A stretch of DNA of 61,032 nucleotides from Thermodesulfobacteriota bacterium (GTDB lineage Bacteria; Desulfobacterota; Dissulfuribacteria; Dissulfuribacterales; QOAL01), in the NCBI GenBank assembly GCA_013154175.1, contig JAADCZ010000110.1, forward strand, positions 1-61,032. The letters run 5' to 3'. Made by a program: the position numbers and the translations under genes. How positions within the stretch are numbered: the stretch's first letter is position 1; the number at the start of each line of letters is the position of its first letter. This document shows, piece after piece, positions 1 through 61,032 of the stretch. A model generated the notes under the pieces. That model saw nothing but the letters and a program-made list of their open reading frames with translations, did no database searches and was not told the DNA's origin.

Positions 1-4
1 CAGC

Positions 5-1375
5 CTAAAGGCCAGTTGGGAACTTTGGAAGGTCCTTTAGGGCCTCTTCAATCTTGTCTTCAGGGTATTCATAATCTTCAAGTCTGCCTTCGAGATAGTC
101 GTCATAGGCAGCAAGATCAAAATGGCCGTGGCCGCTAAAGCAGCATACTATGGCCTTTTCTTCCCCGGTCTCCTTACACTTTAGGGCCTCATCTATCCAG
201 CCACGAAGGGCGTGGGAGGTCTCTGGGGCGGGAATGATGCCCTCTGTCCTGGCAAACTGCACAGCTGCCTCAAAGACAGGGTTCTGGGTGTAGGCCTTTG
301 GCTTGACTACACCATTCTTTACGAGATTACAAAGTATCGGGGCATCACCGTGGTACCTCAAGCCCCCTGCGTGGATGCCTGGTGGCTCAAAGGTGTGACC
401 AAGGGTGTACATGAGCATGAGGGGCGTCATGCCAGCGGTGTCGCCATAGTCGTACTGGTAAAGACCCTTTGTGAGGGTTGGGCAGGATTTTGGCTCAATG
501 GCAATGATTTCTACATCGTCCTTTCCATCCACCTTGTCCTTTACAAAGGGCAGGATCATGCCGCCAAAGTTTGAGCCTCCGCCAACACATCCGACTATCA
601 CGTCTGCCTTGTCGCCCACGAGCTCGAGCTGCCTTTTTGTCTCAAGGCCTATGACCGTCTGGTGAAGGAGCACGTGGTTGAGCACGCTTCCAAGGGCGTA
701 GTTCGTATCTTCATGGGTTGCTGCATCCTCGACGGCTTCTGAAATGGCAATGCCAAGGCTTCCCATTGAATCAGGATTCTTCTCAAGAATGGCCCTGCCT
801 GCATTTGTCCTGTCTGTGGGGGATGGATAGACCTCACCGCCCCAGACGTGCATGAGGATGCGCCTGTAGGGTTTCTGGTTGTAGCTCACCTTCACCATAT
901 AGACGGTGCAGTGCATGTCAAAAAGGCTGCATGCAAAGGACAGAGCGCTGCCCCACTGGCCAGCCCCTGTCTCTGTGGTGAGCTTGTTTACACCGGCCTT
1001 TTTGTTGTAGTAGGCCTGGGCAACAGCAGTATTTGGTTTGTGGCTCCCTGGAGGGCTTACCCCTTCATTCTTATAGTAAAGCCTTGCAGGAGTTCCCAGG
1101 GCCTTTTCAAGACGCCTTGCCCTGATTAGAGGGCTTGGGCGCCAGAGTTTGTAAATCTCTTTCACCTCTTCTGGGATTTCAATCCATCTTTCCTGACTCA
1201 CTTCCTGCATTATCAGCTCGTCTGGGAATATGGGCTTTAGGTCGTCAGGAGTGACAGGCTGACCAGTCTGTGGATTTAGGGGTGGAGCCAAAGGCTCTGG
1301 CAAATCTGGAAGGACATTGTACCAGGCCTGGGGCAGTTCTTTTTCGTCCAGTAAGATTTTGTAACTGTCTGCCAT
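5..1375 (-). CDS. trpB: TrpB-like PLP-dependent enzyme (tryptophan synthase beta chain, long TrpB2 type)
   Basis: 456-aa ORF. It has the PLP-lysine motif GSHKPNTA, the glycine loop [11 protein letters not shown], and a long N-terminal extension typical of TrpB2. AAGGAGA RBS precedes the ATG at 1375. Confidence 0.9.
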
Positions 1376-1412
1376 TTTGTTTGGTTCTCCTTATGCGTTG
1401 ATCTTAGGCTTA

Positions 1413-2396
1413 TTAAAATATGTAAATGAGTTTAAACCACACGTTTTGAAGCTCTGGGCCATTTTTCACTGCAAACTCATGGGAATACCTGAGGGTAGCC
1501 ATGAAGTTCTTGTTCTGATACATGATCCCTGGTCCAAGGGCCACTGCCCTTGATTTGTCATTCTCTATGTCTTTAAGGGCATCCTTCAAGGGCTCTGGTA
1601 GCCCACCTAGATCATCAAAATCGTCAGAGGTGGTCTGCTGGTAGAAGTAACCGTTTATTCCAAGTCTGAGATAGTCGGTTATGCCCCAGGATACGTTAAA
1701 GTCACAGTGAAACTCCTGGCCAGGGTCCCTGTCCACACGGACTGGCGGACCCGGCTCATAATCATCCTGGTGGGTGTTGAAGTCGTACATGAGCTTTATG
1801 GAGGTCTCAAGCTGTGGTAGTGGGAAGTATGTCACTGCCAGGACGGGCTCGAATGTCCAAAAGTTCCTGCCAACAGATGCGATGTTGCCCTTGTCTTCAT
1901 TGTAGAGTGGAAAGTAGATGTCAACGGCTGAAACAGCCACATGGAGCCTTCCCTGGTCAAGGTGCCAACCAAGGAGCATTGGCGAGTAGATGACATAAAG
2001 GGCATTGAAGTCTGAGTAGTGCTTCTTGAGACTTGAGCCAACTGGCGCATTGAAGTCCATATCCTTGTTTATTGCGCCAAAGAAGAAATGTTGACCATAG
2101 TTTGCACCAAAGAGCTTGTACTTGGAAATCCAGATGAGACGGATGATGTCTCCTCCCACATCGGCATCGTCCAAAAGGTGGGTGTCATCCCCGTCATCGT
2201 CCTTCAGCTTGCCTGCGTGGCCATAGTAGGCATAGTTTACCAAGGTAAGCCCTGGCGGGGGCATCATGCCAACCATGAATGCCTCAGCGCCATTTGGATA
2301 GGCGTGGCCACCACCGGCAAAGGCTGCAGAAATGGACACGAATACCAAGAAGATCAAGCCTGCCAAAAAAGAAAAAACTCCTTGCCTCACAACCAT
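1413..2396 (-). CDS. Outer-membrane beta-barrel protein (MetA-pathway/transporter-type OMP-like)
   Basis: 327 aa. It has a signal peptide (FLAGLIFLVFVSISAAFA), amphipathic strand-like Y/G/N/D-rich sequence and the C-terminal aromatic end KLIYIF. GGGGAGGA RBS is present. The family name is recalled from memory and not verified. Confidence 0.65.
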   Translation of the reverse strand: MVVRQGVFSFLAGLIFLVFVSISAAFAGGGHAYPNGAEAFMVGMMPPPGLTLVNYAYYGHAGKLKDDDGDDTHLLDDADVGGDIIRLIWISKYKLFGANYGQHFFFGAINKDMDFNAPVGSSLKKHYSDFNALYVIYSPMLLGWHLDQGRLHVAVSAVDIYFPLYNEDKGNIASVGRNFWTFEPVLAVTYFPLPQLETSIKLMYDFNTHQDDYEPGPPVRVDRDPGQEFHCDFNVSWGITDYLRLGINGYFYQQTTSDDFDDLGGLPEPLKDALKDIENDKSRAVALGPGIMYQNKNFMATLRYSHEFAVKNGPELQNVWFKLIYIF

Positions 2397-2529
2397 TTTT
2401 TCCTCCCCTCGACATTATGAGTTTCATTTTTTTACACTATTCTGAATGGCCATTCAATATGATTCTTCATGAGAATTTGACGGAATTATGGAATTTTCCA
2501 AATAAAATTGGCATGAAAACATACTGAGA

Positions 2530-2558
2530 TTGACAGCGTGGTGGAGGATAATTATTTT
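2530..2558 (+). promoter_or_regulatory. Candidate sigma-70-type promoter of the hrcA-grpE-dnaK operon
   Basis: TTGACA (2530-2535), 17-nt spacer, TATTTT (2553-2558). CIRCE follows immediately, which is the classical promoter/operator arrangement. Confidence 0.45.
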
Positions 2559-2559
2559 T

Positions 2560-2586
2560 TTAGCACCCTGGCATAAAGGGTGCTAA
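2560..2586 (+). promoter_or_regulatory. CIRCE operator (HrcA binding site)
   Basis: TTAGCACCC-N9-GGGTGCTAA is a perfect 9-bp inverted repeat. The consensus is TTAGCACTC-N9-GAGTGCTAA. It lies 62 nt upstream of the hrcA ATG. Confidence 0.88.
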
Positions 2587-2648
2587 TCTGTCATCCAAAC
2601 TAATTGCCCCCGGGTAAACAAATCCAGTTTGAGGATTCAAGTAATAAA

Positions 2649-3674
2649 ATGAGTGAAAAGTTCTCCATATCCGAAAGGAAAAAGGAGATATTAAAGCAGG
2701 TTGTAAACTCATATATCGAGACTGCAGAGCCTGTTGGCTCCAGGGTCATAGCCAAGCGGTCATCCCTTGGCTTGAGCTCTGCAACCATCAGGAACTGCAT
2801 GGCAGACCTTGAGGATGCCGGGCTGCTTTTTCAGCCTCACACCTCTGCTGGCAGGCTGCCAACCGAAGAGGGGCTCAAGTTCTTCGTAAAGAACCTCATG
2901 GACAAGATTCCCCTGAGCTGGGGAGAGCAGGTGGCCATTGAAAAGGAGATGCTGCAAGAGGTGGAGGACTTTTCTGACATCCTCAAAAAGGCGGCTCAAC
3001 TCCTGGCCTCCCTCACAGGCTATACGGCTGTTGTGAGTGCGCCATCTGAGCTCGATGAGCGGCTCGAGTTCATTGAGTTCGTGAACATAAAGCCAGGGGT
3101 GATCCTGGTGGTTATGGTGACTGTGGCAGGAACAGTCAGAAACCAGCTCATCAGGATCAAGAGGGATATTCCCCAGTCGACCCTCGAGAGATTTTCAGCC
3201 AAGATGAACAGGCTCTTAAAGGATCACACCCTTGGCGAGATAAGGCAGAAACTCATAGAGGCCATGGAGGAAGACAAAAAGCTGTGTGAGAACCTGCTTA
3301 CACAGCTGGTTCCGGCAGAACACAGAAGACTTTCTGGAAAGCTCTACATCGACGGAAAGCTGAACCTGTTGGATGAGCCGGAATTTGCACACATCCCCAA
3401 GATAAAGAGCCTCTTGGAGGCACTCGAGGAGAAACACCTGCTTCTGAGACTCCTGGACAAATGTCTCGCAGGTGAAGAGCTACAAATCTTCATAGGAAAG
3501 GAAGTTGACTATGGGGTGCCGGAATGCGGAATGGTTGTGGCCCCCTATGAGAAGGAAGACCATCCAGTGGGCAGTCTGGGGGTTCTCGGACCAATGAGAA
3601 TGAATTACCCCAAGGTTGTCTCTCTGGTGGAATATATAGCAGCAATATTGAGCTCCAGGGCTAAGGAGATGTAA
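2649..3674 (+). CDS. hrcA: Heat-inducible transcription repressor HrcA
   Basis: The N-terminus MSEKFSISERKKEILKQVVNSYIETAEPVGSR is typical of HrcA, and the gene lies in hrcA-grpE-dnaK context with CIRCE upstream. The ORF track begins at TTG 2604. I prefer ATG 2649. Confidence 0.9.
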   Translation: MSEKFSISERKKEILKQVVNSYIETAEPVGSRVIAKRSSLGLSSATIRNCMADLEDAGLLFQPHTSAGRLPTEEGLKFFVKNLMDKIPLSWGEQVAIEKEMLQEVEDFSDILKKAAQLLASLTGYTAVVSAPSELDERLEFIEFVNIKPGVILVVMVTVAGTVRNQLIRIKRDIPQSTLERFSAKMNRLLKDHTLGEIRQKLIEAMEEDKKLCENLLTQLVPAEHRRLSGKLYIDGKLNLLDEPEFAHIPKIKSLLEALEEKHLLLRLLDKCLAGEELQIFIGKEVDYGVPECGMVVAPYEKEDHPVGSLGVLGPMRMNYPKVVSLVEYIAAILSSRAKEM

Positions 3675-3678
3675 CGCC

Positions 3679-4296
3679 ATGGAAAAGGAAAAAGAACAGA
3701 AAAAGGATCAACATATAGAAGAAAAGCCAGAAGAAAAGGAACAAAACGAGATGGAGAAAAAGGAAGAAAAAAAAGAGGCTACCGTAGCCTCTTTGGAAAA
3801 AAAGCTCGAAGAGAAGGAAAAGGAACTTGCAGAATGCAAGGACAAGATGCTCAGGCTGGCAGCTGAGCTGGAAAACTTCAAGAAGAGGGTCGAGAGGGAA
3901 AAGGTGGAACATATGAAGTTTGCCTTGGAGGAGTTCGCCAAGGAGCTACTTCCCTTTCTCGACAACCTGGAACGTGCCGTGGCCTTGGCAAAGGACACCA
4001 AGGACATGGAAAAGATGATCGAGGGCATTGAGCTGACCCTTTCAGGTTACTTCAAGACCCTCGAACGATTTGGCCTCAAGACCTTCGTTGCAGAAGGAAA
4101 GAGGTTCGATCCGAATTATCACGAGGCACTGAGCGTGGAAGAAAACTCTGATGTAGAGGATAACACTGTACTGAAGGAACTTCTTAGAGGTTATACCCTG
4201 CATGACAGGGTCATCAGACCGGCCCTCGTTGTGGTATCCAAAAAAAATCAGCAGGGAAATGAAAAAGAAGGTGGACAAGAAGAAAGTAATGCTTAG
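3679..4296 (+). CDS. grpE: Nucleotide exchange factor GrpE
   Basis: The GrpE core is present (LRLAAELENFKKRVEREK ... GYTLHDRVIRPALVVV). It has a Lys/Glu-rich N-terminal tail. The gene sits between hrcA and dnaK. Confidence 0.93.
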   Translation: MEKEKEQKKDQHIEEKPEEKEQNEMEKKEEKKEATVASLEKKLEEKEKELAECKDKMLRLAAELENFKKRVEREKVEHMKFALEEFAKELLPFLDNLERAVALAKDTKDMEKMIEGIELTLSGYFKTLERFGLKTFVAEGKRFDPNYHEALSVEENSDVEDNTVLKELLRGYTLHDRVIRPALVVVSKKNQQGNEKEGGQEESNA

Positions 4297-4381
4297 TTTT
4301 TGTTAAAAAAGACTGCGACAGAATCTAAATAAAAAAAGAAAGCTGGAGCGATAACAGTAAATTAAGGAGGATCCGATAAAA

Positions 4382-6316
4382 ATGGGAAAGGTAATAGGAA
4401 TAGACCTTGGAACCACTAACTCCTGCGTTGCTATAATGGAAGGCGGCGAGCCAAAAGTCCTTACCAATGCAGAAGGTCAGAGGACTACACCATCTGTAGT
4501 CGCCTTTACTGACAAAGGAGAGAGGTTGGTTGGACTATTGGCCAAGAGGCAGGCAGTAACCAACCCTGAAAATACAATATTTGCAGTTAAGAGACTCATC
4601 GGTAGGAAATTTACCGACCCTGAAGTTCAAAGAACCAAGGAAATAGTGCCCTACAAGATTGTAGAGGGGCCAAATGGCGACGCTTACGTAGAGGTCCAGG
4701 GCAAGAAATATAGTCCTGCGGAGATTTCCGCAATGATTCTCACCAAGATGAAGCAGACTGCTGAAGACTACCTTGGTGAGGAAGTCAAGGAAGCCGTAAT
4801 CACGGTTCCCGCATACTTCAATGACAGCCAGAGACAGGCTACCAAGGACGCTGGCAGGATTGCTGGCCTCGATGTGCTCAGGATCATCAATGAGCCCACG
4901 GCAGCAGCACTCGCCTACGGCCTAGACAAGAAGAAGGAAGAGAAGGTTGCCGTTTTTGACCTTGGTGGTGGTACCTTCGATATCTCCATCCTGGAGATTG
5001 GTGATGGAGTATTCGAGGTCAAGTCCACAAATGGTGACACCTTCCTGGGTGGCGAGGACTTTGACCTGAGAATCGTCGACTGGCTCGCTGAAGAGTTCAA
5101 GAAAGAGACCGGAATCGATCTCAAGCAGGACAGGATGGCACTTCAGCGTCTGAAAGAGGCAGCTGAGAAGGCAAAGTGTGAGCTTTCCACTGCCCAGGAA
5201 ACTGAAATCAACCTGCCATTCATCACTGCTGATGCATCTGGTCCAAAGCACCTGGTAAAGAAGCTTACCAGGGCAAAGCTCGAGGCACTCGTTTCTGACC
5301 TCATTGAAAGGCTCGTACCACCTTGTGAGACTGCTCTCAAGGATGCTGGACTTACCAAGGCAGACATCGACGAGGTCATCCTGGTTGGTGGTATGACCCG
5401 TATGCCCAAGGTTCAGGAGAAGGTCAAGGAGATCTTCGGCAAAGAGCCTCACAAGGGCGTCAACCCAGACGAGGTTGTTGCAATCGGTGCAGCCATTCAG
5501 GGTGCAGTGCTCAAGGGCGAGGTAAAGGATGTTCTGCTTCTGGACGTTACTCCGCTGTCTCTCGGAATCGAGACAATGGGTGGAGTAATGACCAAGCTCA
5601 TCGAGAAGAACACCACCATACCGGCCCGCAAGAGCCAGATATTTACCACTGCAACGGACAACCAGAGTGCCGTTACCATCCATGTGCTCCAGGGTGAGCG
5701 CGAGATGGCTGCAGACAACAAGAGTATCGGCCGTTTCGAACTGGTAGGTATTCCACCTGCACCAAGGGGAGTGCCTCAGATCGAGGTCACCTTCGATATC
5801 GATGCAAACGGAATACTCAACGTCTCTGCAAAGGACCTTGCCACTGGTAAGGAGCAGTCCATCCGCATCCAGGCCTCCAGTGGTCTGACCGAGGAAGAAA
5901 TCAAGCGGATGGAGGAAGAGGCAAAACTCCATGCAGAGGAAGACAAGAAGAAACGTGAGCTCGTAGAGGCCAGAAACCAGGCCGACAGCCTCATCTACAC
6001 CACAGAGAAGAGCTTGAAGGAACTTGGTGACAAGGTTGACTCTGCAACCCGCGAGGAGATCAACCAGAAGATCGAGGCCCTTAAGAAGGCCATTGAAGGT
6101 GATGACATAGACGCCATCAAGAAGGCCCAGGAAGAGCTCATGCAGGCATCCCACAAGATCGCCGAGATGATGTACCAGCAGGCCCAGGCTGGCGCAGGAG
6201 CCGCAGGGGCTGCAGGAGCCGGTGCTGCCGGTGGCGCAGCAGGCGGCGAGTCCACCCAGGGCAAGGACGGTGGAGACGACGACGTAGTGGATGCAGACTT
6301 CGAGGAAGTAAAATAA
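4382..6316 (+). CDS. dnaK: Molecular chaperone DnaK (Hsp70)
   Basis: 644 aa. Hsp70 signatures [18 protein letters not shown] and [11 protein letters not shown] are present, with a Gly/Ala-rich C-terminal tail ending EEVK. AAGGAGG RBS is present. Confidence 0.98.
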
Positions 6317-6344
6317 GCATCGGTTGACACTTACAGCAAACAAC

Positions 6345-6378
6345 AAGGCCGGGTGCCCAAGGCACTTCGGCCTTTTTT
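6345..6378 (+). terminator. Rho-independent terminator after dnaK
   Basis: GC-rich hairpin AAGGCCGGGTGCC-CAA-GGCAC..CGGCCTT followed by TTTTTT. Confidence 0.8.
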
Positions 6379-6425
6379 ATTTGATCTTTTTTTGTTTGAT
6401 TAAGTCCCTGGTGGAGTGCTAAAAA

Positions 6426-7994
6426 ATGTCTATGAGCCCAGAAAAAGTTCTCTTTCCATATGAAAAGGTGAGACGGTGCGGCATCCTGCTCCATATTTCA
6501 TCCCTCCCAGGGAGATTTGGCATTGGCCAGCTTGGTGAAGAGGCAGAAGCCTTTTTGCAGTTCCTGTCAGGGGCCGGACAAAGCATCTGGCAATTCCTGC
6601 CCCTTGGGCCAACAAAGTCAGACCTGGACCACTCCCCCTACATGAGCAGCTCGGCCTTTGCAGGAAATCCCCTTTTCATCTCCCCGGATCTGCTTCTTAA
6701 ACAGGGTCTTCTCAATGAAGAGGACCTTGCAGAGGTACCTGAGTTCTCACCCTATCTCGTTGAGTTTGAACGTGTAGAACCATACCTTTTCTCCCTTTTG
6801 AATCGTGCCTTTAAAAACTTTTCAAACTCGACGTCTACAGAGTCCTTTCAGTCATTTTGCCAGAAGAACAGCCACTGGCTTGATGACTATGCACTCTTCA
6901 TGTCTCTAAAGGAAAAATATAATGAAAAGCCGTGGTATGACTGGCCAGACGCAATGGCCAGAAGGCATCCGGATGCCCTCGAAGGGGCGGCCCAGGAGCT
7001 TTCTTCGACAGTTTTGTTCCACAAATTTACCCAGTGGCAATTCTTCTCCCAATGGGACGCATTCAAATCAAAGGCCCAGGAGCTGGGTGTGCGACTCTTT
7101 GGGGATATTCCCATCTATGTTGCAGCCGACAGTGCAGACGTGTGGGCCAATCAGGACTGTTTCGAACTGGACCCAGTAACACTCAAGCCAAAATATGTGG
7201 CTGGAGTGCCGCCAGACTATTTCAGCAAGACAGGTCAGAGATGGGGTAATCCAATCTATAAGTGGAAAATCAACGGCCAGCCCAACCCGGCCCTTTACAG
7301 ATGGTGGTCAAATCGGCTCTCACACATGAGAAACCTGCTACACATCCTGAGAATCGACCACTTCAGGGGCTTTCAGGCCTATTGGCAGATTCCTGCCTCA
7401 GAGCCAACAGCAATAAAGGGGAAATGGGTAAGGGGCCCTGGACGCTTTTTCTTCGAGCAGATGAAGGATGCAGTAGAGGGGCTTGAGATTGTTGCCGAAG
7501 ACCTTGGCACCATAACACGCCCGGTCATCAGACTCAGGGAAGAACTGGGGCTTGCAGGCATGAAGGTGCTCATGTTCGCCTTTGACTCAGATGAGAAAAA
7601 CCTCTACCTGCCCCACAACTATGAACATACCAACTTTTACGTCTACTCAGGAACCCATGACAACAACACTGCCGTAGGGTGGTATCTGGACCCACAGGTA
7701 CCTGAATATGCCAAGGCCAGGATAAGAAGATACGCCAACAGTGACGGCAACAGGATTCACTGGGACTTTCTCCGACTGGCCTACAGCTCTGTTGCTAGAA
7801 CGGCCATCATGCCAATGCAGGACGTGTTGGGTTTCGGCTCTGATTGTCGCATGAACACCCCGGCAACAAGCAAAGGGAACTGGCGTTGGAGACTCGCAGA
7901 AAGGTTTATTACCCAGCAAATAAAGGAGGCACTTTTCTCAGAGGCCAAGTTCTATGCCCGTATTCCAGATAGGAAAGATTCCCCCAAGGCTTGA
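6426..7994 (+). CDS. malQ: 4-alpha-glucanotransferase (amylomaltase, GH77)
   Basis: 522 aa. The N-terminus RRCGILLHISSLPGRFGIGQLGEEA is typical of MalQ, and the segments IDHFRGF and GTHDNNT are conserved. Confidence 0.93.
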   Translation: MSMSPEKVLFPYEKVRRCGILLHISSLPGRFGIGQLGEEAEAFLQFLSGAGQSIWQFLPLGPTKSDLDHSPYMSSSAFAGNPLFISPDLLLKQGLLNEEDLAEVPEFSPYLVEFERVEPYLFSLLNRAFKNFSNSTSTESFQSFCQKNSHWLDDYALFMSLKEKYNEKPWYDWPDAMARRHPDALEGAAQELSSTVLFHKFTQWQFFSQWDAFKSKAQELGVRLFGDIPIYVAADSADVWANQDCFELDPVTLKPKYVAGVPPDYFSKTGQRWGNPIYKWKINGQPNPALYRWWSNRLSHMRNLLHILRIDHFRGFQAYWQIPASEPTAIKGKWVRGPGRFFFEQMKDAVEGLEIVAEDLGTITRPVIRLREELGLAGMKVLMFAFDSDEKNLYLPHNYEHTNFYVYSGTHDNNTAVGWYLDPQVPEYAKARIRRYANSDGNRIHWDFLRLAYSSVARTAIMPMQDVLGFGSDCRMNTPATSKGNWRWRLAERFITQQIKEALFSEAKFYARIPDRKDSPKA

Positions 7995-8451
7995 AGGCCC
8001 AACAGTATGCCTTGAATTACTGAAACCTTGGGATTGGCCTGCCCTCTATGGGCTCTTCAAAAGGCTGGATAGAGAATCCTTTGAAAGCCTTGGGTTCATG
8101 AACAGCACCTCTGCCCTGGGGATGCTTCTCTTTTGCCTTTTTCGTTTTCGGTGGGCATACATGATTAAGACCCGCAAGACCCCGGTTGGCCTTGCAGGCG
8201 TCTACTCCTTTGAGCCTGGCTGCAGCCTCTTTCTGGCCCTTGCCATTCTTGATAGCACCTACAGAGACATGGGTATTGGCAGGGAATGTGTAGGGCTTGT
8301 CACCACCGCCTTCAAGGATCATGGACTATGCAAAGAGGTATGGGTGGAGGTATTGAAGAGTAACCAGAGGGGGTTGAACTTCTGGCTGAAGAATGGATTC
8401 ACCCTGGAGTACAAGAGTGCAAAGGGGCTTGTCTTGAAAAGAAACCTTTAG
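7954..8451 (+). CDS. GNAT-family N-acetyltransferase (start uncertain)
   Basis: 165 aa. It has the acetyl-CoA-loop-like segment RDMGIGRECVGLVTTAF and a C-terminal NQRGLNFWLKNGF. The only ATG (7954) overlaps malQ by 41 nt. Confidence 0.7.
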   Translation: MPVFQIGKIPPRLEGPTVCLELLKPWDWPALYGLFKRLDRESFESLGFMNSTSALGMLLFCLFRFRWAYMIKTRKTPVGLAGVYSFEPGCSLFLALAILDSTYRDMGIGRECVGLVTTAFKDHGLCKEVWVEVLKSNQRGLNFWLKNGFTLEYKSAKGLVLKRNL

Positions 8452-8455
8452 TCCC

Positions 8456-9247
8456 ATGAGCAAAAAATTTTCGTCGCAACTCTACAAGGCCCTGGATTTC
8501 GTCCTGAGACGTCAAAAGGAAGATGGTGGTTTCGGAGCCACTCCAAAGCTGCCAGCCACCCTGGAGGATACATACCACGCCCTGGGCATAATCGGGATGA
8601 TAGACACCTATTGCGGGCTCCCGGAGGGCCTTGCGCCAAATACCAGGGAGCATGCCCGCTTTCTGAAGACCTTTCTTGGGGGCAAACCTGAATTGAGCAC
8701 CAAGGGGATTTACCAGTCAATTTGGTGCCTAGACGCCTTGGGTCTGGCAGATGAAGCAAGAAATTTTGCCAAGGAACGCACCCCAGGCCTTTCATGCTCG
8801 TCAAACATAGAGGCCTATTACATACTCAGGATCTCAAGGCTGGTTGGTCGGGAATATGTGAAGTGCATGCCAGACAAGGAGCAGATGAAAAAGGCCATTG
8901 CCTTCAAGGGTATTTTAATGAGGAGATGGATGTATGTCTATGTAAGTGTGTTCGCGGCTCTCACCTTTGACTCGACAGATGTGGCCCAATGGATAAAGAG
9001 ATGCCAAAACTACGATGGCGGATTTGGTTTCTTGCCTGGAACAACCTCATTTCTGGAAAATTGCCACTTTGCCCTTGGAGCCCTGGATCTGTTGGGGGAA
9101 GCTCCATGGGACACCGCCGGGGCAATAAAATTCGTGACGGGCTGCCAGCGCAAAAGTGGCGGTTTTTCCAGAAAGGCCGATGCAGCTCCCTTTCTGGATT
9201 CAACATACCACGGCTGTTCAGCCCTTATCCTCTTGGATAGGGCCTAG
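8456..9247 (+). CDS. Prenyltransferase / terpene-cyclase-like alpha-alpha toroid repeat protein
   Basis: 263 aa with three repeats of the Q-x2-DGGFG type (RRQKEDGGFG, CQNYDGGFG, CQRKSGGFS). It starts 4 nt after the GNAT stop. Confidence 0.65.
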   Translation: MSKKFSSQLYKALDFVLRRQKEDGGFGATPKLPATLEDTYHALGIIGMIDTYCGLPEGLAPNTREHARFLKTFLGGKPELSTKGIYQSIWCLDALGLADEARNFAKERTPGLSCSSNIEAYYILRISRLVGREYVKCMPDKEQMKKAIAFKGILMRRWMYVYVSVFAALTFDSTDVAQWIKRCQNYDGGFGFLPGTTSFLENCHFALGALDLLGEAPWDTAGAIKFVTGCQRKSGGFSRKADAAPFLDSTYHGCSALILLDRA

Positions 9248-9545
9248 ATTCAGGCGCATGATAATGAAAACTTTATGAAATTTTCAGGTCTGGTGTGACC
9301 TGTTTGGTGAAACCCTTGTCTCTATTCCTTCGATTGGCCCCCAATCGAACAGCTTGGACCGTCTCAGGTAGGAATTGGCCGTTTGGGCTTCTTTTTTGCC
9401 TTCTTCTGAGTGGTTGACTGCCGACCGGCGTCAATAGGTGCCCCTCAGGAAGGCAGGCCAAGTTTTGGCAGAAGCCAACGGTTTATAGCTATCCAGATTA
9501 CCAAAAGCAGGAGTAAAGAAAGCAGATTGTCCATATTGCTCCTTC

Positions 9546-9572
9546 AAAAAGGGCAGGAGTTTCCCCCTGCCC
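9546..9572 (-). terminator. Rho-independent terminator of the FeS/cytochrome c operon
   Basis: On the minus strand: GGGCAGG, 8-nt loop, CCTGCCC, followed by TTTTT. It lies 36 nt downstream of the cytochrome stop. Confidence 0.75.
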
Positions 9573-9607
9573 TTCTAGACAAAATTTATTTAGAGGCTGG
9601 ATTATGC

Positions 9608-10009
9608 CTACTCGTGACCTCCATGCCCCTTAGGCTTGATGCCAGTGAGCCTATTATAACCCTTTACACCAATATGGCAAAGGGTGCAGCGGGTATTTGA
9701 TGCAAAGGCGGATTCGCCATCGTGACACTGGCCACAATATTTGCCTTCATAAAGGGACTTCATATTGAAATCCTGATTTTCTTCTGCGGTACCTGCAGCC
9801 ATCTCAAAGGGCTCATCATGGCAGGAGTCGCAATCCAGACCATTTTCGATATGAATCTTGTGATCAAATACTACTGCCTTGACGGGCTTGGTGAAGATTA
9901 TGGGCTCCTGTGGGTAGTCCTCCTCATCTTCGCCAATGGCCACACCCACTCCTAGGAAGCAACACAGAAACAGCATGCAGATGAATATCTTGAAACCTTT
10001 GTTAATCAT
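9608..10009 (-). CDS. Tri-haem c-type cytochrome (c3/c7-like) with N-terminal hydrophobic anchor or signal
   Basis: It has three CxxCH motifs (CDSCH, CGQCH, CTLCH) and the N-terminal helix IFICMLFLCCFLGVGVAIG. I prefer ATG 10009 (GGGGGAAG RBS) over the longer track ORF that starts at 10054. Confidence 0.85.
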   Translation of the reverse strand: MINKGFKIFICMLFLCCFLGVGVAIGEDEEDYPQEPIIFTKPVKAVVFDHKIHIENGLDCDSCHDEPFEMAAGTAEENQDFNMKSLYEGKYCGQCHDGESAFASNTRCTLCHIGVKGYNRLTGIKPKGHGGHE

Positions 10010-10029
10010 TTGTCTTCCCCCCTGTCTGA

Positions 10030-10773
10030 TTAATCGTTCATGTAAAAGACGCATGGTTTTGCGCCAGTTTCAGGTCTGAGGACCCAGACTGCCTTGTCAG
10101 GCTGATGCACCAGCTTCCAGACCTCGCTCTCGTGATCGGAAAAGTCACCGAAAACCCTCACGTGAGCAGGGCAGGCTGCTGCACATGCGGTGAGCTTCTC
10201 ACCCTTTGAAAGCCTTGTATCCCAACAGAAGTTGCACTTGTCGATAGCCCTCTTCTCCTCATTGAAGTACCTAGCATTGTAGGGGCATGCAGCCATACAG
10301 GTCTTACAACCGATACATTTGTTGTAATGCATGACCACGATCCCTGTTTTGGGATCCTTGGTGGTTGCCTTGGTTGGGCATACCCTAACACAGGGAGGGT
10401 TGAGACAGTGATTGCAAAGAACCGGCATGAATACAGGAAATTCCTTGCCCTCATCATCCTTGGCAAGCCGCTCCAGAATGGTCGTCCTGTAGCCATATTC
10501 AGGCACGTGATTTGTCTTTACGCATGCATCCATGCACCTTTGACAGTCCACACAGTGGTTCTGCCTAATGACCATGACGTAATGCGGCTTGTAAGGCGTA
10601 TGCTCATAGCCTGCCAACTCCAACATTGCCTTTGCCTCATCCTCTGGCAAAGGAACTAGGGAAAGAATGGATCCTCCAGCAAGGACGCCTGTTATCTTTA
10701 GGCCCAACTTCAGAAATTCCCTTCTTTCCTCATCCGTAACATAATTTGGTTTATCGGACCTGTTTTCTTTCAC
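10030..10773 (-). CDS. Tat-exported four-cluster [4Fe-4S] ferredoxin-like subunit (NrfC/DmsB/HmcB/DsrO family)
   Basis: It has the twin-arginine motif ERREFLKLG and four Cys groups (CVDCQRCMDAC, CNHCLNPPCVRVCP, CIGCKTCMAACP, CNFC...CAAACP). GTG start with AAGGAGG RBS. Confidence 0.88.
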   Translation of the reverse strand: MKENRSDKPNYVTDEERREFLKLGLKITGVLAGGSILSLVPLPEDEAKAMLELAGYEHTPYKPHYVMVIRQNHCVDCQRCMDACVKTNHVPEYGYRTTILERLAKDDEGKEFPVFMPVLCNHCLNPPCVRVCPTKATTKDPKTGIVVMHYNKCIGCKTCMAACPYNARYFNEEKRAIDKCNFCWDTRLSKGEKLTACAAACPAHVRVFGDFSDHESEVWKLVHQPDKAVWVLRPETGAKPCVFYMND

Positions 10774-11079
10774 TTTTATAGTCCTCCTTGGGGAGTGTAT
10801 TTTTTAACATGCTCCGTGTGATTTTAAACGCAAATCAAAAAAAAACGCAACCCTTGTAAGACAATTTCCCATGACCATCGAATCACAGGACCTCTTAGCT
10901 TGGGAAGATTAACACAAACTGAATGACTATTCACTAAAAAATTGAATATTGCAACCCCTAAAAACAACTTCCCCCCTCCATTTCTGATATTTTATTGACC
11001 AGCCTATTTCATAGAGTTAGCTTAGAAACAGTTTGGGTTGTCTCAAAATAACATAAAATAGCGCTAGAGGAATGGAAAC

Positions 11080-11364
11080 GTGAAGGACAATCGTGGTGTT
11101 TACTACTATCCGGTACTGGAAAACAAGAATCTTCGCATGTATGTACGCCTGGGCAAGGATGACATCGAATTTAGAATGTGGGACAACGATGACGAAACCC
11201 TCTGGGAAGAGCATGGCTGGGTTCCCTGGCAGGCCATACAGCAGGCTGCAGAACTGTATGAAAAAGAAGGCAGGAGTGGCAAACCTCCCCTTCATCTATA
11301 CGACATAGAAATAGCCATTCGGCTTTTAAAGGATGAATATAGCAGAATGGAAGACGAGGATTAG
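11080..11364 (+). CDS. Hypothetical small acidic, Trp-rich protein
   Basis: 94-aa ORF with GTG start preceded by GAGGA. It ends 2 nt before the next ATG. I recognise no family. Confidence 0.5.
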   Translation: MKDNRGVYYYPVLENKNLRMYVRLGKDDIEFRMWDNDDETLWEEHGWVPWQAIQQAAELYEKEGRSGKPPLHLYDIEIAIRLLKDEYSRMEDED

Positions 11365-11366
11365 TA

Positions 11367-12170
11367 ATGACTTCATTTTCTTGGCAAGAATTCTTTGAAT
11401 CCATACCTATTGAGTTTTCAGAGCTATTCACTTCTGGCCTGGCCCCGTGGCAGGTTCTCGATGGCTTGAAGGATTTCATCCGGGCCTACATAACCCCCAA
11501 CCTGCCTGATGAGGTGCAGATTGGCGTTCCGGTGCAACAGCCATTCGTACTTTTGCCAGGCGGCTGGATGACCGAAGGTTTCGACACCATCTGTAATGAC
11601 GAGACAAAGGGCAAGCTCCAAGTATGGATTGAGGGTGAACACGTGCCAGATGCCACCCTCATCTGTGCAGGGGCGGTCTTCACCGACTACAGGGTGCAGT
11701 TTGGCAAGGGCGTACTCATTGAGCCTGGGGCAATGATAAAGGGCCCTACAATCATCCTGGACAAGGCCCAGGTGCGACAGGCTGCCTACATTAGGGAGGA
11801 CAGCCTCATTGGCCCAAAGGCGGTCGTAGGACACGCCACCGAGGTAAAACATTCTGTCTTCCTCAAAGACGCAAAGGCAGGGCATTTCGCCTACATTGGA
11901 GACAGCATCCTTGGCAACCATGTAAACCTTGGAGCTGGTACGAAACTTGCGAACCTTCGTTTTGCACCTGGCTCGGTAAAAATTAAGGGGCCCGATGGCC
12001 AAAAAATCGACACTAACCGGAGAAAAATAGGGGCAATACTGGGGGACAACGTGCAGACTGGTTGTAACAGCGTGACAAATCCAGGGGTGTTTCTTGGGAA
12101 AAATTCAATGGTTGCACCAAATGCCACTGTCAAACCCGGCTATTACCCCGCAAAAACCATTATTCGTTAG
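11367..12170 (+). CDS. Left-handed beta-helix (hexapeptide-repeat) protein, GlmU C-terminal-domain-like
   Basis: 267 aa. Repeated [LIV]-G-x4 hexapeptide turns are present ([45 protein letters not shown]). There is no GxGTRM nucleotidyltransferase motif. Confidence 0.72.
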
Positions 12171-12199
12171 ATCTAACAGACTTGGAAAAGGAGACCTTC

Positions 12200-13117
12200 A
12201 TGAAGAAGACAAAATGGCTAGTAGTTTTACTGATTTTGTTTGCATCGTTCATCACCAACGCCCTGGCAGCAGACAAGGGGCAAGACAAAATATTGGCGCA
12301 GGTTGGAAAATACAAGCTCACACTCAAGGAGTTCAACGACCAGATACGCTCCCTGCCGCCTCAGCTTCAGATGGCTGTGCAAAGAAATCCTGAGCTCAAA
12401 AAACAGTTACTAGATCGCTGGGTACAACTGAACCTCATGGCCCTCGAGGCAAGGAAGCAGAAGTTGCAGGACAAGCCAGATGTGAAGAAAAGAATCGAGG
12501 AGATGACAAATGCACTCCTTGCCCAGGAATACATGATGGAAAACGTTTCTGACAAGGCAAAGGTGACAGACAAGGAGATCAAGGAATACTACGACAAGCA
12601 CAAGTCTGAATTCATGCAGCCAGAGCAGGTCCGGGCCCGCCATATACTCATCAAGGTGCCGGCCAATGCAACCAAGAAACAGTGGGAAGAGGCCAGAAAG
12701 AAGGCATTGGAGATTCGGGCCAAATTGCTCAAAGGCGAAAGCTTTGCAAAACTTGCCCAAAAATACTCTGACGATCCTGGCTCAAAGACCAGGGGCGGAG
12801 ACCTTGGTTATTTCCGCAAGGGCCAGATGGTTCCAGAGTTCGAAAAGGCTGCCTTCGCACTGAAAAAGGGCGAGATAAGTCAGCCCGTAAAGACGACCTT
12901 CGGCTATCACATCATCAAGCTGGAAGACAAGAAGCCTGCCAAACAGAGGTCCTTTCAGGAGGTTAAGCAGGAAATCAGACAGAAGCTCTTGCGCCAGAAG
13001 CAGATGGAGTTGAGAAACAAAATCGTTGAAAAGCTCCGCAAGAAATACCCAGTGAGCGTACATGAAGAGCTTCTGAACGCAGGAGCGACTGCTTCAGGTG
13101 GTTCCATGCCCCACTAA
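12200..13117 (+). CDS. Secreted parvulin-type peptidyl-prolyl cis-trans isomerase (SurA/PpiD/PrsA-like)
   Basis: It has a signal peptide ([19 protein letters not shown]) and a PpiC domain (RARHILIKV ... GGDLGYF ... FGYHIIKL). ATG 12200 follows AAAGGAGA. The track TTG 12182 is rejected. Confidence 0.9.
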
Positions 13118-13146
13118 CCCTCCCCTCTAACTTAAGTTAACCCCAA

Positions 13147-13186
13147 GGGGGCGGTCTGATTATTTTCAGATCGCCCCCTTTTTTTT
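13147..13186 (+). terminator. Rho-independent terminator after the PPIase gene
   Basis: 13-bp stem GGGGGCGGTCTGA / TCAGATCGCCCCC with one mismatch, followed by TTTTTTTT. Confidence 0.85.
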
Positions 13187-13268
13187 CACCTGTTCAATTC
13201 ATATATTAATTTTGCAACGATTTTCGACGGTTACATGTGCCGTTTTCATCAAATGAAATCAAAATGTT

Positions 13269-13297
13269 TTGCAAAGTATAAGATAAATTGTTAGACT
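13269..13297 (+). promoter_or_regulatory. Candidate sigma-70-type promoter upstream of the small Cys protein / ino1
   Basis: TTGCAA, 17-nt spacer, TAGACT, in an AT-rich spacer about 60 nt upstream of the GTG at 13360. Confidence 0.3.
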
Positions 13298-13359
13298 GTG
13301 TAGTTAGCGTTTTTTGTGCTGTTCAATGTAAATAGGCCCAAGGGCTTTGGAGGATACAC

Positions 13360-13569
13360 GTGAAAATCACATTCGATCCTGACATACCTGCAGATATTCA
13401 GCCACAGATCGAACAGCTAGTTAAGGATTCTGTGCAGGAAAAATGCACCTGTGGCAGCGATGAAATATATGTGTCAATAATAGATAATAAAATCATAGAC
13501 ATAAAGTGCTACGATTGCGGTAACAGTTTTTTTGAGGCCGAAATCGATATTGAGGAGACGGAAGAGTAG
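13360..13569 (+). CDS. Hypothetical small acidic protein with CxC...CxxC (zinc-ribbon-like) cysteines
   Basis: 69-aa ORF with GTG start 5 nt after GGAGGA. The cysteines lie in KCTCG and KCYDCG. I recognise no family. Confidence 0.45.
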   Translation: MKITFDPDIPADIQPQIEQLVKDSVQEKCTCGSDEIYVSIIDNKIIDIKCYDCGNSFFEAEIDIEETEE

Positions 13570-13617
13570 TTGAAAAAATCTTTCTAGATTTTTTGTTTTA
13601 GGGAGGAGCACTAACAG

Positions 13618-14721
13618 ATGTCCAAGATTAAGATTGCCGTGGCAGGGGTAGGTAACTGCTTTTCTTCACTATGGCAGGGAATCAACTATTATGCAGACAA
13701 ATCTGCTGAAGATGCCATAGGGCTCATGCATTGGGAGATCGGCGGCTACAAGCCCAGCGACATAGAAGTTGTGGCTGCCTTTGATATAGACAAGAGAAAG
13801 GTGGGTGCAGACGTGGCCGACGCCATATTTGCCCCTCCCAACTGTACCACTGTTTTCTGCGAAAACATTCCCCAGACCGGGGTGAAGGTAAAAATGGGTA
13901 AGATCCTCGACGGCTTTTCCGAACATATGAAGGACTACCCAGAAGACAAGACCTTTGTCATCGCCGATGAGCCCGAGCCTTCCAAGGAAGAGATAGTCCA
14001 GACCCTGAAGGAGTCTGGAACAGAGGTTTTCCTCAACTACCTGCCAGTTGGCTCTGAGGAAGCCGTGAGGTTTTATGCCGAATGTGCCCTGGAAGCAGGC
14101 GTGGGCTTCATAAACAATATGCCCGTCTTCATTGCGAGTGACCCAAGATGGGCCCAAAGATTTCACGAAAAAAACCTTCCAATAGTTGGAGACGATATCA
14201 AGTCCCAGCTGGGCGCCACCATCACCCACAGAACCCTTGCCAATTTGTTCAAGAGGCGCGGTGTCAAACTGGAGCGAACATATCAGCTCAACACAGGCGG
14301 CAATACAGACTTTCTCAACATGTTGAATCGCCACAGGCTGCGTTCCAAGAAACTTTCCAAGACAGAGGCCGTACAGGCAGTATTGGCAGAACCCCTTCAG
14401 GCAGACAACATCCACATAGGTCCAAGCGACTATGTGCCCTGGCAGAAGGACAACAAGGTGGCCTTCATTCGCATGGAGGGAAAACTCTTTGGGGATGTGC
14501 CAATGCATCTGGAACTAAGGCTTTCTGTGGAAGACTCACCAAATTCAGCAGGCGTGGCCATAGACTCGATCCGCTGCTGCAAGCTCGCCCTCGACAGGGG
14601 CATTGGCGGCCCACTCACATCGCCATCTGCCTACTTTATGAAACATCCACCCCAGCAGATGACAGACGATGAGGCATGCAGGAGCACAGAAGAATTCATA
14701 GCTGGAAAAAGGGAACGTTAA
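13618..14721 (+). CDS. ino1: myo-Inositol-1-phosphate synthase (bacterial/archaeal short form)
   Basis: 367 aa. The N-terminal Rossmann segment KIAVAGVGNCFSSLWQGINYY is present, and overall length and layout match the short MIPS family. GGGAGGAG RBS is present. Confidence 0.87.
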   Translation: MSKIKIAVAGVGNCFSSLWQGINYYADKSAEDAIGLMHWEIGGYKPSDIEVVAAFDIDKRKVGADVADAIFAPPNCTTVFCENIPQTGVKVKMGKILDGFSEHMKDYPEDKTFVIADEPEPSKEEIVQTLKESGTEVFLNYLPVGSEEAVRFYAECALEAGVGFINNMPVFIASDPRWAQRFHEKNLPIVGDDIKSQLGATITHRTLANLFKRRGVKLERTYQLNTGGNTDFLNMLNRHRLRSKKLSKTEAVQAVLAEPLQADNIHIGPSDYVPWQKDNKVAFIRMEGKLFGDVPMHLELRLSVEDSPNSAGVAIDSIRCCKLALDRGIGGPLTSPSAYFMKHPPQQMTDDEACRSTEEFIAGKRER

Positions 14722-14754
14722 TAGTCCCCTTTATCTTACCAAGAAAACCAACAA

Positions 14755-14777
14755 GGCCCTGCTTCAGGGCCTTTTTT
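14755..14777 (+). terminator. Rho-independent terminator after ino1
   Basis: GGCCCTG, 3-nt loop, CAGGGCC, followed by TTTTTT. Confidence 0.8.
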
Positions 14778-14943
14778 ATTTTTGTGCCTTGCCAGGCTTC
14801 CTGACCAAACAAAATTGTAAGATTTCTCCAAAACTCTCCCTCCACTCCCTTGACTCTTCAATCTTGATGCTTACCGTAAAGATGAACCAATTAATAGCAT
14901 ACTAATAACATTGACTAATTGGAAAATTAAGGAGGAAGAGACA

Positions 14944-15408
14944 ATGTTTAGACCATGGTTTTCCCTAAGTGATCCTATTTGGCAGGATTTTGACATGCTC
15001 AGCAGGGAAATGGAAAAAATATTCAATGAAAACTACTTTTCTCCAGCTGGCGTTGCAGCAGCTAGAGTACCCATGCCAGCAGTAAATATCGGCGAGACCG
15101 CAGACAAGGTACTCGTATATCTGTTTGCCCCAGGTCTCGACCCCAAAAGCATCGACCTTACCATCGAGAAGAACCTGCTCAGTATTGCAGCAGGCCGCGA
15201 TACAGCCAAGGAGCTTGGCGAGGATGCCAAGGTCACTGGTTACTACAGGAAGGAAAGGTTCAGCGGCAAGTTCAGGCGTATCATTTCCTTGCCGGAAGGT
15301 CTGGATACATCCAGCATCGAGGCAAAATACAAGAATGGAATCCTGAGCATTTCCATCAAAAAGAAGGAAGAAGAGCAGACCAAGAAGATCGAGGTCAAGG
15401 TAGACTAA
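14944..15408 (+). CDS. Small heat-shock protein (Hsp20/alpha-crystallin family)
   Basis: It has an alpha-crystallin domain with a C-terminal GILSISIKKK...IEVKV. ATG 14944 lies 8 nt after AAGGAGG. The track TTG 14911 is rejected. Confidence 0.9.
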   Translation: MFRPWFSLSDPIWQDFDMLSREMEKIFNENYFSPAGVAAARVPMPAVNIGETADKVLVYLFAPGLDPKSIDLTIEKNLLSIAAGRDTAKELGEDAKVTGYYRKERFSGKFRRIISLPEGLDTSSIEAKYKNGILSISIKKKEEEQTKKIEVKVD

Positions 15409-15454
15409 CTAATCCAAAAAAACAAATTCGACTACATATTTTGGAGGTGTAAAA

Positions 15455-15862
15455 ATGGCAGATGTAAAGGGACAAGAAGTGGCAGTCAAGACCGAAGACA
15501 CTACGCCCCAGGAAGCCCAGAGGCGTAGACCAGTAGTGGTCACTCCGCCAGTTGACATATATGAGTTGGAAGATGGTGTGGTACTTTTTGCAGACATGCC
15601 TGGAGTTCCAAAGGAAAATCTCGACGTCCAGGTGGACAAGAACGTCCTCACCATCAAGGGAGAGATTGGAGACATCGTACCCAAGGATATTACCCCACTT
15701 TATGTGGAGTTTAACGGCAAGGCGTATGAAAGGGCCTTCACCCTTGGACCAGACGTTGATGTTTCCAAGATCGAGGCCACTATGAATGCAGGCGTCTTGA
15801 AGATCTTTCTACCCAAGAGCGAAGAGGTAAAGCCAAAGAAGATAGAGGTAAAGGTAGAATAA
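15455..15862 (+). CDS. Small heat-shock protein (Hsp20/alpha-crystallin family), second copy
   Basis: 135 aa. The alpha-crystallin domain is present (PPVDIYELEDGVVLFADMPGV ... GVLKIFLPK ... IEVKV). GGAGG RBS is present. Confidence 0.9.
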   Translation: MADVKGQEVAVKTEDTTPQEAQRRRPVVVTPPVDIYELEDGVVLFADMPGVPKENLDVQVDKNVLTIKGEIGDIVPKDITPLYVEFNGKAYERAFTLGPDVDVSKIEATMNAGVLKIFLPKSEEVKPKKIEVKVE

Positions 15863-15906
15863 CCTCTCTTTGGACTGGCACAACTGACATGCCCATATTA
15901 AAATCA

Positions 15907-15933
15907 GGGGAAACTTATGTTTCCCCTTTTTTT
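15907..15933 (+). terminator. Rho-independent terminator after the hsp20 pair
   Basis: GGGGAAAC-TTAT-GTTTCCCC followed by TTTTTTT. Confidence 0.88.
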
Positions 15934-15959
15934 ATTTCCAGCAGTAGAAAGGAAAGGTC

Positions 15960-17219
15960 ATGAGCGAAGTCAAATCTGTTATAGAATCAATGGCAAAAAA
16001 GGCAAAAGAGGCTGCCAGAAAGGTTGCAGTTCTTTCCACCGACCAGAAGAACAAGGTACTCCTGACTACCGCTCGGAAGTTGATGGAATCCCGTGCCGAG
16101 CTCCAGCAAGAGAACCAAAAGGACCTGAAAAATGGCAAGGAAAAGGGGCTCAGTTCCGCCTTCCTCGACAGGCTCGAGCTTTCTGATAAGGTCATTGACT
16201 CGATGGTCCAGGGTCTCGAAGAGGTTGCCGCCCTGCCCGACCCTGTTGGAGAGGTGACCAAGATGTGGAAAAGGCCCAATGACCTGCTGGTTGGACGAGT
16301 CAGAATCCCCCTGGGCGTCATTGGAATGATCTATGAATCCAGGCCCAACGTCACCATAGATGCTGCAGCACTCTGTCTCAAGGCGGGCAATGCAGTAATC
16401 CTAAAGGGTGGCTCCGATGCCATTCATTCAAACCTGGCCCTTGCTGCCATTTTGCAAAGGGCCCTCGAGGAGCATCAGGTTCCACAGGAGGCAGTGCAGG
16501 TTGTGCCAACTACAGACAGATCTGCAGTCACAGAGCTCCTTTCAAGGGAAGAAGAAATCGATCTCATAATTCCCCGTGGCGGTGAAGGCCTAATCAGGTT
16601 TGTGGTTGAAAACTCCAGGATTCCAGTGCTCAAACACTACAAGGGTGTCTGCCACTGCTATGTTGATAAAGGGGCAGACGAGGATATGGCAGTTGAAATC
16701 TGCTTCAACTCCAAGGTACAGCGCCCTGGAGTATGTAACGCCATGGAAGGGATGCTTGTCCATGAAGACATTGCCGAGAGCTTCTTGCCCAAAATCGGAG
16801 AAAGGTTCAGGGAGGCTGGAGTCGAGATAAGGGGCTGCAAGCGCACCTGTCAGATCTTGCCCTACGCCGTGGAGGCAAAGGACGAGGATTGGGGAACAGA
16901 ATTTCTTGACCTCATTCTGGTTGTCAAGGTGGTGCCATCGATGGAGGATGCCATGGACTATATAGACAAATATGGCTCCAACCATACCGAGGCTATCATC
17001 ACCCGCGACTACCAGAGGGCAAGAAGGTTCCTCAACGAGGTAGATGCCTCCCTTGTGCTGGTCAACGCCTCTACGAGATTCAACGATGGAGGCCAGCTTG
17101 GTCTTGGGGCGGAAATTGGCATCAGCACATCCAAACTGCACGCATATGGCCCGATGGGGCTAGAAGAGCTTACGACAACGAAATTCATTGCCTTTGGAGA
17201 CGGACAAATCAGAACCTAA
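15960..17219 (+). CDS. proA: Gamma-glutamyl phosphate reductase
   Basis: 419 aa, aldehyde-dehydrogenase-type fold. Typical ProA segments are present ([37 protein letters not shown]). Confidence 0.95.
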
Positions 17220-18279
17220 AAAACGTATAGGGCTATTTGGCGGTACCCTCGATCCAATCCATCTGGGCCACCTTCGGGTAGCAGAAGAGGTCTATGAGGC
17301 ACTGGAACTGGATACCATCTGGTTCGTGCCCGCCTATTTGCCACCTCACAAACGTGGCCCCATCAGCCCTTTTGAACAAAGGCTCGAGATGGTCAAACTC
17401 GCCACTGAAGGCGTTGACCACTTTGAGGCCAAGGCCCTGGAGGCAGAACGCCAGGGTATTTCCTACTCGGTTGACCTCCTCGAACAGGTGCGAGACCTTG
17501 TGGGACACAGTGCGGATATCTATTTTATTATTGGAACGGACGCAGCAATAGAGATTGACTCCTGGAAGGATTGGCAAAGGCTTCCAGAGCTCGCCACATT
17601 GGTGATCGTCTCACGCCCCACAGTGCCCATGGACGAGGTGAAGGAAAAATTTAAAAAAATATTTCCCGCCTTGGATTTTAGGGGTCCCACAAATTTGGCA
17701 AGTGGGCAAAATGGTGCAATTATTACAGTAGATACGACTGCCATTGAAATCTCTTCCACGGACATACGTGAGAAGGTTAAAAAAAATAGGTCCATACGAT
17801 TTTTAGTACCGGAGAGTGTCAGAAACTACATTATGAGAAACAACCTTTACATTCCAAAAAAATCGGCTAGCGACTCCCCACCCCCCAGCCAGGCTCCCGA
17901 CAGTCTGGAGGCTGCAGGGCGAATCTATGACCAGATAGAGAACAACAAGGGAGAAAAGATTATCGTCCTGGACATGCGCGGCATCTCCCCTGTGGCAGAC
18001 TTCTTCATCATCGCCCAGGGCCGCTCCACCCGTCATGTACAAGGCATGGCCAACAAGATGAAGAGGGAACTTAGCAGGCAACGGATAAAGTGCAGAAGTA
18101 TCGAGGGCGAAGAAGAGGGCAAGTGGATACTAATGGACTTCGAAGATGTGGTTGTACATCTCTTCTACGAACCCGTCAGGGCATTTTATGATCTTGAGGG
18201 TCTGTGGCGCGAGGCACCAAGGCTAGTTAAAACGAAACAGGGGCTTGTAAGGGAGGAATCAGATGAGTGCCACCAATAG
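17188..18279 (+). CDS. nadD: Fusion protein: nicotinate-nucleotide adenylyltransferase NadD (N-terminal) plus ribosome silencing factor RsfS (C-terminal)
   Basis: NadD motifs [11 protein letters not shown] and ISSTDIR lie in aa 13-220. A Pro/Ser linker spans aa 222-240. The RsfS core ([27 protein letters not shown] ... [14 protein letters not shown] ... YDLEGLW) spans aa 245-345. There is no ATG near the N-terminus, so the track TTG 17188 (or TTG 17194) is used and the start is uncertain. Confidence 0.85.
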
Positions 18280-19828
18280 GATTCGGCCTGTCATGCTAGT
18301 TATCATGGACGGCTGGGGCTGGCGAGAGGAGACAGATGGCAATGCCGTCCGCCTTGCCAACACCCCAAACCTTGACTCTTACTACAAAACCTACCCCTTC
18401 ACCCTGCTCAAGGCATCTGGAGAGGCAGTGGGGCTTCCCCCAGGCCAGATGGGTAACTCAGAGGTTGGCCATCTGAACCTTGGTGCCGGAAGGATCGTCT
18501 ATCAGGAGTTGACGCGAATCAACATGGCCATCGAGGACGGCTCCTTTTTCGAGAACCCCACCCTCAAGGATATCATGTCGAAGGTCAAGGCAAGCCCTGG
18601 AGCAAGGCTTCACCTTATGGGCCTCGTATCAGACGGCGGTGTCCACAGCCAGATGGAACACCTCTTTGCACTCATCGAGATGGCTGCCCGCTATGAAATA
18701 GGTGACAGGCTTTGCATACATGCATTTATGGATGGCCGGGACACACCCCCAACCAGTGGGGCCAGCTACATCGCGCGCCTTCAGGAGCACATGAAGGGCG
18801 TCGGAGCCGGTGTCATTGCCTCGATTTGTGGCCGCTTCTATGCAATGGACAGGGACACCCGTTGGGACAGGGTGGAAGTTGCCTATGAAATGTTGGTCAG
18901 GGGCAAGGGCCGTGTTGAGACCGATCCGGTAGAGGCGGTCAAAAAGGCCTACGAGCGCGGGGAAACCGATGAATTCATCAAGCCCATACTGATTCAGAAC
19001 GATTGCTGCCCCTTTTCCACAGGCAAGGGCCCCATCAAGGATGGGGATGCAATCTTTCATTTCAACTTCAGGGCCGACAGGGCCAGGGAACTTACGAGGG
19101 CCTTTACTGAAGAGGGGTTTTCCTTCTTCGACGTTTCAGATCGCCCAAAATTGCTGGCCTATGCAACCATGACAATGTATGACAAACACTTTGACCTGCC
19201 AGTGGCCTTTCCCCCGGAAAAGCTGAAACACATCCTCGGGGAAGAGATCAGTCTTGCCGGTCTCAAACAGCTTCGCATTGCAGAAACTGAAAAATACGCC
19301 CACGTTACTTACTTTTTCAACGGTGGGGAGGAGACGCCCTTTGAAAATGAGGACAGAATCCTGATTCCATCCCCCAGAGAAGTACCAACCTATGATCTCA
19401 AACCAGAGATGAGCGCCAGGGAGATAGCGGACAAACTTGTGGAAAACATCGAGAAAAACATTTATTCGCTAATAGTGGTCAATTTTGCCAATGGCGACAT
19501 GGTTGGCCACACCGGCGTACTAGAGGCAGCCATCAAGGCCTGTGAAGTGGTGGATGAATGTGTGGGTAAGGTGACCGAGGCCTTTAGAAAGACCACTGAT
19601 GGAGCAGTTATCATTACCGCAGACCATGGAAATGCAGAGGTAATGAAACTTCCAGATGGCAGCCCAGCCACTGCCCACACCACCAACCCCGTCCCCCTTT
19701 ATCTGGTGGACGACCGGCACCGGGGCGTCAAGCTCACGGAGGGCATCCTTGGTGATGTTGCACCAACGGTACTGAAACTCATGTCCCTGGAACAGCCAAA
19801 GGAAATGACAGGCAAACCCCTTTTCTAA
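18263..19828 (+). CDS. gpmI: 2,3-bisphosphoglycerate-independent phosphoglycerate mutase
   Basis: 521 aa. Conserved segments include VMLVIMDGWG, the NSEVGHLN phospho-serine motif and the C-terminal ADHGNAE. GGGAGGA RBS is present. The gene overlaps the upstream gene by 17 nt. Confidence 0.95.
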   Translation: MSATNRIRPVMLVIMDGWGWREETDGNAVRLANTPNLDSYYKTYPFTLLKASGEAVGLPPGQMGNSEVGHLNLGAGRIVYQELTRINMAIEDGSFFENPTLKDIMSKVKASPGARLHLMGLVSDGGVHSQMEHLFALIEMAARYEIGDRLCIHAFMDGRDTPPTSGASYIARLQEHMKGVGAGVIASICGRFYAMDRDTRWDRVEVAYEMLVRGKGRVETDPVEAVKKAYERGETDEFIKPILIQNDCCPFSTGKGPIKDGDAIFHFNFRADRARELTRAFTEEGFSFFDVSDRPKLLAYATMTMYDKHFDLPVAFPPEKLKHILGEEISLAGLKQLRIAETEKYAHVTYFFNGGEETPFENEDRILIPSPREVPTYDLKPEMSAREIADKLVENIEKNIYSLIVVNFANGDMVGHTGVLEAAIKACEVVDECVGKVTEAFRKTTDGAVIITADHGNAEVMKLPDGSPATAHTTNPVPLYLVDDRHRGVKLTEGILGDVAPTVLKLMSLEQPKEMTGKPLF

Positions 19829-19829
19829 T

Positions 19830-20882
19830 ATGCACAAGGACGAAATCATCTGTACCATCCAAGGGGTTAGCAAGCTATACCGGGTAAAGAAGGGTTTTTT
19901 CTCCGCTAAGACCATGGAGATACAGGCCCTTGATAACGTTTCCCTCAAGGTTCGCAGACAGGAAATCCTGGGCCTCGTGGGCGAGAGCGGATGCGGCAAA
20001 TCCACGCTGGCCCGCCTCATCCTTGGCCTAGAAAAACCCAGCGCAGGAAAAATCAACTTTGAGGGCATCGATCTTTCTGCCCTCAAGGGTGACCATCTGA
20101 AAAGGTTTCGTAAAAAGGTCCAGATGGTCTTTCAGGACCCTTTTTCTTCACTGAACCCCAAAAAAACCATCTTTCAGATAATCAGCCAGCCCTTGAGGAT
20201 TCATGGCATTTGCCCTAGGTCTGAACTAAGAAGGGAAGTCAGACGTCTTCTAGAAATGGCGGGCCTGCACAACCCTGGCATTGAAAATCGTTACCCCCAT
20301 GAGTTCAGTGGAGGCCAGAGGCAACGCATTGGCATTGCAAGGGCCCTTGCCACACGCCCGGATCTCGTGGTGATGGACGAACCCACCTCTGCCCTGGATG
20401 TATCCATCCAGGCCCAGATTATAAACCTCATCCTGGACCTTCAGGAATCGAGAAACATTACCTGTCTCTTCATATCCCATGACCTGCCAATTGTTGAGTT
20501 CGTAAGCCACAGGGTTGCCGTGATGTATAAGGGTGCAATTGTGGAAATTATGCCAAAGGAACGTTTTGGCCTTGTGCAAAAGGGCCTGGACACGCCCCAT
20601 CACCCATACACGGACTTTTTGATGAAATCTGTACCAGTCCCCACTCCAGAAGCATCCATGTGTGGAACTGGCCAGACAGACCATGACCTTGAAGAACCTT
20701 TCGAGGTAAAATCATCCCGCTGGGACAATCTGAGTGGCTGCAAATTTTACCCTCGATGCCCCCACGCGACCCAAAAATGCAAGGATGAAAAGCCATTGCC
20801 AGTTGAAATTTCACAAGGACACACCATCTTCTGCCACCTGTTTACGCCTTCAGATAAGGAGCTAGGAACCAATGAAGTTTGA
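19830..20882 (+). CDS. ABC transporter ATP-binding protein, oligopeptide/dipeptide (OppF/DppF) type, no cognate permease nearby
   Basis: It has Walker A GESGCGKST, signature FSGGQRQR, Walker B LVVMDEPTSALD and H-loop FISHDL. The Cys-containing C-terminal extension (CKFYPRCPHATQKC) is typical of Opp/Dpp ATPases. Confidence 0.88.
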   Translation: MHKDEIICTIQGVSKLYRVKKGFFSAKTMEIQALDNVSLKVRRQEILGLVGESGCGKSTLARLILGLEKPSAGKINFEGIDLSALKGDHLKRFRKKVQMVFQDPFSSLNPKKTIFQIISQPLRIHGICPRSELRREVRRLLEMAGLHNPGIENRYPHEFSGGQRQRIGIARALATRPDLVVMDEPTSALDVSIQAQIINLILDLQESRNITCLFISHDLPIVEFVSHRVAVMYKGAIVEIMPKERFGLVQKGLDTPHHPYTDFLMKSVPVPTPEASMCGTGQTDHDLEEPFEVKSSRWDNLSGCKFYPRCPHATQKCKDEKPLPVEISQGHTIFCHLFTPSDKELGTNEV

Positions 20883-23274
20883 TGCAACCGTTACAGACCT
20901 CTTCGATCTGGATATACCTGAGAGCTACGAAATCCCGGAATGCCTGCCACTTATGGCCCTAAGGGACGTAATCGTATTTCCTTCAATGGTGGTGCCCCTG
21001 TTTGTTGGCCGCGAATCCTCCATTGCAGCGGTAAACGAGGCACTTACCAACGACAGACTCATATATCTAGTGGCGCAGAAGGATGCCCGAATCGACAAAC
21101 CCGGAGCAGACGACCTTTACCAGACAGGGGTCATAGCTGCGATAATGCGCACACTGCAGCTGCCAGATGGCAGACTCAAGATACTCACACAGGCACTGCT
21201 CAAGGGGCGCACCCTGGAAGTCGTGCAGGAACAGCCCTTTTTCAAGGTCAAGGTGGAACCCATTGAAGATGAGGAAGTGGAGATCTCTGTGGAAACCGAG
21301 GCCCTCATGCGCCACGTTCGCGAGCAGGCAGAGAAGCTTTTTAACATCAAGAACATCTTCAGCCCTGAACTGGGTATCATACTCAGCACAGTCAATGACC
21401 CAGGGAAGCTTGCAGACGTCGTGGCCTCGAACCTGAAGCTGAATGGTGCCGAGGCCCAGGAGATACTCCAGCTCTTTCACCCGATTGAACGGCTCAAAAA
21501 GGTCTCGGAGTTTCTGGCAAGAGAAATCGAGGTGTCGGCAGTACAGGCCAAGATCCAGTCTGAGGCCAGGGAGGAGATGAGCCGCACCCAGAGGGACATC
21601 TTCCTTAGGGAGCAACTCAGGGCAATCCAGCGGGAACTAGGAGAGATAGACGAGCGGCAAAAGGAGATCGAGGAGTACAAATCCCGGATAACCAAGGCGC
21701 TCATGCCAGAACATGCAGAGGAAGAGGCGCTGAAACAGCTAAAGCGTCTCGAGTTCATGCACCCTGATTCCTCTGAGGCTGCCCTTGTCCGTACATACCT
21801 GGACTGGCTCTGCGAACTGCCCTGGTCTGTCACCACTAGGGACAAGCTTGACATAAAACGGGCAAGAAAGATCCTGGATGAAGACCACTATGACCTCGAA
21901 AAGATAAAGGAACGCATAATCGAGTTTATTGCAGTAAGAAAGCTAAACAGGAGTGTCAAGGGGCCCATTCTCTGCTTCGTGGGGCCCCCTGGTGTTGGAA
22001 AGACCTCCCTTGGAAAATCCATAGCCAGGGCCCTTGGCAGGAAATTTGTCCGCCTCTCCCTTGGAGGCGTGCGGGACGAGGCAGAAATTAGGGGCCACAG
22101 GCGAACCTATGTGGGGGCCTTGCCAGGCAGAATCATCCAGGAGATGAAGCGTGCTGGCACGAGAAACCCTGTCTTCATGATGGATGAAGTGGACAAGATT
22201 GGGGCAGACTTTCGGGGTGACCCAGCAGCCGCGCTCCTTGAAGTCCTGGACCCTGAACAGAACAACGCCTTTTCTGACCATTTCATTGAGATTCCCTTTG
22301 ACCTGTCAAAGGTCCTCTTCATCCTTACGGCAAATGTTATCGACACCATACCATCCGCGCTCCTCGACAGGCTGGAGGTCCTCAGGCTGTCAGGGTACAC
22401 ACCAGAGGAAAAGCGCGAGATTGCAAAAAGGTATCTTATCGAAAGGCAGATGAAGGAATGCGGCCTCAAGCCCGGGCAGCTCGAGATATCAGACAACGCT
22501 CTTGATCGCATAATATCTGAATACACCGAGGAGGCGGGGCTCAGGGAGCTCGAAAGACAGATTGCTGCCATATGCAGAAAGGTTGCCTGCAAGGTGGCTG
22601 ATGGCAACTCAGGGCCGTTTCGGGTAACTGCAGGCAATCTTCACAAGTATCTTGGGCCTCCAAAGGTGCTGTCTGACTTCATTCGGGAAGACAGTCAGGT
22701 GGGTGTGGCCACAGGTCTTGCCTGGACAGCCTATGGTGGCGAGGTTATGCGCATCGAGTGCCAGGTAATGCCTGGCAAGGGCAATCTGACACTTACCGGA
22801 CTCTTGGGAGACGTGATGAAGGAGTCGGCCCAGGCAGCCCTTAGCTGGATAAAATCCAGGGCCAAGGAATTGAATATCAGGCCTGAAGACTTTGAGGAAA
22901 AAGACATACACATACACATCCCATCAGGGGCCATACCAAAGGACGGCCCTTCAGCAGGAATCACCCTGACCACGGCCCTGGTTTCGGCCTTTACCAAAAG
23001 GCCCGTAAACAAGGATGTGGCCATGACGGGTGAGATAACCCTCACAGGCAGAATCTTGCCAATAGGCGGTCTCAAGGAAAAATCCATTGCCGCCCTTAGA
23101 AAAGGCATCCCCACCATCATCATTCCTGAAAACAACCTCACGGACCTGGAAGAGATCCCTGAACAGATTAGGAAACGTCTGGAGTTCATCCCGGTGGTCT
23201 CTGTGGATCAGGTCCTGGAGCTGGCCTTGCTCCCGCCAGATGAGAAAAAAAGTGCCAAGGGGGAAGATAGCTGA
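20872..23274 (+). CDS. lon: ATP-dependent Lon protease
   Basis: 800 aa. It has a LON N-domain, Walker A GPPGVGKTS and the protease-domain serine motif PKDGPSAGI. It overlaps the ABC gene by 11 nt. Confidence 0.97.
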   Translation: MKFDATVTDLFDLDIPESYEIPECLPLMALRDVIVFPSMVVPLFVGRESSIAAVNEALTNDRLIYLVAQKDARIDKPGADDLYQTGVIAAIMRTLQLPDGRLKILTQALLKGRTLEVVQEQPFFKVKVEPIEDEEVEISVETEALMRHVREQAEKLFNIKNIFSPELGIILSTVNDPGKLADVVASNLKLNGAEAQEILQLFHPIERLKKVSEFLAREIEVSAVQAKIQSEAREEMSRTQRDIFLREQLRAIQRELGEIDERQKEIEEYKSRITKALMPEHAEEEALKQLKRLEFMHPDSSEAALVRTYLDWLCELPWSVTTRDKLDIKRARKILDEDHYDLEKIKERIIEFIAVRKLNRSVKGPILCFVGPPGVGKTSLGKSIARALGRKFVRLSLGGVRDEAEIRGHRRTYVGALPGRIIQEMKRAGTRNPVFMMDEVDKIGADFRGDPAAALLEVLDPEQNNAFSDHFIEIPFDLSKVLFILTANVIDTIPSALLDRLEVLRLSGYTPEEKREIAKRYLIERQMKECGLKPGQLEISDNALDRIISEYTEEAGLRELERQIAAICRKVACKVADGNSGPFRVTAGNLHKYLGPPKVLSDFIREDSQVGVATGLAWTAYGGEVMRIECQVMPGKGNLTLTGLLGDVMKESAQAALSWIKSRAKELNIRPEDFEEKDIHIHIPSGAIPKDGPSAGITLTTALVSAFTKRPVNKDVAMTGEITLTGRILPIGGLKEKSIAALRKGIPTIIIPENNLTDLEEIPEQIRKRLEFIPVVSVDQVLELALLPPDEKKSAKGEDS

Positions 23275-23275
23275 C

Positions 23276-24433
23276 ATGACACATGCAAGAGTCAACACAA
23301 AAAGGCTACAAAAACTCTTTATGGATCTCGTGCGTATCGACAGCCCCTCTAGGCACGAGGGGCAGGTGGCTGCATTCATAAGGGACTGGTTTCAGGCCAA
23401 CCTTCCTTCAGCAAAGATCCTCGAAGACGGCTCAGCAGTCGATACAGGCTCGGACACCGGCAATCTCATTATAAAGATCCCAGGGCAGAAAGAGGCAGAA
23501 CCCCTGTTTTTCAATGCCCACATGGACACAGTGGAACCAGGCAGGGGCATAAAGCCCATCTTTGAAAATGGTGTATTCAAATCCGATGGAACAACTGTAC
23601 TTGGCGGGGACGACAAGGCGGCCATTGCCATTATCTTGGAAGCTGTAATGTGTCTAAAGGAGGCGGCCATTGCCCACGGCCCCTTTGAAATACTCCTTAC
23701 CACCTGCGAGGAAATAGGGCTTCTTGGTGCAAAGGCCCTGGATGAATCCCTGCTTGATTCCAAGGCGGGCTATGCCCTCGACACAGAAGATCCGGATTCT
23801 GTGATTAATCGGGCCCCGGCTGCCATACGTTTTCATGCCAAAATCCATGGAGTTGCAGCCCATGCAGGCCTGAGCCCAGAAAAGGGCATGAGTGCGATAA
23901 AGGTGGCTGCAAAGGCCATCTCCCAGGCCCCCCAGGGAAGGATCGACCCTGAGACTACCTGCAACATTGGCCTAATAAAGGGGGGTACTGCCACCAACAT
24001 CGTTCCTGATCTGGTAACAGTGGATGGTGAAGTCAGGAGCCACCATCAGGACCGTCTGAAAAAACTGCAGGATGATATCCTTTCCTGTTTCTACAAGGCT
24101 GCAGACGATTTCAGAAGGGAGCCAGGAGACAAGTTTCCCTATGTTGCAGTCACAGTGGAAGATGACTATCCGGTCATGAATGTTCCAGAAGATCACCCGA
24201 TAATAAGGGCAGTGCTCCATGCTGGAAGGCGCCTTGATCGAAACCTGAGACTCGAGATGACAGGTGGTGGAAGCGATGCAAACATATTCAACAGCAAGGG
24301 GCTTGCAACTGCAATTTTGGGCATCGGGATGCAAAAGGTGCACACCACCGAGGAATTCATAAGGCTTGAGGATATGGAAAAAAGCTGTCTTCTGGCCGTG
24401 GAAATACTAAACACCTGGCCTTCAGAAACCTAG
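23276..24433 (+). CDS. M20-family metallopeptidase (peptidase T-like)
   Basis: Metal-ligand motifs are NAHMDTV, GGDDKAAIA and TCEEIGLLGA. ATG 23276 lies 1 nt after the lon stop. The track start at 23087 inside lon is rejected. Confidence 0.85.
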   Translation: MTHARVNTKRLQKLFMDLVRIDSPSRHEGQVAAFIRDWFQANLPSAKILEDGSAVDTGSDTGNLIIKIPGQKEAEPLFFNAHMDTVEPGRGIKPIFENGVFKSDGTTVLGGDDKAAIAIILEAVMCLKEAAIAHGPFEILLTTCEEIGLLGAKALDESLLDSKAGYALDTEDPDSVINRAPAAIRFHAKIHGVAAHAGLSPEKGMSAIKVAAKAISQAPQGRIDPETTCNIGLIKGGTATNIVPDLVTVDGEVRSHHQDRLKKLQDDILSCFYKAADDFRREPGDKFPYVAVTVEDDYPVMNVPEDHPIIRAVLHAGRRLDRNLRLEMTGGGSDANIFNSKGLATAILGIGMQKVHTTEEFIRLEDMEKSCLLAVEILNTWPSET

Positions 24434-24501
24434 CCAGGAAGCAGGCATATAAGGGCCCACTACACAGCAACCTCAAGCGGCCCAGAGGCCACTTCTAAAC
24501 C

Positions 24502-27500
24502 CTAGTGGGCCATTTCGTTCAACGAAACCCCGATTATCGAATCCCCCTCCCCTGGTCGCCTGACCTTGCAAACAGAAACCCTTGATGTTTGCTGAAGCCA
24601 TTTGCACAAATCAACGGGTTTGTCTTCAAACCTTGGGGGCAGCCCAAGATCGAGGGCAAAGAGGCCAGAGACAACTGCAGTGGCCATGGAAGTTCCACTC
24701 AGAAAATTGTAATGCCCATCTGGTATGGTGGTGAGCAACTTTTCATGTGGGGCAAGGATATCCGCCTTTGAACACACCTTCCTGCTAGGATACATGGAAC
24801 CATCTTCCGAAAGACCACCAACGGCAATCACGTCCTTGAGGCGCGCAGGAAATGGCAGCTCCGCCACCTCTGGGTCGTTGCCCACAGGGGCGACAAAGAC
24901 CACACCCTTTCTTGCACCTTCAGAAATAAGTGGCTCAAGGGTCTTGTCATGGACATAGGCGCCAAAACTCATATTCACGACCTTGCTCCCATGTTCCAGG
25001 GCGTAGTCCAGGGCATCTGCAAGGGCATCGGTAAAGCACTGCCCCTTGGGGCTGTCGGGCCGGATCTGCCTGCAGGCCCTCAGGGCAAGGATGGCCACGT
25101 TCTGGGCAATGCCTTCCACGCCTTTACCATTTCGTTTGGCTCCAATTATTCCAGCTACTGCTGTGCCATGGATCTCTGGTTTGAACTGCTCTCCGTGAAT
25201 GAAGTTCTCCTTAAGGGAAATCGCCCCCTTCAGCTCTGGATGATTCACATCCACGCCTGTATCTATCACTGCCACCTGGGTCTTCTCCCCCTTTTCAAGC
25301 CTTCTTAAGGTTGAAATATCGAGCACGTCATAGATGGCCTGACGTTCCACAAGGGGATCTGCCGAGGAGGACAAGAGCGTGAAAATATAGTTGGGCCCTG
25401 CTGACTTGACAGCGGGTATCTTGCCTGCCTTCTTGATAATCTCTTCAACATCCTGCCCCTTCGTGGAAAAGACTCCCATCACCTTGCCCAGCATTCCCAA
25501 CTCGGTCTCATAGAGCAGTTTGATGCCAAGGCGCTTTTCAAGGGCCGAAGCCACTGAATCTCCAGCATCCTTCATCCAGGTGATAATCACCTGATTTGGG
25601 ACATAACTTCCCTTGTTATTCAACTTGAGCGTCCAAACAGGGCTTTTACCAATCAACTCGCCCCGCTTGCTAAAGCCCTTCACCTGCCAAAGGACCTTAT
25701 TGATGGATGAAAAATACCTGACAGCAATCTTGGCCGGGACCTTGTAATGGTTGGTTTTTACATAGGCGGAATAAAGGGGTTTGGACCTTTCACTTTCCCT
25801 GAATTCAATTAGGTAGGCGTAGAGGTTCCCCCCGCCAAGGGGCTTCCACTGAAAGGTAAGCCCTGGCAACGTGGTAGAACCACCATTCAAAGGCCTTACC
25901 AGCCTGATGGATTCCACATTGTAGGACTTGGCCCTTACAAAATAGACAGCCTGAGGCAATTCGAAGTCGAACTTAGGGGAAAGAATCACGAACCTTACTC
26001 TATGAACCCCTGGTTCGAATGTAGGTAGTGGCGTTGTTGCAGGAAGCTGCAGAACTATGCTTCTGCCATAGTTTATGTGCCTAAAGACAGTTGAAAGTGG
26101 TCGGCCATCCACCTCCCAGTAGCCCTTCAGCAACCCTGTGCCCGTATAACGAATTTCTGCAAAGAGCTTTGGTGAAGGCTGACCCTTGCCGATAGTGATT
26201 TCAGCCCTGTTATTTTCAAAGTATAACTGTAAACGTGAGATACTAAATGGAGCTGCCGCCTCTGTGGTTATGATTATCTCTACGTTTGCAGTGAGATCAA
26301 ACTGGGTGTTCGAAAATCTTCTGGTATAAAAAAACCTTGTCGTACCAAGCTTTTCCGCCCGTTTCAGCACGGAGACAGGTATCATAACCACTTCCCTTAC
26401 AGAAGCCCTGCCTCCCACGACGTGGGCGTAGAGGGCCTTTGAAACACTGCCAATGTCACGGCCTGCAGCTTTGAATGAACCACCACTCGAGGTCAAGTCG
26501 GTGGTTATGTCATGATCCCCTGAAAAGGAATAGACGAGTTCCATTTGAGAGGGCAAACCCCTTGGTATGGTGACGTGATTCGGGGTCACGATTACCGACA
26601 GGTTGCGTGGTTTGGGAGCACTTGCCACATTCAGGCTAAAGGTCCTCGTTGCACTCTGCCTTCCATAGGGGCAGGAGTCGGTGGCCACAAGGGTGAAGGT
26701 AAAGAGGCCTGAAGTGGTGGGTGTGCCGGTAATGAGCCCGTTTGATGAAAGGACAAGCCCTGGTGGAAGCTGCCCAGAGGCCAAAGATATGGTTACAGGT
26801 GACTGCCCCCCCGAGGTCGTGATGCGTGTTGAATATGGCTTTTGAACCTCGGCACCTGGTAAGGCGGAAGGTGTCGTAATGGTAAGTTCCGGACACGTGG
26901 TAACAGGTGGCGTTTCTTGCGGAGGCTGGGGCGGGCCCAATATGGTGATCTCAAAATTCTTCTGGATGTGCATCTTTCCCATTGGGCATGAATCAGTAGC
27001 CCGCACAATGAAAGAATATGTTCCTTCGACTGTGGGGATACCAGAGATTACCCCCTGGGAACTGAGAGAGAGCCCTGGAGGGAGCTGGCCACTGACCACT
27101 GAATAGTATATTGGTCGCTGGCCTCCTACCACCCTGAGGACCTGGTAATACTGTTTGCCCACTTCTCCTGTGGGAAGGGTTGAAGGGCTCGAGAAGCGAA
27201 GGGAGCCACACTTTACGAGCAATTCATTTTGCCCGTCGGGATATGGCGCAATTCTGTTGCACTTGCTTTGATTTACATAGGCATGAACAACATACTCTCC
27301 AGCCCTAAAATAGGTGTGGCTGACATAGACGTTACAAGTTTCTGAGCGACATACGGCCTTTCCGCTGGTTCCATCTCCATAATTTACAACTATTTCACAA
27401 TATACTGGTGGAGGACCAGTAGTTCCTGCAGCCATTAAGCTTGCCGAAATGCCTATGTTAACACGCTGACCAACCGAGGCAGGATTTGGATTCAAACTCA

Positions 27501-27576
27501 CTCCTAGGGCAAACAGGTACCCTTCTGTTATGAGCAACATTGCAAATGCCAATGTGACTATGAAAAATCTCTTCAT
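24502..27576 (-). CDS. Secreted multidomain subtilisin-like serine protease (signal peptide, PKD-like domain, 2x He_PIG-type Ig domains, beta-rich middle region, propeptide-like segment, C-terminal S8 domain)
   Basis: 1024 aa. The PKD-like segment is VNYGDGTSGK...SHTYFRAGEYVVHAYV. There are two repeats of the form SGQLPPGL.LSS.G.I.G.PT..G...F...ATDS. The S8 catalytic triad motifs are VAVIDTGVD, HGTAVAGIIG and SGTSMATAVVSG. Confidence 0.9.
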   Translation of the reverse strand: MKRFFIVTLAFAMLLITEGYLFALGVSLNPNPASVGQRVNIGISASLMAAGTTGPPPVYCEIVVNYGDGTSGKAVCRSETCNVYVSHTYFRAGEYVVHAYVNQSKCNRIAPYPDGQNELLVKCGSLRFSSPSTLPTGEVGKQYYQVLRVVGGQRPIYYSVVSGQLPPGLSLSSQGVISGIPTVEGTYSFIVRATDSCPMGKMHIQKNFEITILGPPQPPQETPPVTTCPELTITTPSALPGAEVQKPYSTRITTSGGQSPVTISLASGQLPPGLVLSSNGLITGTPTTSGLFTFTLVATDSCPYGRQSATRTFSLNVASAPKPRNLSVIVTPNHVTIPRGLPSQMELVYSFSGDHDITTDLTSSGGSFKAAGRDIGSVSKALYAHVVGGRASVREVVMIPVSVLKRAEKLGTTRFFYTRRFSNTQFDLTANVEIIITTEAAAPFSISRLQLYFENNRAEITIGKGQPSPKLFAEIRYTGTGLLKGYWEVDGRPLSTVFRHINYGRSIVLQLPATTPLPTFEPGVHRVRFVILSPKFDFELPQAVYFVRAKSYNVESIRLVRPLNGGSTTLPGLTFQWKPLGGGNLYAYLIEFRESERSKPLYSAYVKTNHYKVPAKIAVRYFSSINKVLWQVKGFSKRGELIGKSPVWTLKLNNKGSYVPNQVIITWMKDAGDSVASALEKRLGIKLLYETELGMLGKVMGVFSTKGQDVEEIIKKAGKIPAVKSAGPNYIFTLLSSSADPLVERQAIYDVLDISTLRRLEKGEKTQVAVIDTGVDVNHPELKGAISLKENFIHGEQFKPEIHGTAVAGIIGAKRNGKGVEGIAQNVAILALRACRQIRPDSPKGQCFTDALADALDYALEHGSKVVNMSFGAYVHDKTLEPLISEGARKGVVFVAPVGNDPEVAELPFPARLKDVIAVGGLSEDGSMYPSRKVCSKADILAPHEKLLTTIPDGHYNFLSGTSMATAVVSGLFALDLGLPPRFEDKPVDLCKWLQQTSRVSVCKVRRPGEGDSIIGVSLNEMAH

Positions 27577-27584
27577 GATGCCCC

Positions 27585-29504
27585 CTAAAACGTAAAGTTT
27601 ACGTTGGTGGTAAAATCAATCAGGACCATGAAAGAATCCTCACTCCTATCAAACACCCTATCATCCTGCCACGTATAACGCCCCCTGATGCCCACTGTTG
27701 GCTCCTCGATGAAATGTTTCCAATTTGGCATTATGCAAAAGGCGAGCCTAGTGTGGATATCTAGATTCTGCTGATCAACCGAATCGTCGTCGGCCTCGGT
27801 AATATTGTAGTTACCTGCAAAGGACCAAAGAACCTTGTCGGTCAATTGCCATTCCATGTCCCAATTGGCCATGTATGTATCTGTCTCAACATCTCTCAGG
27901 TGGGAAATGGATTTGTTGTAGCTGAAACTTGGATTGAACCTGAAGACATTTCCTGTGTAACCCGGGGCAAAAACAAATGTTATGGTGGCAGTGTCTCCGG
28001 ATACGTGCGCCTTGTCATTTTGATAGGAATAGGCAGTATGAAAATTGAGATTCCAGGCACCCTTTAGCCAAGAGACATCTGCCCCAACAGAATCTGTATC
28101 GAAATAGATTTCCGGGGTGTATTCAGGTTCATCAGTGCTGTTCTGGATGACTTTTTGATAGTAGATGGATATTGGTAGGTTAGGAAGTTTGTTCCAAGAA
28201 TATTTGACACCCCCTTGGATGTCATAGACCTTTGGATAGAGCTTGTTGTCCTTAACGTTGTCGTTATATCTTGAAAACATGAACTCGAAACGGTGAAAAC
28301 CAGAGGTTATCCAACTGGCAAGGGAAAACCCTTCTCTATTCTTTGGAAGCCCCTGATTGCCTATTACTTCATAGTCTGGCCCCATATATTCATAGGTGCC
28401 GGAAAAGCCATAAGTTGCATCGTCCCATGCCAGTGAGGCCCTGTACGCCTTGTCACTTTCAGGCCCAAACTCATCCTTGGTGCTTGCATCATACTCGGAG
28501 ATGTCATACTCGCCCGTTATACGAAGCCTTGAGTTGAACCAGTTGGACTCAGCAATAAAGCCCCCAACCTTGCCACGCCGCCTGTCTTCAACAGTTGAAA
28601 TTCCAAAGGAACTGCCTTCCTCACCACCCTTTGCATACATGGAGCGAAGGGTTACATGATTGTCTAGAAGACTTACTGTTCCAGAAACCCCGTAAAGCTT
28701 GTCATTTGGATCGATGTCAACACCCAGCCCCCCATGCAAGCCATAATATTGGGCAGTGTTGGTGGAGAATAGATGTAGGCCAAGGACCTTGTAATTTAAA
28801 AATATCTGTCCGCCCTTTCTGGCATAATTGTTCACTGTATTTTGGGACTCCGTGACGATTATGTCTCCAAGTTGAGAGTCCATTCGGAAGTCTCCCCTTT
28901 CATAAACAGACTCGAGGAGAAAGCTTATGAGGTCGAAACCCTTTTTCTCTGGATACTCGATTGGGTGATCCTGGTCCACATAACGCAGTTCACCTCTTGC
29001 TGAAAATGTCCAATAGTTGGTACTGACCCGGTTTTCGCTGGACCAGTCCCCATCAACCCTCGAGTTAGGCTGCTGAGGCATATCGTCCTTTCTAAGCACC
29101 ATCTGATAAGTCAGCCCTGTAGAATTTTTTGAATAAATCTCCTTAAAGGCCCTGGATTGGCGGGATTTGAATCCAAAAGCTTCTGTGTAATAGGCTCCGG
29201 CTTCGTTCTCCCAGCTGATTTCCAGGATGTGATCACCAGCCGGAAGTGGCAGTATGGGTCTGAAGGAGCAAATGCTCCCATTGCACTCGACCATTGCGGT
29301 AACATCTGTACCGTCAAGAAGTACCAACATATTGTTTTGAGCCCCATGATCCTCACATTTCCATTTAAAAACGGGGCGTTTACCAACAATAATTTTGTCC
29401 AGATTGGGGCTGAAAAGCTCAATCTGGCTAGCGTATGTAAGACCATTTACAAATATCATGAGAACACTTGCAAGCAATACGAGGTGTTTTTGCTTTTGAG
29501 TCAT
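27585..29504 (-). CDS. Large outer-membrane beta-barrel protein with an N-terminal soluble (Ig-like?) domain, family unknown
   Basis: 639 aa. It has a signal peptide (LVLLASVLMIFVNGLTYA), about 500 aa of alternating strand-like Y/G/N/D/S-rich sequence, and the terminal NVNFTF. The stop lies 8 nt before the protease ATG. Confidence 0.65.
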   Translation of the reverse strand: MTQKQKHLVLLASVLMIFVNGLTYASQIELFSPNLDKIIVGKRPVFKWKCEDHGAQNNMLVLLDGTDVTAMVECNGSICSFRPILPLPAGDHILEISWENEAGAYYTEAFGFKSRQSRAFKEIYSKNSTGLTYQMVLRKDDMPQQPNSRVDGDWSSENRVSTNYWTFSARGELRYVDQDHPIEYPEKKGFDLISFLLESVYERGDFRMDSQLGDIIVTESQNTVNNYARKGGQIFLNYKVLGLHLFSTNTAQYYGLHGGLGVDIDPNDKLYGVSGTVSLLDNHVTLRSMYAKGGEEGSSFGISTVEDRRRGKVGGFIAESNWFNSRLRITGEYDISEYDASTKDEFGPESDKAYRASLAWDDATYGFSGTYEYMGPDYEVIGNQGLPKNREGFSLASWITSGFHRFEFMFSRYNDNVKDNKLYPKVYDIQGGVKYSWNKLPNLPISIYYQKVIQNSTDEPEYTPEIYFDTDSVGADVSWLKGAWNLNFHTAYSYQNDKAHVSGDTATITFVFAPGYTGNVFRFNPSFSYNKSISHLRDVETDTYMANWDMEWQLTDKVLWSFAGNYNITEADDDSVDQQNLDIHTRLAFCIMPNWKHFIEEPTVGIRGRYTWQDDRVFDRSEDSFMVLIDFTTNVNFTF

Positions 29505-29524
29505 TACAAGCCATCCCCCACTTC

Positions 29525-30163
29525 TTAATAAGCAGGCGCCAAAAACTCCACCAGCCCTGATTCCCTTAAAATCTTTGCACTCTCCCTCTTTGGGACATGC
29601 ACCACAAAGAGATCCTTGCCAGTAGGTCCATCCACTATCTTCATGTGATGCTTCCTAAGAAAAGAGACGAGGTCATTAATTTTTGTCTCCCCTTTAAATA
29701 TTACGTTGTACTCCACTCCATTATTCACAGGGTTGTTGGACGTCATGGTTTCAAATCCAGAGTGCATACCCTGAAAATAAAGAAGGGCTAAGAACAACAC
29801 TACCGCCTGGGCAGCACACATGGCCCAGGCAAGCTGGGGCATTTGAAAAAATTCCCTCAATCTGTCCCAAAAACCAGGCTCACAGTCTTTGGAAGGCTCC
29901 TTGGCCAGAAACTGGCCGTCCACCCTTGTTTCCTCAAGCCCAATTTCTTGAGATATTCTTTCAAATATTTTTTCTGAGGCTGGTTCTACCTCTTTTTCAA
30001 GTGCCTCAAAGGCCTTTTTAATTTGTATAGCTTCACGAAGTTCCTGTTCCAGCTCCTGACTTTCCCTTAAAGCCTCCTCAAACCTGGCTGCCTCATCCTC
30101 TGATAAACGGTTGTTTATATAATCCGGTATTAAATCAATGAATTTGTCTAGCTTCTTGTCCAT
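29525..30163 (-). CDS. Putative membrane-spanning anti-sigma factor (non-zinc type)
   Basis: The gene immediately follows the ECF sigma stop (TGA TTG ATG). It has a helical N-terminal domain (LIPDYINNRLSEDEAARFEEAL) with no HxxxCxxC, one TM helix (LAWAMCAAQAVVLFLALLYF) and an extracytoplasmic domain of about 75 aa. Confidence 0.6.
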   Translation of the reverse strand: MDKKLDKFIDLIPDYINNRLSEDEAARFEEALRESQELEQELREAIQIKKAFEALEKEVEPASEKIFERISQEIGLEETRVDGQFLAKEPSKDCEPGFWDRLREFFQMPQLAWAMCAAQAVVLFLALLYFQGMHSGFETMTSNNPVNNGVEYNVIFKGETKINDLVSFLRKHHMKIVDGPTGKDLFVVHVPKRESAKILRESGLVEFLAPAY

Positions 30164-30166
30164 CAA

Positions 30167-30694
30167 TCAATCTTCCCTGCTCAGTTCTTGCTTAAGTGCT
30201 TTCTTAGCGTGATAAACCCTGGTTTTTACCGTATTCAAAGGTATTTTTAGCAAGTTTGAAATTTCCTCATATGGCAATTCCTCAAAAAATACGAGGTGCA
30301 AGACTTCCCTATGCTTAGGGGATAGCCTCTCGAGGCCCTTTTTTACCAGCTCGATATTGGCAAATTTATCCACAAAGCTTTCTGCTTCATTGCTCTTGAG
30401 TTCATAATGATCGTCAATATCATCAAATGTTCTATTCTTCTTCAAAAACTTAAATGACAAGTTCCTTGCAATTCCCAAAATCCAAGTAATGGCCTTAGAC
30501 CGGCCCTGAAATTTGGCAGCACTTTTCCATATCTCGATGAAGGTATCTGCCAATATGTCTTGAGCAGCAGTTTCATCTTTCACCAGACCGAGAATATAAA
30601 AATAAACCCGCTTGTTTATTTCCTTATAAAGTAAGCTAAAGGCCTCTCGATCCTTTAACGCTACTCGACGTATCAGATATTCAAGGTCCGCCAT
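30167..30694 (-). CDS. ECF-type RNA polymerase sigma factor (sigma-70 family, regions 2 and 4)
   Basis: 175 aa. The region 2 segment is AQDILADTFIEIWKSAAKF. The region 4 HTH segment is LPYEEISNLLKIPLNTVKTRVYHAKKAL. Confidence 0.9.
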   Translation of the reverse strand: MADLEYLIRRVALKDREAFSLLYKEINKRVYFYILGLVKDETAAQDILADTFIEIWKSAAKFQGRSKAITWILGIARNLSFKFLKKNRTFDDIDDHYELKSNEAESFVDKFANIELVKKGLERLSPKHREVLHLVFFEELPYEEISNLLKIPLNTVKTRVYHAKKALKQELSRED

Positions 30695-30878
30695 CTTTTA
30701 TCGTTCTCTATTGTGTTCCTTTTAATTTCTGAAAGGTTCAAAAAACTTAAATCAATTTTAGACCCCACGCCTTCTTCAGCCAAGTAATATTTGAATGCTC
30801 ATTCATTATCATCAACCTTTTTTAATTTAAATCTTTTCTCATGGATTAATCTGAAGAAAAAACGGCGGTGGAGAGAAG

Positions 30879-30909
30879 AAAAAAAGGACAGCACCAGGCT
30901 GTCCTTTTT
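30879..30909. terminator. Bidirectional-looking terminator hairpin downstream of the histone-fold gene
   Basis: AAAAAAA-GGACAGC-5 nt loop-GCTGTCC-TTTTT. On the minus strand it lies 24 nt after the stop of the 30933-31382 gene. Confidence 0.75.
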
Positions 30910-30932
30910 AAAATGCGAGACTTTACTAGGGA

Positions 30933-31382
30933 CTATATCATAAGATTCAGGATTCTTTCCGCCCTTTCCATATCATCCTTGGAAATAATCTTATCCTTTG
31001 GTGAAAACTCCTTGGTAATATTTGCCATTACGTAAATCAATGTTCCAGTCAGATCAGGCAATTTCTTCTCCAACTCCTCCTCGAGTGCATACTTGAGGGG
31101 CGGCAGGGTTGCCAAGTGATCCAAGATTGGCTGCAGCTCCAGCTCTTCCTCCAGATCCTTGAATTTTTGCATGGATTCCTTCATGGCTTTGGTAAGAGGT
31201 ACATCGCACATCCAGATGACGTCCCTATTGTTGTAACGGGCATTGCCCTCGGCAACCACCAGAAGATCGTACAGTTTCTGATCCACAACATCACTTATTG
31301 CCTTTACCTTGCTCTTATCTATTCTCAATCCGGCGGCCTTCTTGTAAAGGGCCTCGATTTTGTGCGCTCCGGTTACTGCCAT
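30933..31382 (-). CDS. Doublet histone-fold protein (DUF1931-like bacterial histone homologue)
   Basis: 149 aa. The first half aligns by eye to archaeal HMfB (IEALYKKAAGLRIDKSKVKAISDVV...AEGNARYNNRDVIWMCDV versus [25 protein letters not shown]...[18 protein letters not shown], HMfB recalled from memory). The second half repeats the helix-loop-long helix-loop-helix pattern. It has a strong RBS (GAAGGAGGAAAG) and its own terminator. Confidence 0.6.
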   Translation of the reverse strand: MAVTGAHKIEALYKKAAGLRIDKSKVKAISDVVDQKLYDLLVVAEGNARYNNRDVIWMCDVPLTKAMKESMQKFKDLEEELELQPILDHLATLPPLKYALEEELEKKLPDLTGTLIYVMANITKEFSPKDKIISKDDMERAERILNLMI

Positions 31383-31622
31383 TTCGTCTTTCCTCCTTCA
31401 TTTTGCCTTATTTTTGAATTTATCTTCGCTTCACAGCATTATCCATTATGACCTGACTACACGAGCCGGCTCAATAACAAGTCACGGTTCACTGATTTTA
31501 GAAAATCTAAGTCCTTCCAAACAATGTGCAAGGATGGAAAAAATAAAAAACCATATACATAATTCGATTCAGCGTGATTAATATTAAAATTGTAACATCT
31601 CAACTAATTTTTTTGGAGGTCC

Positions 31623-32801
31623 ATGGCCATGGAAAACTTTGAATTCCACAATCCAACCAAAATTGTCTTTGGCTCCGACGCCCTGGACAAAATAGGCCCA
31701 AATGTCAAAGGATTGGGAGACAAGTGCCTTATTGTAACCGGAAGGGAAAGTGCCAAAAAATCAGGCGGTTATGACAAGGTAAAAGGGGAGCTTCAAAAGG
31801 CGGGGATAGAATGTATCGAGCTGACAGGGGTTCAGTCAAACCCAGTCCTTTCCAAGGTTTACGAAGGCATAGAGATGGCCAAAAAGGAAAATGTTGACTT
31901 TGTGGTTGCCATTGGAGGCGGAAGTGTAATGGATACCGCAAAGGCCATCAGCGCCGGAGCCCTACTCGATGGGGATATATGGGATGTATTTCAGGGAAAG
32001 ATGGAGATTGAAACTGCACTTCCAGTGGTCTGCATTCCAACCCTTGCCGCATCGGGCTCAGAGATGAATGGATTCATGGTAATCACCAACGAGGAGACAG
32101 GCCACAAACTCGCGGCTGGTGCTCCTGCAATCTACCCCAAGGTTTCCTTTTTAAATCCGGAACTTACCTTTACCGTCCCCAAAGACTACACTGCCTACGG
32201 GGGCGTGGATGCAATATGTCATCTGCTTGAACCCTATTTCAACGGCCCGGATCCCTACACTCCAGTACAGGACGAAATTGCTGAAGGGCTCATTCGAACC
32301 ATAATGACCGTAACCAGAGGGTGTCTGGACAAACCCCATGACTACCAGAAAAGGGCTGCCCTCATGTGGGCTGCAACCCTTGCCCTAAACGGCCTTACAC
32401 GGGCGGGAGTGGGTGAACATCCCTTCCCTGTGCATCTCATAGAGCATGCCCTCAGTGCCATCTATAAGGTTCCCCACGGAGCTGGCCTGGCTGCCCTGCT
32501 CCCAGGCTGGATGAAATGGAAGGCCACCTACAGGGGGCCTGAAAAGGTGGCCCAGTTCGGGGCAAAATGCCTTGCCTGCTCAGGCAAAAAGGACATCAAG
32601 GATTTGGCCTTCGAGGCAGCGGACACCTTTGCACAGTGGCTCGAAAGCATTGAGTGCCCAAAGAACCTGGGTGGTCTGAATATTCCCCCAGGGGATCATG
32701 AAAAAATTGCTGAAAATGCCCTGTTCCAATCAAAAATATGGGGAATAGAGAACGATTACAGCAAAGAGGTCATTATGGAGATTCTCTCCTTTTGCCAATG
32801 A
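31623..32801 (+). CDS. Iron-containing (group III) alcohol dehydrogenase, butanol dehydrogenase/YqhD-like
   Basis: 392 aa. The GGGSVMD nucleotide-binding motif and the metal-ligand histidines (HLLE, HALS...HGAG) are present. GGAGG RBS is present. Confidence 0.9.
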   Translation: MAMENFEFHNPTKIVFGSDALDKIGPNVKGLGDKCLIVTGRESAKKSGGYDKVKGELQKAGIECIELTGVQSNPVLSKVYEGIEMAKKENVDFVVAIGGGSVMDTAKAISAGALLDGDIWDVFQGKMEIETALPVVCIPTLAASGSEMNGFMVITNEETGHKLAAGAPAIYPKVSFLNPELTFTVPKDYTAYGGVDAICHLLEPYFNGPDPYTPVQDEIAEGLIRTIMTVTRGCLDKPHDYQKRAALMWAATLALNGLTRAGVGEHPFPVHLIEHALSAIYKVPHGAGLAALLPGWMKWKATYRGPEKVAQFGAKCLACSGKKDIKDLAFEAADTFAQWLESIECPKNLGGLNIPPGDHEKIAENALFQSKIWGIENDYSKEVIMEILSFCQ

Positions 32802-33522
32802 GGGCAACTAGGAAGATGCTGATTTCATAAAGGACAAGAAGCGGAAGCGCAAGCAGACACTGGTTCACCACATCTGGAGTTGGAGTGAGTATAGCTGCCA
32901 GGATGAATATTATAAGCAGGGCATATTTTCGGTTTTTTCGAAGCATCTTGGCATCTATGAGCCCTATAAGGGCCATGAATACCATAAAAATGGGCAGTTC
33001 AAAGGCGGCTCCAAAGCCAAGCAATAGCTTTATGGTAAGGCTGAAGTATTCGCTGACACTTGGCATGAGCTTAAGATCCTGCCCTGCATAGCTCGCCAAA
33101 AAATTGAAGGCAGCGGGAAAGACCACGATGTAGCCAAAAAGGGCACCACCTACAAAAAAGAGGCTCGAGAAGACAATGAAAGGCAGAGCCCACTTTTTCT
33201 CATGGGGATAGAGCCCGGGGGCTACGAAAGCCCATATCTCGTAAAGGATGAAGGGGCTCGCCAAAAAGATTCCGCAGGTCAGGGCAAGTTTCAAATAGGT
33301 GAAAAAGGCCTCTGGGTACGAGGTAAAGATGAGAGTCGTACCTGGAGGCACCACTTCTTCCAAGGGTTTTGAAAGGAGGGCAAATATTGGCTCTATGAAG
33401 GCATAGGAGATGCAAAAGCCCACTGCCACGGCTGCGATAGACCTAATCAGCCGCGTCCTTAGCTCTGCCAGATGTTCCGTGAGGCTGAGCTCAGCCTGGT
33501 GCTGCTCTTTATTGGAACTCAT
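32773..33522 (-). CDS. tatC: Twin-arginine translocase subunit TatC
   Basis: 249 aa. The N-terminus LTEHLAELRTRLIRS is typical of TatC and six TM helices are predicted. It overlaps pepP by 14 nt. Confidence 0.93.
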   Translation of the reverse strand: MSSNKEQHQAELSLTEHLAELRTRLIRSIAAVAVGFCISYAFIEPIFALLSKPLEEVVPPGTTLIFTSYPEAFFTYLKLALTCGIFLASPFILYEIWAFVAPGLYPHEKKWALPFIVFSSLFFVGGALFGYIVVFPAAFNFLASYAGQDLKLMPSVSEYFSLTIKLLLGFGAAFELPIFMVFMALIGLIDAKMLRKNRKYALLIIFILAAILTPTPDVVNQCLLALPLLVLYEISIFLVALIGKRRESP

Positions 33523-34606
33523 AATAAAACCGTGATGAAGTCAGAAGACGACATCCATTTTCCTCAACCACAGCCATATTCTCCAGACGCACACCGCCCT
33601 TGCCTGGGATATAGATGCCAGGCTCCACTGTGATAACCATTCCTGCCCGCAATAGCTTCCTGTTTCGAAAGGATACGGCCGGGGCCTCATGTATGGCAAT
33701 TCCCACTCCATGCCCAAGGGAATGGACAAAGTACTCGCCAAAGCCCCGCTGCTCTATTATCTCCCTGGCAGCACCATCTGCATCCTTACACCTTATCCCC
33801 GCCCTGATGAATCTTTGTGCCGCTTCCTGGGCGTCCTTTACAACATTATAGATTTCCTTGAAATATGGATCTGGCTCGCCAATAAACATTGTCCTAGTCA
33901 TGTCTGAACAGTACCCATCCAAGCGGGCACCCATATCGATGATTATTGGTTCGCCTGCCTTGAGTTCTCTATTTCCAGGAATGGCATGGGGCAGTGCAGC
34001 ATTGGGGCCAGATGCCACTATGGGAGGAAACGACGGCCCATCTGCCTTGAGATAAAGCCCCTTTAGGATCAAAAAGGCCACTTCTCTTTCTGTCACACCG
34101 GCCTTCAGCTCTGGCAATATGTCGGCAAAGACCTCTTCAGCCACCTCCTGGGCCCGACCAATCTTGGCAAGCTCCTCATGGTCCTTTATGGCCCTCATTT
34201 TAAATATAAGGTCCCCGAAATCCACCAGAGTAGCCGGAACAATAGCGTGCTTTATCTTTTTGTAGGTGGCAACAGGCAGAAAAGGTGGCTCAAATCCACA
34301 CCTTTTGATGTCAAGGTCACGAAAGAGCTGTTTTAACAGGGCAGGAAGGCCCTTTTTATAAAGTTGTACCTGAAAAAGCGGCGCCTCTTTAGTGGCCTGC
34401 TCCTTATAGCGGCCATCTGTGAGAAGAAGATTCTCATTTCTGGTAATTAGAAGACAACCGGCAGACTCGCCAAGCCCCAGATCCTCTGCCCAAAACCCGC
34501 TCAAGTAGTATCTGTTCTCCGGGCATGTCACAAGCACTGCCTGAAGATCCCTGGCTACCAGGGACCTTCTGAGCCTGGAAAGCCTTGTGTCGATTTCATT
34601 TTTCAT
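33509..34606 (-). CDS. pepP: Xaa-Pro aminopeptidase (M24B)
   Basis: It has a creatinase/prolidase N-domain plus the M24 metal ligands (DMGARLDGYCSDMTRT, HSLGHGVG, VITVEPG, LENM). I prefer ATG 34606 over the track TTG 34630. Confidence 0.9.
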   Translation of the reverse strand: MKNEIDTRLSRLRRSLVARDLQAVLVTCPENRYYLSGFWAEDLGLGESAGCLLITRNENLLLTDGRYKEQATKEAPLFQVQLYKKGLPALLKQLFRDLDIKRCGFEPPFLPVATYKKIKHAIVPATLVDFGDLIFKMRAIKDHEELAKIGRAQEVAEEVFADILPELKAGVTEREVAFLILKGLYLKADGPSFPPIVASGPNAALPHAIPGNRELKAGEPIIIDMGARLDGYCSDMTRTMFIGEPDPYFKEIYNVVKDAQEAAQRFIRAGIRCKDADGAAREIIEQRGFGEYFVHSLGHGVGIAIHEAPAVSFRNRKLLRAGMVITVEPGIYIPGKGGVRLENMAVVEENGCRLLTSSRFYYEFQ

Positions 34607-34948
34607 TTGGCGCCCTACCTGTGAATCCAATTTTCATCCACGGAACAATCTACACACAAACTGTTCCAAAAAAAAGTGGAGATCACACAGGTCCTAGAGG
34701 GCAAAAGTCCAGAACAAAATCGCAATCAAGGCAAGCCATCTGGCCAATCAGCTGGATTGGGTTGACAAAGACCTCTATCTCTTCACTCTATATCACCCTC
34801 GAGCTGCCATAAGATTGGCGCAGCACCCAAAACCTAGCATCCCCAGTGGCATAGGCGATTTCCCCCCTGCCTTTGGCGTATCTATGTCTACCCGTCTTGA
34901 AAGGCGGTTACACCTCGTGCCGGTACGTTGGAGGCCATCAAGTGCCTT

Positions 34949-35410
34949 TTATTTGTTGAAGGCCACCTCTACCACAAACTTCCCATTGGCCGTCTCAAAG
35001 GGGACAGCAAGGCAAGGGCCTGTATGTATATGTCTGATGGAATGGTTTGGCCCTGCCACCACTGTGGGTGTTCCTGCTTGAAGACTGACCCCTACCCCTT
35101 CGAGTCTCCTTCTAGCATCGCCACATATCATATTGGTCATCTCGCCAACTGCATCTTTGACCTCGTCATTCACCTCTTTAACGGGCATGCCAAAGAGATT
35201 TGTGACAATTGCACAGATGCATGGAGACTCAAAGGATAGTGACATGGAACCCTGGGCATCACCTGTGATTCCTATTATCCCTGAAACATCCCCCATTGCT
35301 GTGGAGTCTTTCTTTATAAAAGGTTTCCCTGGCTTTGCCTCCACCATGGCCATTGTCTTGAGGACGTTCATGGCCGCCTCCAGGAAAGGGTTGATTATTT
35401 TGGCATCCAC
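34949..35410 (-). CDS. cheX: CheX-like chemotaxis phosphatase (CheC/CheX/FliY superfamily), orphan
   Basis: Typical CheX segments are INPFLEAAMNVLKTM, GDVSGIIGITGDAQGSMSLSF and GEMTNMICG. GTG 35410 lies 7 nt after AAAGGAGA and gives 153 aa. The track TTG 35476 is less likely. Confidence 0.8.
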   Translation of the reverse strand: MDAKIINPFLEAAMNVLKTMAMVEAKPGKPFIKKDSTAMGDVSGIIGITGDAQGSMSLSFESPCICAIVTNLFGMPVKEVNDEVKDAVGEMTNMICGDARRRLEGVGVSLQAGTPTVVAGPNHSIRHIHTGPCLAVPFETANGKFVVEVAFNK

Positions 35411-35536
35411 GAGAGTTTCTCCTTTCTGCGAACTGTTTGGAACCGATTCAATGTTTTTATCGGTAATTAAAATCAATTCATTAAGGCTGTCTGAAATATT
35501 TCGAAAACAAAGGAAAAAAGGAGAAAAAGGGGGGAA

Positions 35537-36052
35537 TTAAAATGGTGGAGTGAAAGATATGGAGGCGCTGGCTATTACCTTGGCCAGAAACCAGCTTATC
35601 ATGATACCGCAGATAAGCAGTCGCAAAAAGGCAGCCACAATAAAACCCACGAAAGAGCCGAAACCAGAGGTCAGGGCCTGCCTCAACTCGCCTCCTACGA
35701 GGAGTTCACCAATAATGGCGCCGATAAAAGGGCCTATGATCATGCCCAAAGGTCCAATGACAAAGACCAGCAGCATGCCCAGCACTGCACCAATGGCTCC
35801 GGCTTTCGTCCCCTTGAATTTTTTGACCCCCCATATCGTTGCCAAATAGTCAATTACATAGGTGGAAAGGGCCAAGAGACCTTGGATAACGTAGAACCAT
35901 ATGGACCAGTCCACACCTGGGGCCAAGAGACCATAGGCCACGATTCCAAGCCAGATAAAAAGTGCACCTGGAAGTGCCGGAAGTAAAAGCCCTGCAACCC
36001 CTGTGATGATAAGGGCAAAGGATATCAAAGCTGCTATTGCTACCTGATCCAT
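35537..36052 (-). CDS. DUF456-family integral membrane protein
   Basis: 171 aa with four to five hydrophobic helices. The N-terminus GVAGLLLPALPGALFIWLGIVAYG is typical of DUF456 as I remember it. It starts 6 nt after the cytochrome b stop. Confidence 0.7.
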   Translation of the reverse strand: MDQVAIAALISFALIITGVAGLLLPALPGALFIWLGIVAYGLLAPGVDWSIWFYVIQGLLALSTYVIDYLATIWGVKKFKGTKAGAIGAVLGMLLVFVIGPLGMIIGPFIGAIIGELLVGGELRQALTSGFGSFVGFIVAAFLRLLICGIMISWFLAKVIASASISFTPPF

Positions 36053-36058
36053 TGTGTA

Positions 36059-36892
36059 CTAGCCGCTCCTTAAAAGTGACATCAGCGTAACCCCTGAATA
36101 AGCAAATGTCCACATGAGAATAAGCGTGTAGAGGGACATGGAATTTCGCACCCAAGGCAGCAAAAAAAGCACCAACAGGGGCACTGCAGGAAAAATCACG
36201 CCTGCAACCAGGGGGTCGAAATAGCGAAGCAGTTCCTGGATTCCCAAGAAGAACCAAGGGCCCTTTATCAGATGGGCATTGAAGGCAGGCAAGTCAATGG
36301 GAGCACGGATCATTGAACAAAACACCACGGTTAGTGCCAGAGCAAGCCCAAAGGCAGCCAGAGTGATTCGCACCCTCTTAAGGTGATACCATGTACAAAG
36401 GAGCCAGCATACGAACCCGGCGAATATGTGAACTGCATAAAGCCTGTTGAGGCCGTCACCAGATATATTCATGAGCATCTTGTCTATAATCTCGCCAAAG
36501 ACGGGAATGCGTAAGAAAAGATGCTCCGCTATGGCACCAGCGGCCTGACCAGTGGCATCGTAGCGCAGAACATAACCGGAAAACAGGGCATAGATACCTA
36601 TGGGAACAGCCAGGGCCACTATGGTCCAGTGCAACTTGAGCCGCCTTGGGGCAACCCCATCCGCCACCTTGTGCCTCAGGTCAATTACATGAAGAACCAT
36701 CATGACTACAAATAGCTGGCTGGTCCAAAAATGGACGGATCTGAAAAAGGAGCCAAAGGGAAGAACGGCCTCTATAGCCACAGAGGAAACAAAGGGCGTG
36801 GCTGCCTCATACTGATACGCCACTATGAAGCCGCTGAGCAGGGATAGAAGCAGCAAGGCGCCGGCAAGATGGCCATAGGTAATTTTCTTCAT
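36059..36892 (-). CDS. Cytochrome b (b6-type histidine spacing) of a Rieske/cyt b complex
   Basis: It has two bis-His helices (VHFWTSQLFVVMMVLH, H-x13-H; VHIFAGFVCWLLCTWYH, H-x14-H). The N-terminal LSGFIVAYQY...AFxS-like segment is present. ATG 36892 overlaps the Rieske TGA (ATGA). The track extension to 37075 is rejected. Confidence 0.85.
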   Translation of the reverse strand: MKKITYGHLAGALLLLSLLSGFIVAYQYEAATPFVSSVAIEAVLPFGSFFRSVHFWTSQLFVVMMVLHVIDLRHKVADGVAPRRLKLHWTIVALAVPIGIYALFSGYVLRYDATGQAAGAIAEHLFLRIPVFGEIIDKMLMNISGDGLNRLYAVHIFAGFVCWLLCTWYHLKRVRITLAAFGLALALTVVFCSMIRAPIDLPAFNAHLIKGPWFFLGIQELLRYFDPLVAGVIFPAVPLLVLFLLPWVRNSMSLYTLILMWTFAYSGVTLMSLLRSG

Positions 36893-37284
36893 CGTGGGAT
36901 ATACACCAGGTAACCTGCACCGTTTTCCAATGTCTTCACCTTGAACTTTTGCAAATCCTTCTTGGCCGGGCCGGCAATGTATTTGCCCGATTTGGTAAAT
37001 TTGCTCTGGTGACAAGGGCAAAGAAACATGGATTTTTCCTCGATAAAGTTGATACGGCAGCCCAAATGGGTACACGTCCGTGATACAGCCACAGGCCCCT
37101 TGGATGTTTCAAACAGCACAAACTCAGGCTCTACCAAAAATTGGCCAGGCTTCAACACCCGGGAGATTCGCCGTTCTAGAGGCGGGCGGTATCTCTGGCT
37201 CTTCCAGAAGGAAATTACTGGCAAGGTCAAAACTGTAAAAAATACACCAGAAAGCCATTTTTTCAAAAGAGATCTTCTTGTCAA
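36889..37284 (-). CDS. Rieske [2Fe-2S] protein with twin-arginine signal anchor
   Basis: Box I is CTHLGC and box II is CPCH. The N-terminus TRRSLLKKWLSGVFFTVLTL is a Tat motif plus helix. TTG start lies 7 nt after GGGAGA. Confidence 0.87.
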   Translation of the reverse strand: MTRRSLLKKWLSGVFFTVLTLPVISFWKSQRYRPPLERRISRVLKPGQFLVEPEFVLFETSKGPVAVSRTCTHLGCRINFIEEKSMFLCPCHQSKFTKSGKYIAGPAKKDLQKFKVKTLENGAGYLVYIPR

Positions 37285-37373
37285 GAACTATTCTCCCGGA
37301 ACTTTTTAGAAAACAAACAGTTTAACAAAAAAACCCCGCCTTATCCACTCGAATAAAAAAAATGGCTCGTTAA

Positions 37374-37595
37374 TTATTTCCTAAATATGGAAAACAGGAG
37401 TGTAAGAATGACACTGATTAAGAGTGAAGTAGCAAGTGGAAAATAGAATGTGAAATTCCCCTTTCTTATGACAATATCGCCTGGTAGGCGTCCGATTAAG
37501 GGAATTTTGGGCAGGAACATCATGAAAAGACCGGCGATAACCATCAAAACGCCAAAGATGAGAAGCATCTTGCCTATCTCATACATTGGATTCAT
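37374..37595 (-). CDS. DUF2905-family small membrane protein
   Basis: About 73 aa with two hydrophobic helices and the central motif GRLPGDIVIRKGNFTFYFP. I prefer the start at MNPMYE. It overlaps the queH 3' end. Confidence 0.7.
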   Translation of the reverse strand: MNPMYEIGKMLLIFGVLMVIAGLFMMFLPKIPLIGRLPGDIVIRKGNFTFYFPLATSLLISVILTLLFSIFRK

Positions 37596-38178
37596 TGCCC
37601 TGGCCCTCCTTTTCATTCATACGTTTTTCTAGTCGTTTCATTCTCTTGGAATACCTTTCTGCCTCGCTGAATACACAGCCGCAATAGGGCTGGCGATAAA
37701 TACCCATGGCCCTGGATTCATCTATACCAGCCTGCCAGCCTTCGCGAAAATCATGATAATAAAATTCAATACCAAATTTTTCAGCCTTCTCTTGCCCAAT
37801 CTCTTTTATCAACTGGTGGCGCTGATATTTGCTATATAGCAAGGTTGTGGAAAAATGGCTGAAACCCCTCTCTTTTGCCTCCTTTGCCGCCCTTTCAAGA
37901 CGCACATCATAACAGATCGGGCATCTCTTCCCAGAATCCAGGTTCTTGCCCACCTGCAGGATCCAGCTTTGCAAGCCATAGCCCTCCTGCGCCCATATAA
38001 CATTGAATCTTTTGTGTTTGGCCACCTCTTCGAGGGCCAATACCCTGCGTTCAAACTCAAGAAAGGGGTGAATATTGGGGTTGAAAAAAAAACCTTCGAA
38101 CTCAACGCCCAATTCCTTCAGCACATTCACTGGGTAGATGGCGCAAGGCCCACAACAGACGTGCAATAAAATTTTCAT
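37579..38178 (-). CDS. queH: Epoxyqueuosine reductase QueH (DUF208)
   Basis: The N-terminus MKILLHVCCGPCA and the later motifs CPICY and QPYCGC are present. I prefer ATG 38178. Confidence 0.9.
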   Translation of the reverse strand: MKILLHVCCGPCAIYPVNVLKELGVEFEGFFFNPNIHPFLEFERRVLALEEVAKHKRFNVIWAQEGYGLQSWILQVGKNLDSGKRCPICYDVRLERAAKEAKERGFSHFSTTLLYSKYQRHQLIKEIGQEKAEKFGIEFYYHDFREGWQAGIDESRAMGIYRQPYCGCVFSEAERYSKRMKRLEKRMNEKEGQGNESNV

Positions 38179-38320
38179 AATCAAAATATTAATCTGGAAT
38201 GGTGAAGGTGCAACATCCGCGGGGCTTACACGGATGGTGAAGATTGTGAGTTTTGTTGCATGATTCCCTATTGTCTTTCATCTTTGTGGCATTACTTTTT
38301 CTATAAAAAAGGAGACCGCC

Positions 38321-40843
38321 ATGCATCCTAGCAGGTACCTTCCCCGTAAACTTCCTGAAAAACTCAAAGGTCTTGCCGAGCTCGCAGTGGATATGCGTTG
38401 GAGCTGGGACAGAAACGCAGAAGAGCTCTGGCGACGCATCGACTCTGAAATGTGGGATGCCACTGGCAACCCGTGGTTCATCCTGGAAAGCGTGAGTCAG
38501 GATAAACTGGATGAACTTGCCAAGGACGAATCCTTTCTCGAACTCATTAAAAGGCAGTTAAACCGCATGAAGCAGGCCCAGGAACAGCCTGCCTGGTTCC
38601 AGAAGAACCATTCCGCTTCAGATGTCTCTGGTATTGCCTATTTCAGCATGGAATTTGGTCTCAGTGAGGCCTTGCCCATTTACTCGGGAGGCCTTGGCAT
38701 TCTTGCCGGCGACCACCTCAAAACCGCAAATGACCTTGGGGTGCCCCTTTACGGAATTGGTCTCTTGTATCAGCAAGGCTACTTCCGCCAGGCCGTGGAT
38801 GCCTATGGCAACCAGCTCGAGTTCTACCCCTACAACGACCCTGTCATGCTTCCCGTCATGCCACTGCTCAACGGCCAGGGTGACTGGCTTCTAATAAATG
38901 TGGAACTGCCTGGCCGCACCCTTATCCTAAAAACCTGGCAGGTCAGAATAGGCAGGGTGAGACTATTCCTCCTTGACAGCAATGATCCGCGTAACACACC
39001 ACAAGACAGGGGTATCACCAGCAAGCTCTATGGTGGCGGTGAGGAAATGAGGCTTCAGCAGGAGATTGCGCTGGGCATTGGTGGCTGGAGACTCCTAGAG
39101 GCCCTAGGACTCAACTGTGATGTGTGTCATTTGAATGAAGGGCATGCAGCCTTCGCAGCCATTGAACGGGCAAAGGGCTTTATGAAACTTACTGGCTGTT
39201 CCTTTGAGGTGGCTGTCAATTGTATCAGGGCCGGAAATATCTTTACCACACATACACCGGTCGATGCCGCCTTTGATCGGTATCCAGCCAGCATGTTCGC
39301 CCCATACGCCCGCCTTTACTCAAAGCAGGTTGGCCTGGAGGAGAAGGAATTCTATGCCCTTGGCCGCGTAAACCCCCATGACGACAACGAGCCCTTCAAC
39401 ATGGCGTATCTGGCCATGAAGTGCTCCCTTTTCATAAATGGTGTAAGCAGGTTACACGGCAAGGTGAGCCGTCACATCTTCAAGTCTCTGTTCCCCAGGT
39501 GGCCCTTGAGAGAGATCCCCATTGGTCATGTCACGAACGCAGTGCATGTGCCTTCTTGGGAGTCAAAAAATTCAGATGTCTTGTGGTCAGGGGTCTGCGG
39601 ACGAGACAGATGGCTCGGTACCCTCGAGACCATCAAGGAAAGGATAGAGGGAATTTCCGATGAGGAGCTTTGGGAGCTCAGGGCCAAGGGCCGAATGGAA
39701 CTCATCGAGTTTGTAAGAAAGCGCCTGAAATGGCAGGCGGCAGCATCTGGCCTGGAGGCTCCGGCCGATGCCTATGACGAAATCCTCGACCCAAATGCCC
39801 TCACCCTTGGTTTTGCAAGGCGATTTACCGAATACAAACGCCCAACACTCTTGCTGACTGACCCAGACAGACTCGCCCACATCCTCAATGTGGCAGGCAA
39901 ACCTGTGCAGTTGCTCATTGCTGGCAAGGCACATCCCAACGACTTCATTGGAAAAGAGATGATTCGTCAGTGGTTCACCTTTCTGAAAAGGGATGATGTC
40001 TTTGGCAAGGTAATCTTCATTCAGGACTATGACATGATGGTGGCGAAGAAACTGGTCCAGGGGGTGGATGTATGGATAAACAACCCCAGAAGGCCTTGGG
40101 AGGCCAGTGGCACCAGTGGTATGAAGTTGCTGGTCAATGGCGGGCTCAATCTTTCTGAGCTGGACGGCTGGTGGGCAGAGGCCTACTCGCCAGACGTCGG
40201 CTGGGCGATAGGTGACGGCAAGGAACACGATCACGACCCTGAATGGGACAGGATCGAAGCCAATGAGCTGTATGAGCATCTGGAAAATGACATAATTCCA
40301 ACATTTTACCAACGGGACGAAATGGGCATCCCAAGAAAATGGGTGGCAATGATGAAGGCCAGCATGTCTAGGCTCACTCCCCAGTTTTCCACCAACAGGA
40401 TGTTGAGACAGTATGTTGAGGAATACTACATTCCTGCAGCACGGGCCTTTAGCAAAAGGGCCCGTAACAATGGGGAACTAGGCCAGAAATTGCATGAATG
40501 GCAAAGATCAATAGACCGCCACTGGAAAGGTATATATTTTGGCAATCTCGAATGTGACCGAAGTGAAAGATCTTATATCGTAAAGTTGCAGGTCTATCTC
40601 GATGGTCTTGATACGGAAATGATTGAGGTACAGTGCTATGCAGACCCCATTAATGAAGATGGCGAACCGGAAATCTGGAAAATGGTACCCAAGGAACCAT
40701 TGAAAGGTGCCATCAACGGTTACCTCTATCAGACTGAAATCGTAACCGATCGGCCCTTTTCCCACTACACCCCAAGAATCATCCCTAGGCATCCCGAGGC
40801 CAGGATTCCCTTGGAAAACTCCAGGATATTGTGGTTCAAGTAA
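38321..40843 (+). CDS. glgP: Alpha-glucan phosphorylase (GlgP family with DUF3417-type N-terminus)
   Basis: 840 aa. The N-terminus LAELAVDMRWSW, the segments YFSMEFG and LNEGHAAF, and the PLP-lysine motif EASGTSGMK are present. AAGGAGA RBS is present. Confidence 0.92.
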   Translation: MHPSRYLPRKLPEKLKGLAELAVDMRWSWDRNAEELWRRIDSEMWDATGNPWFILESVSQDKLDELAKDESFLELIKRQLNRMKQAQEQPAWFQKNHSASDVSGIAYFSMEFGLSEALPIYSGGLGILAGDHLKTANDLGVPLYGIGLLYQQGYFRQAVDAYGNQLEFYPYNDPVMLPVMPLLNGQGDWLLINVELPGRTLILKTWQVRIGRVRLFLLDSNDPRNTPQDRGITSKLYGGGEEMRLQQEIALGIGGWRLLEALGLNCDVCHLNEGHAAFAAIERAKGFMKLTGCSFEVAVNCIRAGNIFTTHTPVDAAFDRYPASMFAPYARLYSKQVGLEEKEFYALGRVNPHDDNEPFNMAYLAMKCSLFINGVSRLHGKVSRHIFKSLFPRWPLREIPIGHVTNAVHVPSWESKNSDVLWSGVCGRDRWLGTLETIKERIEGISDEELWELRAKGRMELIEFVRKRLKWQAAASGLEAPADAYDEILDPNALTLGFARRFTEYKRPTLLLTDPDRLAHILNVAGKPVQLLIAGKAHPNDFIGKEMIRQWFTFLKRDDVFGKVIFIQDYDMMVAKKLVQGVDVWINNPRRPWEASGTSGMKLLVNGGLNLSELDGWWAEAYSPDVGWAIGDGKEHDHDPEWDRIEANELYEHLENDIIPTFYQRDEMGIPRKWVAMMKASMSRLTPQFSTNRMLRQYVEEYYIPAARAFSKRARNNGELGQKLHEWQRSIDRHWKGIYFGNLECDRSERSYIVKLQVYLDGLDTEMIEVQCYADPINEDGEPEIWKMVPKEPLKGAINGYLYQTEIVTDRPFSHYTPRIIPRHPEARIPLENSRILWFK

Positions 40844-40889
40844 ACCCTCTCTTTCATTTTGATTCGATTATGTGAACAAGGAGAAGATC

Positions 40890-41438
40890 ATGAAAGATTC
40901 ATTAAAAGTTGCAGTTGCGGTGGTACTTATTCTGGTATTTTTTATGGTTTCCTCAATATACGCCATGGAACTTAAAAGGAGTGAAAGAAAGTGGTCTGGC
41001 TCCCTCGAGTTGGGCTCTACCTTCAATGGCTCCCCTGCCCTAAGGATCGTTGGCGCATACTGGCTCCCCAAATATCTGCAGATTTGGAAATATGGCGTGG
41101 GTTTCATGAGACTGGAACTGGATACCGGCATCCTGGATAATAGTGACACCACCCTCGACGTAGGATTCCAACCTGTATTCAGGTATGAATGCCACAGATC
41201 TGATAGTATCTGGCCATACATTGACCTTGGGGCAGGAATACATTTTCTGTCTAGGGCAAACATCAATGGCAGACAGCTCGGGGCTGCTCAACAATTTTCA
41301 CTACTTGCCGCCATGGGTGTTTCCTTTAAAAGTGGAATAGAGATAGGCTACAGATACTTGCATATCTCGAACGCCAACCTGCACTCTCATAACGATGGAC
41401 GGGACGAACATCTGGGCGTGGTCACATTTTTCTTTTAG
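40890..41438 (+). CDS. Lipid A 3-O-deacylase (PagL)-like outer-membrane acyloxyacyl hydrolase
   Basis: It has a signal peptide, a small beta-barrel, the catalytic-type H-x-S-N motif (YLHISNANL) and the terminal VVTFFF. ATG 40890 lies 5 nt after AAGGAGA. Confidence 0.72.
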   Translation: MKDSLKVAVAVVLILVFFMVSSIYAMELKRSERKWSGSLELGSTFNGSPALRIVGAYWLPKYLQIWKYGVGFMRLELDTGILDNSDTTLDVGFQPVFRYECHRSDSIWPYIDLGAGIHFLSRANINGRQLGAAQQFSLLAAMGVSFKSGIEIGYRYLHISNANLHSHNDGRDEHLGVVTFFF

Positions 41439-41498
41439 GAAAAACCACGAAACTGTCAGCTCGTTCAAAAGAGGGTAACAATAAAGCATCTATGTATA

Positions 41499-41520
41499 GG
41501 GGTGGCCTCAACGCCACCCC
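41499..41520. repeat. Perfect 8-bp inverted repeat (hairpin) downstream of the pagL-like gene
   Basis: GGGGTGGC-CTCAAC-GCCACCCC. No U-tract follows, so it may be a weak terminator or a protein-binding site. Confidence 0.5.
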
Positions 41521-41768
41521 TGTACCGTCAATACTTTCCTGCCTCCTTATAGAAAAAATCTCCACATTTGGCCAGCCACTTACCAGCCACATCCTCCCTG
41601 GAACTACCTTAGGCTGGCATTAAAAATTTTTCTAAAATTTTTTACAAAAATCTTCTTAATAAAAATTAACTCCCGATCGATAATTATATTGTGAAACTTT
41701 TTGATTGAGACTTCTCTGGTCAAATTCATTGATAATCCAGTCATGGGATTAAATAAGGAGGTTAACCT

Positions 41769-43097
41769 ATGTATCCATTCTGGGAAGTGCCCTTTTTTAC
41801 GTCAGGTCTCGTTATTGCCCTGATAGCCACCTTCCACATATTACCGTGCCATTTGGCCACAGGCGCCTTTTGGTTCAACGTATATGTGGAACGAAAGGCC
41901 TATAAACAAAACAGGCCGGAGCTTTTGGAGTTTATTAAAAAATTTTCATTACTGATTCTGATTTTCTGCTTTGTCATTGGTTCTCTGTCGGGGGTTGGTA
42001 TCTGGTATGCTGCGACAGTGGCCAGCCCTAGGGGGATCTCTGGCCTCATTCACAACTATGTCTGGGGATGGGCCACTGAGTGGGTATTTTTCATCATCGA
42101 AATCGCAGCCATCTATGTCTACTACTACACGATAGGCAAGATTGACCCCAAAAGCCACCTGATGCTGGGCTGGCTTTACGCATGGGCTGCCTGGATAAGC
42201 ATGGTTATCATCACAGGCATTCTGGCCTTTATGCTCTCTGCTGGAAAATGGGTGGAAACAGGCGGCTTTTTCGACGGATTCTTCAACGAAACCTACTGGC
42301 CACAGCTATTTACAAGAACCGCCTTCATGTTTGGCATAGCAGGCGTCTATGCGGCCATAGTTGCCAGCACCATCAAAAACAAGAAGGTCAAGGACGAGAT
42401 CATTCGCACAGCTGGTCTGTGGGGAGTGGTTGGCATGCTGGCCGGAGTTGTATTTGCAGCCTGGTATCTCTACAAACTGCCACCCCATGCAAAGGAGCTA
42501 TGGCTCGATGAAAGCCTTCCTTACCTCAGCCATCTAATTAACATCGCTGCATTGGCCTACGCTATAGTCTTCGTCTGGTTTGTCATCTGCTGCATCGTAA
42601 AGCCAAAACTTGCAGGCCCTGTAAGCGGAGTCATCATCCTTCTGGTTCTCTTTATGGGAATAGGTGCAGGGGAAGGCTTCAGGGAAGGCATCAGAAGACC
42701 ATACATCATCGACCAATATATGTATGGCAATCAGATTGTTGCCAGGGATATACCGGCCAAACACATCAAGGCGGAAATTCCCAAGTTTGACAAAGAAGGC
42801 TTTCTCACCCACCTCTTTTTCAAACCAGACAAGATAGACCCTGAAAATTCCAGGGACCTCCTCTTGGCAGGTAATGTGATCGTCCACCATCAGTGTGGCA
42901 ACTGCCATGCCCTGGACCGGTTTGGCAAGCTTAGACCTTTGCCAGAGCTTCTGGAAAATCTTTCACCTGAGTCTCCCGAAGACATCGAAGGGCTACTTGA
43001 GTCCCTTGGAGACTATCCCTACATGCCGCCATTTGCCGGAAACGATTTGGACAGAAAGGCTGCATCTGAATATCTCTTTTCCATAGTAAGGAGGTAA
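41769..43097 (+). CDS. Cytochrome bd subunit I (CydA)-like membrane protein with C-terminal mono-haem c domain
   Basis: 442 aa. The N-terminal helix with His (LIATFHILPCHLATGAFWF) parallels the CydA TAMYHFLFVPLTLG. The acidic helix ATEWVFFIIEIAAIYVYYY parallels LAIEGLMAFFLESTF. GFREGIRRPYII parallels AEYGRQPW. The CxxCH motif (CGNCH) lies at nt 42894-42908. AAGGAGG RBS is present. Confidence 0.7.
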   Translation: MYPFWEVPFFTSGLVIALIATFHILPCHLATGAFWFNVYVERKAYKQNRPELLEFIKKFSLLILIFCFVIGSLSGVGIWYAATVASPRGISGLIHNYVWGWATEWVFFIIEIAAIYVYYYTIGKIDPKSHLMLGWLYAWAAWISMVIITGILAFMLSAGKWVETGGFFDGFFNETYWPQLFTRTAFMFGIAGVYAAIVASTIKNKKVKDEIIRTAGLWGVVGMLAGVVFAAWYLYKLPPHAKELWLDESLPYLSHLINIAALAYAIVFVWFVICCIVKPKLAGPVSGVIILLVLFMGIGAGEGFREGIRRPYIIDQYMYGNQIVARDIPAKHIKAEIPKFDKEGFLTHLFFKPDKIDPENSRDLLLAGNVIVHHQCGNCHALDRFGKLRPLPELLENLSPESPEDIEGLLESLGDYPYMPPFAGNDLDRKAASEYLFSIVRR

Positions 43098-43100
43098 CAA

Positions 43101-44324
43101 ATGGACATTGCAACTTACTTAAACACAATGAGGGACCCAGCCGGACTCCCTTTTTACCCAATAATCTTTCAGTTTCTCCTTGTATTGACCTTTGCACTCC
43201 ACATCGTAATGGTCAATCTCGTTGTGGGAAGCACCTTTGTGGCTATTTGGGAAATATGGAAGAAAAACAAATATGGCCTGAGGCTATCAAAGGCCCTTGG
43301 CAGGGTGCTGACGGTCTCTCTATCCATTGCCATTGTATTAGGAGTTGCCCCGCTCCTTTTCGTTCAGGTTATCTATGATCCTTTTTGGTACACTGCCACG
43401 ACGATGTCCGCCTTTTGGGCACTCATGTTCCTTGTAGTCATAACCCTGGCCTTTTACGCGGCATACGGATTCTATTTAGGAAACAAAAAGGCTGATCTTA
43501 CAAGTGTAAAAACTGGATGGGCATGGGTCTCAGCGGGGTTTCTTATGTGCACCGCCCTGATTATTCACATGCTTTCCATGGAGCAGTTGGTTCCAGAGCA
43601 TTGGAAGGACTGGATAGTTTCTCCAAGTGGAATCGTATCCTATGCAGGGGGCGAATTTCACGCCATTGAATTGGGGCGACTGTTGCACTTTATCATTCCC
43701 TCCTTTGCAGTGACAGGTGTCTTCCTGATGCTCTATGCAGCCTACTTCCACGGAAGGGAAGATTATGACGAAGAATACCTGGACTATGTGGGGCAAAAAG
43801 GGGCGTGGCTGGCCTTCTGGGCATCTGCCCTTGCAATAGGAGCAGGTTTCTGGTGGCTTGGCCTTGTTCCCGCTGAGTTTCATTTTGCCAGAAACCCATT
43901 CTTCCTGGCAGGCGCCATCTTGGGGTTCATCACCACTGCATTCATAGGGGCCTCCATATCAAAGCCAAGGCAAAGGGCCCTTCCTGCTGCCGGACTCATG
44001 TTTCTCACCATCTTTACCATGAGTTGCGCCAGGGAGGCCTTGAGGATGAAACACATGTCTTTGTCTGGCTATTCCATTTATAACTATCCAGTGAATCCAG
44101 ATTGGCCTAGCACCATCCTTTTCTTCGCAACCTTTGTCATGGGGCTTTTTGTCCTTTACTTCCCAGCCATTGCCGCCTATCAGGCAGGAAAGGTGAAGGC
44201 TGGCGAGGTGGCTACCATCGATCCGGCCATTGGCAAAAAGGCTGTCACCGCCATGATTGCCTGGTTCGTCATCGTTGCCGGCCTTGGGATCGTTGTTTCA
44301 CTTAAAAACGGGGTGTTATTCTAG
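43101..44324 (+). CDS. Polytopic membrane protein partner of the CydA-like protein (possible second CydA-like/CydB-like subunit)
   Basis: 407 aa with about 9-10 hydrophobic helices. The first helix carries a His (LTFALHIVMVNLVVGSTF), mirroring the upstream protein. It starts 3 nt after the upstream stop, with AAGGAGG RBS. Confidence 0.55.
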   Translation: MDIATYLNTMRDPAGLPFYPIIFQFLLVLTFALHIVMVNLVVGSTFVAIWEIWKKNKYGLRLSKALGRVLTVSLSIAIVLGVAPLLFVQVIYDPFWYTATTMSAFWALMFLVVITLAFYAAYGFYLGNKKADLTSVKTGWAWVSAGFLMCTALIIHMLSMEQLVPEHWKDWIVSPSGIVSYAGGEFHAIELGRLLHFIIPSFAVTGVFLMLYAAYFHGREDYDEEYLDYVGQKGAWLAFWASALAIGAGFWWLGLVPAEFHFARNPFFLAGAILGFITTAFIGASISKPRQRALPAAGLMFLTIFTMSCAREALRMKHMSLSGYSIYNYPVNPDWPSTILFFATFVMGLFVLYFPAIAAYQAGKVKAGEVATIDPAIGKKAVTAMIAWFVIVAGLGIVVSLKNGVLF

Positions 44325-44349
44325 GCTGTAACCCCTAAAGTCTCTTAAA

Positions 44350-44382
44350 CAAAAAAAGGCGGCCAACTTAGGCCGCCTTTTT
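44350..44382. terminator. Bidirectional Rho-independent terminator between the bd-like operon and ppsA
   Basis: AAAAAAAA-GGCGGCC-AACTTA-GGCCGCC-TTTTT. Confidence 0.9.
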
Positions 44383-44408
44383 ACTTACCTGACTTTTAGG
44401 CCGTTATA

Positions 44409-46838
44409 TTAGCTCATCCCCAGCTCTTTTTCCTTCTCTGCAACCAGCAGCCTTGTCTTGACTGCAGTATCTGGGGTGAGACTCATGGAATCGATTCCAC
44501 ACTCAACGAGGAATGCTGCAAAATCTGGGAAGTCACTTGGAGCCTGTCCACAGATTCCTATCTTGCGCTTCTTTTCCTTGGCTGTCTTGATGACCTGGCG
44601 AATCAACCGTTTTACAGCCTCGTTTCTCTCATCATAAATGTGTGCCACGAGCTCTGAATCCCTATCGAGACCAAGGGTAAGCTGTGTCAGGTCGTTGGAG
44701 CCTATTGAGAAGCCGTCAAAGACCTCTGCGAACTGATCAGCCAGGACTACGTTACTGGGAATTTCACACATGACGTAGATCTCGAGGCCATTTTCGCCCT
44801 GCTTGAGACCATACTTCTCCATCACGCCTATGACCTTCTTGCCCTCCTCCACTGTACGACAGAAGGGAATCATGCTTTTGACGTTTGAAAGCCCCATCTC
44901 ATCCCTTGCCTTCTTGAAGGCCTGACATTCAAGGGCGAATGCAGGCTCGAAGGTGGGGGAATAGTAACGGGATGCACCGCGCCAGCCTATCATTGGGTTG
45001 TGCTCTTCTGGCTCATAGAGCTGCCCTCCAATGAGATTGGCATATTCGTTACTCTTGAAGTCGGACATGCGGACGATAACATCCTTTGGATAGAAGGCAG
45101 CACCGATGGTTGCGATACCCTGGGCCAGGGTGTCCACAAAGAACTGGGACTTGTCCTTGTAGGCGGCAGTCCTCTTGTCTATCTCTTCCACTACCTTCTT
45201 GATTTCCTCATCGCTGGCTGCCTTGCTCTTGAGCTCTTCATAGTTGATGAGGGCCAGTGGATGAATACCTATGTGGGAGTTAATGACGAACTCGATCCTG
45301 GCAAGTCCGACTCCATCGTTTGGAATCCTGCTCTGGGAGAAGGCCTGCTCTGGAATTCCAACGTTCATCATAATCTTGGTCTTTGTCTTGGGAACGTTTG
45401 CAAAGTCGATGCGCTCCACCTCATACTTGAGAAGACCTTTGTAGACCTTTCCTTCTTCACCCTCTGCGCAAGAAACGGTTACATCTTCGCCGGTTGGAAT
45501 GCGCTCGGTTCCGTCCTCTGTACCGACGACACAGGGAATTCCAAGCTCACGTGAAATAATGGCAGCATGGCATGTCCTGCCTCCCCTGTTGGTGACGATG
45601 GCAGAGGCGATCTTCATGATTGGCTCCCAGTCGGGGTCTGTCATGTCGGTTACCAGGACCTCTCCCTCATTGAATGTGGTGATCTGGCTGACATCCTTGA
45701 TGACATGGGCCTTGCCCTGACCAATCTTCTCACCCACTGCCTTTCCAGTTGCCAAGACCTCGCCCTTTTCAAGGAGCTTGTAGGTCTCCATGTAGTTGGT
45801 GGCCTTCTGGGAGTGAACGGTTTCTGGCCTTGCCTGTACGATGAAGAGCTCTCCGGTTCCAACCTTTTCGCCGTCTCCATCCTTGGCCCACTCTATGTCC
45901 ATTGCCTTGCCATAATGCTCTTCAATTATGCAGGCCCAGTTGGCAAGTTTCAGAATCTCGTCATCTGAAAGGACAAAGGTGTTCCTTTCTTCAGGAGTCG
46001 TCTCAACGTTCTTTACCGGTTCCTGAGGATCATCCGTATAGATCATCTTGAACTGCTTGAGACCAAGACGCTTGGTGACAATGGGTTTGAAACCCTTCTT
46101 TAGAGTGGGTTTGAAAACATAGAACTCATCGGGGTTGACTGCACCCTGGACAACATTCTCTCCAAGCCCCCAGGCGCCCGTGATGTAGACAACATCCTCA
46201 AAACCACTTTCTGTATCAATGGTAAACATAACGCCTGAGCTGGCGCTGTCACTTCTGACCATTTTCTGAACGGCTATTGAGAGGTAGACGTCAAAGTGAC
46301 CAAAACCTTTGTCATGCCTATAGGAAATGGCCCTGTCGGTAAAAAGGCTGGCAAAGCATTTATGACAAGCCTCTATCAGGGCATCGGTGCCGGTGATGTT
46401 TAGGAATGTCTCCTGCTGACCTGCAAATGAAGCATCTGGCAAATCCTCTGCAGTTGCCGAAGAACGCACGGCCACGTCCACATTTGGATAATACTCCTCC
46501 TCCATCTTGGCATAGGCCTTTTTAATCTCCTCTTCCAGATCCTCTGGAAATTTGGCATTGAGGATAATCTCCCTGACCTTCTTTCCACGTTCCCTCAGAT
46601 TGTTTATGTCACTGGTATCAAGATCAGCTAGGGCCTCTCGTATGGCAGCCTCGATGCCCGCATCTTTCAAAAGGTGCTTGTAGGCCTCGGCAGTAATTGC
46701 AAAACCGTTAGGAACCTTGATACCCTTGCCTGAAAGATGCTGATACATCTCACCAAGGGATGCATTCTTGCCGCCTACCAAGGGAACATCTTCAATCCCA
46801 ATTTCTTCAAACCACAGAATAAATGGTTTATCGCTCAT
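44409..46838 (-). CDS. ppsA: Phosphoenolpyruvate synthase (pyruvate, water dikinase)
   Basis: About 809 aa. The phospho-histidine motif TNRGGRTCHAAIISRELG and the PEP-utilising C-terminal TIM barrel are present. ATG 46838 lies 9 nt after AAGGAGG. The track TTG 46847 abuts the RBS and is rejected. Confidence 0.96.
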   Translation of the reverse strand: MSDKPFILWFEEIGIEDVPLVGGKNASLGEMYQHLSGKGIKVPNGFAITAEAYKHLLKDAGIEAAIREALADLDTSDINNLRERGKKVREIILNAKFPEDLEEEIKKAYAKMEEEYYPNVDVAVRSSATAEDLPDASFAGQQETFLNITGTDALIEACHKCFASLFTDRAISYRHDKGFGHFDVYLSIAVQKMVRSDSASSGVMFTIDTESGFEDVVYITGAWGLGENVVQGAVNPDEFYVFKPTLKKGFKPIVTKRLGLKQFKMIYTDDPQEPVKNVETTPEERNTFVLSDDEILKLANWACIIEEHYGKAMDIEWAKDGDGEKVGTGELFIVQARPETVHSQKATNYMETYKLLEKGEVLATGKAVGEKIGQGKAHVIKDVSQITTFNEGEVLVTDMTDPDWEPIMKIASAIVTNRGGRTCHAAIISRELGIPCVVGTEDGTERIPTGEDVTVSCAEGEEGKVYKGLLKYEVERIDFANVPKTKTKIMMNVGIPEQAFSQSRIPNDGVGLARIEFVINSHIGIHPLALINYEELKSKAASDEEIKKVVEEIDKRTAAYKDKSQFFVDTLAQGIATIGAAFYPKDVIVRMSDFKSNEYANLIGGQLYEPEEHNPMIGWRGASRYYSPTFEPAFALECQAFKKARDEMGLSNVKSMIPFCRTVEEGKKVIGVMEKYGLKQGENGLEIYVMCEIPSNVVLADQFAEVFDGFSIGSNDLTQLTLGLDRDSELVAHIYDERNEAVKRLIRQVIKTAKEKKRKIGICGQAPSDFPDFAAFLVECGIDSMSLTPDTAVKTRLLVAEKEKELGMS

Positions 46839-47191
46839 CACCGACAACCTCCTTAGATTAGCTTATAAAATTTTAAAGGCCGTCCAAGTCACCCAGATCC
46901 GACTCGAACGGCCTGTATGAATCCGCTCTTTGCATGCGGCGACTATCCGCATTTTCTGCTCACGCAGCTTTCCCCTTGATGTGCTTCCTTTCTCATCCAC
47001 TGCATTCAAGAAGCCAGTTACTAATTTCACAAAAAGTCCTCTTTGAATTCCTGACTGCCTGTTAACCTACTAACTGAATAGAGGTTCATTCAAACTATCA
47101 ACCTTTTCAGGTTTTGGCAACAATTCAATGCAATCAAGAGTGCCAAAAACCGGCCACGGATTCGCGAAAATTCGTAAATTCAAGAGAAAAA

Positions 47192-48637
47192 TCAGAGGTT
47201 GGAAAGTTCGGACGTACTAATTTTTCTTGGCTTTTTCCTGAAACTTTCCGCCTCAAGCTCATGCCTTTCAAGGAGTTTGTAGAAATCTGCCCTGTAATAG
47301 CCGGCATGTTTGGCAGCAAGACTGATGTTCCCTTTGGTGATTTTCAGTAAATTCTCAAGATATTTCCTGGTAAACTCATATCGTGCTTCCTTAAGGGGCA
47401 CAACAGGAATTTTTGAAGTATATTCAGCAAGGGGAGTGGCAGCCAAGAGGGAGGAGCTCAAAATGTCTTCCTGGGCAATGGCCACAAGAAAGTCCACCAT
47501 GTTTTCAAGCTCCCTGACATTTCCAGGCCAATCATACATTCTGAAGGCATCGAGTATATCTTCATCGACCCAGTTGATGAGTTTCTTGGTCTTTTGCATG
47601 GCCTTTTTGAGAAAATGACCGAAAAGAAGGGGGATATCCTGCTTCCTCTCCCTTAGAGGCGGCATATGTATCGGAACGACATGAATCCTGTAAAAGAGAT
47701 CTTCCCTGAATTTCCCTTCAGCCACCATCTTCTTTAAGTCCTGTTTGGTGGCCACTATTAGCCGTACATCCACCTTTCGCACCCTGTCGCTACCCAGGGG
47801 CTTTACCTCTCCGGTCTCCAACACCCGCAACAATTTCGCCTGCATGGACTCGGCCATTTCCCCAACTTCATCGAGGAAGAGGGTTCCAGTGTCGGCAGAA
47901 GCAAACACTCCATTCTTGGAGCCCACGGCAGAGGTAAATGCCCCGCGGACATGGCCGAAAAGCTCATCTTCCAACAAGGATTCAGGGATTGCAGCGCAGT
48001 TTACGGCTATAAAGGGCCCCTTTGCCCTACCGCTATGCATGTGGATGGCCCTGGCAACCAACTCTTTTCCAGTCCCTGACTCTCCAAAGACAGCCACGGT
48101 GATATCGGTGGGAGCGACCTGGAGAATCTGTTTAAAAACAGATTTCATCTTGGGGCTTTTGCCAATAATCCCGCAAAATTCGCTCTTTCCATCGATTAAT
48201 CCTTCAAAATCATGCACTTTCTTAAGCAAGGATGTTTTTTCAAGGGCCTGTTCCAGTTTTACCTCCAACTCTTTGTGGTCAACTGGCTTTGTGACATAGG
48301 AGAAGGCCCCTGCCCTCATGGCCTCTACTGCCTGCTCTATGGTGCCAAAGGCGGTAAAGATTATGGTTTGCAAATATGGATTTATCTCCAAACACTTGGA
48401 CATAAGCTCCTGACCTGAAAGGTTTTCCATGCGCTGGTCTGTCAGGAGTATCTCAATGTCTGGATTTTCGGAAAAGATTTCTAGGGCCTCTTCTGGGTCC
48501 TGTGTTGCAATTACTTCATAACCCAACAGTTCAAGCCTAATTTTCATTACCTCTAGAATATTTTCTTCATCATCGACAAGTAAAATCCTGGCCTTTGTTT
48601 TGCGAATAATCTTTTTTTGTTGCTTTTCCTTTGTCAT
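47192..48637 (-). CDS. Sigma-54-dependent response regulator (NtrC family: REC, AAA+, Fis-type HTH)
   Basis: The REC domain starts ILLVDDE. The Walker A motif is GESGTGKE, and a GAFTGA-type loop is present as GAFTSA. The C-terminal HTH is GNISLAAKHAGYYRADFYKLL. Confidence 0.93.
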   Translation of the reverse strand: MTKEKQQKKIIRKTKARILLVDDEENILEVMKIRLELLGYEVIATQDPEEALEIFSENPDIEILLTDQRMENLSGQELMSKCLEINPYLQTIIFTAFGTIEQAVEAMRAGAFSYVTKPVDHKELEVKLEQALEKTSLLKKVHDFEGLIDGKSEFCGIIGKSPKMKSVFKQILQVAPTDITVAVFGESGTGKELVARAIHMHSGRAKGPFIAVNCAAIPESLLEDELFGHVRGAFTSAVGSKNGVFASADTGTLFLDEVGEMAESMQAKLLRVLETGEVKPLGSDRVRKVDVRLIVATKQDLKKMVAEGKFREDLFYRIHVVPIHMPPLRERKQDIPLLFGHFLKKAMQKTKKLINWVDEDILDAFRMYDWPGNVRELENMVDFLVAIAQEDILSSSLLAATPLAEYTSKIPVVPLKEARYEFTRKYLENLLKITKGNISLAAKHAGYYRADFYKLLERHELEAESFRKKPRKISTSELSNL

Positions 48638-48707
48638 ATGTACAACCCTATGTTAATTCCTTATCTTATAAATTATATCTATTGGCATTGAACGACAAAA
48701 AGTTAAT

Positions 48708-50210
48708 ATGAAAATCTTCGAACCATTTAGCCTATATCAAAAACTACTAGCTGGATATTTATTTCTCCTTTTCATTTTGATTGTTCCTTGCCTCTTTTCA
48801 CTCTATTCCATTTACAGAATAGAGGATACCATTTCTACATATTTTAAACGAAATCTTGAAATATCTTCATCCTTAGAAAATGCCAAAAATCTTGTGCCAT
48901 CTCTGGAGGCTGAAGCGAGGCGCCTGGTAATCTTGCACAAAAAGGACTCTCTAAAACAGGTCAAGCAGATTATCTCTAACCTCGAGCACAAACTTTCTCC
49001 TGACATTGCCGAAGATTCACCTCCTCTGAAAAAAAATCTAATAGAGTTTCAAAAAACGTTCCAATTGCTGAGAAAAATCATCATAAGTTATGAAAGAAAA
49101 ATCGGACGGCCAGACAAAGGCACCAAGGGACCAAATCTGTCAGATGAGGCCAGGGAGCAGGAGATCAAGGGACTTGCCTTCCATTTGATGGAGCTTTTGA
49201 AGAAGGCTGAAATTATCCAGAAAGTCAGCCTTAAAAAACGCTCCTTGGAGACTTCCAGGGTCATCAGCCAGGTGAAGGATGGAACCATCATTCTCATGCT
49301 CATTGCATTCATAGCTGCACTCTTTGTTCCTTGGGCACTATACATATATATCAAAAAGCCGATTCTCTATTTGCAGAAGGGCACCGATGCCATTGGAAGC
49401 GGAAATTTCGACCACCAGATCCCAGTCATAACCAATGACGAGTTGGGGGAACTGGCCAAGTCATTCAACAACATGGCCAAGAGCTTGAAGGAACTAGACA
49501 CATTAAAATCCGATTTCATCGCCGTGGCCAGCCATGAGCTCAAGACTCCACTAGCCGCCATGCTTGAAGCCACAAGACTTCTCAGGGAGCCAGATATTGG
49601 TGAACTGAATGACAGACAGGCAAAGCTCGTGGAGGTCCTCAATACCAGCATGGAAAAATTCAAGGCACTCATCGAGGAATTGCTCGATCTATCCAAGATG
49701 CAGGCTGGTCTTTTGAACCTAAACAAGAAATCGGTCTCTGTGGCAGAATTAATCGACACTGTCACGGAAAATGTTGCACCGCTTCTTTCTGCAAAAAACT
49801 TGGACATAATAATTGAAAATTCTGATAAAAATCTCAGGGTTAAACTAGATAAAAAACGAATGGAGCGGGTACTTTTAAACCTTCTCGACAATGCTATTAC
49901 CTTTAGCCCTAAGGGTAGTGCCATAAAAATTGCCGTTGATAAAAAAGTTGAAAAAAAACGTGCTTTCGTTCAAATAGCTGTTATAGACTCGGGACCTGGC
50001 CTTGAGCCAGACGAACATGCCCGAGTTTTTGAAAAGTTTTACCAAGCAAAGACTGCGCCAAGACAAAGTGGCAGTGGTTTAGGGCTCACCATTGCCAGAC
50101 AAATAATTTCAGCCCATGGAGGTAAAATTTGGATAGAAAGTCCGCCCCCAAAAGAGTTGGCAGTAACAGAGGGAAAAGGTACAGCCGTATTCTTATTATT
50201 GCCGCTCTAA
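48708..50210 (+). CDS. Membrane sensor histidine kinase (2 TM, HAMP, HisKA, HATPase_c)
   Basis: The H-box is ASHELKTPL, the N-box is LLNLLDNAITFS, G1 is DSGPGL and G2 is GSGLGLTI. It is divergent from the response regulator gene across a 70-nt spacer. Confidence 0.92.
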   Translation: MKIFEPFSLYQKLLAGYLFLLFILIVPCLFSLYSIYRIEDTISTYFKRNLEISSSLENAKNLVPSLEAEARRLVILHKKDSLKQVKQIISNLEHKLSPDIAEDSPPLKKNLIEFQKTFQLLRKIIISYERKIGRPDKGTKGPNLSDEAREQEIKGLAFHLMELLKKAEIIQKVSLKKRSLETSRVISQVKDGTIILMLIAFIAALFVPWALYIYIKKPILYLQKGTDAIGSGNFDHQIPVITNDELGELAKSFNNMAKSLKELDTLKSDFIAVASHELKTPLAAMLEATRLLREPDIGELNDRQAKLVEVLNTSMEKFKALIEELLDLSKMQAGLLNLNKKSVSVAELIDTVTENVAPLLSAKNLDIIIENSDKNLRVKLDKKRMERVLLNLLDNAITFSPKGSAIKIAVDKKVEKKRAFVQIAVIDSGPGLEPDEHARVFEKFYQAKTAPRQSGSGLGLTIARQIISAHGGKIWIESPPPKELAVTEGKGTAVFLLLPL

Positions 50211-50668
50211 GCGGCGTTCTTCTAAGTGGTTGCTGTCTGAACAACGTTGAACAAAAAAAGCCTGTCACAATATCCCCTATACAAAAAGCCGAATTACTTT
50301 TAGGAGAAGGCGATGTTGAAGGGGCTGTGGCAATGTTGAAAAAGGCTGTTCAGGCAGACGGCCACAAATGCCAGGCTGCTTTTTATCTTCTGTTCCTCGA
50401 TTCGGATAGGTCTGAGTATCGTTCCATTTTGGAGGAACAAACCTGCAAGTCTCGGTATCTTTATAACCAAAAGATACTTGAGGCCTATACAAAGGAAAAA
50501 GAGCGATACAAGAAGTGCAAACAGACCATTCGAACTCTAAAAAGGCAAAAGAGACAATGTCTGGCTGAAAAGGAAAAGCTAAGAAAAGAAAGAAATCGTG
50601 TCTCTTTCGAATTAAAAAAATTGGAACAGATTCGCAAAGAGACGGAAAGATTACGTCTTAAAAAATAG
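50129..50668 (+). CDS. Putative lipoprotein with basic coiled-coil C-terminus (start uncertain)
   Basis: It has the lipobox-like sequence LIIAALSGVLLSGC and a Lys/Arg/Glu-rich helical tail. The only in-frame start upstream of the signal peptide is TTG 50129, which overlaps the kinase gene by 82 nt. Confidence 0.5.
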   Translation: MDRKSAPKRVGSNRGKRYSRILIIAALSGVLLSGCCLNNVEQKKPVTISPIQKAELLLGEGDVEGAVAMLKKAVQADGHKCQAAFYLLFLDSDRSEYRSILEEQTCKSRYLYNQKILEAYTKEKERYKKCKQTIRTLKRQKRQCLAEKEKLRKERNRVSFELKKLEQIRKETERLRLKK

Positions 50669-51184
50669 TAAAATAGTCCATTTTTTCACAACCTGTCTTT
50701 ATCTCTTCCCAGGAATACCAAATTGCGTTTTTTATCGTTGTATTTTAAAAAAATCTGATTATTTAAATAGAATTCAATATTGGAATATAGTCGCCTCATT
50801 GGTAATACCCAACTGGGTGACTAATTCTCTCGGTGGTAATTTGTAGAAAATTTTAAGTGTAGGGGCATAAAAGTTGCTCTAATAAAAATGAGAAACTTAC
50901 ATTGAAGAGCAATAAGTTTAATTTTACACTAATCTTTACACTTTGCTTTTACTCACGATTGATGCAAACTAAAACAAAACATGATGGTGCTAATTATTAG
51001 ACTCATCAACATGCATCACTAAAGGTAATAAGCCATAAAGTTTAGTAAGTGATTTTGTATACACCAAAAGATACAGAAGCCTTGTAGACACTATGTCCAA
51101 TGTGAGGATTTAGATACAGGCGGTTTTCATAGTTTGATGGAGAATAAAATTCTTTAGCTTAGACAGACCAAAAGCGGAGAAAAG

Positions 51185-52897
51185 ATGCAGAGACAGAACC
51201 GAGTACCTCAACATTCCAATGAAAATGGAATGGCTGATAGAAATGCCGCCATTGCTACTCTATTCTTCGTCCTTGCTGCCTTTCTTCTGTTCTTCAACCT
51301 TGGCTGTAAGGCCCTGTGGGGCTCTGAGGGGCGATGGGCAGAAGTGGTTAGACAGATGTTACTTACCCATGACTTCTTTCACCCCCAAATCAATGGGGAA
51401 CCATACTTCGACAAACCTCTGTTCACCTATTGGGTCATTGCAGCGCTAGTACCCCTGTTTCAACAACTGGATGAAATGGTCGCACGGCTTCCAAGCGCAA
51501 TATCAGGGCTGACAGTACTTATCTGTACCTTTTTCTTGGGTAACAAACTGTGGAATAAAAAGGTGGCATATCTGAGCGTCACCCTACTACTTACCTCATT
51601 TGGATTTGTCTTTTGGTCAAGAACCGCCTCGGCCGATATGGAAAACCTTGCCTTCATCATGTTGGCCATATCCTGGTACATCCATAGAAGGGACAGGACT
51701 GACTTCGTTTCCTATTTGGTCTTTTATGTCATTTGCGCCCTGGGGGCCCACTTCAAGGGTCTTACAGCTGTTGCCGTGCCGATTTTGGTTGCCTTGTGCG
51801 ACATGTTTCTGCAAAAACGTCTGCGACACCATGCAAACATGAAAAATCTGTTTGCCTTGGTCATTGCAGTGGTGATTTATTTGATTCCCTTCTTGTATGC
51901 CAGCCTAACCGGGCACAATTACCATCAGCACGGCTTATACATGGTCTTTAGAGAAAATATACTGCGTTTCTTCAAGGCATTCGATCACAGGGAGCCGTTC
52001 TACATATATCTCTACTACGTGCCCTTTCTGATGGTGCCATGGCTCTTTCTCCTTTTGGGTTTCACCTTGGATAGATTCAGGGCCTGGCGCCAGTTGGACA
52101 ATAATGATAAATGGGTAGCCCTGAGCAGCCTCGCCATATTTGTCCTTTTTACACTATCAACGTCAAGGCGAAGCTATTATATCTTGCCAATCTTACCCTT
52201 TTTGGCCTTGGGTATCGCCACATTCCTTACAAATCCGGGTTCTAAACGTTTAAGAGATTTCAGTATCTATTCCCAGGCAGTTCTGGTGCTAGCCATCTGT
52301 TTCTTGGCCCTGTACGTGCCATTTATGCTGCCATCTATTGAAAGCATGTGGAACTACGTGCCACCTCCTGCCCTGGTTCCAACCGTCGCCATAACCGGCA
52401 TCATTGGTGCGGCAGCAATGATCATCTGCCTCGTGGTGGGATGTTTTTGGAAAAAAAGGTGCGAGGGACTCCTAGCAGGCACCATGATTGCAGTGTATGT
52501 GTTGATGAGCGGCTTTTTCGGTTTTGAAGAGTGCTTGCTAGAGCTTAATAGACCAATGAAACCCTTTATAATGAAACTCAAAAAAATCATCAGTGACCTT
52601 CCGCCCGAATCCATTGCCATGTCCAAAAACATGGCGAGTGTAAGCTTTTACCTGCACCAACCAAGACCTATTGTAAATCTAGACAGGCCAGAGAATGTGG
52701 AGGAGTTTTTCAAAAGGCCTGGCAAAAAGATACTCATAGCCAGGAGAGAAGACCTAAAACACCTGCGTCCCCTGATGGACAGATGCAAAAAGCGCCAGAT
52801 ATTGGCGTCACCAACCGCCCCTTGGAGCAAAAGAAACGACAAGAGATTGGTGGCCTTTGAAATTCATGGCCCTTGTAACCTGAATGATAGCCACTGA
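51185..52897 (+). CDS. ArnT/PMT-family (GT-C) polyprenyl-phosphate-dependent glycosyltransferase
   Basis: 570 aa and polytopic. LWGSEGRWAEVVRQMLLTHDFFHPQINGEPYFDKPLFTYWVIA parallels E. coli ArnT LWQPDETRYAEISREML...YFEKPIAGYW (recalled from memory). HFKGLTAVAVPILVAL parallels TKGFLALAVPVL. Confidence 0.83.
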   Translation: MQRQNRVPQHSNENGMADRNAAIATLFFVLAAFLLFFNLGCKALWGSEGRWAEVVRQMLLTHDFFHPQINGEPYFDKPLFTYWVIAALVPLFQQLDEMVARLPSAISGLTVLICTFFLGNKLWNKKVAYLSVTLLLTSFGFVFWSRTASADMENLAFIMLAISWYIHRRDRTDFVSYLVFYVICALGAHFKGLTAVAVPILVALCDMFLQKRLRHHANMKNLFALVIAVVIYLIPFLYASLTGHNYHQHGLYMVFRENILRFFKAFDHREPFYIYLYYVPFLMVPWLFLLLGFTLDRFRAWRQLDNNDKWVALSSLAIFVLFTLSTSRRSYYILPILPFLALGIATFLTNPGSKRLRDFSIYSQAVLVLAICFLALYVPFMLPSIESMWNYVPPPALVPTVAITGIIGAAAMIICLVVGCFWKKRCEGLLAGTMIAVYVLMSGFFGFEECLLELNRPMKPFIMKLKKIISDLPPESIAMSKNMASVSFYLHQPRPIVNLDRPENVEEFFKRPGKKILIARREDLKHLRPLMDRCKKRQILASPTAPWSKRNDKRLVAFEIHGPCNLNDSH

Positions 52898-53049
52898 TTA
52901 GGTATTTCAAGTTGAATTTTGCCTTGGCTTTGCTAAACTGAACTGGTTACATGCCATAACTATATGTTGGCAAGTAATAGACAATAACAGCAAATAACTT
53001 TTCTTATTATCGTCTTTAAGAAAATTATTAAAAATCTAATGGAGGAAAC

Positions 53050-53628
53050 ATGAAAATAAACAAATTTGTCATTTTATCACTCACAATAGTTTCTCTACTT
53101 CTATTGACTTCGTGTGCCAGCAAAAATCCCACTACGGCTGAAACTGGAGCAGGCTCAGGGATTCCGCTGGAGCAGGTGAAGACCGAGAAGGACCAGGCAG
53201 GCACTGCTCAGAGCCAGATACAGGAAGGCGTTGTGGACAGTGAGGGCATCAGGGAGCCTGGAAGCCAGACAGCTATCAGTGAAGGCAGAACCAGTGCCCC
53301 TTTTCTGCCTATCTACTTCGACTTCGATCGCTACACCATTAGGCCAGACATGAGAAGCCGTATGGAACATAATGCCAAGGTCATGCTGGATCACCCAGAC
53401 ATAAAGGTTGAAATTCAGGGCAACTGTGATGAAAGGGGAACCAACGAATATAACTTGGCCCTGGGAGAGAAGAGGGCCAAGGTTGCAAGGGATTACCTGG
53501 TCAATATGGGCGTTGACCCAGGCAGGATTACCATAATCAGCCTTGGTGAAGAAAAACCCCTTGATCCCCGCCACAATGAGGAGGCATGGGCCAAGAACAG
53601 GCGAGACGACTTTGTAATTTACCGATAA
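53050..53628 (+). CDS. pal: Peptidoglycan-associated lipoprotein Pal (OmpA-like domain)
   Basis: It has the lipobox LLLTSC and the OmpA_C motifs (FDFDRYTIRPD, GNCDERGTNEYNLALGEKRA, NRRDDF). GGAGGA RBS is present. Confidence 0.92.
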   Translation: MKINKFVILSLTIVSLLLLTSCASKNPTTAETGAGSGIPLEQVKTEKDQAGTAQSQIQEGVVDSEGIREPGSQTAISEGRTSAPFLPIYFDFDRYTIRPDMRSRMEHNAKVMLDHPDIKVEIQGNCDERGTNEYNLALGEKRAKVARDYLVNMGVDPGRITIISLGEEKPLDPRHNEEAWAKNRRDDFVIYR

Positions 53629-53693
53629 TCTCTTCTTTTTTTATACATCTACATTTTTTTCTTTACGTCATTCATTTTGCTTATACACTATAA

Positions 53694-53728
53694 GGCCACA
53701 CTTAAAATTAGGTGTGGCCATTTTTTTT
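53694..53728 (+). terminator. Rho-independent terminator after pal
   Basis: GGCCACAC, 10-nt loop, GTGTGGCC, then A and TTTTTTTT. Confidence 0.85.
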
Positions 53729-53745
53729 GCGGAGGACTAACGCCC

Positions 53746-54282
53746 ATGATCCAGAAAAAGGTTTCATACCCTGCTTTAATACTCTTGGCGACAATCGCCT
53801 TCTTATTCTCTGTCAGCGCCAGTACATTTGCCGAAACCAAGGCAATTGCGGTGATCGACATGCAAAAGGTCGTCAGAAACTGCAAGGCTGGCAAGAAGGC
53901 CATGAAGGAGCTGAACAGGAAGTTTGAATCCCTCAAGCGTCAGCTTCAGGCCAAGCAAAAAGAACTTCAGGCCTTCAAGAAGGATCTGGAGAAAAAGGCT
54001 CCCCTCATGAGTGAAGAGGCACGGGCTGAAAAGGAGAGGCAGTACAAGAAGATGCTGCGGGAATTCAAGGACAAGAGTGACGATGCCCAGTATGAAATGC
54101 GACAGGCCGAGGCCAAGAGGATGGAGCCCATCCTTAAAAAGCTGGAAAAGGTTGTGAATAAAATCGGCAAGGAAAAACACTACCTCATCATCCTTGAAAA
54201 GAACATGCCAGGTCTTTACTATGTGGCGCCAGGCACTGACATTACTCAGGAAGTCATAAAGGCATTTGATAGCCAGAGCTAA
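53746..54282 (+). CDS. skp: Periplasmic chaperone Skp (OmpH family)
   Basis: It has a signal peptide (ALILLATIAFLFSVSASTFA), then IAVIDMQKVV and a long Lys/Glu coiled-coil arm. ATG 53746 follows GGAGGA. The track start at 53677 spans the pal terminator and is rejected. Confidence 0.85.
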   Translation: MIQKKVSYPALILLATIAFLFSVSASTFAETKAIAVIDMQKVVRNCKAGKKAMKELNRKFESLKRQLQAKQKELQAFKKDLEKKAPLMSEEARAEKERQYKKMLREFKDKSDDAQYEMRQAEAKRMEPILKKLEKVVNKIGKEKHYLIILEKNMPGLYYVAPGTDITQEVIKAFDSQS

Positions 54283-54315
54283 ATTGCCTAGAACGCCAAA
54301 AACAGGGGCCTAAAA

Positions 54316-56271
54316 ATGTTTAAAATTGACGTTACCAGTACGAAAGAACTCAGCAGCGAACAACTAGAAACCCTTGCCAAAATGTGGCAAAGGTGTGCCG
54401 CCAGAATCATTATTTCCACAACCCTCGCAAAAAGCGGGCATCCTGGCGGATCTTTGTCCAGTCTCCATACGCTTTTGCTACTCTACGCCATGATGAAACA
54501 TGACCCTTCGAACCCAGACTGGGAAGAAAGGGACAAATTTGTAGTGAGCATAGGCCATATCTCACCAGGGGTCTATGGAGTCTTGAGTGAATATGGATAC
54601 TTCCCTGAAGAGGATTTTCTCACAGAATTTCGCAGAGCCGGCTCTGCCTTTGGCGGTCATGTGGAGCAGGGAGTGCCAGGAATAGAATGGAATACAGGAA
54701 ATCTTGGTCAGGGACTCTCTGCAGCAGACGGCTTTGCCCTTTCAGCCAAACTTGCAGGCAGAAAAGATGCCAGGACCTTCTGCCTCATGGGAGACGGAGA
54801 ACAACAAAAGGGGCAGGTGGCTGAAGCACGCCGCTTTGCAGTCAAATATGGATTGAAAGATCTCATCTGCATCATTGACAGAAATCACCTCCAGATTGGC
54901 GGCAGCACCGAGGAGGTTATGCCTGTGCGGGTGAGGGATGAATATAAGGCAGCTGGCTGGAATGTTGTCTACGTGGCAGATGGCAATGACTTCCAGCAAC
55001 TTTACAAGGGACTTCGCAGGGCATTCCTCCATGAAGACTTGGACCCAGAAAGACCAGTCGTTGTGGTCAGCCGTACAATTATGGGCAAGGGAATCTCTTT
55101 TATGGAAAACAAAGAGAAATATCATGGTTCTCCCTTGCCAGAAGACCAGGCTCGACAGGCCCTTTCTGAGATAGGGCTTTCTCCGTCGCTCCTTGACGAG
55201 TGGAAAAAGAAGAGGGAGGCCCACACCATCACACCTGTAGCCCATAGTTACAGGAAAATGCCCACCCCTCACATAGAGCCTGGAGAGCCCATAGTCTACG
55301 ATGCGGACACAATTACAGATTGCCGTTCAGCCTATGGCAACGCCCTCAAATCACTGGCGGAGGCCAACAATCAGCCAGGCCAGGTGCCCAAAATTCTTGG
55401 CTTTAGTTGCGATCTTGAAGGTTCGGTCAAAATGAAGGGCTTTCATTCCGTATCCCCTGACGCCTTCTTTGAAGTGGGGATACAGGAACATCATGCAGCC
55501 GTATGTTCAGCCGTCACGACAAGGGACGGTTTCGTGAGCTTCTTTAGCACATTCGGCGTCTTCGCCGTGTGCGAAACCTATAATCAACACAGGCTGAGTG
55601 ATCAGAACCAGACAAATCTCAAGGTTGTCTCCACCCATAACGGTCTCGACGTGGGAGAGGACGGCCCTACCCATCAGTGCATAGACTACATTGGGCTCAT
55701 GGAGAACCTCTTCGGATTTTCCATATTTATGCCGGCAGATCCAAACCAGACTGACCGCATCGTCCGTTATGTGGCCACAACTACTGGTAACTGTTTCGTT
55801 GGTATGGGAAGGTCCAAAATGCCCATGGTCCTGGACCTAGATGGAAAACCATTCTTTGGCAAGGACTATGAATTCATACCAGGCAAGGCCGATTGGCTGA
55901 GACGTGGCAAGGAAGGTTCGGCCACCATAATCTCCTATGGAGCCACGATGCCCTATGTCATGAAGGCCTGGGAAAGATTGCAGGAAATGGGCATTCAGGT
56001 AAGTGTATTAAACATGGCATCCATAAAGCCGGTTGATGAGGAAGCCATCATTGAAGCGGCGAAAAACGGGCCATTACTCACTGTTGAAGACCATGTTGTA
56101 ACAACAGGCATAGGTTCCATTACTGCAAGGGTTCTCGTGCAGAATGGCATCAGCCAGAAACTTCGTTGCCTTGGCGTAAAGAGATACGGGGAATCTGGCA
56201 AGCCGGCAGACCTCTACAGGATGCATGGAATAGATACCGAGGCCATTGTAGAGGCCATAAAAAACATTTAG
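54316..56271 (+). CDS. tkt: Transketolase (single-chain)
   Basis: 651 aa. The ThDP-binding motifs SGHPGGSLS and LMGDGEQQKG are present, followed by pyrimidine-binding and C-terminal domains. Confidence 0.94.
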   Translation: MFKIDVTSTKELSSEQLETLAKMWQRCAARIIISTTLAKSGHPGGSLSSLHTLLLLYAMMKHDPSNPDWEERDKFVVSIGHISPGVYGVLSEYGYFPEEDFLTEFRRAGSAFGGHVEQGVPGIEWNTGNLGQGLSAADGFALSAKLAGRKDARTFCLMGDGEQQKGQVAEARRFAVKYGLKDLICIIDRNHLQIGGSTEEVMPVRVRDEYKAAGWNVVYVADGNDFQQLYKGLRRAFLHEDLDPERPVVVVSRTIMGKGISFMENKEKYHGSPLPEDQARQALSEIGLSPSLLDEWKKKREAHTITPVAHSYRKMPTPHIEPGEPIVYDADTITDCRSAYGNALKSLAEANNQPGQVPKILGFSCDLEGSVKMKGFHSVSPDAFFEVGIQEHHAAVCSAVTTRDGFVSFFSTFGVFAVCETYNQHRLSDQNQTNLKVVSTHNGLDVGEDGPTHQCIDYIGLMENLFGFSIFMPADPNQTDRIVRYVATTTGNCFVGMGRSKMPMVLDLDGKPFFGKDYEFIPGKADWLRRGKEGSATIISYGATMPYVMKAWERLQEMGIQVSVLNMASIKPVDEEAIIEAAKNGPLLTVEDHVVTTGIGSITARVLVQNGISQKLRCLGVKRYGESGKPADLYRMHGIDTEAIVEAIKNI

Positions 56272-56287
56272 ATAAATCCCCTGTTAG

Positions 56288-56341
56288 GGCCCAACCTTCT
56301 CCATCGTGGAGCCAACATTCTGCCAGATAGAAGGTTGGGCC
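56288..56341. repeat. Perfect 13-bp inverted repeat with 28-nt loop between tkt and ackA
   Basis: GGCCCAACCTTCT (56288-56300) pairs with AGAAGGTTGGGCC (56329-56341). No U-tract follows. Confidence 0.7.
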
Positions 56342-56411
56342 GCTAAATGGTCTATTTTACACTCATACGCTTAGGCTATATAAGGCCAAGTCGAGCCCTT
56401 AGGCGGTTTTC

Positions 56412-57614
56412 ATGAAGGTCCTAGTATTAAACTCAGGAAGTTCTTCCCTAAAATTTAAGATATTTTCTCAAAAGGACCTCCATGTGCTATCCCACGGCCT
56501 TATCGAAGAGATAGGAACGGGCCATGGTTCCTATCATCTGGTGGACCCTTCGGGGCAACTGATCGAGGGCAAAGCCAATATCCCTGATCACAAGGCCGCC
56601 CTGGATCTAATGTCCGCCCTTTTAAAGAAACATACAGGCCTCGACCAGCTCGACCATCTGTATGGAATTGGTCACAGGGTGGTACACGGCGGTGAATCCT
56701 TTAAAAAGGCCGTACTAATAGATGAAGATGTCCTTGAAACCATAAAAAAACTTATTCCCCTGGCACCTCTTCACAATCCTGCAAATCTCCTTGGGATCAA
56801 GATTGCCCTTGAACATGCCCCCAATGTACCCCAGGTAGCCGTTTTTGATACCGCCTTTCACCAGGGAATGCCACCGCACTCTTATCTTTATGCCATTCCC
56901 AAGGACATTTATGAACAACACGGCATAAGACGTTACGGTTTTCATGGCACATCCTATAGCTATGTAACTAGGCAGGCTGCCCGCTTCCTCAATAAGGACT
57001 ATTCAAGCCTTTCATGTATCTGCCTGCATCTTGGAAACGGGGCCAGCTGTATGGCCCTAAAGGATGGAGAGTGTGTCGATACATCAATGGGACTCACCCC
57101 TCTTGAAGGACTGGTAATGGGGACGAGGTGCGGTGACATCGACCCTGCTATTATCTTCTTTCTCAACAGGACCCTTGGCATGGACATTGACGACATAGAC
57201 CATCTGCTCAACAAAAAAAGCGGTCTGCTGGGGCTGTGTGGTGAAAGTGACATGCGTTCCATTGCCAAAAGGTTCAGTGCCGGTGACCCAGATGCTCGTA
57301 TTGCAATTGATCTTTTTTGTTACAGGATAAAAAAATATATTGGTTCCTACATGGCTGTAATAGGCAGGCCAGATTGCCTAATCTTCACCGCTGGTATCGG
57401 AGAAAACTCGACCCTCGTGCGTCAGAAGGTGTGTGAAGGCCTTGAACACATGGGAATAAGGCTCGACAAGGAGCTCAACGAGCAGCCCAAGTCAGACAAG
57501 GCCCCTGCCTATAGTATCAGTGCCAGTGACAGTGATGTCCATATACTCGTTGTCCCTACAGATGAGGAGCTTGAAATAGCCAGACAGACCATAAAGGTCA
57601 TTGGTGCAAACTAG
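56412..57614 (+). CDS. ackA: Acetate kinase
   Basis: 400 aa. Conserved segments VLVLNSGSSSLKF, GHRVVHGG, FDTAFH and GFHGTS are present. Confidence 0.97.
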   Translation: MKVLVLNSGSSSLKFKIFSQKDLHVLSHGLIEEIGTGHGSYHLVDPSGQLIEGKANIPDHKAALDLMSALLKKHTGLDQLDHLYGIGHRVVHGGESFKKAVLIDEDVLETIKKLIPLAPLHNPANLLGIKIALEHAPNVPQVAVFDTAFHQGMPPHSYLYAIPKDIYEQHGIRRYGFHGTSYSYVTRQAARFLNKDYSSLSCICLHLGNGASCMALKDGECVDTSMGLTPLEGLVMGTRCGDIDPAIIFFLNRTLGMDIDDIDHLLNKKSGLLGLCGESDMRSIAKRFSAGDPDARIAIDLFCYRIKKYIGSYMAVIGRPDCLIFTAGIGENSTLVRQKVCEGLEHMGIRLDKELNEQPKSDKAPAYSISASDSDVHILVVPTDEELEIARQTIKVIGAN

Positions 57615-57647
57615 AAAATTAGAGGCGACCCAAAAAGCCTCCTCTTT

Positions 57648-58292
57648 ATGCAAACTTACATCATTTGCGTTCAGACCCTTTGCGGCAAGATAACTCCTGC
57701 GGGTATCGGAAGCAGCAAGGATAGACATCACCTTGAAAGGTGGCGGGAACTTACAGACGCAACTCTTCTCGGGGCAGGATCCCTGCGGGAGGCAGACCCA
57801 GAGTTCCGCATCACCTCAGGTGAAGTCCCCGACAACCGGATTAGGGCCATAATCACAATGAGCGGGCATATCCCAGCAGACAAAAAGATTTTCAGCCAGC
57901 CACCATACCCTCTCATTTTCACAAAAAAAGAGGTGGCCCCAAGACTTTCAGAGTCCCTTGGAAAGAGGGCCAAGGTCTTTCCAGTCGGGATGCTAAGCCC
58001 TCAAGAGCTTGACCTTGGCGACGTCACTCAAATCCTAGAGGCTCGAGGCGTCCGAAAGCTCCTCATTGAAGGGGGAGGCAGGCTCAACTACTACGCACTC
58101 AAACAAAATCTTGTGGACAAGCTCATTATTACCATTGCCCCAAAGTTACTTGGCGCCAACAAAGAGACACCCTTGATAAACGGCCCGGCTGAAATTAGAA
58201 ACCCCTTTGTGCATCTAGAGCTTGAGTCTTCTCATGTGGAACACTCCACAGGTGAGCTCTTTGTCACCTACAAGGTCATAAAAAAGGAGTAA
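57648..58292 (+). CDS. RibD C-terminal-domain (DHFR-fold) pyrimidine/pterin reductase-like protein
   Basis: 214 aa. The N-terminal LCGKITPAG and the C-terminal LLIEGGGRLN are typical of the RibD_C/diaminohydroxyphosphoribosylaminopyrimidine reductase family. No deaminase domain is present. Confidence 0.72.
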   Translation: MQTYIICVQTLCGKITPAGIGSSKDRHHLERWRELTDATLLGAGSLREADPEFRITSGEVPDNRIRAIITMSGHIPADKKIFSQPPYPLIFTKKEVAPRLSESLGKRAKVFPVGMLSPQELDLGDVTQILEARGVRKLLIEGGGRLNYYALKQNLVDKLIITIAPKLLGANKETPLINGPAEIRNPFVHLELESSHVEHSTGELFVTYKVIKKE

Positions 58293-58298
58293 GATATT

Positions 58299-59060
58299 GT
58301 GGTAAAACAAGATGTAGCCATACTTTTTTCAGGGGGCAGAGACAGTCTGGCCCTTTATGCCCTGGCAATGGCCGGCTACCACCCTGAGATTCAGCGTCCC
58401 AGAAAGATTCATCTCATTCACATGCTAAACGGCATGGCCCGATTCCCTGAATTTCCCAAAAGGCGCTTTGAAAAGGCCAGGGACATCCTTGTAAAACAGG
58501 TCCCTGATCGTCAGGAATGCCCTGAATCCACCTATGTGGAACTTGATATGGGAAGGCTTTTCCAGGGCCTGTGGCTGGACACCTATGAAATCTTGATGCC
58601 CAAGTTTGGCGGGAAAAATCTTGTTTGTGTTGCTTGCAAACTGGGTATGCACGCCAAGGCCATCATCTACTGCGTTACCAACTACGTCCCCCTCCTTTTG
58701 GCCGGATATGCGAGCCGACAGGCATACTACCCTGAACAGACACCGGTTTTCATGGAACGGATGGAACACCTTTCCCAACACTTTGGCATTTCCACCAAAT
58801 ACCCCATCTACTCCGATTTTCAGGAAGAAGACACGGCCCGCCATCTTCTGGAAGACTTTGGTCTTCCTTCCACTGGTGGTGGAGAAAGAAAGTGTATGTT
58901 TTGCCAAACATTGACCACTGCGGGCCCGGAAGAAATTGGCGCCTATCTGGATGAAATGATTCCGAAGATTCAGGATTATATTGAGTTTTTTCTTTCTGGT
59001 AAAATCAGGAAGGCGGCAGAAATCTTTCCGCCAGGTAACAAATGGGCGCTCCAAGGGTAG
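58299..59060 (+). CDS. PP-loop ATP pyrophosphatase superfamily protein (adenine nucleotide alpha-hydrolase), subfamily unknown
   Basis: It has the PP-loop motif SGGRDS near the N-terminus and Cys pairs CVAC and CMFC. GTG start lies 6 nt after the upstream stop. Confidence 0.62.
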   Translation: MVKQDVAILFSGGRDSLALYALAMAGYHPEIQRPRKIHLIHMLNGMARFPEFPKRRFEKARDILVKQVPDRQECPESTYVELDMGRLFQGLWLDTYEILMPKFGGKNLVCVACKLGMHAKAIIYCVTNYVPLLLAGYASRQAYYPEQTPVFMERMEHLSQHFGISTKYPIYSDFQEEDTARHLLEDFGLPSTGGGERKCMFCQTLTTAGPEEIGAYLDEMIPKIQDYIEFFLSGKIRKAAEIFPPGNKWALQG

Positions 59061-59845
59061 CGTGCATAATCCCCGTTCGTAACAGGCGCCAAATGGTGCT
59101 TGCAGCCATAGACTCTGCACTAAACCAATCAAGACGCCCTGATGAAATAATTGTCATAGACGATGGCTCAAGGGATGGAACCTCTGAGGCCATTTTCAAG
59201 AAATTGCCTGATGTAATCCTTATAAAGGGGGGTGGCATGGGGCCAGGAAGGGCAAGAAACCTTGGGGCATCTGTAGCCACCTCAGATGTTTTCATGTTCC
59301 TAGACTCAGACGACCTGTGGCTTCCAAATCATGTAGAGACATTGCTTGCCCCGCTCTGTCGAGGAGGCCATTGTTCCTTTGGAGTGACGCTGAATTTAGG
59401 CATGAACGACTCTTTCACTATTCCTGGAGATGAGTTTGACCGCAAGCTGTCCATCTTCTCGAACCTTCTTCGCTGGTGCTGCCTGGTTCCATCCTCCTTT
59501 GCAATCACCCGGGAAGCATTTGTTCACTCCGGAGGTTTCCCTTCCATCTCTCTAGGTGAGGACTGGCTCTTTTTCGTAAATCTGGCTGTCAAATTTGACC
59601 TTTACTTCGTTCCTGAAATAGTAACCCACCGCAGGCTTCACGGTGAAAATCTTTGCTGGTCAACCTTTTCAAAGAAAAGGGCCATGGACATCTGTGAAAA
59701 ACTTATCCAGACTGCCCTGGATAATGATATGCAAGAAGAAAGAGAAAATCTTTTTCAAATGAAAAGGCTCATAGCCAAAGAGGGAGAAAAATGGAAAAGT
59801 GTTCAAGACTGGTATCTTTCCCTGAAGAAAAATGGCCTGATTTAA
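59042..59845 (+). CDS. Family 2 glycosyltransferase (GT-A fold)
   Basis: Conserved segments are CIIPVRN...IIVIDDGSRDGT and the DxD motif LDSDD. No TM segment is present. It overlaps the upstream gene by 19 nt. Confidence 0.85.
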   Translation: MGAPRVACIIPVRNRRQMVLAAIDSALNQSRRPDEIIVIDDGSRDGTSEAIFKKLPDVILIKGGGMGPGRARNLGASVATSDVFMFLDSDDLWLPNHVETLLAPLCRGGHCSFGVTLNLGMNDSFTIPGDEFDRKLSIFSNLLRWCCLVPSSFAITREAFVHSGGFPSISLGEDWLFFVNLAVKFDLYFVPEIVTHRRLHGENLCWSTFSKKRAMDICEKLIQTALDNDMQEERENLFQMKRLIAKEGEKWKSVQDWYLSLKKNGLI

Positions 59846-60732
59846 GACCAGAGTTTGACGAGTCCCGGCACCAACGCGTCATAGACTCCTGCGAAGACAT
59901 ACCTGAAACCCGCCCAGCTTTTCCCTACCCGATTAACAGGGTGGGAATTACAGACAAGACCCTTTGGATAAACCTTCCTGAGGGCTGCATGCCTTTTAGC
60001 AGCGCCATCTATGTAGATTTACCATCAGGCTTTAGGGGTATCCATATGTCCAGGATGGAGCAGCAAATCAGCAAGCTGTGCCAGGAACAATTTTGTGACA
60101 TTTGCCAGTTTGCAGAATGCCTTGCCCAAAAAATTCTAGAGGAACAACAAGGTTCGACTGCCCGGATATCCCTGGAAGGGCTGATGCCTCTAAGGTGGAA
60201 AACCGCAATCAGCAAAAGGATCTCTCTTGATTCCATAAAACTTTCAGCAGACGTGACCGTTTCCAAGGAAAAAGGGGAAAATAGGAAAAGGTCTCTTGTT
60301 GGACTTGCCCTAGTGCATATTACTGCGTGCCCGTGCACCCAGGTCTATCTCGGTGGTCTATTTGGCGACAAGGCCAAATGGCCCTACCCCACCCATTCCC
60401 AGCGCTGTGTTACCTGGCTTCGGGTTGAACGGGATGGAAATGAACCATCTTATGAAGATTTGCTGGAATGTCTTACTTCCTGCCTGCATCCGTGTCAGGA
60501 CCTTTTAAAAAGGCCTGATGAAGCCGAGCTGGTGTTAAAGTCCCACAGAGAGCCTCAGTTTGCCGAGGATACCGTGCGGCTAGTTGCACGGCAGGTTGGC
60601 CTTAGCCTTGGCAATCAAATTGCCTCAGACGGCCTTATAGAGGTCAACACAACCAGTTACGAAAGTATCCACAACCACAATGTTGCGTGCCACCTTGAAA
60701 CCACCCTGAAACAGATCCAGGAAAGCCTTTAA
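59791..60732 (+). CDS. folE2: GTP cyclohydrolase FolE2/MptA family (type IB/IV)
   Basis: 313 aa. Conserved segments NRVGITD, GIHMSRM and HITACPCTQ (metal-binding Cys) are present. It overlaps the GT2 gene by 55 nt. Confidence 0.83.
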   Translation: MEKCSRLVSFPEEKWPDLRPEFDESRHQRVIDSCEDIPETRPAFPYPINRVGITDKTLWINLPEGCMPFSSAIYVDLPSGFRGIHMSRMEQQISKLCQEQFCDICQFAECLAQKILEEQQGSTARISLEGLMPLRWKTAISKRISLDSIKLSADVTVSKEKGENRKRSLVGLALVHITACPCTQVYLGGLFGDKAKWPYPTHSQRCVTWLRVERDGNEPSYEDLLECLTSCLHPCQDLLKRPDEAELVLKSHREPQFAEDTVRLVARQVGLSLGNQIASDGLIEVNTTSYESIHNHNVACHLETTLKQIQESL

Positions 60733-60783
60733 AGGATATGGCTCCAACCATGGAGCCACCCATTGAGATAGGAATTTTGAAAG

Positions 60784-60817
60784 AAAAAAGGCCGTTGCTT
60801 TTGGGCAACGGCCTTTT
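60784..60817. terminator. Bidirectional Rho-independent terminator
   Basis: AAAAAA-GGCCGTTGC-TTTTGG-GCAACGGCC-TTTT, between folE2 (+) and the partial minus-strand ORF. Confidence 0.88.
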
Positions 60818-60842
60818 CGACTTATCCTTCTAAGGTAGAGCC

Positions 60843-61031
60843 TTATTCCTTTTCCTCGCTCTGTTCCTGTTCTTCCTCAGCTGGCTGCTCTGCCTGTTCC
60901 TGCTGGGGCTTGTCTTCCTTTACCTCCTGCTTCTCTGGCTCAGGAGCGGCAGGGGCCTTCTCCTCTACTGCCTTGGGAGCTGGTGCAGGGGTTGCCACTG
61001 CAGCAGGGGCCAGAACTGTGCCAGCGGACTG
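60843..61031 (-). CDS. 3' end of a truncated CDS encoding a Pro/Ala/Glu/Gln-rich low-complexity C-terminal tail
   Basis: My own translation of the minus strand reads ...APAAVATPAPAPKAVEEKAPAAPEPEKQEVKEDKPQQEQAEQPAEEEQEQSEEKE-stop (TAA at 60843-60845). The frame is open to the window edge and a terminator lies just downstream. Identity is unknown. Confidence 0.4.
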   Translation of the reverse strand, partial: QSAGTVLAPAAVATPAPAPKAVEEKAPAAPEPEKQEVKEDKPQQEQAEQPAEEEQEQSEEKE

Positions 61032-61032
61032 A

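Follow-up and report, generated by a model that had tools for sequence, protein, structure and literature searches.

Four minus-strand genes in the window, a 61,032-nt stretch from a Thermodesulfobacteriota bacterium, are predicted to form an autoregulated ECF sigma operon of two coupled sub-modules. On sequence evidence, one consists of an outer-membrane barrel and its partner, the MID unit, and the other of the sigma factor, the anti-sigma factor and an S8 subtilase. The profile matches of the anti-sigma periplasmic domain suggest that it is a homolog of the prodomain of the co-encoded protease (Fervidolysin_NPro-like).

Gene block, promoter and encoded proteins

The tightly packed genes encode sigma, anti-sigma, the barrel protein and an Ig-rich S8 protease, with intergenic gaps of 3, 20 and 8 nt. 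ORF positions, gaps and sizes (175, ~212, 639 and 1024 aa) match the preliminary description exactly. Its view of the genes as one operon-like block is supported by the short gaps, an ECF-type promoter upstream of 30694, and a terminator (30909-30881) that lies between the DUF1931 ORF and this promoter and marks the 5' boundary of the module. The promoter had been expected in a GGAAC/CGT form; it is present, but with TGAACC at -35 and xxAC at -10.

Table 1. Features of the gene block and its upstream neighbor (positions in the window)
Feature	Positions	Strand	Details
DUF1931 gene, upstream neighbor of the module	30933-31382		Pfam E 6.8e-49
Intrinsic terminator of the DUF1931 gene	30881..30909	(-)	12-bp stem, then T run
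Predicted autoregulatory ECF promoter	30712..30740	(-)	-35 TGAACC 30740-30735; 16-nt spacer; -10 GAAC(A) 30718-30714; sigma ATG at 30694
ECF sigma factor, 175 aa	30167..30694	(-)	Sigma70_r2 43.9 bits, Sigma70_r4_2 47.9 bits
Single-pass class-I-type non-zinc anti-sigma factor, 212 aa	29525..30163	(-)	zf-HC2 24.5 bits; NF052375
Anti-sigma periplasmic C-terminal domain, aa 137-213, subtilase-prodomain-like (PF22148, Fervidolysin_NPro-like)	29528..29758	(-)	Orthologue profile matches
Outer-membrane barrel protein, 639 aa	27585..29504	(-)	Signal peptide; ends NVNFTF; AF2 model
Ig-like N-terminal domain of the barrel protein, aa 28-115	29160-29423	(-)	AF2 model
26-strand beta-barrel, aa 122-639	27588-29141	(-)	C-terminal F; AF2 model
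Secreted multidomain partner/protease, 1024 aa	24502..27576	(-)	Type-I signal peptide, no lipobox
Variable N-terminal Ig-type array	26605..27507	(-)	Weak PKD-like aa 24-120; two He_PIG aa 121-324
MID unit, aa 325-655, ~330 aa	25612..26604	(-)	Three tandem beta-sandwich domains; AF2 model
Protease's own prodomain (Fervidolysin_NPro-like) and linker	25327..25611	(-)	PF22148 19.7 bits at aa 651-729
S8 subtilase catalytic domain	24505..25326	(-)	D772, H803, N868, S963; Peptidase_S8

The motif TGAACC-N16-(C/G)(C/A)AC, in its fuller form TGAACC(T)TT-N13-(C/G)(C/A)AC, is found upstream of sigma in all 21 of 21 sigma-bearing loci. It recurs in relatives before neighboring genes for small secreted CARDB/TIG/Ig proteins, and a TGAACC-N16-xxAC motif also precedes the MID-only partner genes of loci L016, L033 and L037. 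The barrel gene has no ECF promoter in L030-L037, where it is transcribed divergently. The sequencing runs found for the source of the window are all of DNA.

The sigma factor scores 83.7 bits against TIGR02937 (sigma70-ECF; cut-off 42.9), and no equivalog model reached its own cut-off in the NCBIfam/Pfam profile search. The anti-sigma factor has 212 aa from its ATG, or 213 aa if the TTG at 30166 is used; numbered from this TTG, the anti-sigma domain spans ~aa 1-75 and the TM helix ~aa 112-131. Its weak zf-HC2 match covers aa 9-35 and lacks the His/Cys ligands, and it matches NF052375 ('antisigma') with E 1.6e-8. The two sigma domains and this ligand-free match agree with the ECF sigma and non-zinc, single-pass anti-sigma factor recognized earlier.

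The AF2 model of the barrel protein (pLDDT 88.6, pTM 0.71) comprises 26 strands (aa 122-638), extracellular loops of at most 19 aa and no plug, with ~6 residues linking the Ig-like N-terminal domain to strand 1. The signal-peptide protein with a soluble N-terminal domain and a terminal barrel, as previously described, is thus recovered. The barrel, whose family comprises 79 clusters, has no Pfam, NCBIfam or PDB sequence match, and Plug, TonB, TonB_dep_Rec and STN are likewise unmatched, in accord with the reported lack of a plug or TonB-box signature. Only generic large barrels were retrieved by Foldseek, with MtrB (6r2q_B) best by TM (0.40) and FimD at the top by E-value. Residues D64, D67 and H92 of the N-terminal domain are invariant and equally conserved in loci without sigma/anti-sigma. 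Given the 26 strands, the short loops and the missing plug, an empty barrel lumen is unlikely; its role as an anchor or pore for the Ig-protease, the first hypothesis of the preliminary description, remains a plausible candidate.

For the large partner protein, the two He_PIG domains (79.3 bits over two stretches) and the S8 domain named in the preliminary description are confirmed, whereas its PKD-like domain is weakly supported (18 bits, below the cut-off). The copy number of Ig-type domains varies from 0 to ~6 among orthologs. The MID unit, modeled with pLDDT 91.6 as domains at 1-113, 121-224 and 231-329, has no Pfam match and hits only Ig/FN3/MG arrays in Foldseek; its family includes 426 clusters at E<1e-30. 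The catalytic domain matches Peptidase_S8 with E 3.6e-34 (118.8 bits), and its PDB sequence matches include AK.1 protease and thermitase. Since the catalytic triad is invariant, together with the oxyanion Asn, in 61 of 61 S8 orthologs, the subtilase is predicted to be active. PF22148 is matched by 8 of 10 orthologous protease prodomains (12.8-38.7 bits).

Distribution of the two sub-modules

The full four-gene set was found in ~20 distinct MAG/metagenome loci of Thermodesulfobacteriota, Desulfuromonadales and Nitrospirota. The loci were seeded from the barrel and, separately, from the anti-sigma factor, and several are near-duplicates. The four families, whose lack of co-conservation had been named beforehand as a refutation of the module, are therefore co-conserved in other genomes. 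The MID gene directly follows the barrel gene in all barrel-seeded loci whose downstream sequence can be read (in L013 the contig stops after the Ig domains of the partner), and the barrel gene is immediately upstream in 4 of 4 MID-seeded loci.

Sigma/anti-sigma and S8 are both present in ~19 loci and both absent from 7-8; S8 occurs without a nearby sigma in one locus and sigma without S8 in none (Fisher p = 9e-6, a value that is not phylogeny-corrected and includes shared ancestry and near-duplicate loci). The anti-sigma-seeded metagenome loci contain no counter-example to this link. Barrel and MID are encoded without S8 in 7-8 sigma-less loci, and in four Desulfobacteraceae loci (L030, L031, L033 and L037) the sigma operon includes the S8 gene and runs divergently from the barrel gene. 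Because S8 is missing from the former and apart from the barrel in the latter, the conserved partner of the barrel is, judging from gene neighborhoods, the beta-rich MID region and not the protease. Thus the linkage of the four genes proposed earlier holds, but the monolithic unit with the barrel coupled to the protease gives way to two sub-modules, in which MID is the invariant partner of the barrel.

The prodomain-like anti-sigma domain and possible modes of regulation

In an alignment of 22 orthologs, the sole periplasmic domain of the anti-sigma factor (~75 aa) terminates in -AY, and the juxtamembrane F-x-T-(L/M)-(S/T) motif ahead of it is conserved. PF22148 is matched by this domain in 12 of 18 orthologs. 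It was the top Pfam family for all ten domains tested, seven of which reached at least the 21-bit gathering score; the scores (18.8-28.3 bits, best E 2.3e-6) lie near this cut-off, and for the best-scoring orthologs the next-best families are ~3-4 orders of magnitude weaker. The domain from the window falls below significance against PF22148 when searched alone and aligns with the matching orthologs at 21-48% identity. Profile-profile comparison of the anti-sigma domains with the partner prodomains by hhalign is weak (probability 1.6% by default and 15% under permissive settings), the permissive alignment pairing the terminal -AY with -PNY of the protease prodomain. The anti-sigma domain ends where the prodomain core ends, and the tail is absent.

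The reading that we tentatively favor, at close to an even chance, combines these elements as follows. The plug-less barrel, with its short-tethered Ig-like domain, would anchor or pass a Sec-exported Ig-like rod; we infer a topology in which the MID unit, as the dedicated partner, physically contacts the barrel and the PKD/He_PIG array, which varies among orthologs, extends outward from the cell. The S8 protease, fused in the window C-terminally to MID behind its own prodomain, would autoprocess and leave that prodomain, and the mature catalytic domain could then dock on the anti-sigma factor at the domain that mimics the prodomain. Subtilases generally degrade free cognate prodomains, as in subtilisin maturation, and degradation of the mimic would amount to site-1 cleavage. 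What is left of the anti-sigma factor would then fall to a site-2 protease and to cytoplasmic proteases, and the freed sigma would activate its own operon from TGAACC-N16-GAAC and, in relatives, the neighboring small secreted CARDB/TIG/Ig genes. The proteolytic input on the anti-sigma factor suggested in the preliminary description thereby gains unexpected support from the prodomain homology, while the S8-anti-sigma contact and the positive sign of regulation are what we infer. An S8 domain fully exposed at the surface could not reach the anti-sigma factor; moreover, prodomain tails normally enter the subtilase active site, and without such a tail binding may not give cleavage. If true, this would be a previously undescribed route of gene activation by proteolysis, in deep-branching sulfate-reducer-type bacteria.

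It is also conceivable, if rather doubtful, that the anti-sigma factor senses an unrelated envelope cue through a generic beta-alpha-beta-beta-alpha-beta fold unlinked to the protease, and that the regulon simply yields the barrel, the Ig-protease and the CARDB proteins as its products, a surface protease/adhesin set. The position of the S8, barrel and secreted Ig/CARDB genes downstream of ECF promoters, the near-threshold PF22148 scores and the weak hhalign result fit this explanation. However, it does not account for the occurrence of sigma/anti-sigma only beside S8 while barrel and MID occur freely without either, nor for the fact that, among all Pfam families, the sensor matches just the one to which the prodomain of the neighboring protease belongs. 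A homeostatic scheme, which we consider unlikely, would draw on the domain matches and co-occurrence already cited for the favored reading: stray S8 in its mature form would be captured in the periplasm by the prodomain-like domain, acting as a tethered inhibitor or holdase, and this binding would stabilize the anti-sigma factor. Sigma would then become active once S8 is missing or has been exported, so that protease supply is under negative feedback. The missing tail suits binding without cleavage, but the general degradation of free cognate prodomains by subtilases argues against it. A precedent for a partner shielding an anti-sigma factor from proteolysis is described for TonB-dependent transducer signaling (PMC11637429).

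Two further explanations are less likely still. A PUL-like nutrient-acquisition system, in which surface S8 digests extracellular protein, the wide barrel imports peptides and the Ig/MID rod is a substrate-binding lid, would parallel ECF-regulated SusC/SusD-type loci, and the intact catalytic residues and the hydrothermal-vent-type metagenome source are compatible with it. It seems quite improbable, as many barrel and MID loci (7-8 loci, up to half) lack any protease, TonB energy coupling is absent, and the products of the neighboring regulon genes are structural-type CARDB/Ig proteins, not transporters or peptidases. Least credible is TonB-independent cell-surface signaling with the barrel as a transducer whose Ig-like N-terminal domain touches the anti-sigma factor directly, as in FecA-FecR. 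Although FecIRA and Bacteroidetes PUL regulators have a similar order of sigma, anti-sigma and N-terminally extended barrel, the Plug, TonB_dep_Rec and STN models are unmatched, the N-terminal domain is just as conserved where sigma/anti-sigma are missing, and the barrel is divergent and without an ECF promoter in L030-L037. In addition, neither the ~6-residue linker nor the ~82 periplasmic anti-sigma residues would be expected to span the periplasm.

Comparison with known systems

As stated in the preliminary description, the four-gene module has no named counterpart that we could find, and our search of the accessible literature returned no S8 site-1 protease recognizing an anti-sigma factor via a copy of its own prodomain fold. 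RIP of ECF anti-sigma factors is known for RseA/DegS, RsiW/PrsW and MucA/AlgW, and the algU-mucABCD operon encodes the protease MucD. The present module shares with these systems a membrane anti-sigma factor with a periplasmic domain, presumably removed by a site-1 serine protease, and, with algU-mucABCD, a protease gene inside the sigma operon. It differs in that the candidate site-1 protease is an S8 subtilase instead of an S1C, S41 or PrsW-type enzyme, and that recognition would depend on the anti-sigma factor bearing the same fold as the protease's prodomain.

The FecA-FecR-FecI and Bacteroidetes SusC-like transducers show the same order of sigma, anti-sigma, barrel with an N-terminal extension, and surface protein. 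Their barrels have 22 strands, compared with 26 here, where plug, TonB box and STN are missing and the N-terminal domain is Ig-like and conserved with or without sigma/anti-sigma. MtrB-MtrA/MtrC (6R2Q) and LptD-LptE resemble the barrel in having 26 strands, a soluble partner that is encoded alongside and dedicated to it, and loops too short to close the lumen, MtrB being the best match by TM. Sequence homology to them is undetectable, and the presumed lumen occupant is a string of Ig-like domains rather than a multihaem cytochrome or lipoprotein plug. The FimD/PapC ushers likewise have a large barrel able to hold a folded Ig-like domain, an N-terminal domain in the periplasm, and cargo with the Ig fold; in contrast, the present system has no mid-barrel plug, C-terminal domains or chaperone gene, and its cargo would be one multidomain polypeptide instead of polymerizing pilins. 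Finally, fervidolysin-type S8 proteases (PF22148; PDB 1R6V) match in their catalytic and prodomain families and in the beta-sandwich domains beside the catalytic domain, whereas here the protease follows a barrel-associated Ig rod in the same polypeptide and a second, free-standing prodomain fold is fused to the anti-sigma factor.

Components and boundaries of the block

The block combines components of known kinds, namely an ECF sigma factor, a class-I anti-sigma factor, an S8 subtilase with a prodomain of family PF22148 (Fervidolysin_NPro-like) and Ig-type domains, with elements that appear to be undescribed: the family of the outer-membrane barrel, the family of a 330-aa unit of the large protein (MID), their strict pairing, and a putative homologue of the protease prodomain fused to the anti-sigma factor. 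As a whole we regard it as variant ECF signalling, to which a new outer-membrane protein pair is coupled. The four minus-strand open reading frames lie exactly where the preliminary description had placed them, and the gaps between them were measured at the same 3, 20 and 8 nt. An alternative TTG start of the anti-sigma gene at 30166 adjoins the sigma stop codon. The block is bounded on both sides, since a terminator closes the upstream DUF1931 gene and the gene beyond the 24502 end is convergent; the DUF1931 gene has no conserved adjacency to the module in other loci.

The window is chromosomal and belongs to an uncultured, deltaproteobacterium-like organism, its DNA being traced to the JGI metagenome 3300005095. 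The same sequence is present in a hydrothermal-vent metagenome run, and a search for transcript evidence returned DNA runs only. The neighbours of the block are housekeeping genes (hrcA/dnaK, lon, tatC, ackA). Elsewhere the window carries a gene for a SurA-like periplasmic PPIase chaperone (SurA being an outer-membrane-protein biogenesis factor), and an M20/M28-type peptidase frame that overlaps the end of lon when read from TTG; as the public gene call has 385 aa, translation probably begins at an internal Met. A sigma-54-dependent response regulator, divergent from a HAMP histidine kinase, sits in an AT-richer part of the window (GC ~0.42).

Features of the window and of related loci (L numbers denote loci of relatives found in genome scans)
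Feature	Positions	Strand	Remarks
Sigma gene	30167-30694	minus	175 aa
Anti-sigma gene	29525-30163	minus	212 aa, from ATG
Barrel protein gene	27585-29504	minus	639 aa
Large protein gene	24502-27576	minus	1024 aa
Sigma promoter, window	-35 30740-30735; -10 (GAACA) 30718-30714	minus	AAC-type -35
Strong terminator	30909-30881	minus	ends upstream DUF1931 gene
DUF1931 gene	30933-31382	minus	Pfam E 6.8e-49; own terminator; directly upstream of module
SurA-like chaperone gene	12182-13117	plus
lon	20872-23274
M20/M28-type peptidase	23087-24433	plus	from TTG
Response regulator	47192-48637	minus	sigma-54-dependent
HAMP histidine kinase	48708-50210	plus
Barrel protein parts	Ig-like domain aa 28-115; strands aa 122-638		AF2 model: signal peptide, Ig-like domain, ~6-residue linker, 26 antiparallel strands
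Large protein parts			type-I signal peptide, weak PKD-like segment, two He_PIG, 330-aa MID, prodomain, Peptidase_S8
Short -10-to-ATG spacing	L001 6556-6590; L015 6748-6780; L030 3510-3480		sigma upstream regions; ~12 more loci
Extra ECF promoter copies	L001 12817, 15559; L014 5716, 7152, 8327; L030 10441, 11157; L031 4205, 12230; L032 12551		before small secreted CARDB/TIG/Ig-like genes
Variant promoter	L022 4300-4750; L025 7726-8050; L026 8996-9530		directly after S8 gene
D2-D3-only paralogues	L016 67-1362, 14821-15585; L034 6695-7504; L041 7019-7750		near barrel locus

The sigma factor, its promoter and a putative local regulon

ECF sigma factors are a major and highly diverse mode of bacterial signalling, and the inputs of most groups are unknown. 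The sigma gene is predicted to encode an ECF (group IV) sigma-70 factor: it has regions sigma2 and sigma4 only (Sigma70_r2, 43.9 bits; Sigma70_r4_2, 47.9 bits) and passes the ECF superfamily model TIGR02937 with 83.7 bits against a cut-off of 42.9. Among the NCBIfam models no named equivalog was found, the best being NF009168 (141.7 bits, cut-off 236).

A search for an ECF promoter of the GGAAC/CGT type upstream of position 30694 had been suggested. A promoter with an AAC-type -35 element is indeed present there, but it reads TGAACC/GAACA. All 21 sigma-bearing loci have the motif TGAACC-N16-xxAC before the sigma gene. Its -35 part reads TGAAC(C/T), mostly with TT(T) behind it, and after the spacer comes (C/G)(C/A)AC, close to the sigma gene; the rest of this intergenic sequence is unalignable among distant loci. 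The promoter is thus conserved as a putative autoregulatory element. In about 15 relatives only 2-4 nt separate the -10 element from the sigma ATG (e.g. GCCACTTATG), a spacing that implies probably leaderless sigma mRNAs in most distant relatives; in the clade of the window (L005-L009) the leader is instead about 20 nt long.

In relatives the same motif also precedes neighbouring genes for small secreted proteins, including CARDB, TIG and Kre9-like Ig proteins, a Gly/Thr repeat protein and MID-only paralogues. It stands directly before the gene of the MID partner in L033 and L037, and a TGAACC box occupies the same position in L030. With these additional copies, beta-sandwich proteins of the surface or envelope would form a local regulon. 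Since the motif precedes such genes, the putative sigma regulon consists of the sigma gene itself and a few envelope or surface proteins. The window holds a single instance of the motif, and the local regulon of the relatives is absent from it. The conserved promoter offers a handle for regulon prediction in these genomes. In three Thermodesulfobacteriaceae loci a variant promoter (TGAACCAAAAAGCC...GGCACTAA) directly follows the S8 gene and precedes a gene for a small secreted protein made of tandem 'TGTGYREATGVNF'-type repeats.

The barrel, its partner and the composite module

The barrel protein was modelled by AF2 from a 51-sequence alignment (pLDDT 88.6). The model has no inserted plug, and all extracellular loops are 19 residues or shorter. 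The protein has no match in Pfam, NCBIfam or PDB sequences, a profile search of the latter included. Foldseek returned only generic large barrels, the best being the 26-strand MtrB (TM 0.40), followed by FimD, SlpA, TonB-dependent receptors, AlgE and LptD; because these matches are generic and at TM 0.40 or less, no family can be assigned. The reported lack of a plug or TonB signature holds, as neither Plug, TonB_dep_Rec nor STN is matched at E<0.1, and no assignment to a well-characterised porin or TonB-receptor family emerged from Pfam, NCBIfam or Foldseek. The barrel family comprises 79 clusters at 90% identity, with every member from a MAG or metagenome.

In the large protein, the two He_PIG domains, the beta-rich region (MID) and the S8 domain of the preliminary description were all recovered, but the PKD-like segment is matched only weakly. 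The prodomain scores 19.7 bits with the Fervidolysin_NPro-like profile. The protease domain is predicted to be a Peptidase S8 (subtilase), with 118.8 bits for PF00082 and the triad D772/H803/S963 and oxyanion N868 in subtilase order, invariant in 61 of 61 orthologues. MID is modelled as three tandem beta-sandwich domains, D1-D3 (pLDDT 91.6); no family was assigned to it, and Foldseek gave no hint of its function, the matches being generic Ig/FN3/macroglobulin arrays only. At 50% identity its family falls into 426 clusters (E<1e-30), so that barrel and MID define two sizeable unnamed families. A lipoprotein partner of the LptE kind was rejected, a chance lipobox-like string occurring in only 4 of 77 partners. 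Paralogues with only the last two MID domains lie near the barrel locus in three relatives, which suggests that a barrel may have several alternative partners.

The genome scan for the barrel yielded 33 loci in Thermodesulfobacteriota, Desulfuromonadales, Desulfobacteraceae and Nitrospirota/Thermodesulfovibrionia, and for each locus tblastn and an ORF map gave the module content. Wherever the contig is long enough, the gene after the barrel encodes MID. The simplest partner is a signal peptide plus MID (~350 aa), and others add from none to about six PKD/He_PIG domains in front. Conversely, where the search started independently from MID-only proteins, all four loci have the barrel gene immediately upstream. 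One barrel with an Ig-MID partner lies on contig DYKD01000142.1 (L010), which bears the label Brevinema andersonii, a spirochaete MAG; all others belong to Thermodesulfobacteriota and Nitrospirota, and a binning error or a transfer may explain this occurrence.

As a rule, the sigma and anti-sigma genes appear to travel with the S8 domain and not with the barrel. Both sigma and S8 occur in 19 loci, none has sigma without S8, and 7-8 well-flanked loci have neither; L016 is the sole locus with S8 but without sigma within 8 kb (Fisher p = 9e-6, uncorrected for kinship of loci). In four Desulfobacteraceae loci, the sigma, anti-sigma and S8-protein genes occupy one strand, and the barrel and a PKD-MID partner the other. 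Among the 24 loci of an anti-sigma-seeded metagenome scan, all that are long enough show sigma, anti-sigma, barrel and MID+S8, with no counter-example. Since both rules hold, the proposed co-conservation of the four families stands, but for a composite of barrel plus MID and sigma plus anti-sigma plus S8, not for a single unit. The host lineages are uncultured sulfate reducers and Nitrospirota, whose envelope biology is almost unexplored.

The anti-sigma sensor, its proposed mechanism and known systems

The anti-sigma factor has a class-I-type helix region at its N-terminus, and one TM helix (~aa 112-131), beyond which about 82 residues are periplasmic. The zinc ligands (H-x3-C-x2-C) are absent, aa 1-90 containing neither His nor Cys, in agreement with the earlier view of a non-zinc, single-pass protein; a zinc-binding anti-sigma factor (ZAS) is thereby ruled out, the zf-HC2 match reflecting helix similarity only. 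The periplasmic part can be aligned over 22 orthologues. It has a conserved juxtamembrane motif, F-x-T-(L/M)-(S/T), which is a candidate cut site. The sequence after it looks like a beta-alpha-beta-beta-alpha-beta unit, in which a G-P is invariant. The chain ends 0-2 residues past the last strand, with -AY or -LY in 13 of 22 orthologues.

When each was scanned against Pfam, 12 of 18 anti-sigma orthologues matched PF22148 at any score. In a set of ten this family was the top match in every case, seven reaching the Pfam gathering threshold of 21 bits or more (21.6-28.3 bits; best E 2.3e-6, positions ~20-79 of 81 in the profile), and the next-best families had E ~0.04 or worse. The C-terminal domain of the window's own anti-sigma factor has no PF22148 match alone but is homologous to the matching orthologues, at 21-48% identity. 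The same profile describes the prodomain of the co-encoded protease in 8 of 10 orthologues, with up to 38.7 bits. Direct comparison of the two domains by hhalign was weak (probability 1.6% by default, 15% in permissive mode, where the terminal AY falls on the prodomain PNY in the expected register) and HMM cross-searches between the two sets gave nothing significant, so the link rests on the Pfam profile. A profile of the anti-sigma C-domains has no matches among PDB sequences, and no description of an anti-sigma factor with a subtilase-prodomain sensor was found in the literature searched. The SEAL domain, an autoproteolytic juxtamembrane domain of RsgI, was set aside, as its Asn-Pro cleavage hairpin motif is absent and the family is largely confined to Firmicutes (PMC10556640).

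The architecture of the block and its conservation are solid, and from them we infer a mechanism. A subtilase prodomain binds its cognate catalytic domain tightly, and the latter then degrades it; a periplasmic site-1 cut followed by intramembrane proteolysis is a common route of ECF anti-sigma inactivation. Joining this established knowledge with the co-occurrence and the putative prodomain homology, the best-supported reading is that the mature S8 domain would dock on the prodomain mimic that the anti-sigma factor carries and remove it, setting the sigma factor free; this in turn would boost transcription of its own operon in a positive feedback. If true, a sensor that is a copy of a co-encoded subtilase's prodomain, so that the protease recognises its own pro-piece, would represent a new and easily testable logic of site-1 recognition.

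A real rival keeps the contact between S8 and the anti-sigma factor and reverses the sign of regulation, making it protective, a negative feedback. Direct FecA-like contact between the N-terminal domain of the barrel and the anti-sigma factor is unlikely, because that domain is equally conserved in loci without sigma, the tethers on both sides would fall short of spanning the periplasm, and in divergent loci the barrel lacks an ECF promoter. We further argue from the strict MID pairing, the strand number of 26 and the absence of any plug or long loop that the partner may occupy or cap the barrel lumen. An N-terminal Ig array external to the cell is favoured, since arrays of up to about nine domains would be hard to fit in the periplasm. 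It is a long shot that the whole acts as a trans-envelope contact or mechano-sensor, with the PKD/He_PIG array outside, a MID domain in the lumen and prodomain-S8 in the periplasm. A ligand or mechanical pull on the outer array would then drag the tethered prodomain off S8, and the freed protease would be caught by the mimic of the anti-sigma factor and destroy the latter, amounting to trans-envelope sensing without TonB or phosphorelay.

Among known systems, TonB-dependent transducers of cell-surface signalling have a plug, a TonB box, 22 strands and STN, whereas the barrel described here has 26 strands right after an Ig-like domain and lacks these defining features. Its likeness to MtrB is limited to strand number and the Foldseek score; neither Pfam MtrB_PioB nor TIGR03509 is matched, and there are no cytochromes among the neighbours. 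An usher of the chaperone-usher pathway was rejected as well, with no Usher/PapC match and continuous strands without an inserted domain; in the loci examined, no gene for a PapD-like chaperone was seen. Autotransporters carry a 12-strand C-terminal barrel fused to the passenger, and TpsB of two-partner secretion has 16 strands plus POTRA, in contrast to this separate 26-strand protein without POTRA, Autotransporter or ShlB matches. In MtrAB, LptDE and the pilin-engaged usher a partner occupies or caps the lumen, as we propose for the barrel and MID, which may represent a further 26-strand barrel with a dedicated protein partner.

Follow-up and report, generated by a model that had tools for sequence, protein, structure and literature searches.

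A DUF1931 double histone-fold gene of a hydrothermal-vent 'deltaproteobacterial' lineage: an accessory gene, probably not a chromosome-packing histone, with relatives among stress-protection genes

DUF1931 is described as one of the two main histone-fold families of bacteria, and recent surveys of prokaryotic histones repeatedly note it as a probable departure of the histone fold from chromatin, its proteins being without the conserved DNA-binding residues. In PMC10919886, DUF1931 doublets are set against a high-pI doublet. Two crystal structures represent the family, and the published surveys consulted assign it no function, as the initial annotation of this locus also stated. Here, we analyze a member of the family encoded in a 61,032-nt stretch of DNA from a Thermodesulfobacteriota bacterium, to which we refer as the window. 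The solved protein closest to it is Thermus thermophilus TTHA1479 (TTC1115; PDB 1WWI and 1WWS), whose structure, according to a 2026 review, was not accompanied by a paper. TTHA1479 comes from a different phylum but belongs to the same family, is 148 aa long compared with 149 aa for the window protein, is 43% to 44% identical to it, and has a common R-D-x-I...D-L/V-P motif. The founding DUF1931 structure, Aq_328 of Aquifex aeolicus (1R4V), is likewise a one-chain double histone fold, but it is longer (171 aa), more divergent (21% identity), and without the K23, K25, and K27 of the window protein's subfamily.

HMf-type histones, HMk (1F1E), HBb, and HLp share with the window protein both the histone fold and an R...D clamp. 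HMk is also a single-chain doublet, whereas HBb and HLp are singlets of about 60 aa. The literature describes the DNA-binding histones of prokaryotes as basic and as contacting DNA through an L2 RKT(V) motif; the window protein, in contrast, is acidic and carries R-D-V. In Spt3 (of SAGA), the histone domain of Sos, and the TAFs, an intramolecular pseudodimer serves protein rather than DNA contacts, and the 2026 review groups them as "double histone folds." These proteins are eukaryotic, work within large proteins or complexes, and have no sequence relationship to DUF1931, and the likeness would be an analogy of use only. A further point of comparison is the tLST, or YfdX-HdeD, module. Genes related to the window gene share operons with those for YfdX and a DUF308 protein of HdeD type, in some cases with Hsp20 genes nearby, and are distributed as patchily as transferred stress genes would be. 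However, the tLST gene list, as described in the available text, is without a DUF1931 gene, the YfdX proteins of vent organisms are about 300 aa long, and the window copy does not adjoin tLST-type YfdX/HdeD genes.

The open reading frame that the initial annotation had placed at 30933..31382, with a product of 149 aa, was confirmed in its exact coordinates and quoted sequence and lies on the minus strand. It forms part of the following set of features.

30933..31382, minus strand: coding sequence of the DUF1931 (PF09123) double histone-fold protein, 149 aa, ATG start (open reading frame, Pfam match, and predicted model)
31392..31398, minus strand: Shine-Dalgarno sequence AAGGAGG, 9 nt 5' of the ATG, kept in five aligned orthologous loci
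31504..31531, minus strand: putative sigma-70-like promoter (consensus match and conservation)
30881..30909, minus strand: intrinsic terminator with a 12-bp stem, a 5-nt loop, and a T-run, 24 nt 3' of the stop codon
30881..31531, minus strand: self-contained cassette of promoter, gene, and terminator, present or absent among genomes of the genus

The putative promoter combines a -35 element, TTGCAC (31531-31526), a 16-nt spacer, and a -10 element, TAGATT (31509-31504), and would imply a 5' untranslated region of about 110 nt. Its core columns are invariant in an alignment of five same-genus loci, while the remainder of the intergenic spacer toward the divergent iron alcohol dehydrogenase gene varies. 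On its other side, the gene is flanked by an ECF sigma operon (sigma/anti-sigma), from which it is divided by the terminator. The description of the gene as monocistronic, with a strong ribosome binding site and its own terminator, is borne out by the AAGGAGG at 31398-31392 and by the stem-loop and T-run at 30909-30881. By these sequence signals, the window gene would be transcribed on its own; it is an accessory gene of a "deltaproteobacterial" lineage from hydrothermal vents.

Residues 9 to 146 of the product cover the whole PF09123 profile of Pfam (positions 1 to 138 of 138) with an E value of 6.8e-49 and a score of 166.1 bits (gathering cut-off, 21.8); chance is excluded as the source of this match, and each half of the protein alone also matches the corresponding half of the profile. 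Among PDB sequences, 1wwi_A (E value, 1.8e-36) and 1r4v_A (8.8e-13) were matched. No NCBIfam family and no PADLOC defence family matched the window protein, and a tblastn search of phage records returned no match to the DUF1931 protein. An AlphaFold2 model built from a 27-row alignment (mean pLDDT, 90.3; pTM, 0.85) predicts helices at residues 6-17, 23-50, 65-76, 83-90, 102-126, and 135-147, corresponding to the two consecutive helix/long-helix/helix units first read from the sequence; fold 1 would span approximately residues 6-62 and fold 2 residues 83-147. BLASTP detected no similarity between the two halves.

Structural comparison of this model, using Foldseek and VIA-align, placed it closest to 1WWI (TM, 0.94; Z, 24.7; rmsd, 1.0 over 146 residues), followed by 1R4V (TM, 0.80; Z, 16.2), and the next 38 or so matches of the model are histone-fold pairs without exception. 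Its best match outside the family is Spt3 (Z, 12.5), with the M. kandleri doublet 1F1E at a Z of 11.8, single-chain H2A-H2B at about 11, and the Sos domain at 10.9; HMk, H2A-H2B, and viral doublets match the model at a Z of 10 to 12 over about 140 residues. Both the histone-fold structures and the DUF1931 HMM, against which the initial annotation had proposed to check the protein, were matched, and the initial annotation was right to see a free-standing double histone fold of DUF1931 type with kinship to Aq_328. The window gene encodes a DUF1931 protein, a single 149-residue chain whose model folds as a histone-like pseudodimer, and is an ordinary addition to a family catalogued since 2004-2006.

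HMMER aligns the family profile with the archaeal histone HmvA (8bdk_A) and with a histone H4 chain in the register first noted, albeit at E values of 0.09 to 0.17, which are not significant by sequence alone, and against solved histones overall the profile reaches only 0.09 to 0.7. Neither PF00808 (CBFD_NFYB_HMF) nor PF00125 (Histone) matched the whole protein or its halves at an E value of ≤10, in a search whose HMMER filters drop many very weak matches, and elsewhere in the genome no PF00808 match lay above the cut-off and no PF00125 match was found. The A-R-x-x-x-R-x-x-I stretch that had drawn attention to the L2 region is A48-R49-...-R53-D54-V55-I56, and the profile alignment sets R-D-V-I-W-x-x-D under the histone G-R-K-T-I-K-x-x-D. 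Of the histone L2 RKT motif, the structural clamp R53...D60 is kept, with Lys replaced by Asp54 and Thr by Val55. Among 56 family representatives of 25% to 61% identity, R53 is conserved in 91%, position 54 is acidic in 84%, and D60 and P62 are conserved in 95% and 100%, respectively; the window protein has all of the family-conserved R53, acidic 54, D60, P62, T64, and G113, and has Ala in place of G66, which is conserved in 95% of the same alignment. Of the basic DNA-contact residues, whose conservation the initial annotation had singled out for checking, the L2 Lys is replaced by Asp54 here, and its position is acidic in most of the family.

The whole window protein has a pI of 5.51 and a net charge of -3, and the median pI of the family is 5.2, with only 8% above pI 8 among 147 stored proteins of 140 to 165 aa, which are search matches and mostly, though not entirely, full-length members. 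By comparison, pIs of 9.0 to 10.8 were obtained for the five HU/IHF domains encoded in this genome. As far as the sequence can tell, the basic DNA-binding ridge, whose lack had been named as evidence against a DNA-binding histone, is missing. Thus, of the proposed "candidate bacterial histone," the histone pseudodimer fold stands, while the DNA-organizing role is not supported, given an acidic protein with R-D-V in L2, a patchy distribution, and no histone Pfam match. We consider that the window protein is probably not a canonical DNA-wrapping or DNA-bending histone, because it is acidic and has Asp and Val in place of the DNA-contacting Lys and Thr, and because the gene is absent from most relatives and five basic HU/IHF genes are available for nucleoid work. 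The lack of DNA-gripping features and the occurrence of its relatives among stress-protection genes likewise argue that the protein probably does not pack the chromosome.

Of the 61 relatives, 8 carry PF09123, as do 5 of the 10 other members of the genus, 55 of 151 Aquificota genomes, 18 of 201 Campylobacterota genomes, and, in an even sample of the phylum, 2 of 301 genomes, both from this genus, many of the genomes counted being incomplete metagenome-assembled genomes (MAGs). The persistence expected of a main chromatin protein is not seen in these counts (8/61, 2/301, 55/151, and 18/201). A same-genus genome that is 99% complete (G008) has an empty site, in which the alcohol dehydrogenase and ECF sigma genes lie 286 nt apart, its ECF sigma protein being 68% identical to that of the window. 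In the family tree, the window protein belongs to a clade of eight "Delta" rows (SH-aLRT, 94), which falls within a larger group (support, 100%; 34 rows) to which Campylobacterota contribute 26 rows; the nearest relatives beyond the window's "Delta" lineage are Campylobacterota. Since a constraint uniting the 26 Campylobacterota rows was not rejected (p-AU, 0.786), nesting of the "Delta" clade within Campylobacterota is not demonstrated by the tree, and it is the distribution only that suggests acquisition of the DUF1931 gene by the "Delta" lineage.

The surroundings of the relatives follow a recurring theme. Within 2.5 kb of DUF1931, 52 of 81 loci carry one or more of the nine stress or proteostasis families that were recognized, with 32 of 38 in Campylobacterota, 16 of 22 in other Aquificota, 2 of 3 in Chloroflexota, 2 of 8 in the "Delta" group, and 0 of 10 in Desulfurobacteriaceae. 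In vent Campylobacterota and Aquificota, DUF1931 occurs in operons with genes for the periplasmic, chaperone-like YfdX and for a DUF308 membrane protein resembling HdeD: DUF308 directly adjoins DUF1931 on its 5' or 3' side in 26 cases, with gaps of 3 to 29 nt, and a YfdX gene lies 10 to 85 nt upstream in 16. According to PMC6394985, YfdX is an acid-stress chaperone in Klebsiella. Across the 151 Aquificota, 31 of the 39 genomes with YfdX carry DUF1931 (odds ratio, 14, among kin that are not independent). Neighbors in other relatives include prefoldin, peroxiredoxin, DnaJ with a MerR-type regulator and HtrA, Skp, M48 peptidases, ferritin-like proteins, and DJ-1/PfpI. On actinobacterial and cyanobacterial plasmids, DUF1931 ends dnaK-grpE-dnaJ-cbpM-clpB-trxA clusters or adjoins groESL, hsp20, or dnaK; in Nocardia, it closes a row of genes on one strand, dnaK-grpE-J-cbpM-clpB-trxA-...-oxidoreductase, following a 14-nt gap. 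In all six plasmid records inspected, of 20 with a DUF1931 match, DnaK, GroEL, Hsp20, ClpB, thioredoxin, or a "general stress protein" is annotated within 7 kb.

Such neighborhoods are associations rather than mechanisms, and MAGs or plasmids that are related do not count as independent cases. Stress queries matched 89 of 434 genes within 2.5 kb and 6 of 306 genes farther away, a contrast with a bias, since near neighbors had supplied 9 of the 19 query proteins; ten canonical chaperone queries alone gave no near enrichment in vent loci. The Desulfurobacteriaceae-type loci have purL, DUF2148, or CorA-like neighbors in 10 of 10 cases and no recognized stress family. In the open-literature text searched, no link between DUF1931 and stress genes was found, and the position of DUF1931 relatives among stress and protein quality control genes is, as far as the literature searched shows, a new observation.

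Taken as a whole, with a probability of roughly 0.5, we read the window gene as encoding an accessory DUF1931 pseudodimer that is not a canonical histone and whose family acts in stress tolerance or in the quality control of proteins, the latter part being suggested by the relatives, because DUF1931 genes repeatedly lie in YfdX/DUF308 operons and chaperone clusters. Against this stands the view, which we find doubtful, that the stress neighborhoods reflect hitch-hiking in mobile or variable regions and that the protein has another role, for example, as a regulatory adaptor of transcription or signaling proteins, or as a stable helical protein kept for non-stress reasons. The contexts do vary by lineage without a universal partner, transposases flank the plasmid copies, further neighbors include GGDEF, Crp/Fnr, AraC, and MCP genes, and the window copy itself adjoins the ECF sigma/anti-sigma operon and has no chaperone neighbors; moreover, the eukaryotic double histone folds Spt3 and Sos act in transcription and signaling. 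Against hitch-hiking speak the tight, probably translationally coupled spacing to DUF308 or YfdX, in which the order is shuffled but the adjacency kept, the co-occurrence with YfdX across the Aquificota, and a stress theme that recurs in five phyla with differing gene sets. That the window frame is a nonfunctional, decaying remnant of a transferred cassette is highly improbable: the gene is solitary where relatives carry extra genes, as in the order alcohol dehydrogenase, then membrane protein, DUF308, membrane protein, and DUF1931 at locus L019, but the reading frame is unbroken over its full length, no family member scores higher, and the gene product is 85% to 97% identical to intact orthologues of several genomes, contains all family-invariant residues, and has a conserved putative promoter, Shine-Dalgarno sequence, and terminator.

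It also appears unlikely that the protein is an abundant, nucleoid-associated "bacterial histone" binding DNA through a noncanonical surface, such as the L1/alpha2 patch of fold 1 together with L2 of fold 2. Such a protein would be in keeping with the pseudodimer fold of the model and with the strong Shine-Dalgarno sequence, conserved putative promoter, and separate terminator of the gene. The N-terminal fold is mildly basic (net charge, +2; pI, 8.8), with R20, K23, K25, and K27 at its L1/alpha2 junction, so that a noncanonical nucleic acid site is conceivable; these residues and K129/K131 lie in loops that would form one L1-L2 site, and the K23 position is basic in 91% of the 56 representatives. 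Published sources describe aq_328/aq_616 of A. aeolicus and TTC1115 of T. thermophilus as highly expressed, place the Thermus gene in a "less permissive" transposon insertion class, and show through HBb that unconventional binding modes are possible for bacterial histones; high expression and few tolerated insertions would also fit an abundant nucleoid protein. On the other hand, K25, K27, and R20 belong to the window's subfamily and are not conserved family-wide, position 20 being acidic in 70% of the representatives and the L2 Lys position in 84%, the protein (pI 5.5) and its family (median 5.2) are acidic, 53 of the 61 relatives and 299 of the 301 genomes sampled across the phylum have no copy of the gene, the genome has five HU/IHF genes, and published analyses find the DNA-binding residues missing.

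Returning to the accessory, stress-related pseudodimer, DUF1931 would probably be a small cytoplasmic protein-binding module, by analogy with the non-DNA-binding histone-fold pairs of Spt3/TAF or Sos. We tentatively extend this to a fuller scheme in which DUF1931 is not a chromatin protein but the cytoplasmic part of often laterally transferred stress sets, the histone fold having been recruited to proteostasis or envelope stress protection. In vent Campylobacterota and Aquificota, it would act with periplasmic YfdX and an HdeD-like membrane protein in a module spanning three compartments, and the plasmids of actinobacteria and cyanobacteria would carry it as a companion of extra DnaK/ClpB/GroEL/Hsp20/thioredoxin sets. 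The window gene would then have reached a vent lineage of the sulfate-reducer type as a pared-down copy with its own expression; as this copy is solitary, with no YfdX, HdeD-like (DUF308), or chaperone cluster gene adjoining, a stress role would be assigned to it by homology. The recurring YfdX/HdeD-like, prefoldin, peroxiredoxin, DnaJ/HtrA, and plasmid chaperone contexts give concrete hypotheses for the function of DUF1931. If the stress link is true, bacteria would offer an instance of a histone fold employed for something other than DNA packaging, and the YfdX/HdeD stress module, which is poorly understood, would gain a component.

Searching 87 loci for the HAIR and CIRCE heat shock operators, with the consensus sequences entered as short motifs, gave 3 and 1 matches compared with 1.2 and 4.2 in shuffled sequences, that is, no enrichment. 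Complex prediction for the DUF308 and DUF1931 pair of locus L027, from 25-row alignments, returned a score of 0.00 and a mark of 0.32 and counts neither way. The genome of the window has a UPF0128/DUF308/YfdX set of its own on another contig (C96), whose DUF308 is only 22% to 27% identical to the type that adjoins DUF1931. Elsewhere, two Hsp20 genes and YfdX lie near DUF1931 at locus L020, and one genome (G412) carries two DUF1931 paralogues with ferritin-like and DJ-1/PfpI neighbors.

Our analyses placed the protein encoded at 30933..31382 in the DUF1931 family by every test applied. DUF1931 (PF09123) was its sole Pfam match, spanning the whole profile (E 6.8e-49, positions 1-138 of 138), NCBIfam held no model for it, and its two sequence relatives in the PDB were 1wwi_A (Thermus thermophilus TTHA1479; E 1.8e-36) and 1r4v_A (Aquifex aeolicus Aq_328; E 8.8e-13). 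From an alignment of 27 homologues, AlphaFold2 gave a model (mean pLDDT 90.3, pTM 0.85) with six predicted helices that form two helix/long-helix/helix units; no sequence similarity was detected between the two halves. The model matched 1WWI and 1R4V with TM scores of 0.94 and 0.80 in Foldseek and Z scores of 24.7 and 16.2 in VIA-align, and the 38 VIA-align entries ranking after them were nearly all histone-fold pairs or doublets. It superposes on Spt3 of SAGA, a histone-fold pair, at Z 12.5, on the Methanopyrus doublet histone 1F1E at Z 11.8 and on single-chain H2A-H2B constructs at about Z 11; Melbournevirus doublets and the Sos histone domain were also among its histone-fold matches. The initial annotation had recognized a doublet histone fold and recommended comparison with the DUF1931 HMM and, through Foldseek, with histone-fold structures; the full-length profile match and the structural matches of the predicted model bear this out. 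Its register of alignment was reproduced when the HMMER family profile was compared with the solved archaeal histone HmvA and a histone H4 chain, at E values of only 0.09-0.17.

The ORF lies exactly where the initial annotation had put it, and the strong ribosome-binding site and terminator claimed for it are both present:

30933..31382, minus strand: DUF1931 ORF, 149 aa, ATG start (ORF check of the window)
31398-31392, minus strand: perfect Shine-Dalgarno AAGGAGG, 9 nt upstream of the ATG (from the sequence)
30909-30881, minus strand: predicted terminator, a 12-bp stem-loop followed by a T-run, 24 nt past the stop (from the sequence)
31531-31504, minus strand: sigma-70-type promoter-like element in the sense of the gene, TTGCAC, 16 nt, TAGATT (consensus and conservation)
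31623-32801, plus strand: iron alcohol dehydrogenase, a neighbor divergent from the DUF1931 gene
from 30694, minus strand: start of an ECF sigma operon, the neighbor on the other side

When the upstream spacer was aligned with four orthologous loci of related genomes, it proved mostly unalignable, with the promoter-like block invariant in all five. On sequence grounds, the gene appears to be driven by this block of its own and, with its strong Shine-Dalgarno and terminator, would be a self-contained transcription unit. Beyond it, the alcohol dehydrogenase (plus strand) and TatC (minus strand) ORFs converge with a 29-nt overlap at 32773-32801, a pattern that recurs in the same-genus genome G008 and in G007 (loci L102 and L103).

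The initial annotation had gone further and named the protein a candidate bacterial histone. The histone fold stands; a DNA-organizing role is not supported, as the protein is acidic, lacks the L2 lysine and threonine and is encoded by a patchily distributed gene. Of the features that define DNA-organizing histones, the protein fails four (charge, DNA-contact residues, models and distribution). Its pI is 5.51 and its net charge -3 (+2 in the N-terminal and -5 in the C-terminal fold), and the five HU/IHF domains of its genome have pIs of 9.0-10.8. Among 147 stored search matches of 140-165 aa, most but not all of them full-length DUF1931 members, the median pI is 5.2 and 8% lie above pI 8. According to Hocher et al., no part of histones that touches DNA is more conserved than the L2 loop "RKTV," which is held by an "RD clamp." In profile-to-histone alignments, the histone G-R-K-T-I-K-x-x-D falls over R53-D54-V55-I56-W-x-x-D60 of DUF1931, such that the window protein retains the clamp (R53 and D60) but has an acidic residue in place of the L2 lysine and valine in place of the threonine. 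Among 56 family representatives (25-61% identical to the window protein), R53 is conserved in 91%, D60 in 95% and P62 in 100%, and position 54 is acidic in 84%. Position 20, which the initial annotation had paired with a basic L1 residue, is acidic in 70% of them and arginine in the window protein. No histone Pfam model matched the whole protein or either half at E <= 10, and no other histone-fold gene scored above the cutoff in the window's genome. The protein is thus probably not a functional histone, because of its acidic charge, its L2 changes, the lack of histone model matches and the patchy distribution.

The family, its fold and its loss of DNA-binding residues are already in print. The HLp paper ranks DUF1931 among the two main histone families of bacteria, "roles beyond genome organization" are suggested by Schwab et al. 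(2024), a 2026 review devoted to double histone folds regards the role as unclear, and another review (PMC10919886) sets DUF1931 doublets against a high-pI doublet. As a counterpoint, Aquifex aq_328 and aq_616 and Thermus TTC1115 appear among the highly expressed histone-fold genes in Hocher et al., and a Thermus Tn-seq preprint puts the DUF1931 gene in the "less permissive" class. We consider a genuine noncanonical nucleoid protein improbable.

The family is small: an exhaustive profile search through 1.84 billion representative clusters found 575 at E <= 0.001. PF09123 was found in 8 of 61 related genomes, including 5 of 10 others in the same genus and, from two further genera, 1 of 5 and 1 of 3. 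Among Aquificota, 55 of 151 genomes carry it, and among Campylobacterota 18 of 201. An even sample of 301 genomes from the phylum yielded it twice, each time in the window's genus. This near-absence from the rest of the phylum suggests that the gene was acquired by the window's lineage. A homolog search returned 88 proteins, some of them above about 80% identity; those from Hydrogenothermus, Hydrogenimonas, Desulfurobacterium and Persephonella share 53-69%. Among species-representative genomes, 287 stretches encode relatives; the best 80 comprise seven Deltaproteobacteria/Desulfobacterales-labeled ("Delta") MAGs at 80-90% identity, along with Campylobacterota, Aquificota and three Chloroflexota. 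In a quick 80-row maximum-likelihood tree, the window protein grouped in an eight-row "Delta" clade (SH-aLRT 94) within a fully supported set of 34, of which 26 are Campylobacterota. Campylobacterota monophyly was not rejected by the AU test (p 0.786), and the tree therefore gives no direction of transfer. In G008 (99% complete), an empty gap of 286 nt separates the alcohol dehydrogenase gene from the ECF sigma gene, whose protein is 68% identical to the window's and whose proximal promoter region is still alignable; because of this empty site, the ~650-bp DUF1931 cassette is a presence/absence polymorphism. Just upstream of the ECF sigma gene, the minus-strand stretch at 30700-30790, which includes TTTTTTGAACCTTT, can be aligned with G008 despite the absence of the cassette there and is likely an autoregulated ECF promoter.

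To examine neighborhoods, ORFs were called in the best 80 of the 287 loci and the window, their 819 products were clustered by BLASTP and cluster representatives were annotated with Pfam. At least one of nine stress/proteostasis families lies within 2.5 kb in 52 of these 81 loci: 32/38 in Campylobacterota, 16/22 in other Aquificota, 2/3 in Chloroflexota, 2/8 in "Delta" and 0/10 in the Desulfurobacteriaceae type, where the row is purL | DUF1931 - DUF2148 - CorA-like. The usual Campylobacterota row is Crp/Fnr - CorA-like - YfdX (PF10938, ~300 aa) - DUF308 (PF03729, HdeD-like) - DUF1931 - 1-Cys peroxiredoxin, with DUF308 at times on the opposite side; 26 of the 38 Campylobacterota loci have DUF308 within 2.5-3 kb. 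Across all loci, DUF308 and DUF1931 on the same strand are separated by 3-29 nt in 26 of the 27 cases; YfdX lies 10-85 nt upstream in 16 loci. A published study (PMC6394985) reports YfdX acting as an acid-stress chaperone in Klebsiella. A Hydrogenothermaceae-type Aquificota row, UPF0128 - unknown - prefoldin - YfdX - (two unknowns) - DUF1931 - UPF0114, recurs in a complete genome. Other Aquificota loci carry an M48/TPR peptidase upstream, Skp/OmpH downstream, or DnaJ with a MerR-type (HspR/CbpM-like) gene alongside, and Chloroflexota have DnaJ - MerR-type - HtrA-like protease - DUF1931 on one strand. In a 1.55-Mb Aquificota genome, one of two DUF1931 paralogs is followed after 30 nt by a ferritin-like/rubrerythrin gene and the other after 11 nt by a DJ-1/PfpI gene. 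The closest relative outside the window's genus (same family; L020, 415-9072) has a compact heat or osmotic-stress gene set of inositol-1-phosphate synthase, two Hsp20, MCP, YfdX, DUF1931 and a membrane M48 peptidase.

By tblastn, DUF1931 genes also occur on 20 plasmid records (15 Rhodococcus, 3 Nostocales, 1 Streptomyces and 1 Nocardia), and all six inspected carry annotated chaperone or stress genes within 7 kb. In Trichormus and Nostoc, dnaK, a thioredoxin-domain gene, hsp20 and groEL-groES adjoin DUF1931; on the Streptomyces plasmid, dnaK and a gene for a "general stress protein" lie nearby. Nocardia (L111, 1-7450) and Rhodococcus (L112 and L108) plasmids share the one-strand row dnaK-grpE-J-domain-cbpM-clpB-trxA-(UBP zinc finger)-(FAD oxidoreductase)-DUF1931. 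This full extra heat-shock row on large plasmids, with hsp20 nearby, looks like a Gram-positive equivalent of the stress-tolerance locus of proteobacteria.

From the predicted model, the window protein appears to be a compact, acidic, single-chain histone pseudodimer. The structural core, including the R53-D60 clamp, would have been kept and the DNA-gripping loops re-surfaced, leaving the fold to serve as a protein-binding platform, as it does, by analogy only, in the nonchromatin histone-fold pairs of Spt3/TAFs and in the Sos histone domain. Judging from the relatives, its partner or client may belong to stress protection: in hydrothermal-vent bacteria, protection from envelope, acid or heat stress by way of YfdX/HdeD-like proteins, and elsewhere chaperone or redox systems. 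We give this combined reading a probability of about 0.5. A function unrelated to stress is doubtful but carries some weight. None of the relatives' stress neighbors adjoin the window copy, canonical cytoplasmic chaperones alone were not enriched beside the vent copies, and HAIR/CIRCE heat-shock operators were not enriched near DUF1931 genes in 87 loci scanned. Stress genes numbered 89/434 near and 6/306 far from DUF1931, a count biased by query choice, and same-vent MAGs and related plasmids are nonindependent observations. In 151 Aquificota, 31 genomes have both YfdX and DUF1931, 24 only DUF1931, 8 only YfdX and 88 neither (odds ratio 14; nominal Fisher p 1.7e-10, overstated since kin are not independent). 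YfdX is present in 8/8 DUF1931-bearing relatives, yet also in 24/26 genomes of the family, so that this overlap says little. The stress-gene neighborhood was not found in the literature searched, with supplements, figures and subscription journals outside the search; its recurrence gives this family, which has two structures and no assigned function, a lead that can be tested.

In the window's genome, UPF0128 | DUF308 - YfdX, the families that flank DUF1931 in Aquificota and Campylobacterota, lie on a separate contig (C96; L101, 6086-10907), where a divergent UPF0128 gene lies next to a row of DUF308, YfdX with a signal peptide, a 386-aa protein without annotation, an ion-transport channel and GlnE. 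This DUF308 shares only 22-27% identity with the type linked to DUF1931. A second DUF308 gene (contig C148; L098, 1213-2540) has a different context, preceded by genes for a CrcB-like fluoride channel and a 121-aa protein. A MAG in the window's genus-level DUF1931 clade (L019, 998-3409; DUF1931 85% identical) has three extra genes between alcohol dehydrogenase and DUF1931, encoding a 248-aa glycine-zipper-like membrane protein, DUF308 and a 179-aa membrane protein; a four-gene cassette of this kind may have shrunk to, or grown from, the solitary gene seen in the window. In the complete Aquificota genome G402 (L130, 3394-8390; also L062, L070 and L073), the conserved row consists of UPF0128, a 240-aa protein, prefoldin (PF02996), YfdX, two proteins of ~155 and ~188 aa without Pfam matches, DUF1931 and UPF0114, a prefoldin-centered bacterial operon with three unannotated members that merits its own study.

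Follow-up and report, generated by a model that had tools for sequence, protein, structure and literature searches.

A cytochrome bd-like gene pair with a fused haem c domain from an uncultured vent Thermodesulfobacteriota lineage, a probable OR-C1 system

Within the cytochrome bd superfamily, Murali, Gennis and Hemp (2021) have defined the subunit pair OR-C1a/OR-C1b, which was treated as uncharacterised, and have proposed cytochrome c as donor of the OR-C enzymes, 532 of which were found in GTDB genomes. According to their survey, OR-C1a proteins have kept H19, E99 and E107, show replacement of H186 by phenylalanine, lack M393 and possess eight transmembrane (TM) helices, with the two glutamates being separated by six residues as is typical for the OR-C/qOR3 type. 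In the present analysis, the family comprises about 1000 clusters at 50% identity. Purification, biochemical characterisation or an assay of any OR-C member was not found in the literature examined.

The window analysed here, positions 1 to 61,032 of contig JAADCZ010000110.1 (assembly GCA_013154175.1), stems from a hydrothermal-vent Thermodesulfobacteriota-like anaerobe of an uncultured lineage. It holds two adjacent genes, A and B, in which the original prediction had seen an uncharacterised member of the bd superfamily, citing the above survey (ISME J 2021), which names the two subunits. A and B very probably represent an OR-C1a/OR-C1b pair with periplasmic haem c, the copy in the window being a routine representative of this catalogued, still uncharacterised family and not a new architecture.

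Organisation of the A-B locus

Both open reading frames, 442 and 407 aa in length, and the distance of only 3 nt between the stop codon of gene A and the ATG of gene B were found as originally given. Among relatives, this spacing is mostly between 3 and 19 nt. With the Shine-Dalgarno sequence of gene B lying inside gene A, the two genes appear to be translationally coupled, and they can be read as a self-contained two-gene operon (Table 1). No plausible small ORF for a CydX-like peptide is present in the 330-nt gap upstream of gene A and, across 80 loci, no accessory genes (dedicated cytochrome c, maturation genes, CydX-like peptide) are conserved beyond A and B. Likewise, canonical cydAB genes are found neither in the window nor in the retrieved loci of relatives. 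A promoter scan at the locus gave matches no commoner than in shuffled sequence, and the sequencing runs holding the A-B sequence were two DNA metagenome runs and no RNA runs. Besides, possible donors are encoded in the window, namely a tri-haem cytochrome c7 that is secreted and a module of Rieske protein and cytochrome b.

Table 1. Features of the A-B locus, with positions numbered from the first nucleotide of the window.
Feature	Position	Strand	Basis or remark
Shine-Dalgarno AAGGAGG, gene A	41755..41761	+	sequence reading; 7 nt 5' of ATG
Gene A, OR-C1a-type CydA-like subunit, 442 aa	41769..43097	+	ORF; Pfam PF01654; AF2 model; Foldseek
A membrane domain, aa 1-309, TM1-TM8	41769..42695	+	model helices; hydropathy and positive-inside pattern agree
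A H23 codon (in TFHILP)	41835..41837	+	aligned with H19 of E. coli CydA, which is an axial ligand in the di-haem site for O2
A E104-x6-E111 (in EWVFFIIEIAA)	42078..42101	+	putative equivalent of proton-channel glutamates E99/E107
A E302-G-F-R305-E306-G-I-R309-R-P311-Y312, periplasmic end of TM8	42672..42704	+	putative equivalent of W441...E445-Y-G-R-Q-P-W
A class-I cytochrome c domain, predicted periplasmic, about aa 355-442	42831..43094	+	weak profile matches; model helices
A CGNCH haem c attachment motif (C376, C379, H380)	42894..42908	+	sole CxxCH in A
A M419 codon (YMPPF)	43023..43025	+	probable sixth haem c ligand; aligns with the Met-bearing 'mp.f' segment of cytochrome c matches
Shine-Dalgarno AAGGAGG, gene B, within gene A 3' end	43088..43094	+	sequence reading
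Gene B, OR-C1b-type CydA paralogue, 407 aa, without haem c motif	43101..44324	+	ORF; hhalign to A; AF2 model; Foldseek
B H34 codon, first helix (LTFALHIVMVNL)	43200..43202	+	aligned with A H23 and E. coli H19
B H196 codon (GRLLHFIIPSFAVTG)	43686..43688	+	aligned with VKFVH186TVASGYVTG; periplasmic start of TM5
B M307...R311-E312...R315 in TM8	44019..44045	+	counterpart of A R305-E306...R309 by A-B profile alignment
Intrinsic terminator hairpin, bidirectional, 12-bp stem, A/T runs on both sides	44353..44382	.	closes A-B operon and convergent PEP synthase gene

The bd core and haem c domain of protein A

In line with the predicted relationship to bd oxidases, protein A passes the cutoff of the Pfam model PF01654 (Cyt_bd_oxida_I), albeit narrowly (29.5 bits, E 3.7e-7; cutoff 26.2) and with a match spanning profile positions 5-229 of 418 only. 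NCBIfam gave no informative match for A or B. Alignment of the A family with the canonical CydA profile by hhalign was weak (E 0.03-0.08), and searching PDB with the A family profile returned no CydA chain but just weak cytochrome c matches. As sequence profiles thus did not connect A with the known structures of CydA, folds were compared instead. The best 17 Foldseek matches of the AlphaFold (AF2) model of A (pLDDT 84.4) against PDB are all bd-oxidase subunits, with best E values of 6.6e-6 for A and 1e-4 for the B model and TM-scores of up to 0.65. Hence, as far as the models can be trusted, both proteins have the bd-oxidase fold.

The model of A shows eight TM helices (residues 12-46, 52-85, 101-121, 127-156, 176-199, 205-235, 251-277 and 284-309). 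Together with an uncharged N-terminus and the concentration of lysine and arginine in the predicted cytoplasmic loops, this number places the tail in the periplasm; N- and C-termini are both predicted to be outside and the CxxCH domain would be periplasmic, as had been assumed. The loop between TM6 and TM7 of the model comprises only about 15 aa, corroborating the claimed lack of the long Q-loop, and E. coli CydA residues from about 240 to 390 are without counterpart in the hhalign alignment.

Mapping of single residues to E. coli CydA relies on motif register and fold. On this basis, H23 corresponds to H19, E111 aligns with E107, E104, located six residues upstream, can for this reason be equated with E99, matching the OR-C/qOR3 spacing, and H130 aligns with H126. 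In TM8, hhalign puts E306 on E445, R309 on R448 and P311 on P450, so that the segment GIRRPYII (residues 307-314), described before as GRQPW-like, indeed aligns with E445-YGRQPW at the periplasmic end of the helix. Conservation was evaluated in three sets of sequences, comprising 78 copies of A that had been retrieved independently from genomes, 150 diverse family representatives and 70 copies of B. The residues H23, E104, E111, H130, E302, R305, E306, R309, C376, C379 and H380 are each kept in 77 or 78 of the 78 genomic copies, and this near-invariance lifts the hallmarks recognised in the original prediction far beyond chance. In detail, H23 is found in 77/78 copies and 131/134 family representatives, while E104 and E111 are both present in all 78 copies and in 139/144 and 138/146 representatives, respectively. 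The segment from E302 to Y312 is kept in at least 117 of 120 sequences family-wide, and the family-wide conservation of an E-x2-R-E-x2-R-x-P motif in the E445 region can be regarded as a modest new point. Two further candidates for haem ligands, H95 and M187, are invariant in the close clade but vary across the family (H/R at position 95; A, C, M or S at 187), making a role as universal ligands unlikely.

The three checks by which the original prediction might have been refuted (match to a bd-oxidase HMM, haem ligand positions, and side of the membrane of the CxxCH domain) all turned out in its favour. Equivalents of H19, E99/E107 and H126 are present and invariant. The ligands of haem b558 are absent from A, as there is no histidine anywhere in TM5 and no methionine in TM7, with the H186 position aligning near R183.

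The extramembrane tail of A has about 133 aa (residues 310-442), of which residues from about 355 to 442 show a helical cytochrome c fold (model helices 361-376, 391-397, 403-415 and 426-441), so that the estimate of a soluble domain of about 90 aa was roughly right. The best Pfam match of this domain, to the CcoP-type model PF13442, stays below the cutoff (19.7 bits versus 27), and weak profile matches point to NorC-like, bc1 cytochrome c and c6 chains. As reported initially, CGNCH is the only CxxCH motif; exactly one such motif is found in each of the 78 genomic copies, and it is likewise present in 101/101 sequences family-wide. M419 is nearly as well conserved (77/78 copies and 96/97 family-wide). 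Judged by these motifs, A carries one haem c site of the His/Met type in its periplasmic tail.

Concerning affiliation, the A family profile recovers multihaem OR-C1a proteins of the Desulfovibrionia type at E values of about 1e-100, and pairwise comparison of A with the core of one 8-haem OR-C1a-type protein gives 36% identity over the full length (E 5e-86). On such similarity, placement of A outside the OR-C clade appears unlikely. Family representatives of 800-890 aa had been considered as natural A-B fusions, but actually consist of an A core followed by a tail with about eight haem c sites.

In public databases, many homologues are annotated as 'cytochrome ubiquinol oxidase subunit I', which, along with the PF01654 match, would suit a divergent but otherwise ordinary quinol-oxidising cytochrome bd (CydAB). 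However, the absence from A of both the Q-loop and the b558 ligands effectively refutes this interpretation, which is considered practically untenable, the more so as the PF01654 match is partial, the A family profile does not find canonical CydA in PDB, A bears a fused site for covalent haem c, and B is closer to CydA than to CydB. Instead, the electron donors of A-B are probably cytochromes and not quinol, supporting the interpretation originally given to the haem c domain and agreeing with the donor proposed by Murali et al. (2021).

Protein B and its probable partnership with A

Protein B gives no Pfam match, including the CydB model PF02322, and its family profile finds no match in PDB. 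Its membership in the bd superfamily is deduced from the fold and from the hhalign comparison of the A and B families (93.3% probability, E 2.6e-7). Searching PDB with the AF2 model of B (pLDDT 89.1, 10 TM helices), the best 13 matches are all bd-oxidase chains, the best eight of them being CydA, with CydB ranking lower. By profile and model, B is a distant CydA paralogue folding like CydA rather than CydB, as had been suspected. The ten predicted TM helices, not eight, are a modest new point; some relatives, of about 367-372 aa, are shorter than the 407-aa B.

In B, no CxxCH motif is present, and the positions of E99 and E107 are occupied by hydrophobic residues, leaving B without the proton-channel glutamates. 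The histidine noticed earlier in the first helix is H34, which falls on H19. H196 probably corresponds to H186, a ligand of haem b558, the underlying alignments being weak (E 0.03-0.1). H34, H196, M307, R311, E312 and R315 are each found in 70/70 copies, despite overall identities of 41-86%. Retention of putative invariant equivalents of both H19 and H186 is a further modest new point, and the invariance of H34, H196, M307 and E312 suggests that B also binds a cofactor.

Considering that canonical CydB binds no haem and that the mapping of H196 to H186 stems from weak alignments, A and B could also be independent neighbours, or B a degenerate cofactor-free scaffold like CydB with merely structural histidines. 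This is quite improbable, since gene B directly follows gene A in 69 of 78 related loci from several phyla while all other neighbours change, the two genes show translational coupling, and 70/70 invariance of six residues exceeds what a scaffold usually needs. B would be the obligatory partner of A.

Proposed reaction

The best explanation overall, held with reasonable though limited confidence, is a copper-free OR-C1 cytochrome c:O2 oxidoreductase. A soluble or membrane-anchored periplasmic cytochrome c would reduce the fused haem c (H380/M419), which would act as electron entry point in place of quinol and haem b558. From there, electrons would reach a di-haem site in A, located within TM1-4 and TM8 and held by H23 and E306, where O2 would be reduced to water with protons drawn from the cytoplasm via a channel formed by E104, E111 and H130. 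As electrons would arrive from outside and protons from inside, turnover should be electrogenic at about one charge per electron, requiring neither pumping nor copper. In the vent anaerobe, the likely role is removal of traces of O2, with electrons supplied by the cytochrome c pool of the periplasm. Type and number of the haems in A-B are not readable from sequence.

That O2 is the physiological acceptor is favoured only slightly. The same complex, receiving electrons likewise through its periplasmic haem c, might employ another acceptor (NO, peroxide or another small oxidant) or function as a transmembrane or quinone-linked electron conduit, with haems in both subunits and in the service of anaerobic metabolism, which we consider possible but not likely. 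Most hosts of the OR-C1 family are strict anaerobes (sulfur disproportionators, sulfate reducers, Thermodesulfovibrionales), which speaks against a role in O2 reduction. The same holds for SMUL_0150 of S. multivorans, a single-haem OR-C1a and the sole family member with expression data found, a literature search by locus tag for tractable homologues having yielded one proteomics mention only. This protein is 39.5-fold up in anoxic cells adapted to pyruvate fermentation and 7-8-fold up when comparing fermentative with respiratory growth, which does not point to O2. Moreover, an Rrf2-type (NsrR/IscR-like) regulator is encoded immediately upstream in Nitrospirota loci and a flavodiiron-type protein nearby in another clade. 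Flavodiiron proteins also handle NO, but such neighbours indicate a context of O2 or NO stress in some lineages and so suit the O2-reducing function as well. Finally, the invariant H34, H196, M307 and E312 of B, unlike the haem-free CydB, are not needed in the simple model, and the b558 site is gone from A.

The latter two observations have led to the more specific, in our view unlikely, idea that OR-C1 enzymes bear haem in both subunits, with a chain of b-type haems in B and the di-haem site in A, and that in strict anaerobes they perhaps catalyse a reaction not involving O2. Candidate reactions might then be the reduction of NO or peroxide, or an electrogenic connection from cytochrome c to the membrane, and the induction of SMUL_0150 during anoxic fermentation would fit. 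On the other hand, the best-conserved parts here are the complete signature of the proton channel (E-x6-E, H130) and the di-haem ligands of the H19/E445 type, which in bd oxidases are dedicated to O2 chemistry, and the canonical bd and CydAA' enzymes tested to date reduce O2. In addition, family members occur in aerobes and microaerophiles (Hydrogenobacter, Thermocrinis, Chitinophaga, Lysinibacillus), and O2-scavenging oxidases are common in anaerobes.

OR-C enzymes are widespread, with a concentration in sulfur-cycling anaerobes and thermophiles. If the O2-reducing function applies, they would use the bd scaffold for oxidising cytochrome c without copper. Once their donor, haem complement and acceptor are known, it could be understood how these organisms tolerate or exploit traces of oxygen and how a bd active site works without haem b558, and ideas on the early evolution of O2 reduction could be tested. 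Being compact, with a single haem c and only two genes (442 + 407 aa) without accessory ORFs, A-B is suited for heterologous expression and cryo-EM.

Comparison with known systems

The closest described system is OR-C1 (Murali et al., 2021), with which A shares the 8-TM CydA-like subunit without quinol site, the C-terminal periplasmic CxxCH, the equivalents of H19/E99/E107 with six residues between the glutamates, the YxY motif and the loss of H186 and M393. B resembles OR-C1b in being a paralogous subunit encoded next door and lacking the channel glutamates. Within the family, the single-haem form prevails and is found in many isolates, A-B being the minimal one-haem form. Cultivated hosts of listed family members include D. 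vulgaris, D. desulfuricans ATCC 27774, S. multivorans and Hydrogenobacter thermophilus. Its host, however, is an uncultured vent lineage outside the isolate list of Murali et al. (2021), whose tables include other single-haem members but not the close relatives Caldimicrobium, Dissulfuribacter and Thermosulfurimonas. In addition, OR-C1b is described there with 8 TM helices whereas the model of B has 10, a descriptive and not family-defining difference, and E445 is listed as absent from the OR-C1a reference, in disagreement with the E445/GRQPW equivalent mapped here family-wide.

With canonical CydAB (E. coli bd-I, 6RKO; G. thermodenitrificans, 5DOQ; qOR1-3), A-B has in common the fold of both subunits, adjacent genes and presumably a pseudo-symmetric heterodimer as well as, in A, the TM1 histidine, the channel glutamates, H126 and the E445-GRQPW region, although sequence similarity is marginal. 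In contrast to A, canonical subunit I has a Q-loop, haem b558 ligands and nine TM helices, the eight in A leaving its C-terminus outside. Canonical enzymes carry no fused haem c and have CydB as subunit II, whereas A-B combines a fused haem c with a histidine-keeping CydA paralogue and has no CydX-like small ORF nearby.

A second subunit derived from a duplicated CydA without proton channel is also known from archaeal CydAA' (qOR4a/qOR4b) and from OR-N CydA-CydA', cytochrome c being proposed as donor for OR-N as well. However, CydAA' oxidises quinol through the Q-loop of qOR4a, and qOR4b has lost H186 while B keeps an H186-like histidine. OR-N enzymes differ by the lack of a fused haem c, by the number of TM helices (10-14) and by operons that contain separate donors. 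A functional analogue is the cbb3-type haem-copper oxidase (CcoNOP), likewise a membrane oxidase that receives electrons from class-I cytochrome c domains tethered to the membrane, but its catalytic subunit is unrelated to A, which shows neither the haem-copper fold nor CuB, so that the likeness is limited to a generic cytochrome c domain.

Two CydA-like proteins encoded in one operon

Gene A, encoding a CydA-like subunit with a predicted fused haem c, and gene B, encoding its CydA-like partner, lie 3 nt apart and are each preceded by AAGGAGG, the ribosome-binding site of B being located within the 3' end of A, and a strong hairpin closes the operon against the PEP synthase gene. ORF calls matched the positions of the original prediction exactly, and all motifs quoted there were found.

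Features of the window and of homologous loci (L numbers)
Feature	Position	Strand	Remarks
Tat-signal 4Fe-4S dicluster protein (247 aa), secreted tri-haem cytochrome c7-family protein (148 aa, three CxxCH)	9608-10773	-	c7 right after dicluster protein
ECF sigma factor, zf-HC2 anti-sigma factor, 639-aa ORF, 1024-aa S8 subtilase	24502-30694	-	
Rieske 2Fe-2S protein (131 aa), cytochrome b (338-aa ORF, overlapping start)	36059-37284	-	minimal bc-type module, 4.5 kb upstream of A-B
PagL-like lipid A 3-O-deacylase	40872-41438	+	directly upstream of A, 330-nt gap
Gene A	41769-43097	+	ORF, 442 aa
TFHILP of A			contains H23
SPRGISGLIHNYVWGW of A	residues 87-102, nt 42027-42074		TM2-TM3, predicted periplasmic
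EWVFFIIEIAA of A			contains E104 and E111
GIRRPYII of A	residues 307-314		
CGNCH of A	residues 376-380, nt 42894-42908		sole CxxCH in A
Gene B	43101-44324	+	ORF, 407 aa
H34 of B			first helix of B
Bidirectional hairpin	44353-44382		between A-B and convergent PEP synthase gene
Putative sigma-54-dependent response regulator (481 aa, -), putative HAMP-type histidine kinase (500 aa, +)	47192-50210	-/+	divergent, just past PEP synthase
Rrf2 regulator	L052, L066, L072, L074, L078		directly upstream of A; in L074 one copy just downstream of B
Rrf2 regulator	L070 1508-1909		adjoins A-B; bin labelled Syntrophaceae
Flavodiiron-type protein (metallo-beta-lactamase/ODP and flavodoxin domains)	L057, L059, L060 (10917-12104), L067		two genes downstream of B, one clade

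A narrowly passes the Pfam model Cyt_bd_oxida_I (29.5 bits, gathering threshold 26.2) with a match spanning only profile positions 5-229 of 418, and its tail gives a sub-threshold Pfam match to a CcoP-type cytochrome c model; Pfam and NCBIfam searches with B returned no match. Family profiles built from database homologues (50 sequences each) did not reach any CydA among solved structures by sequence, that of A retrieving just weak cytochrome c matches, including NorC-like, bc1 cytochrome c and c6 chains. Decisive for bd-oxidase kinship of both proteins is the evidence from their predicted folds. The AlphaFold2 model of A (pLDDT 84, pTM 0.82) comprises eight long helices and, C-terminal to them, a small helical domain, and its best 17 matches in a PDB fold search are cytochrome bd subunits with CydA chains on top; the ten-helix model of B (pLDDT 89, pTM 0.87) retrieves bd oxidases, the best eight being CydA chains, not CydB. 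Moreover, both families align profile to profile over 254 columns (93% probability, E 2.6e-7), placing H23 of A on H34 of B and REGIRRPY of A on REALRMKH of B. Given this alignment and the CydA-ranked fold matches, B is a diverged CydA paralogue, as initially guessed, and the assignment of the pair to the bd superfamily was correct.

Conserved residues, topology and multihaem relatives

Compared with a small canonical profile (E. coli CydA and AppC plus CydA chains of M. tuberculosis, M. smegmatis and C. glutamicum), both families score weakly overall (E 0.08 and 0.03), yet the register is consistent helix by helix.

Counterparts of E. coli CydA residues in the canonical-profile alignment
E. 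coli CydA	A	B
H19	H23	H34
E99 / E107	E104 / E111, six residues between	hydrophobic
H126	H130	not conserved
H186 (b558)	near R183, TM5 without any His	H196 (GRLLHFIIPSFAVTG vs VKFVHTVASGYVTG)
M393 (b558)	TM7 without Met	no counterpart identified
E445-Y-G-R-Q-P-W	E306-G-I-R-R-P-Y, predicted periplasmic end of TM8	R311-E312 (via A-B alignment)

Among 78 A and 70 B genes independently retrieved from species-representative genomes, H23, H28, H95, E104, E111, Y118, H130, R183, E302, R305, E306, R309, P311, C376, C379 and H380 of A are each present in 77-78 of 78 copies and M419 in 77, with exactly one CxxCH in every copy; H34, R193, H196, M307, R311, E312 and R315 of B occur in 70/70. Conservation extends to 150 diverse representatives of the wider A family (50% identity clusters, multihaem forms included), namely of the TM1 His (131/134), the two channel-type glutamates (139/144 and 138/146), the E-x2-R-E-x2-R-x-P residues (at least 117/120), the first CxxCH (101/101) and its Met (96/97). 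Positions 95 (H or R) and 187 (M in A; A, C, M or S) vary in this set, so H95 and M187 are probably not universal ligands. The TM2-TM3 segment of A is invariant in the close clade and is the sole part of the model with pLDDT below 50; its folding may depend on haem or on the partner subunit.

The N-terminus of A bears no charge, and its loops 1-2, 3-4, 5-6 and 7-8 are rich in Lys/Arg, the alternate loops being poor in them. From eight TM helices and this distribution we infer an N-out, C-out topology with a periplasmic CxxCH domain. Attachment of haem c takes place in the periplasm. Canonical CydA has the same N-terminal orientation but possesses a TM9 absent from A, the loss of which would leave the CxxCH domain on the periplasmic side.

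An exhaustive profile search with A against 1.84 billion representatives yielded 1010 clusters with an E-value of 1e-3 or better, 285 of which reached 1e-30, with one CxxCH site in 63 full-length representatives, two in 19 and eight in 17. In six family members (P0245, P0248, P0253, P0260, P0268 and P0286) the same CydA-like core carries 2, 3 or about 8 haem c sites, and A shares 36% identity over its whole length with the core of a multihaem form. The multihaem tails, at about 400 aa, are close to B in size; reading the 800-890-aa forms as A-B fusions was rejected, as they consist of an A core and a multihaem tail.

Hosts and gene neighbourhood

Scanning species-representative genomes gave 210 relatives, of which 80 loci were examined. 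The closest relatives (83-87% identity) belong to uncultured 'Deltaproteobacteria' MAGs with the window's synteny; other hosts are Thermodesulfobacteriota (Dissulfuribacterales, Caldimicrobium, Thermosulfurimonas, Thermodesulfatator), Nitrospirota/Thermodesulfovibrionales and bins labelled Aquificota or Aquificales. The window sequence is present in DNA runs of hydrothermal-vent metagenomes; no RNA runs containing it were found. B directly follows A in 69/78 loci, usually after 3-19 nt, and no other neighbour is conserved across the examined loci; hence, A-B is a self-contained module without conserved accessory genes.

Neighbours restricted to particular lineages give a hint of oxidative or nitrosative stress. 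In Nitrospirota/Thermodesulfovibrionales-type loci and in L070, an Rrf2-family regulator whose cysteines are conserved adjoins A-B on the same strand, in most cases directly upstream of A, suggesting that redox, NO or Fe-S status controls the pair. One clade carries a flavodiiron-type protein, such proteins being O2/NO reductases. The PagL-like gene, kept beside A-B in the 9 closest loci only, probably reflects synteny, not function. Periplasmic c-type donors are plausible, since a secreted tri-haem cytochrome c7 is encoded in the window, as is a Rieske/cytochrome b pair, which could feed the periplasmic cytochrome c pool; the Rieske gene holds this position in the closest relatives only, and no NrfD-like membrane subunit was seen beside the c7/dicluster pair.

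Elsewhere in the window, the S8 subtilase carries He_PIG Ig-like domains, the 639-aa ORF of the same cluster is without Pfam match, and the G+C fraction is reduced to 0.41-0.45 between 28 and 32 kb. The regulator/kinase pair, judged by sequence hallmarks, is syntenic in close relatives; G+C falls to about 0.42 at 48-52 kb.

Proposed reaction and relation to the OR-C family

The best-supported model is a cytochrome c:O2 oxidoreductase, for which fold, helix count, conserved residues and gene pairing have been shown, and haem occupancy, donor, acceptor, membrane side and energetics inferred. A periplasmic cytochrome c would reduce the fused haem c of A (H380/M419), which would replace quinol and haem b558 and hand electrons on to a di-haem site with H23 and E306 as ligands; protons would arrive from the cytoplasm via E104, E111 and H130, making turnover electrogenic without pumping. 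The main rival keeps this architecture and doubts O2 as acceptor, considering that hosts are anaerobic, that B unexpectedly retains ligand-like residues and that SMUL_0150 of S. multivorans, an OR-C1a protein by its listing in Table S7 of 10.1101/2021.01.16.426971 and the sole source of expression data, is induced under fermentation.

The OR-C family goes back to Murali, Gennis and Hemp (bioRxiv 10.1101/2021.01.16.426971; ISME J 15:3534, 2021), by whose definition OR-C1a is a CydA with 8 TM helices and a C-terminal periplasmic haem c, lacking the quinol site and keeping H19, E99 and E107 but not H186 and M393, OR-C1b is its adjoining paralogue, and cytochrome c is the proposed donor. Later papers merely restate this classification, and our literature search turned up no study that characterises an OR-C enzyme. 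Table S7 of Murali et al. lists many single-haem OR-C1a from isolates, including D. vulgaris DP4 and Miyazaki, D. desulfuricans ATCC 27774, Hydrogenobacter thermophilus, Thermocrinis, Sulfurospirillum, Lysinibacillus and Chitinophaga, and the locus itself is no more tractable than many such homologues in cultivated bacteria.

The window's pair displays every OR-C1 defining feature that could be tested, and the glutamate spacing in A is the published OR-C/qOR3-type one. Our additions, including the lack of conserved accessory genes, are modest: the E445/GRQPW-equivalent is conserved across OR-C1a, whereas Table S6 has '-' for E445; OR-C1b appears from the alignments to keep two invariant histidines, one H19-like and one H186-like, together with an E445-like glutamate; and B is modelled with ten helices, in contrast to the published eight. 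The pair is not a new kind of system; the family to which it belongs as an ordinary member is abundant and already catalogued, though still uncharacterised.
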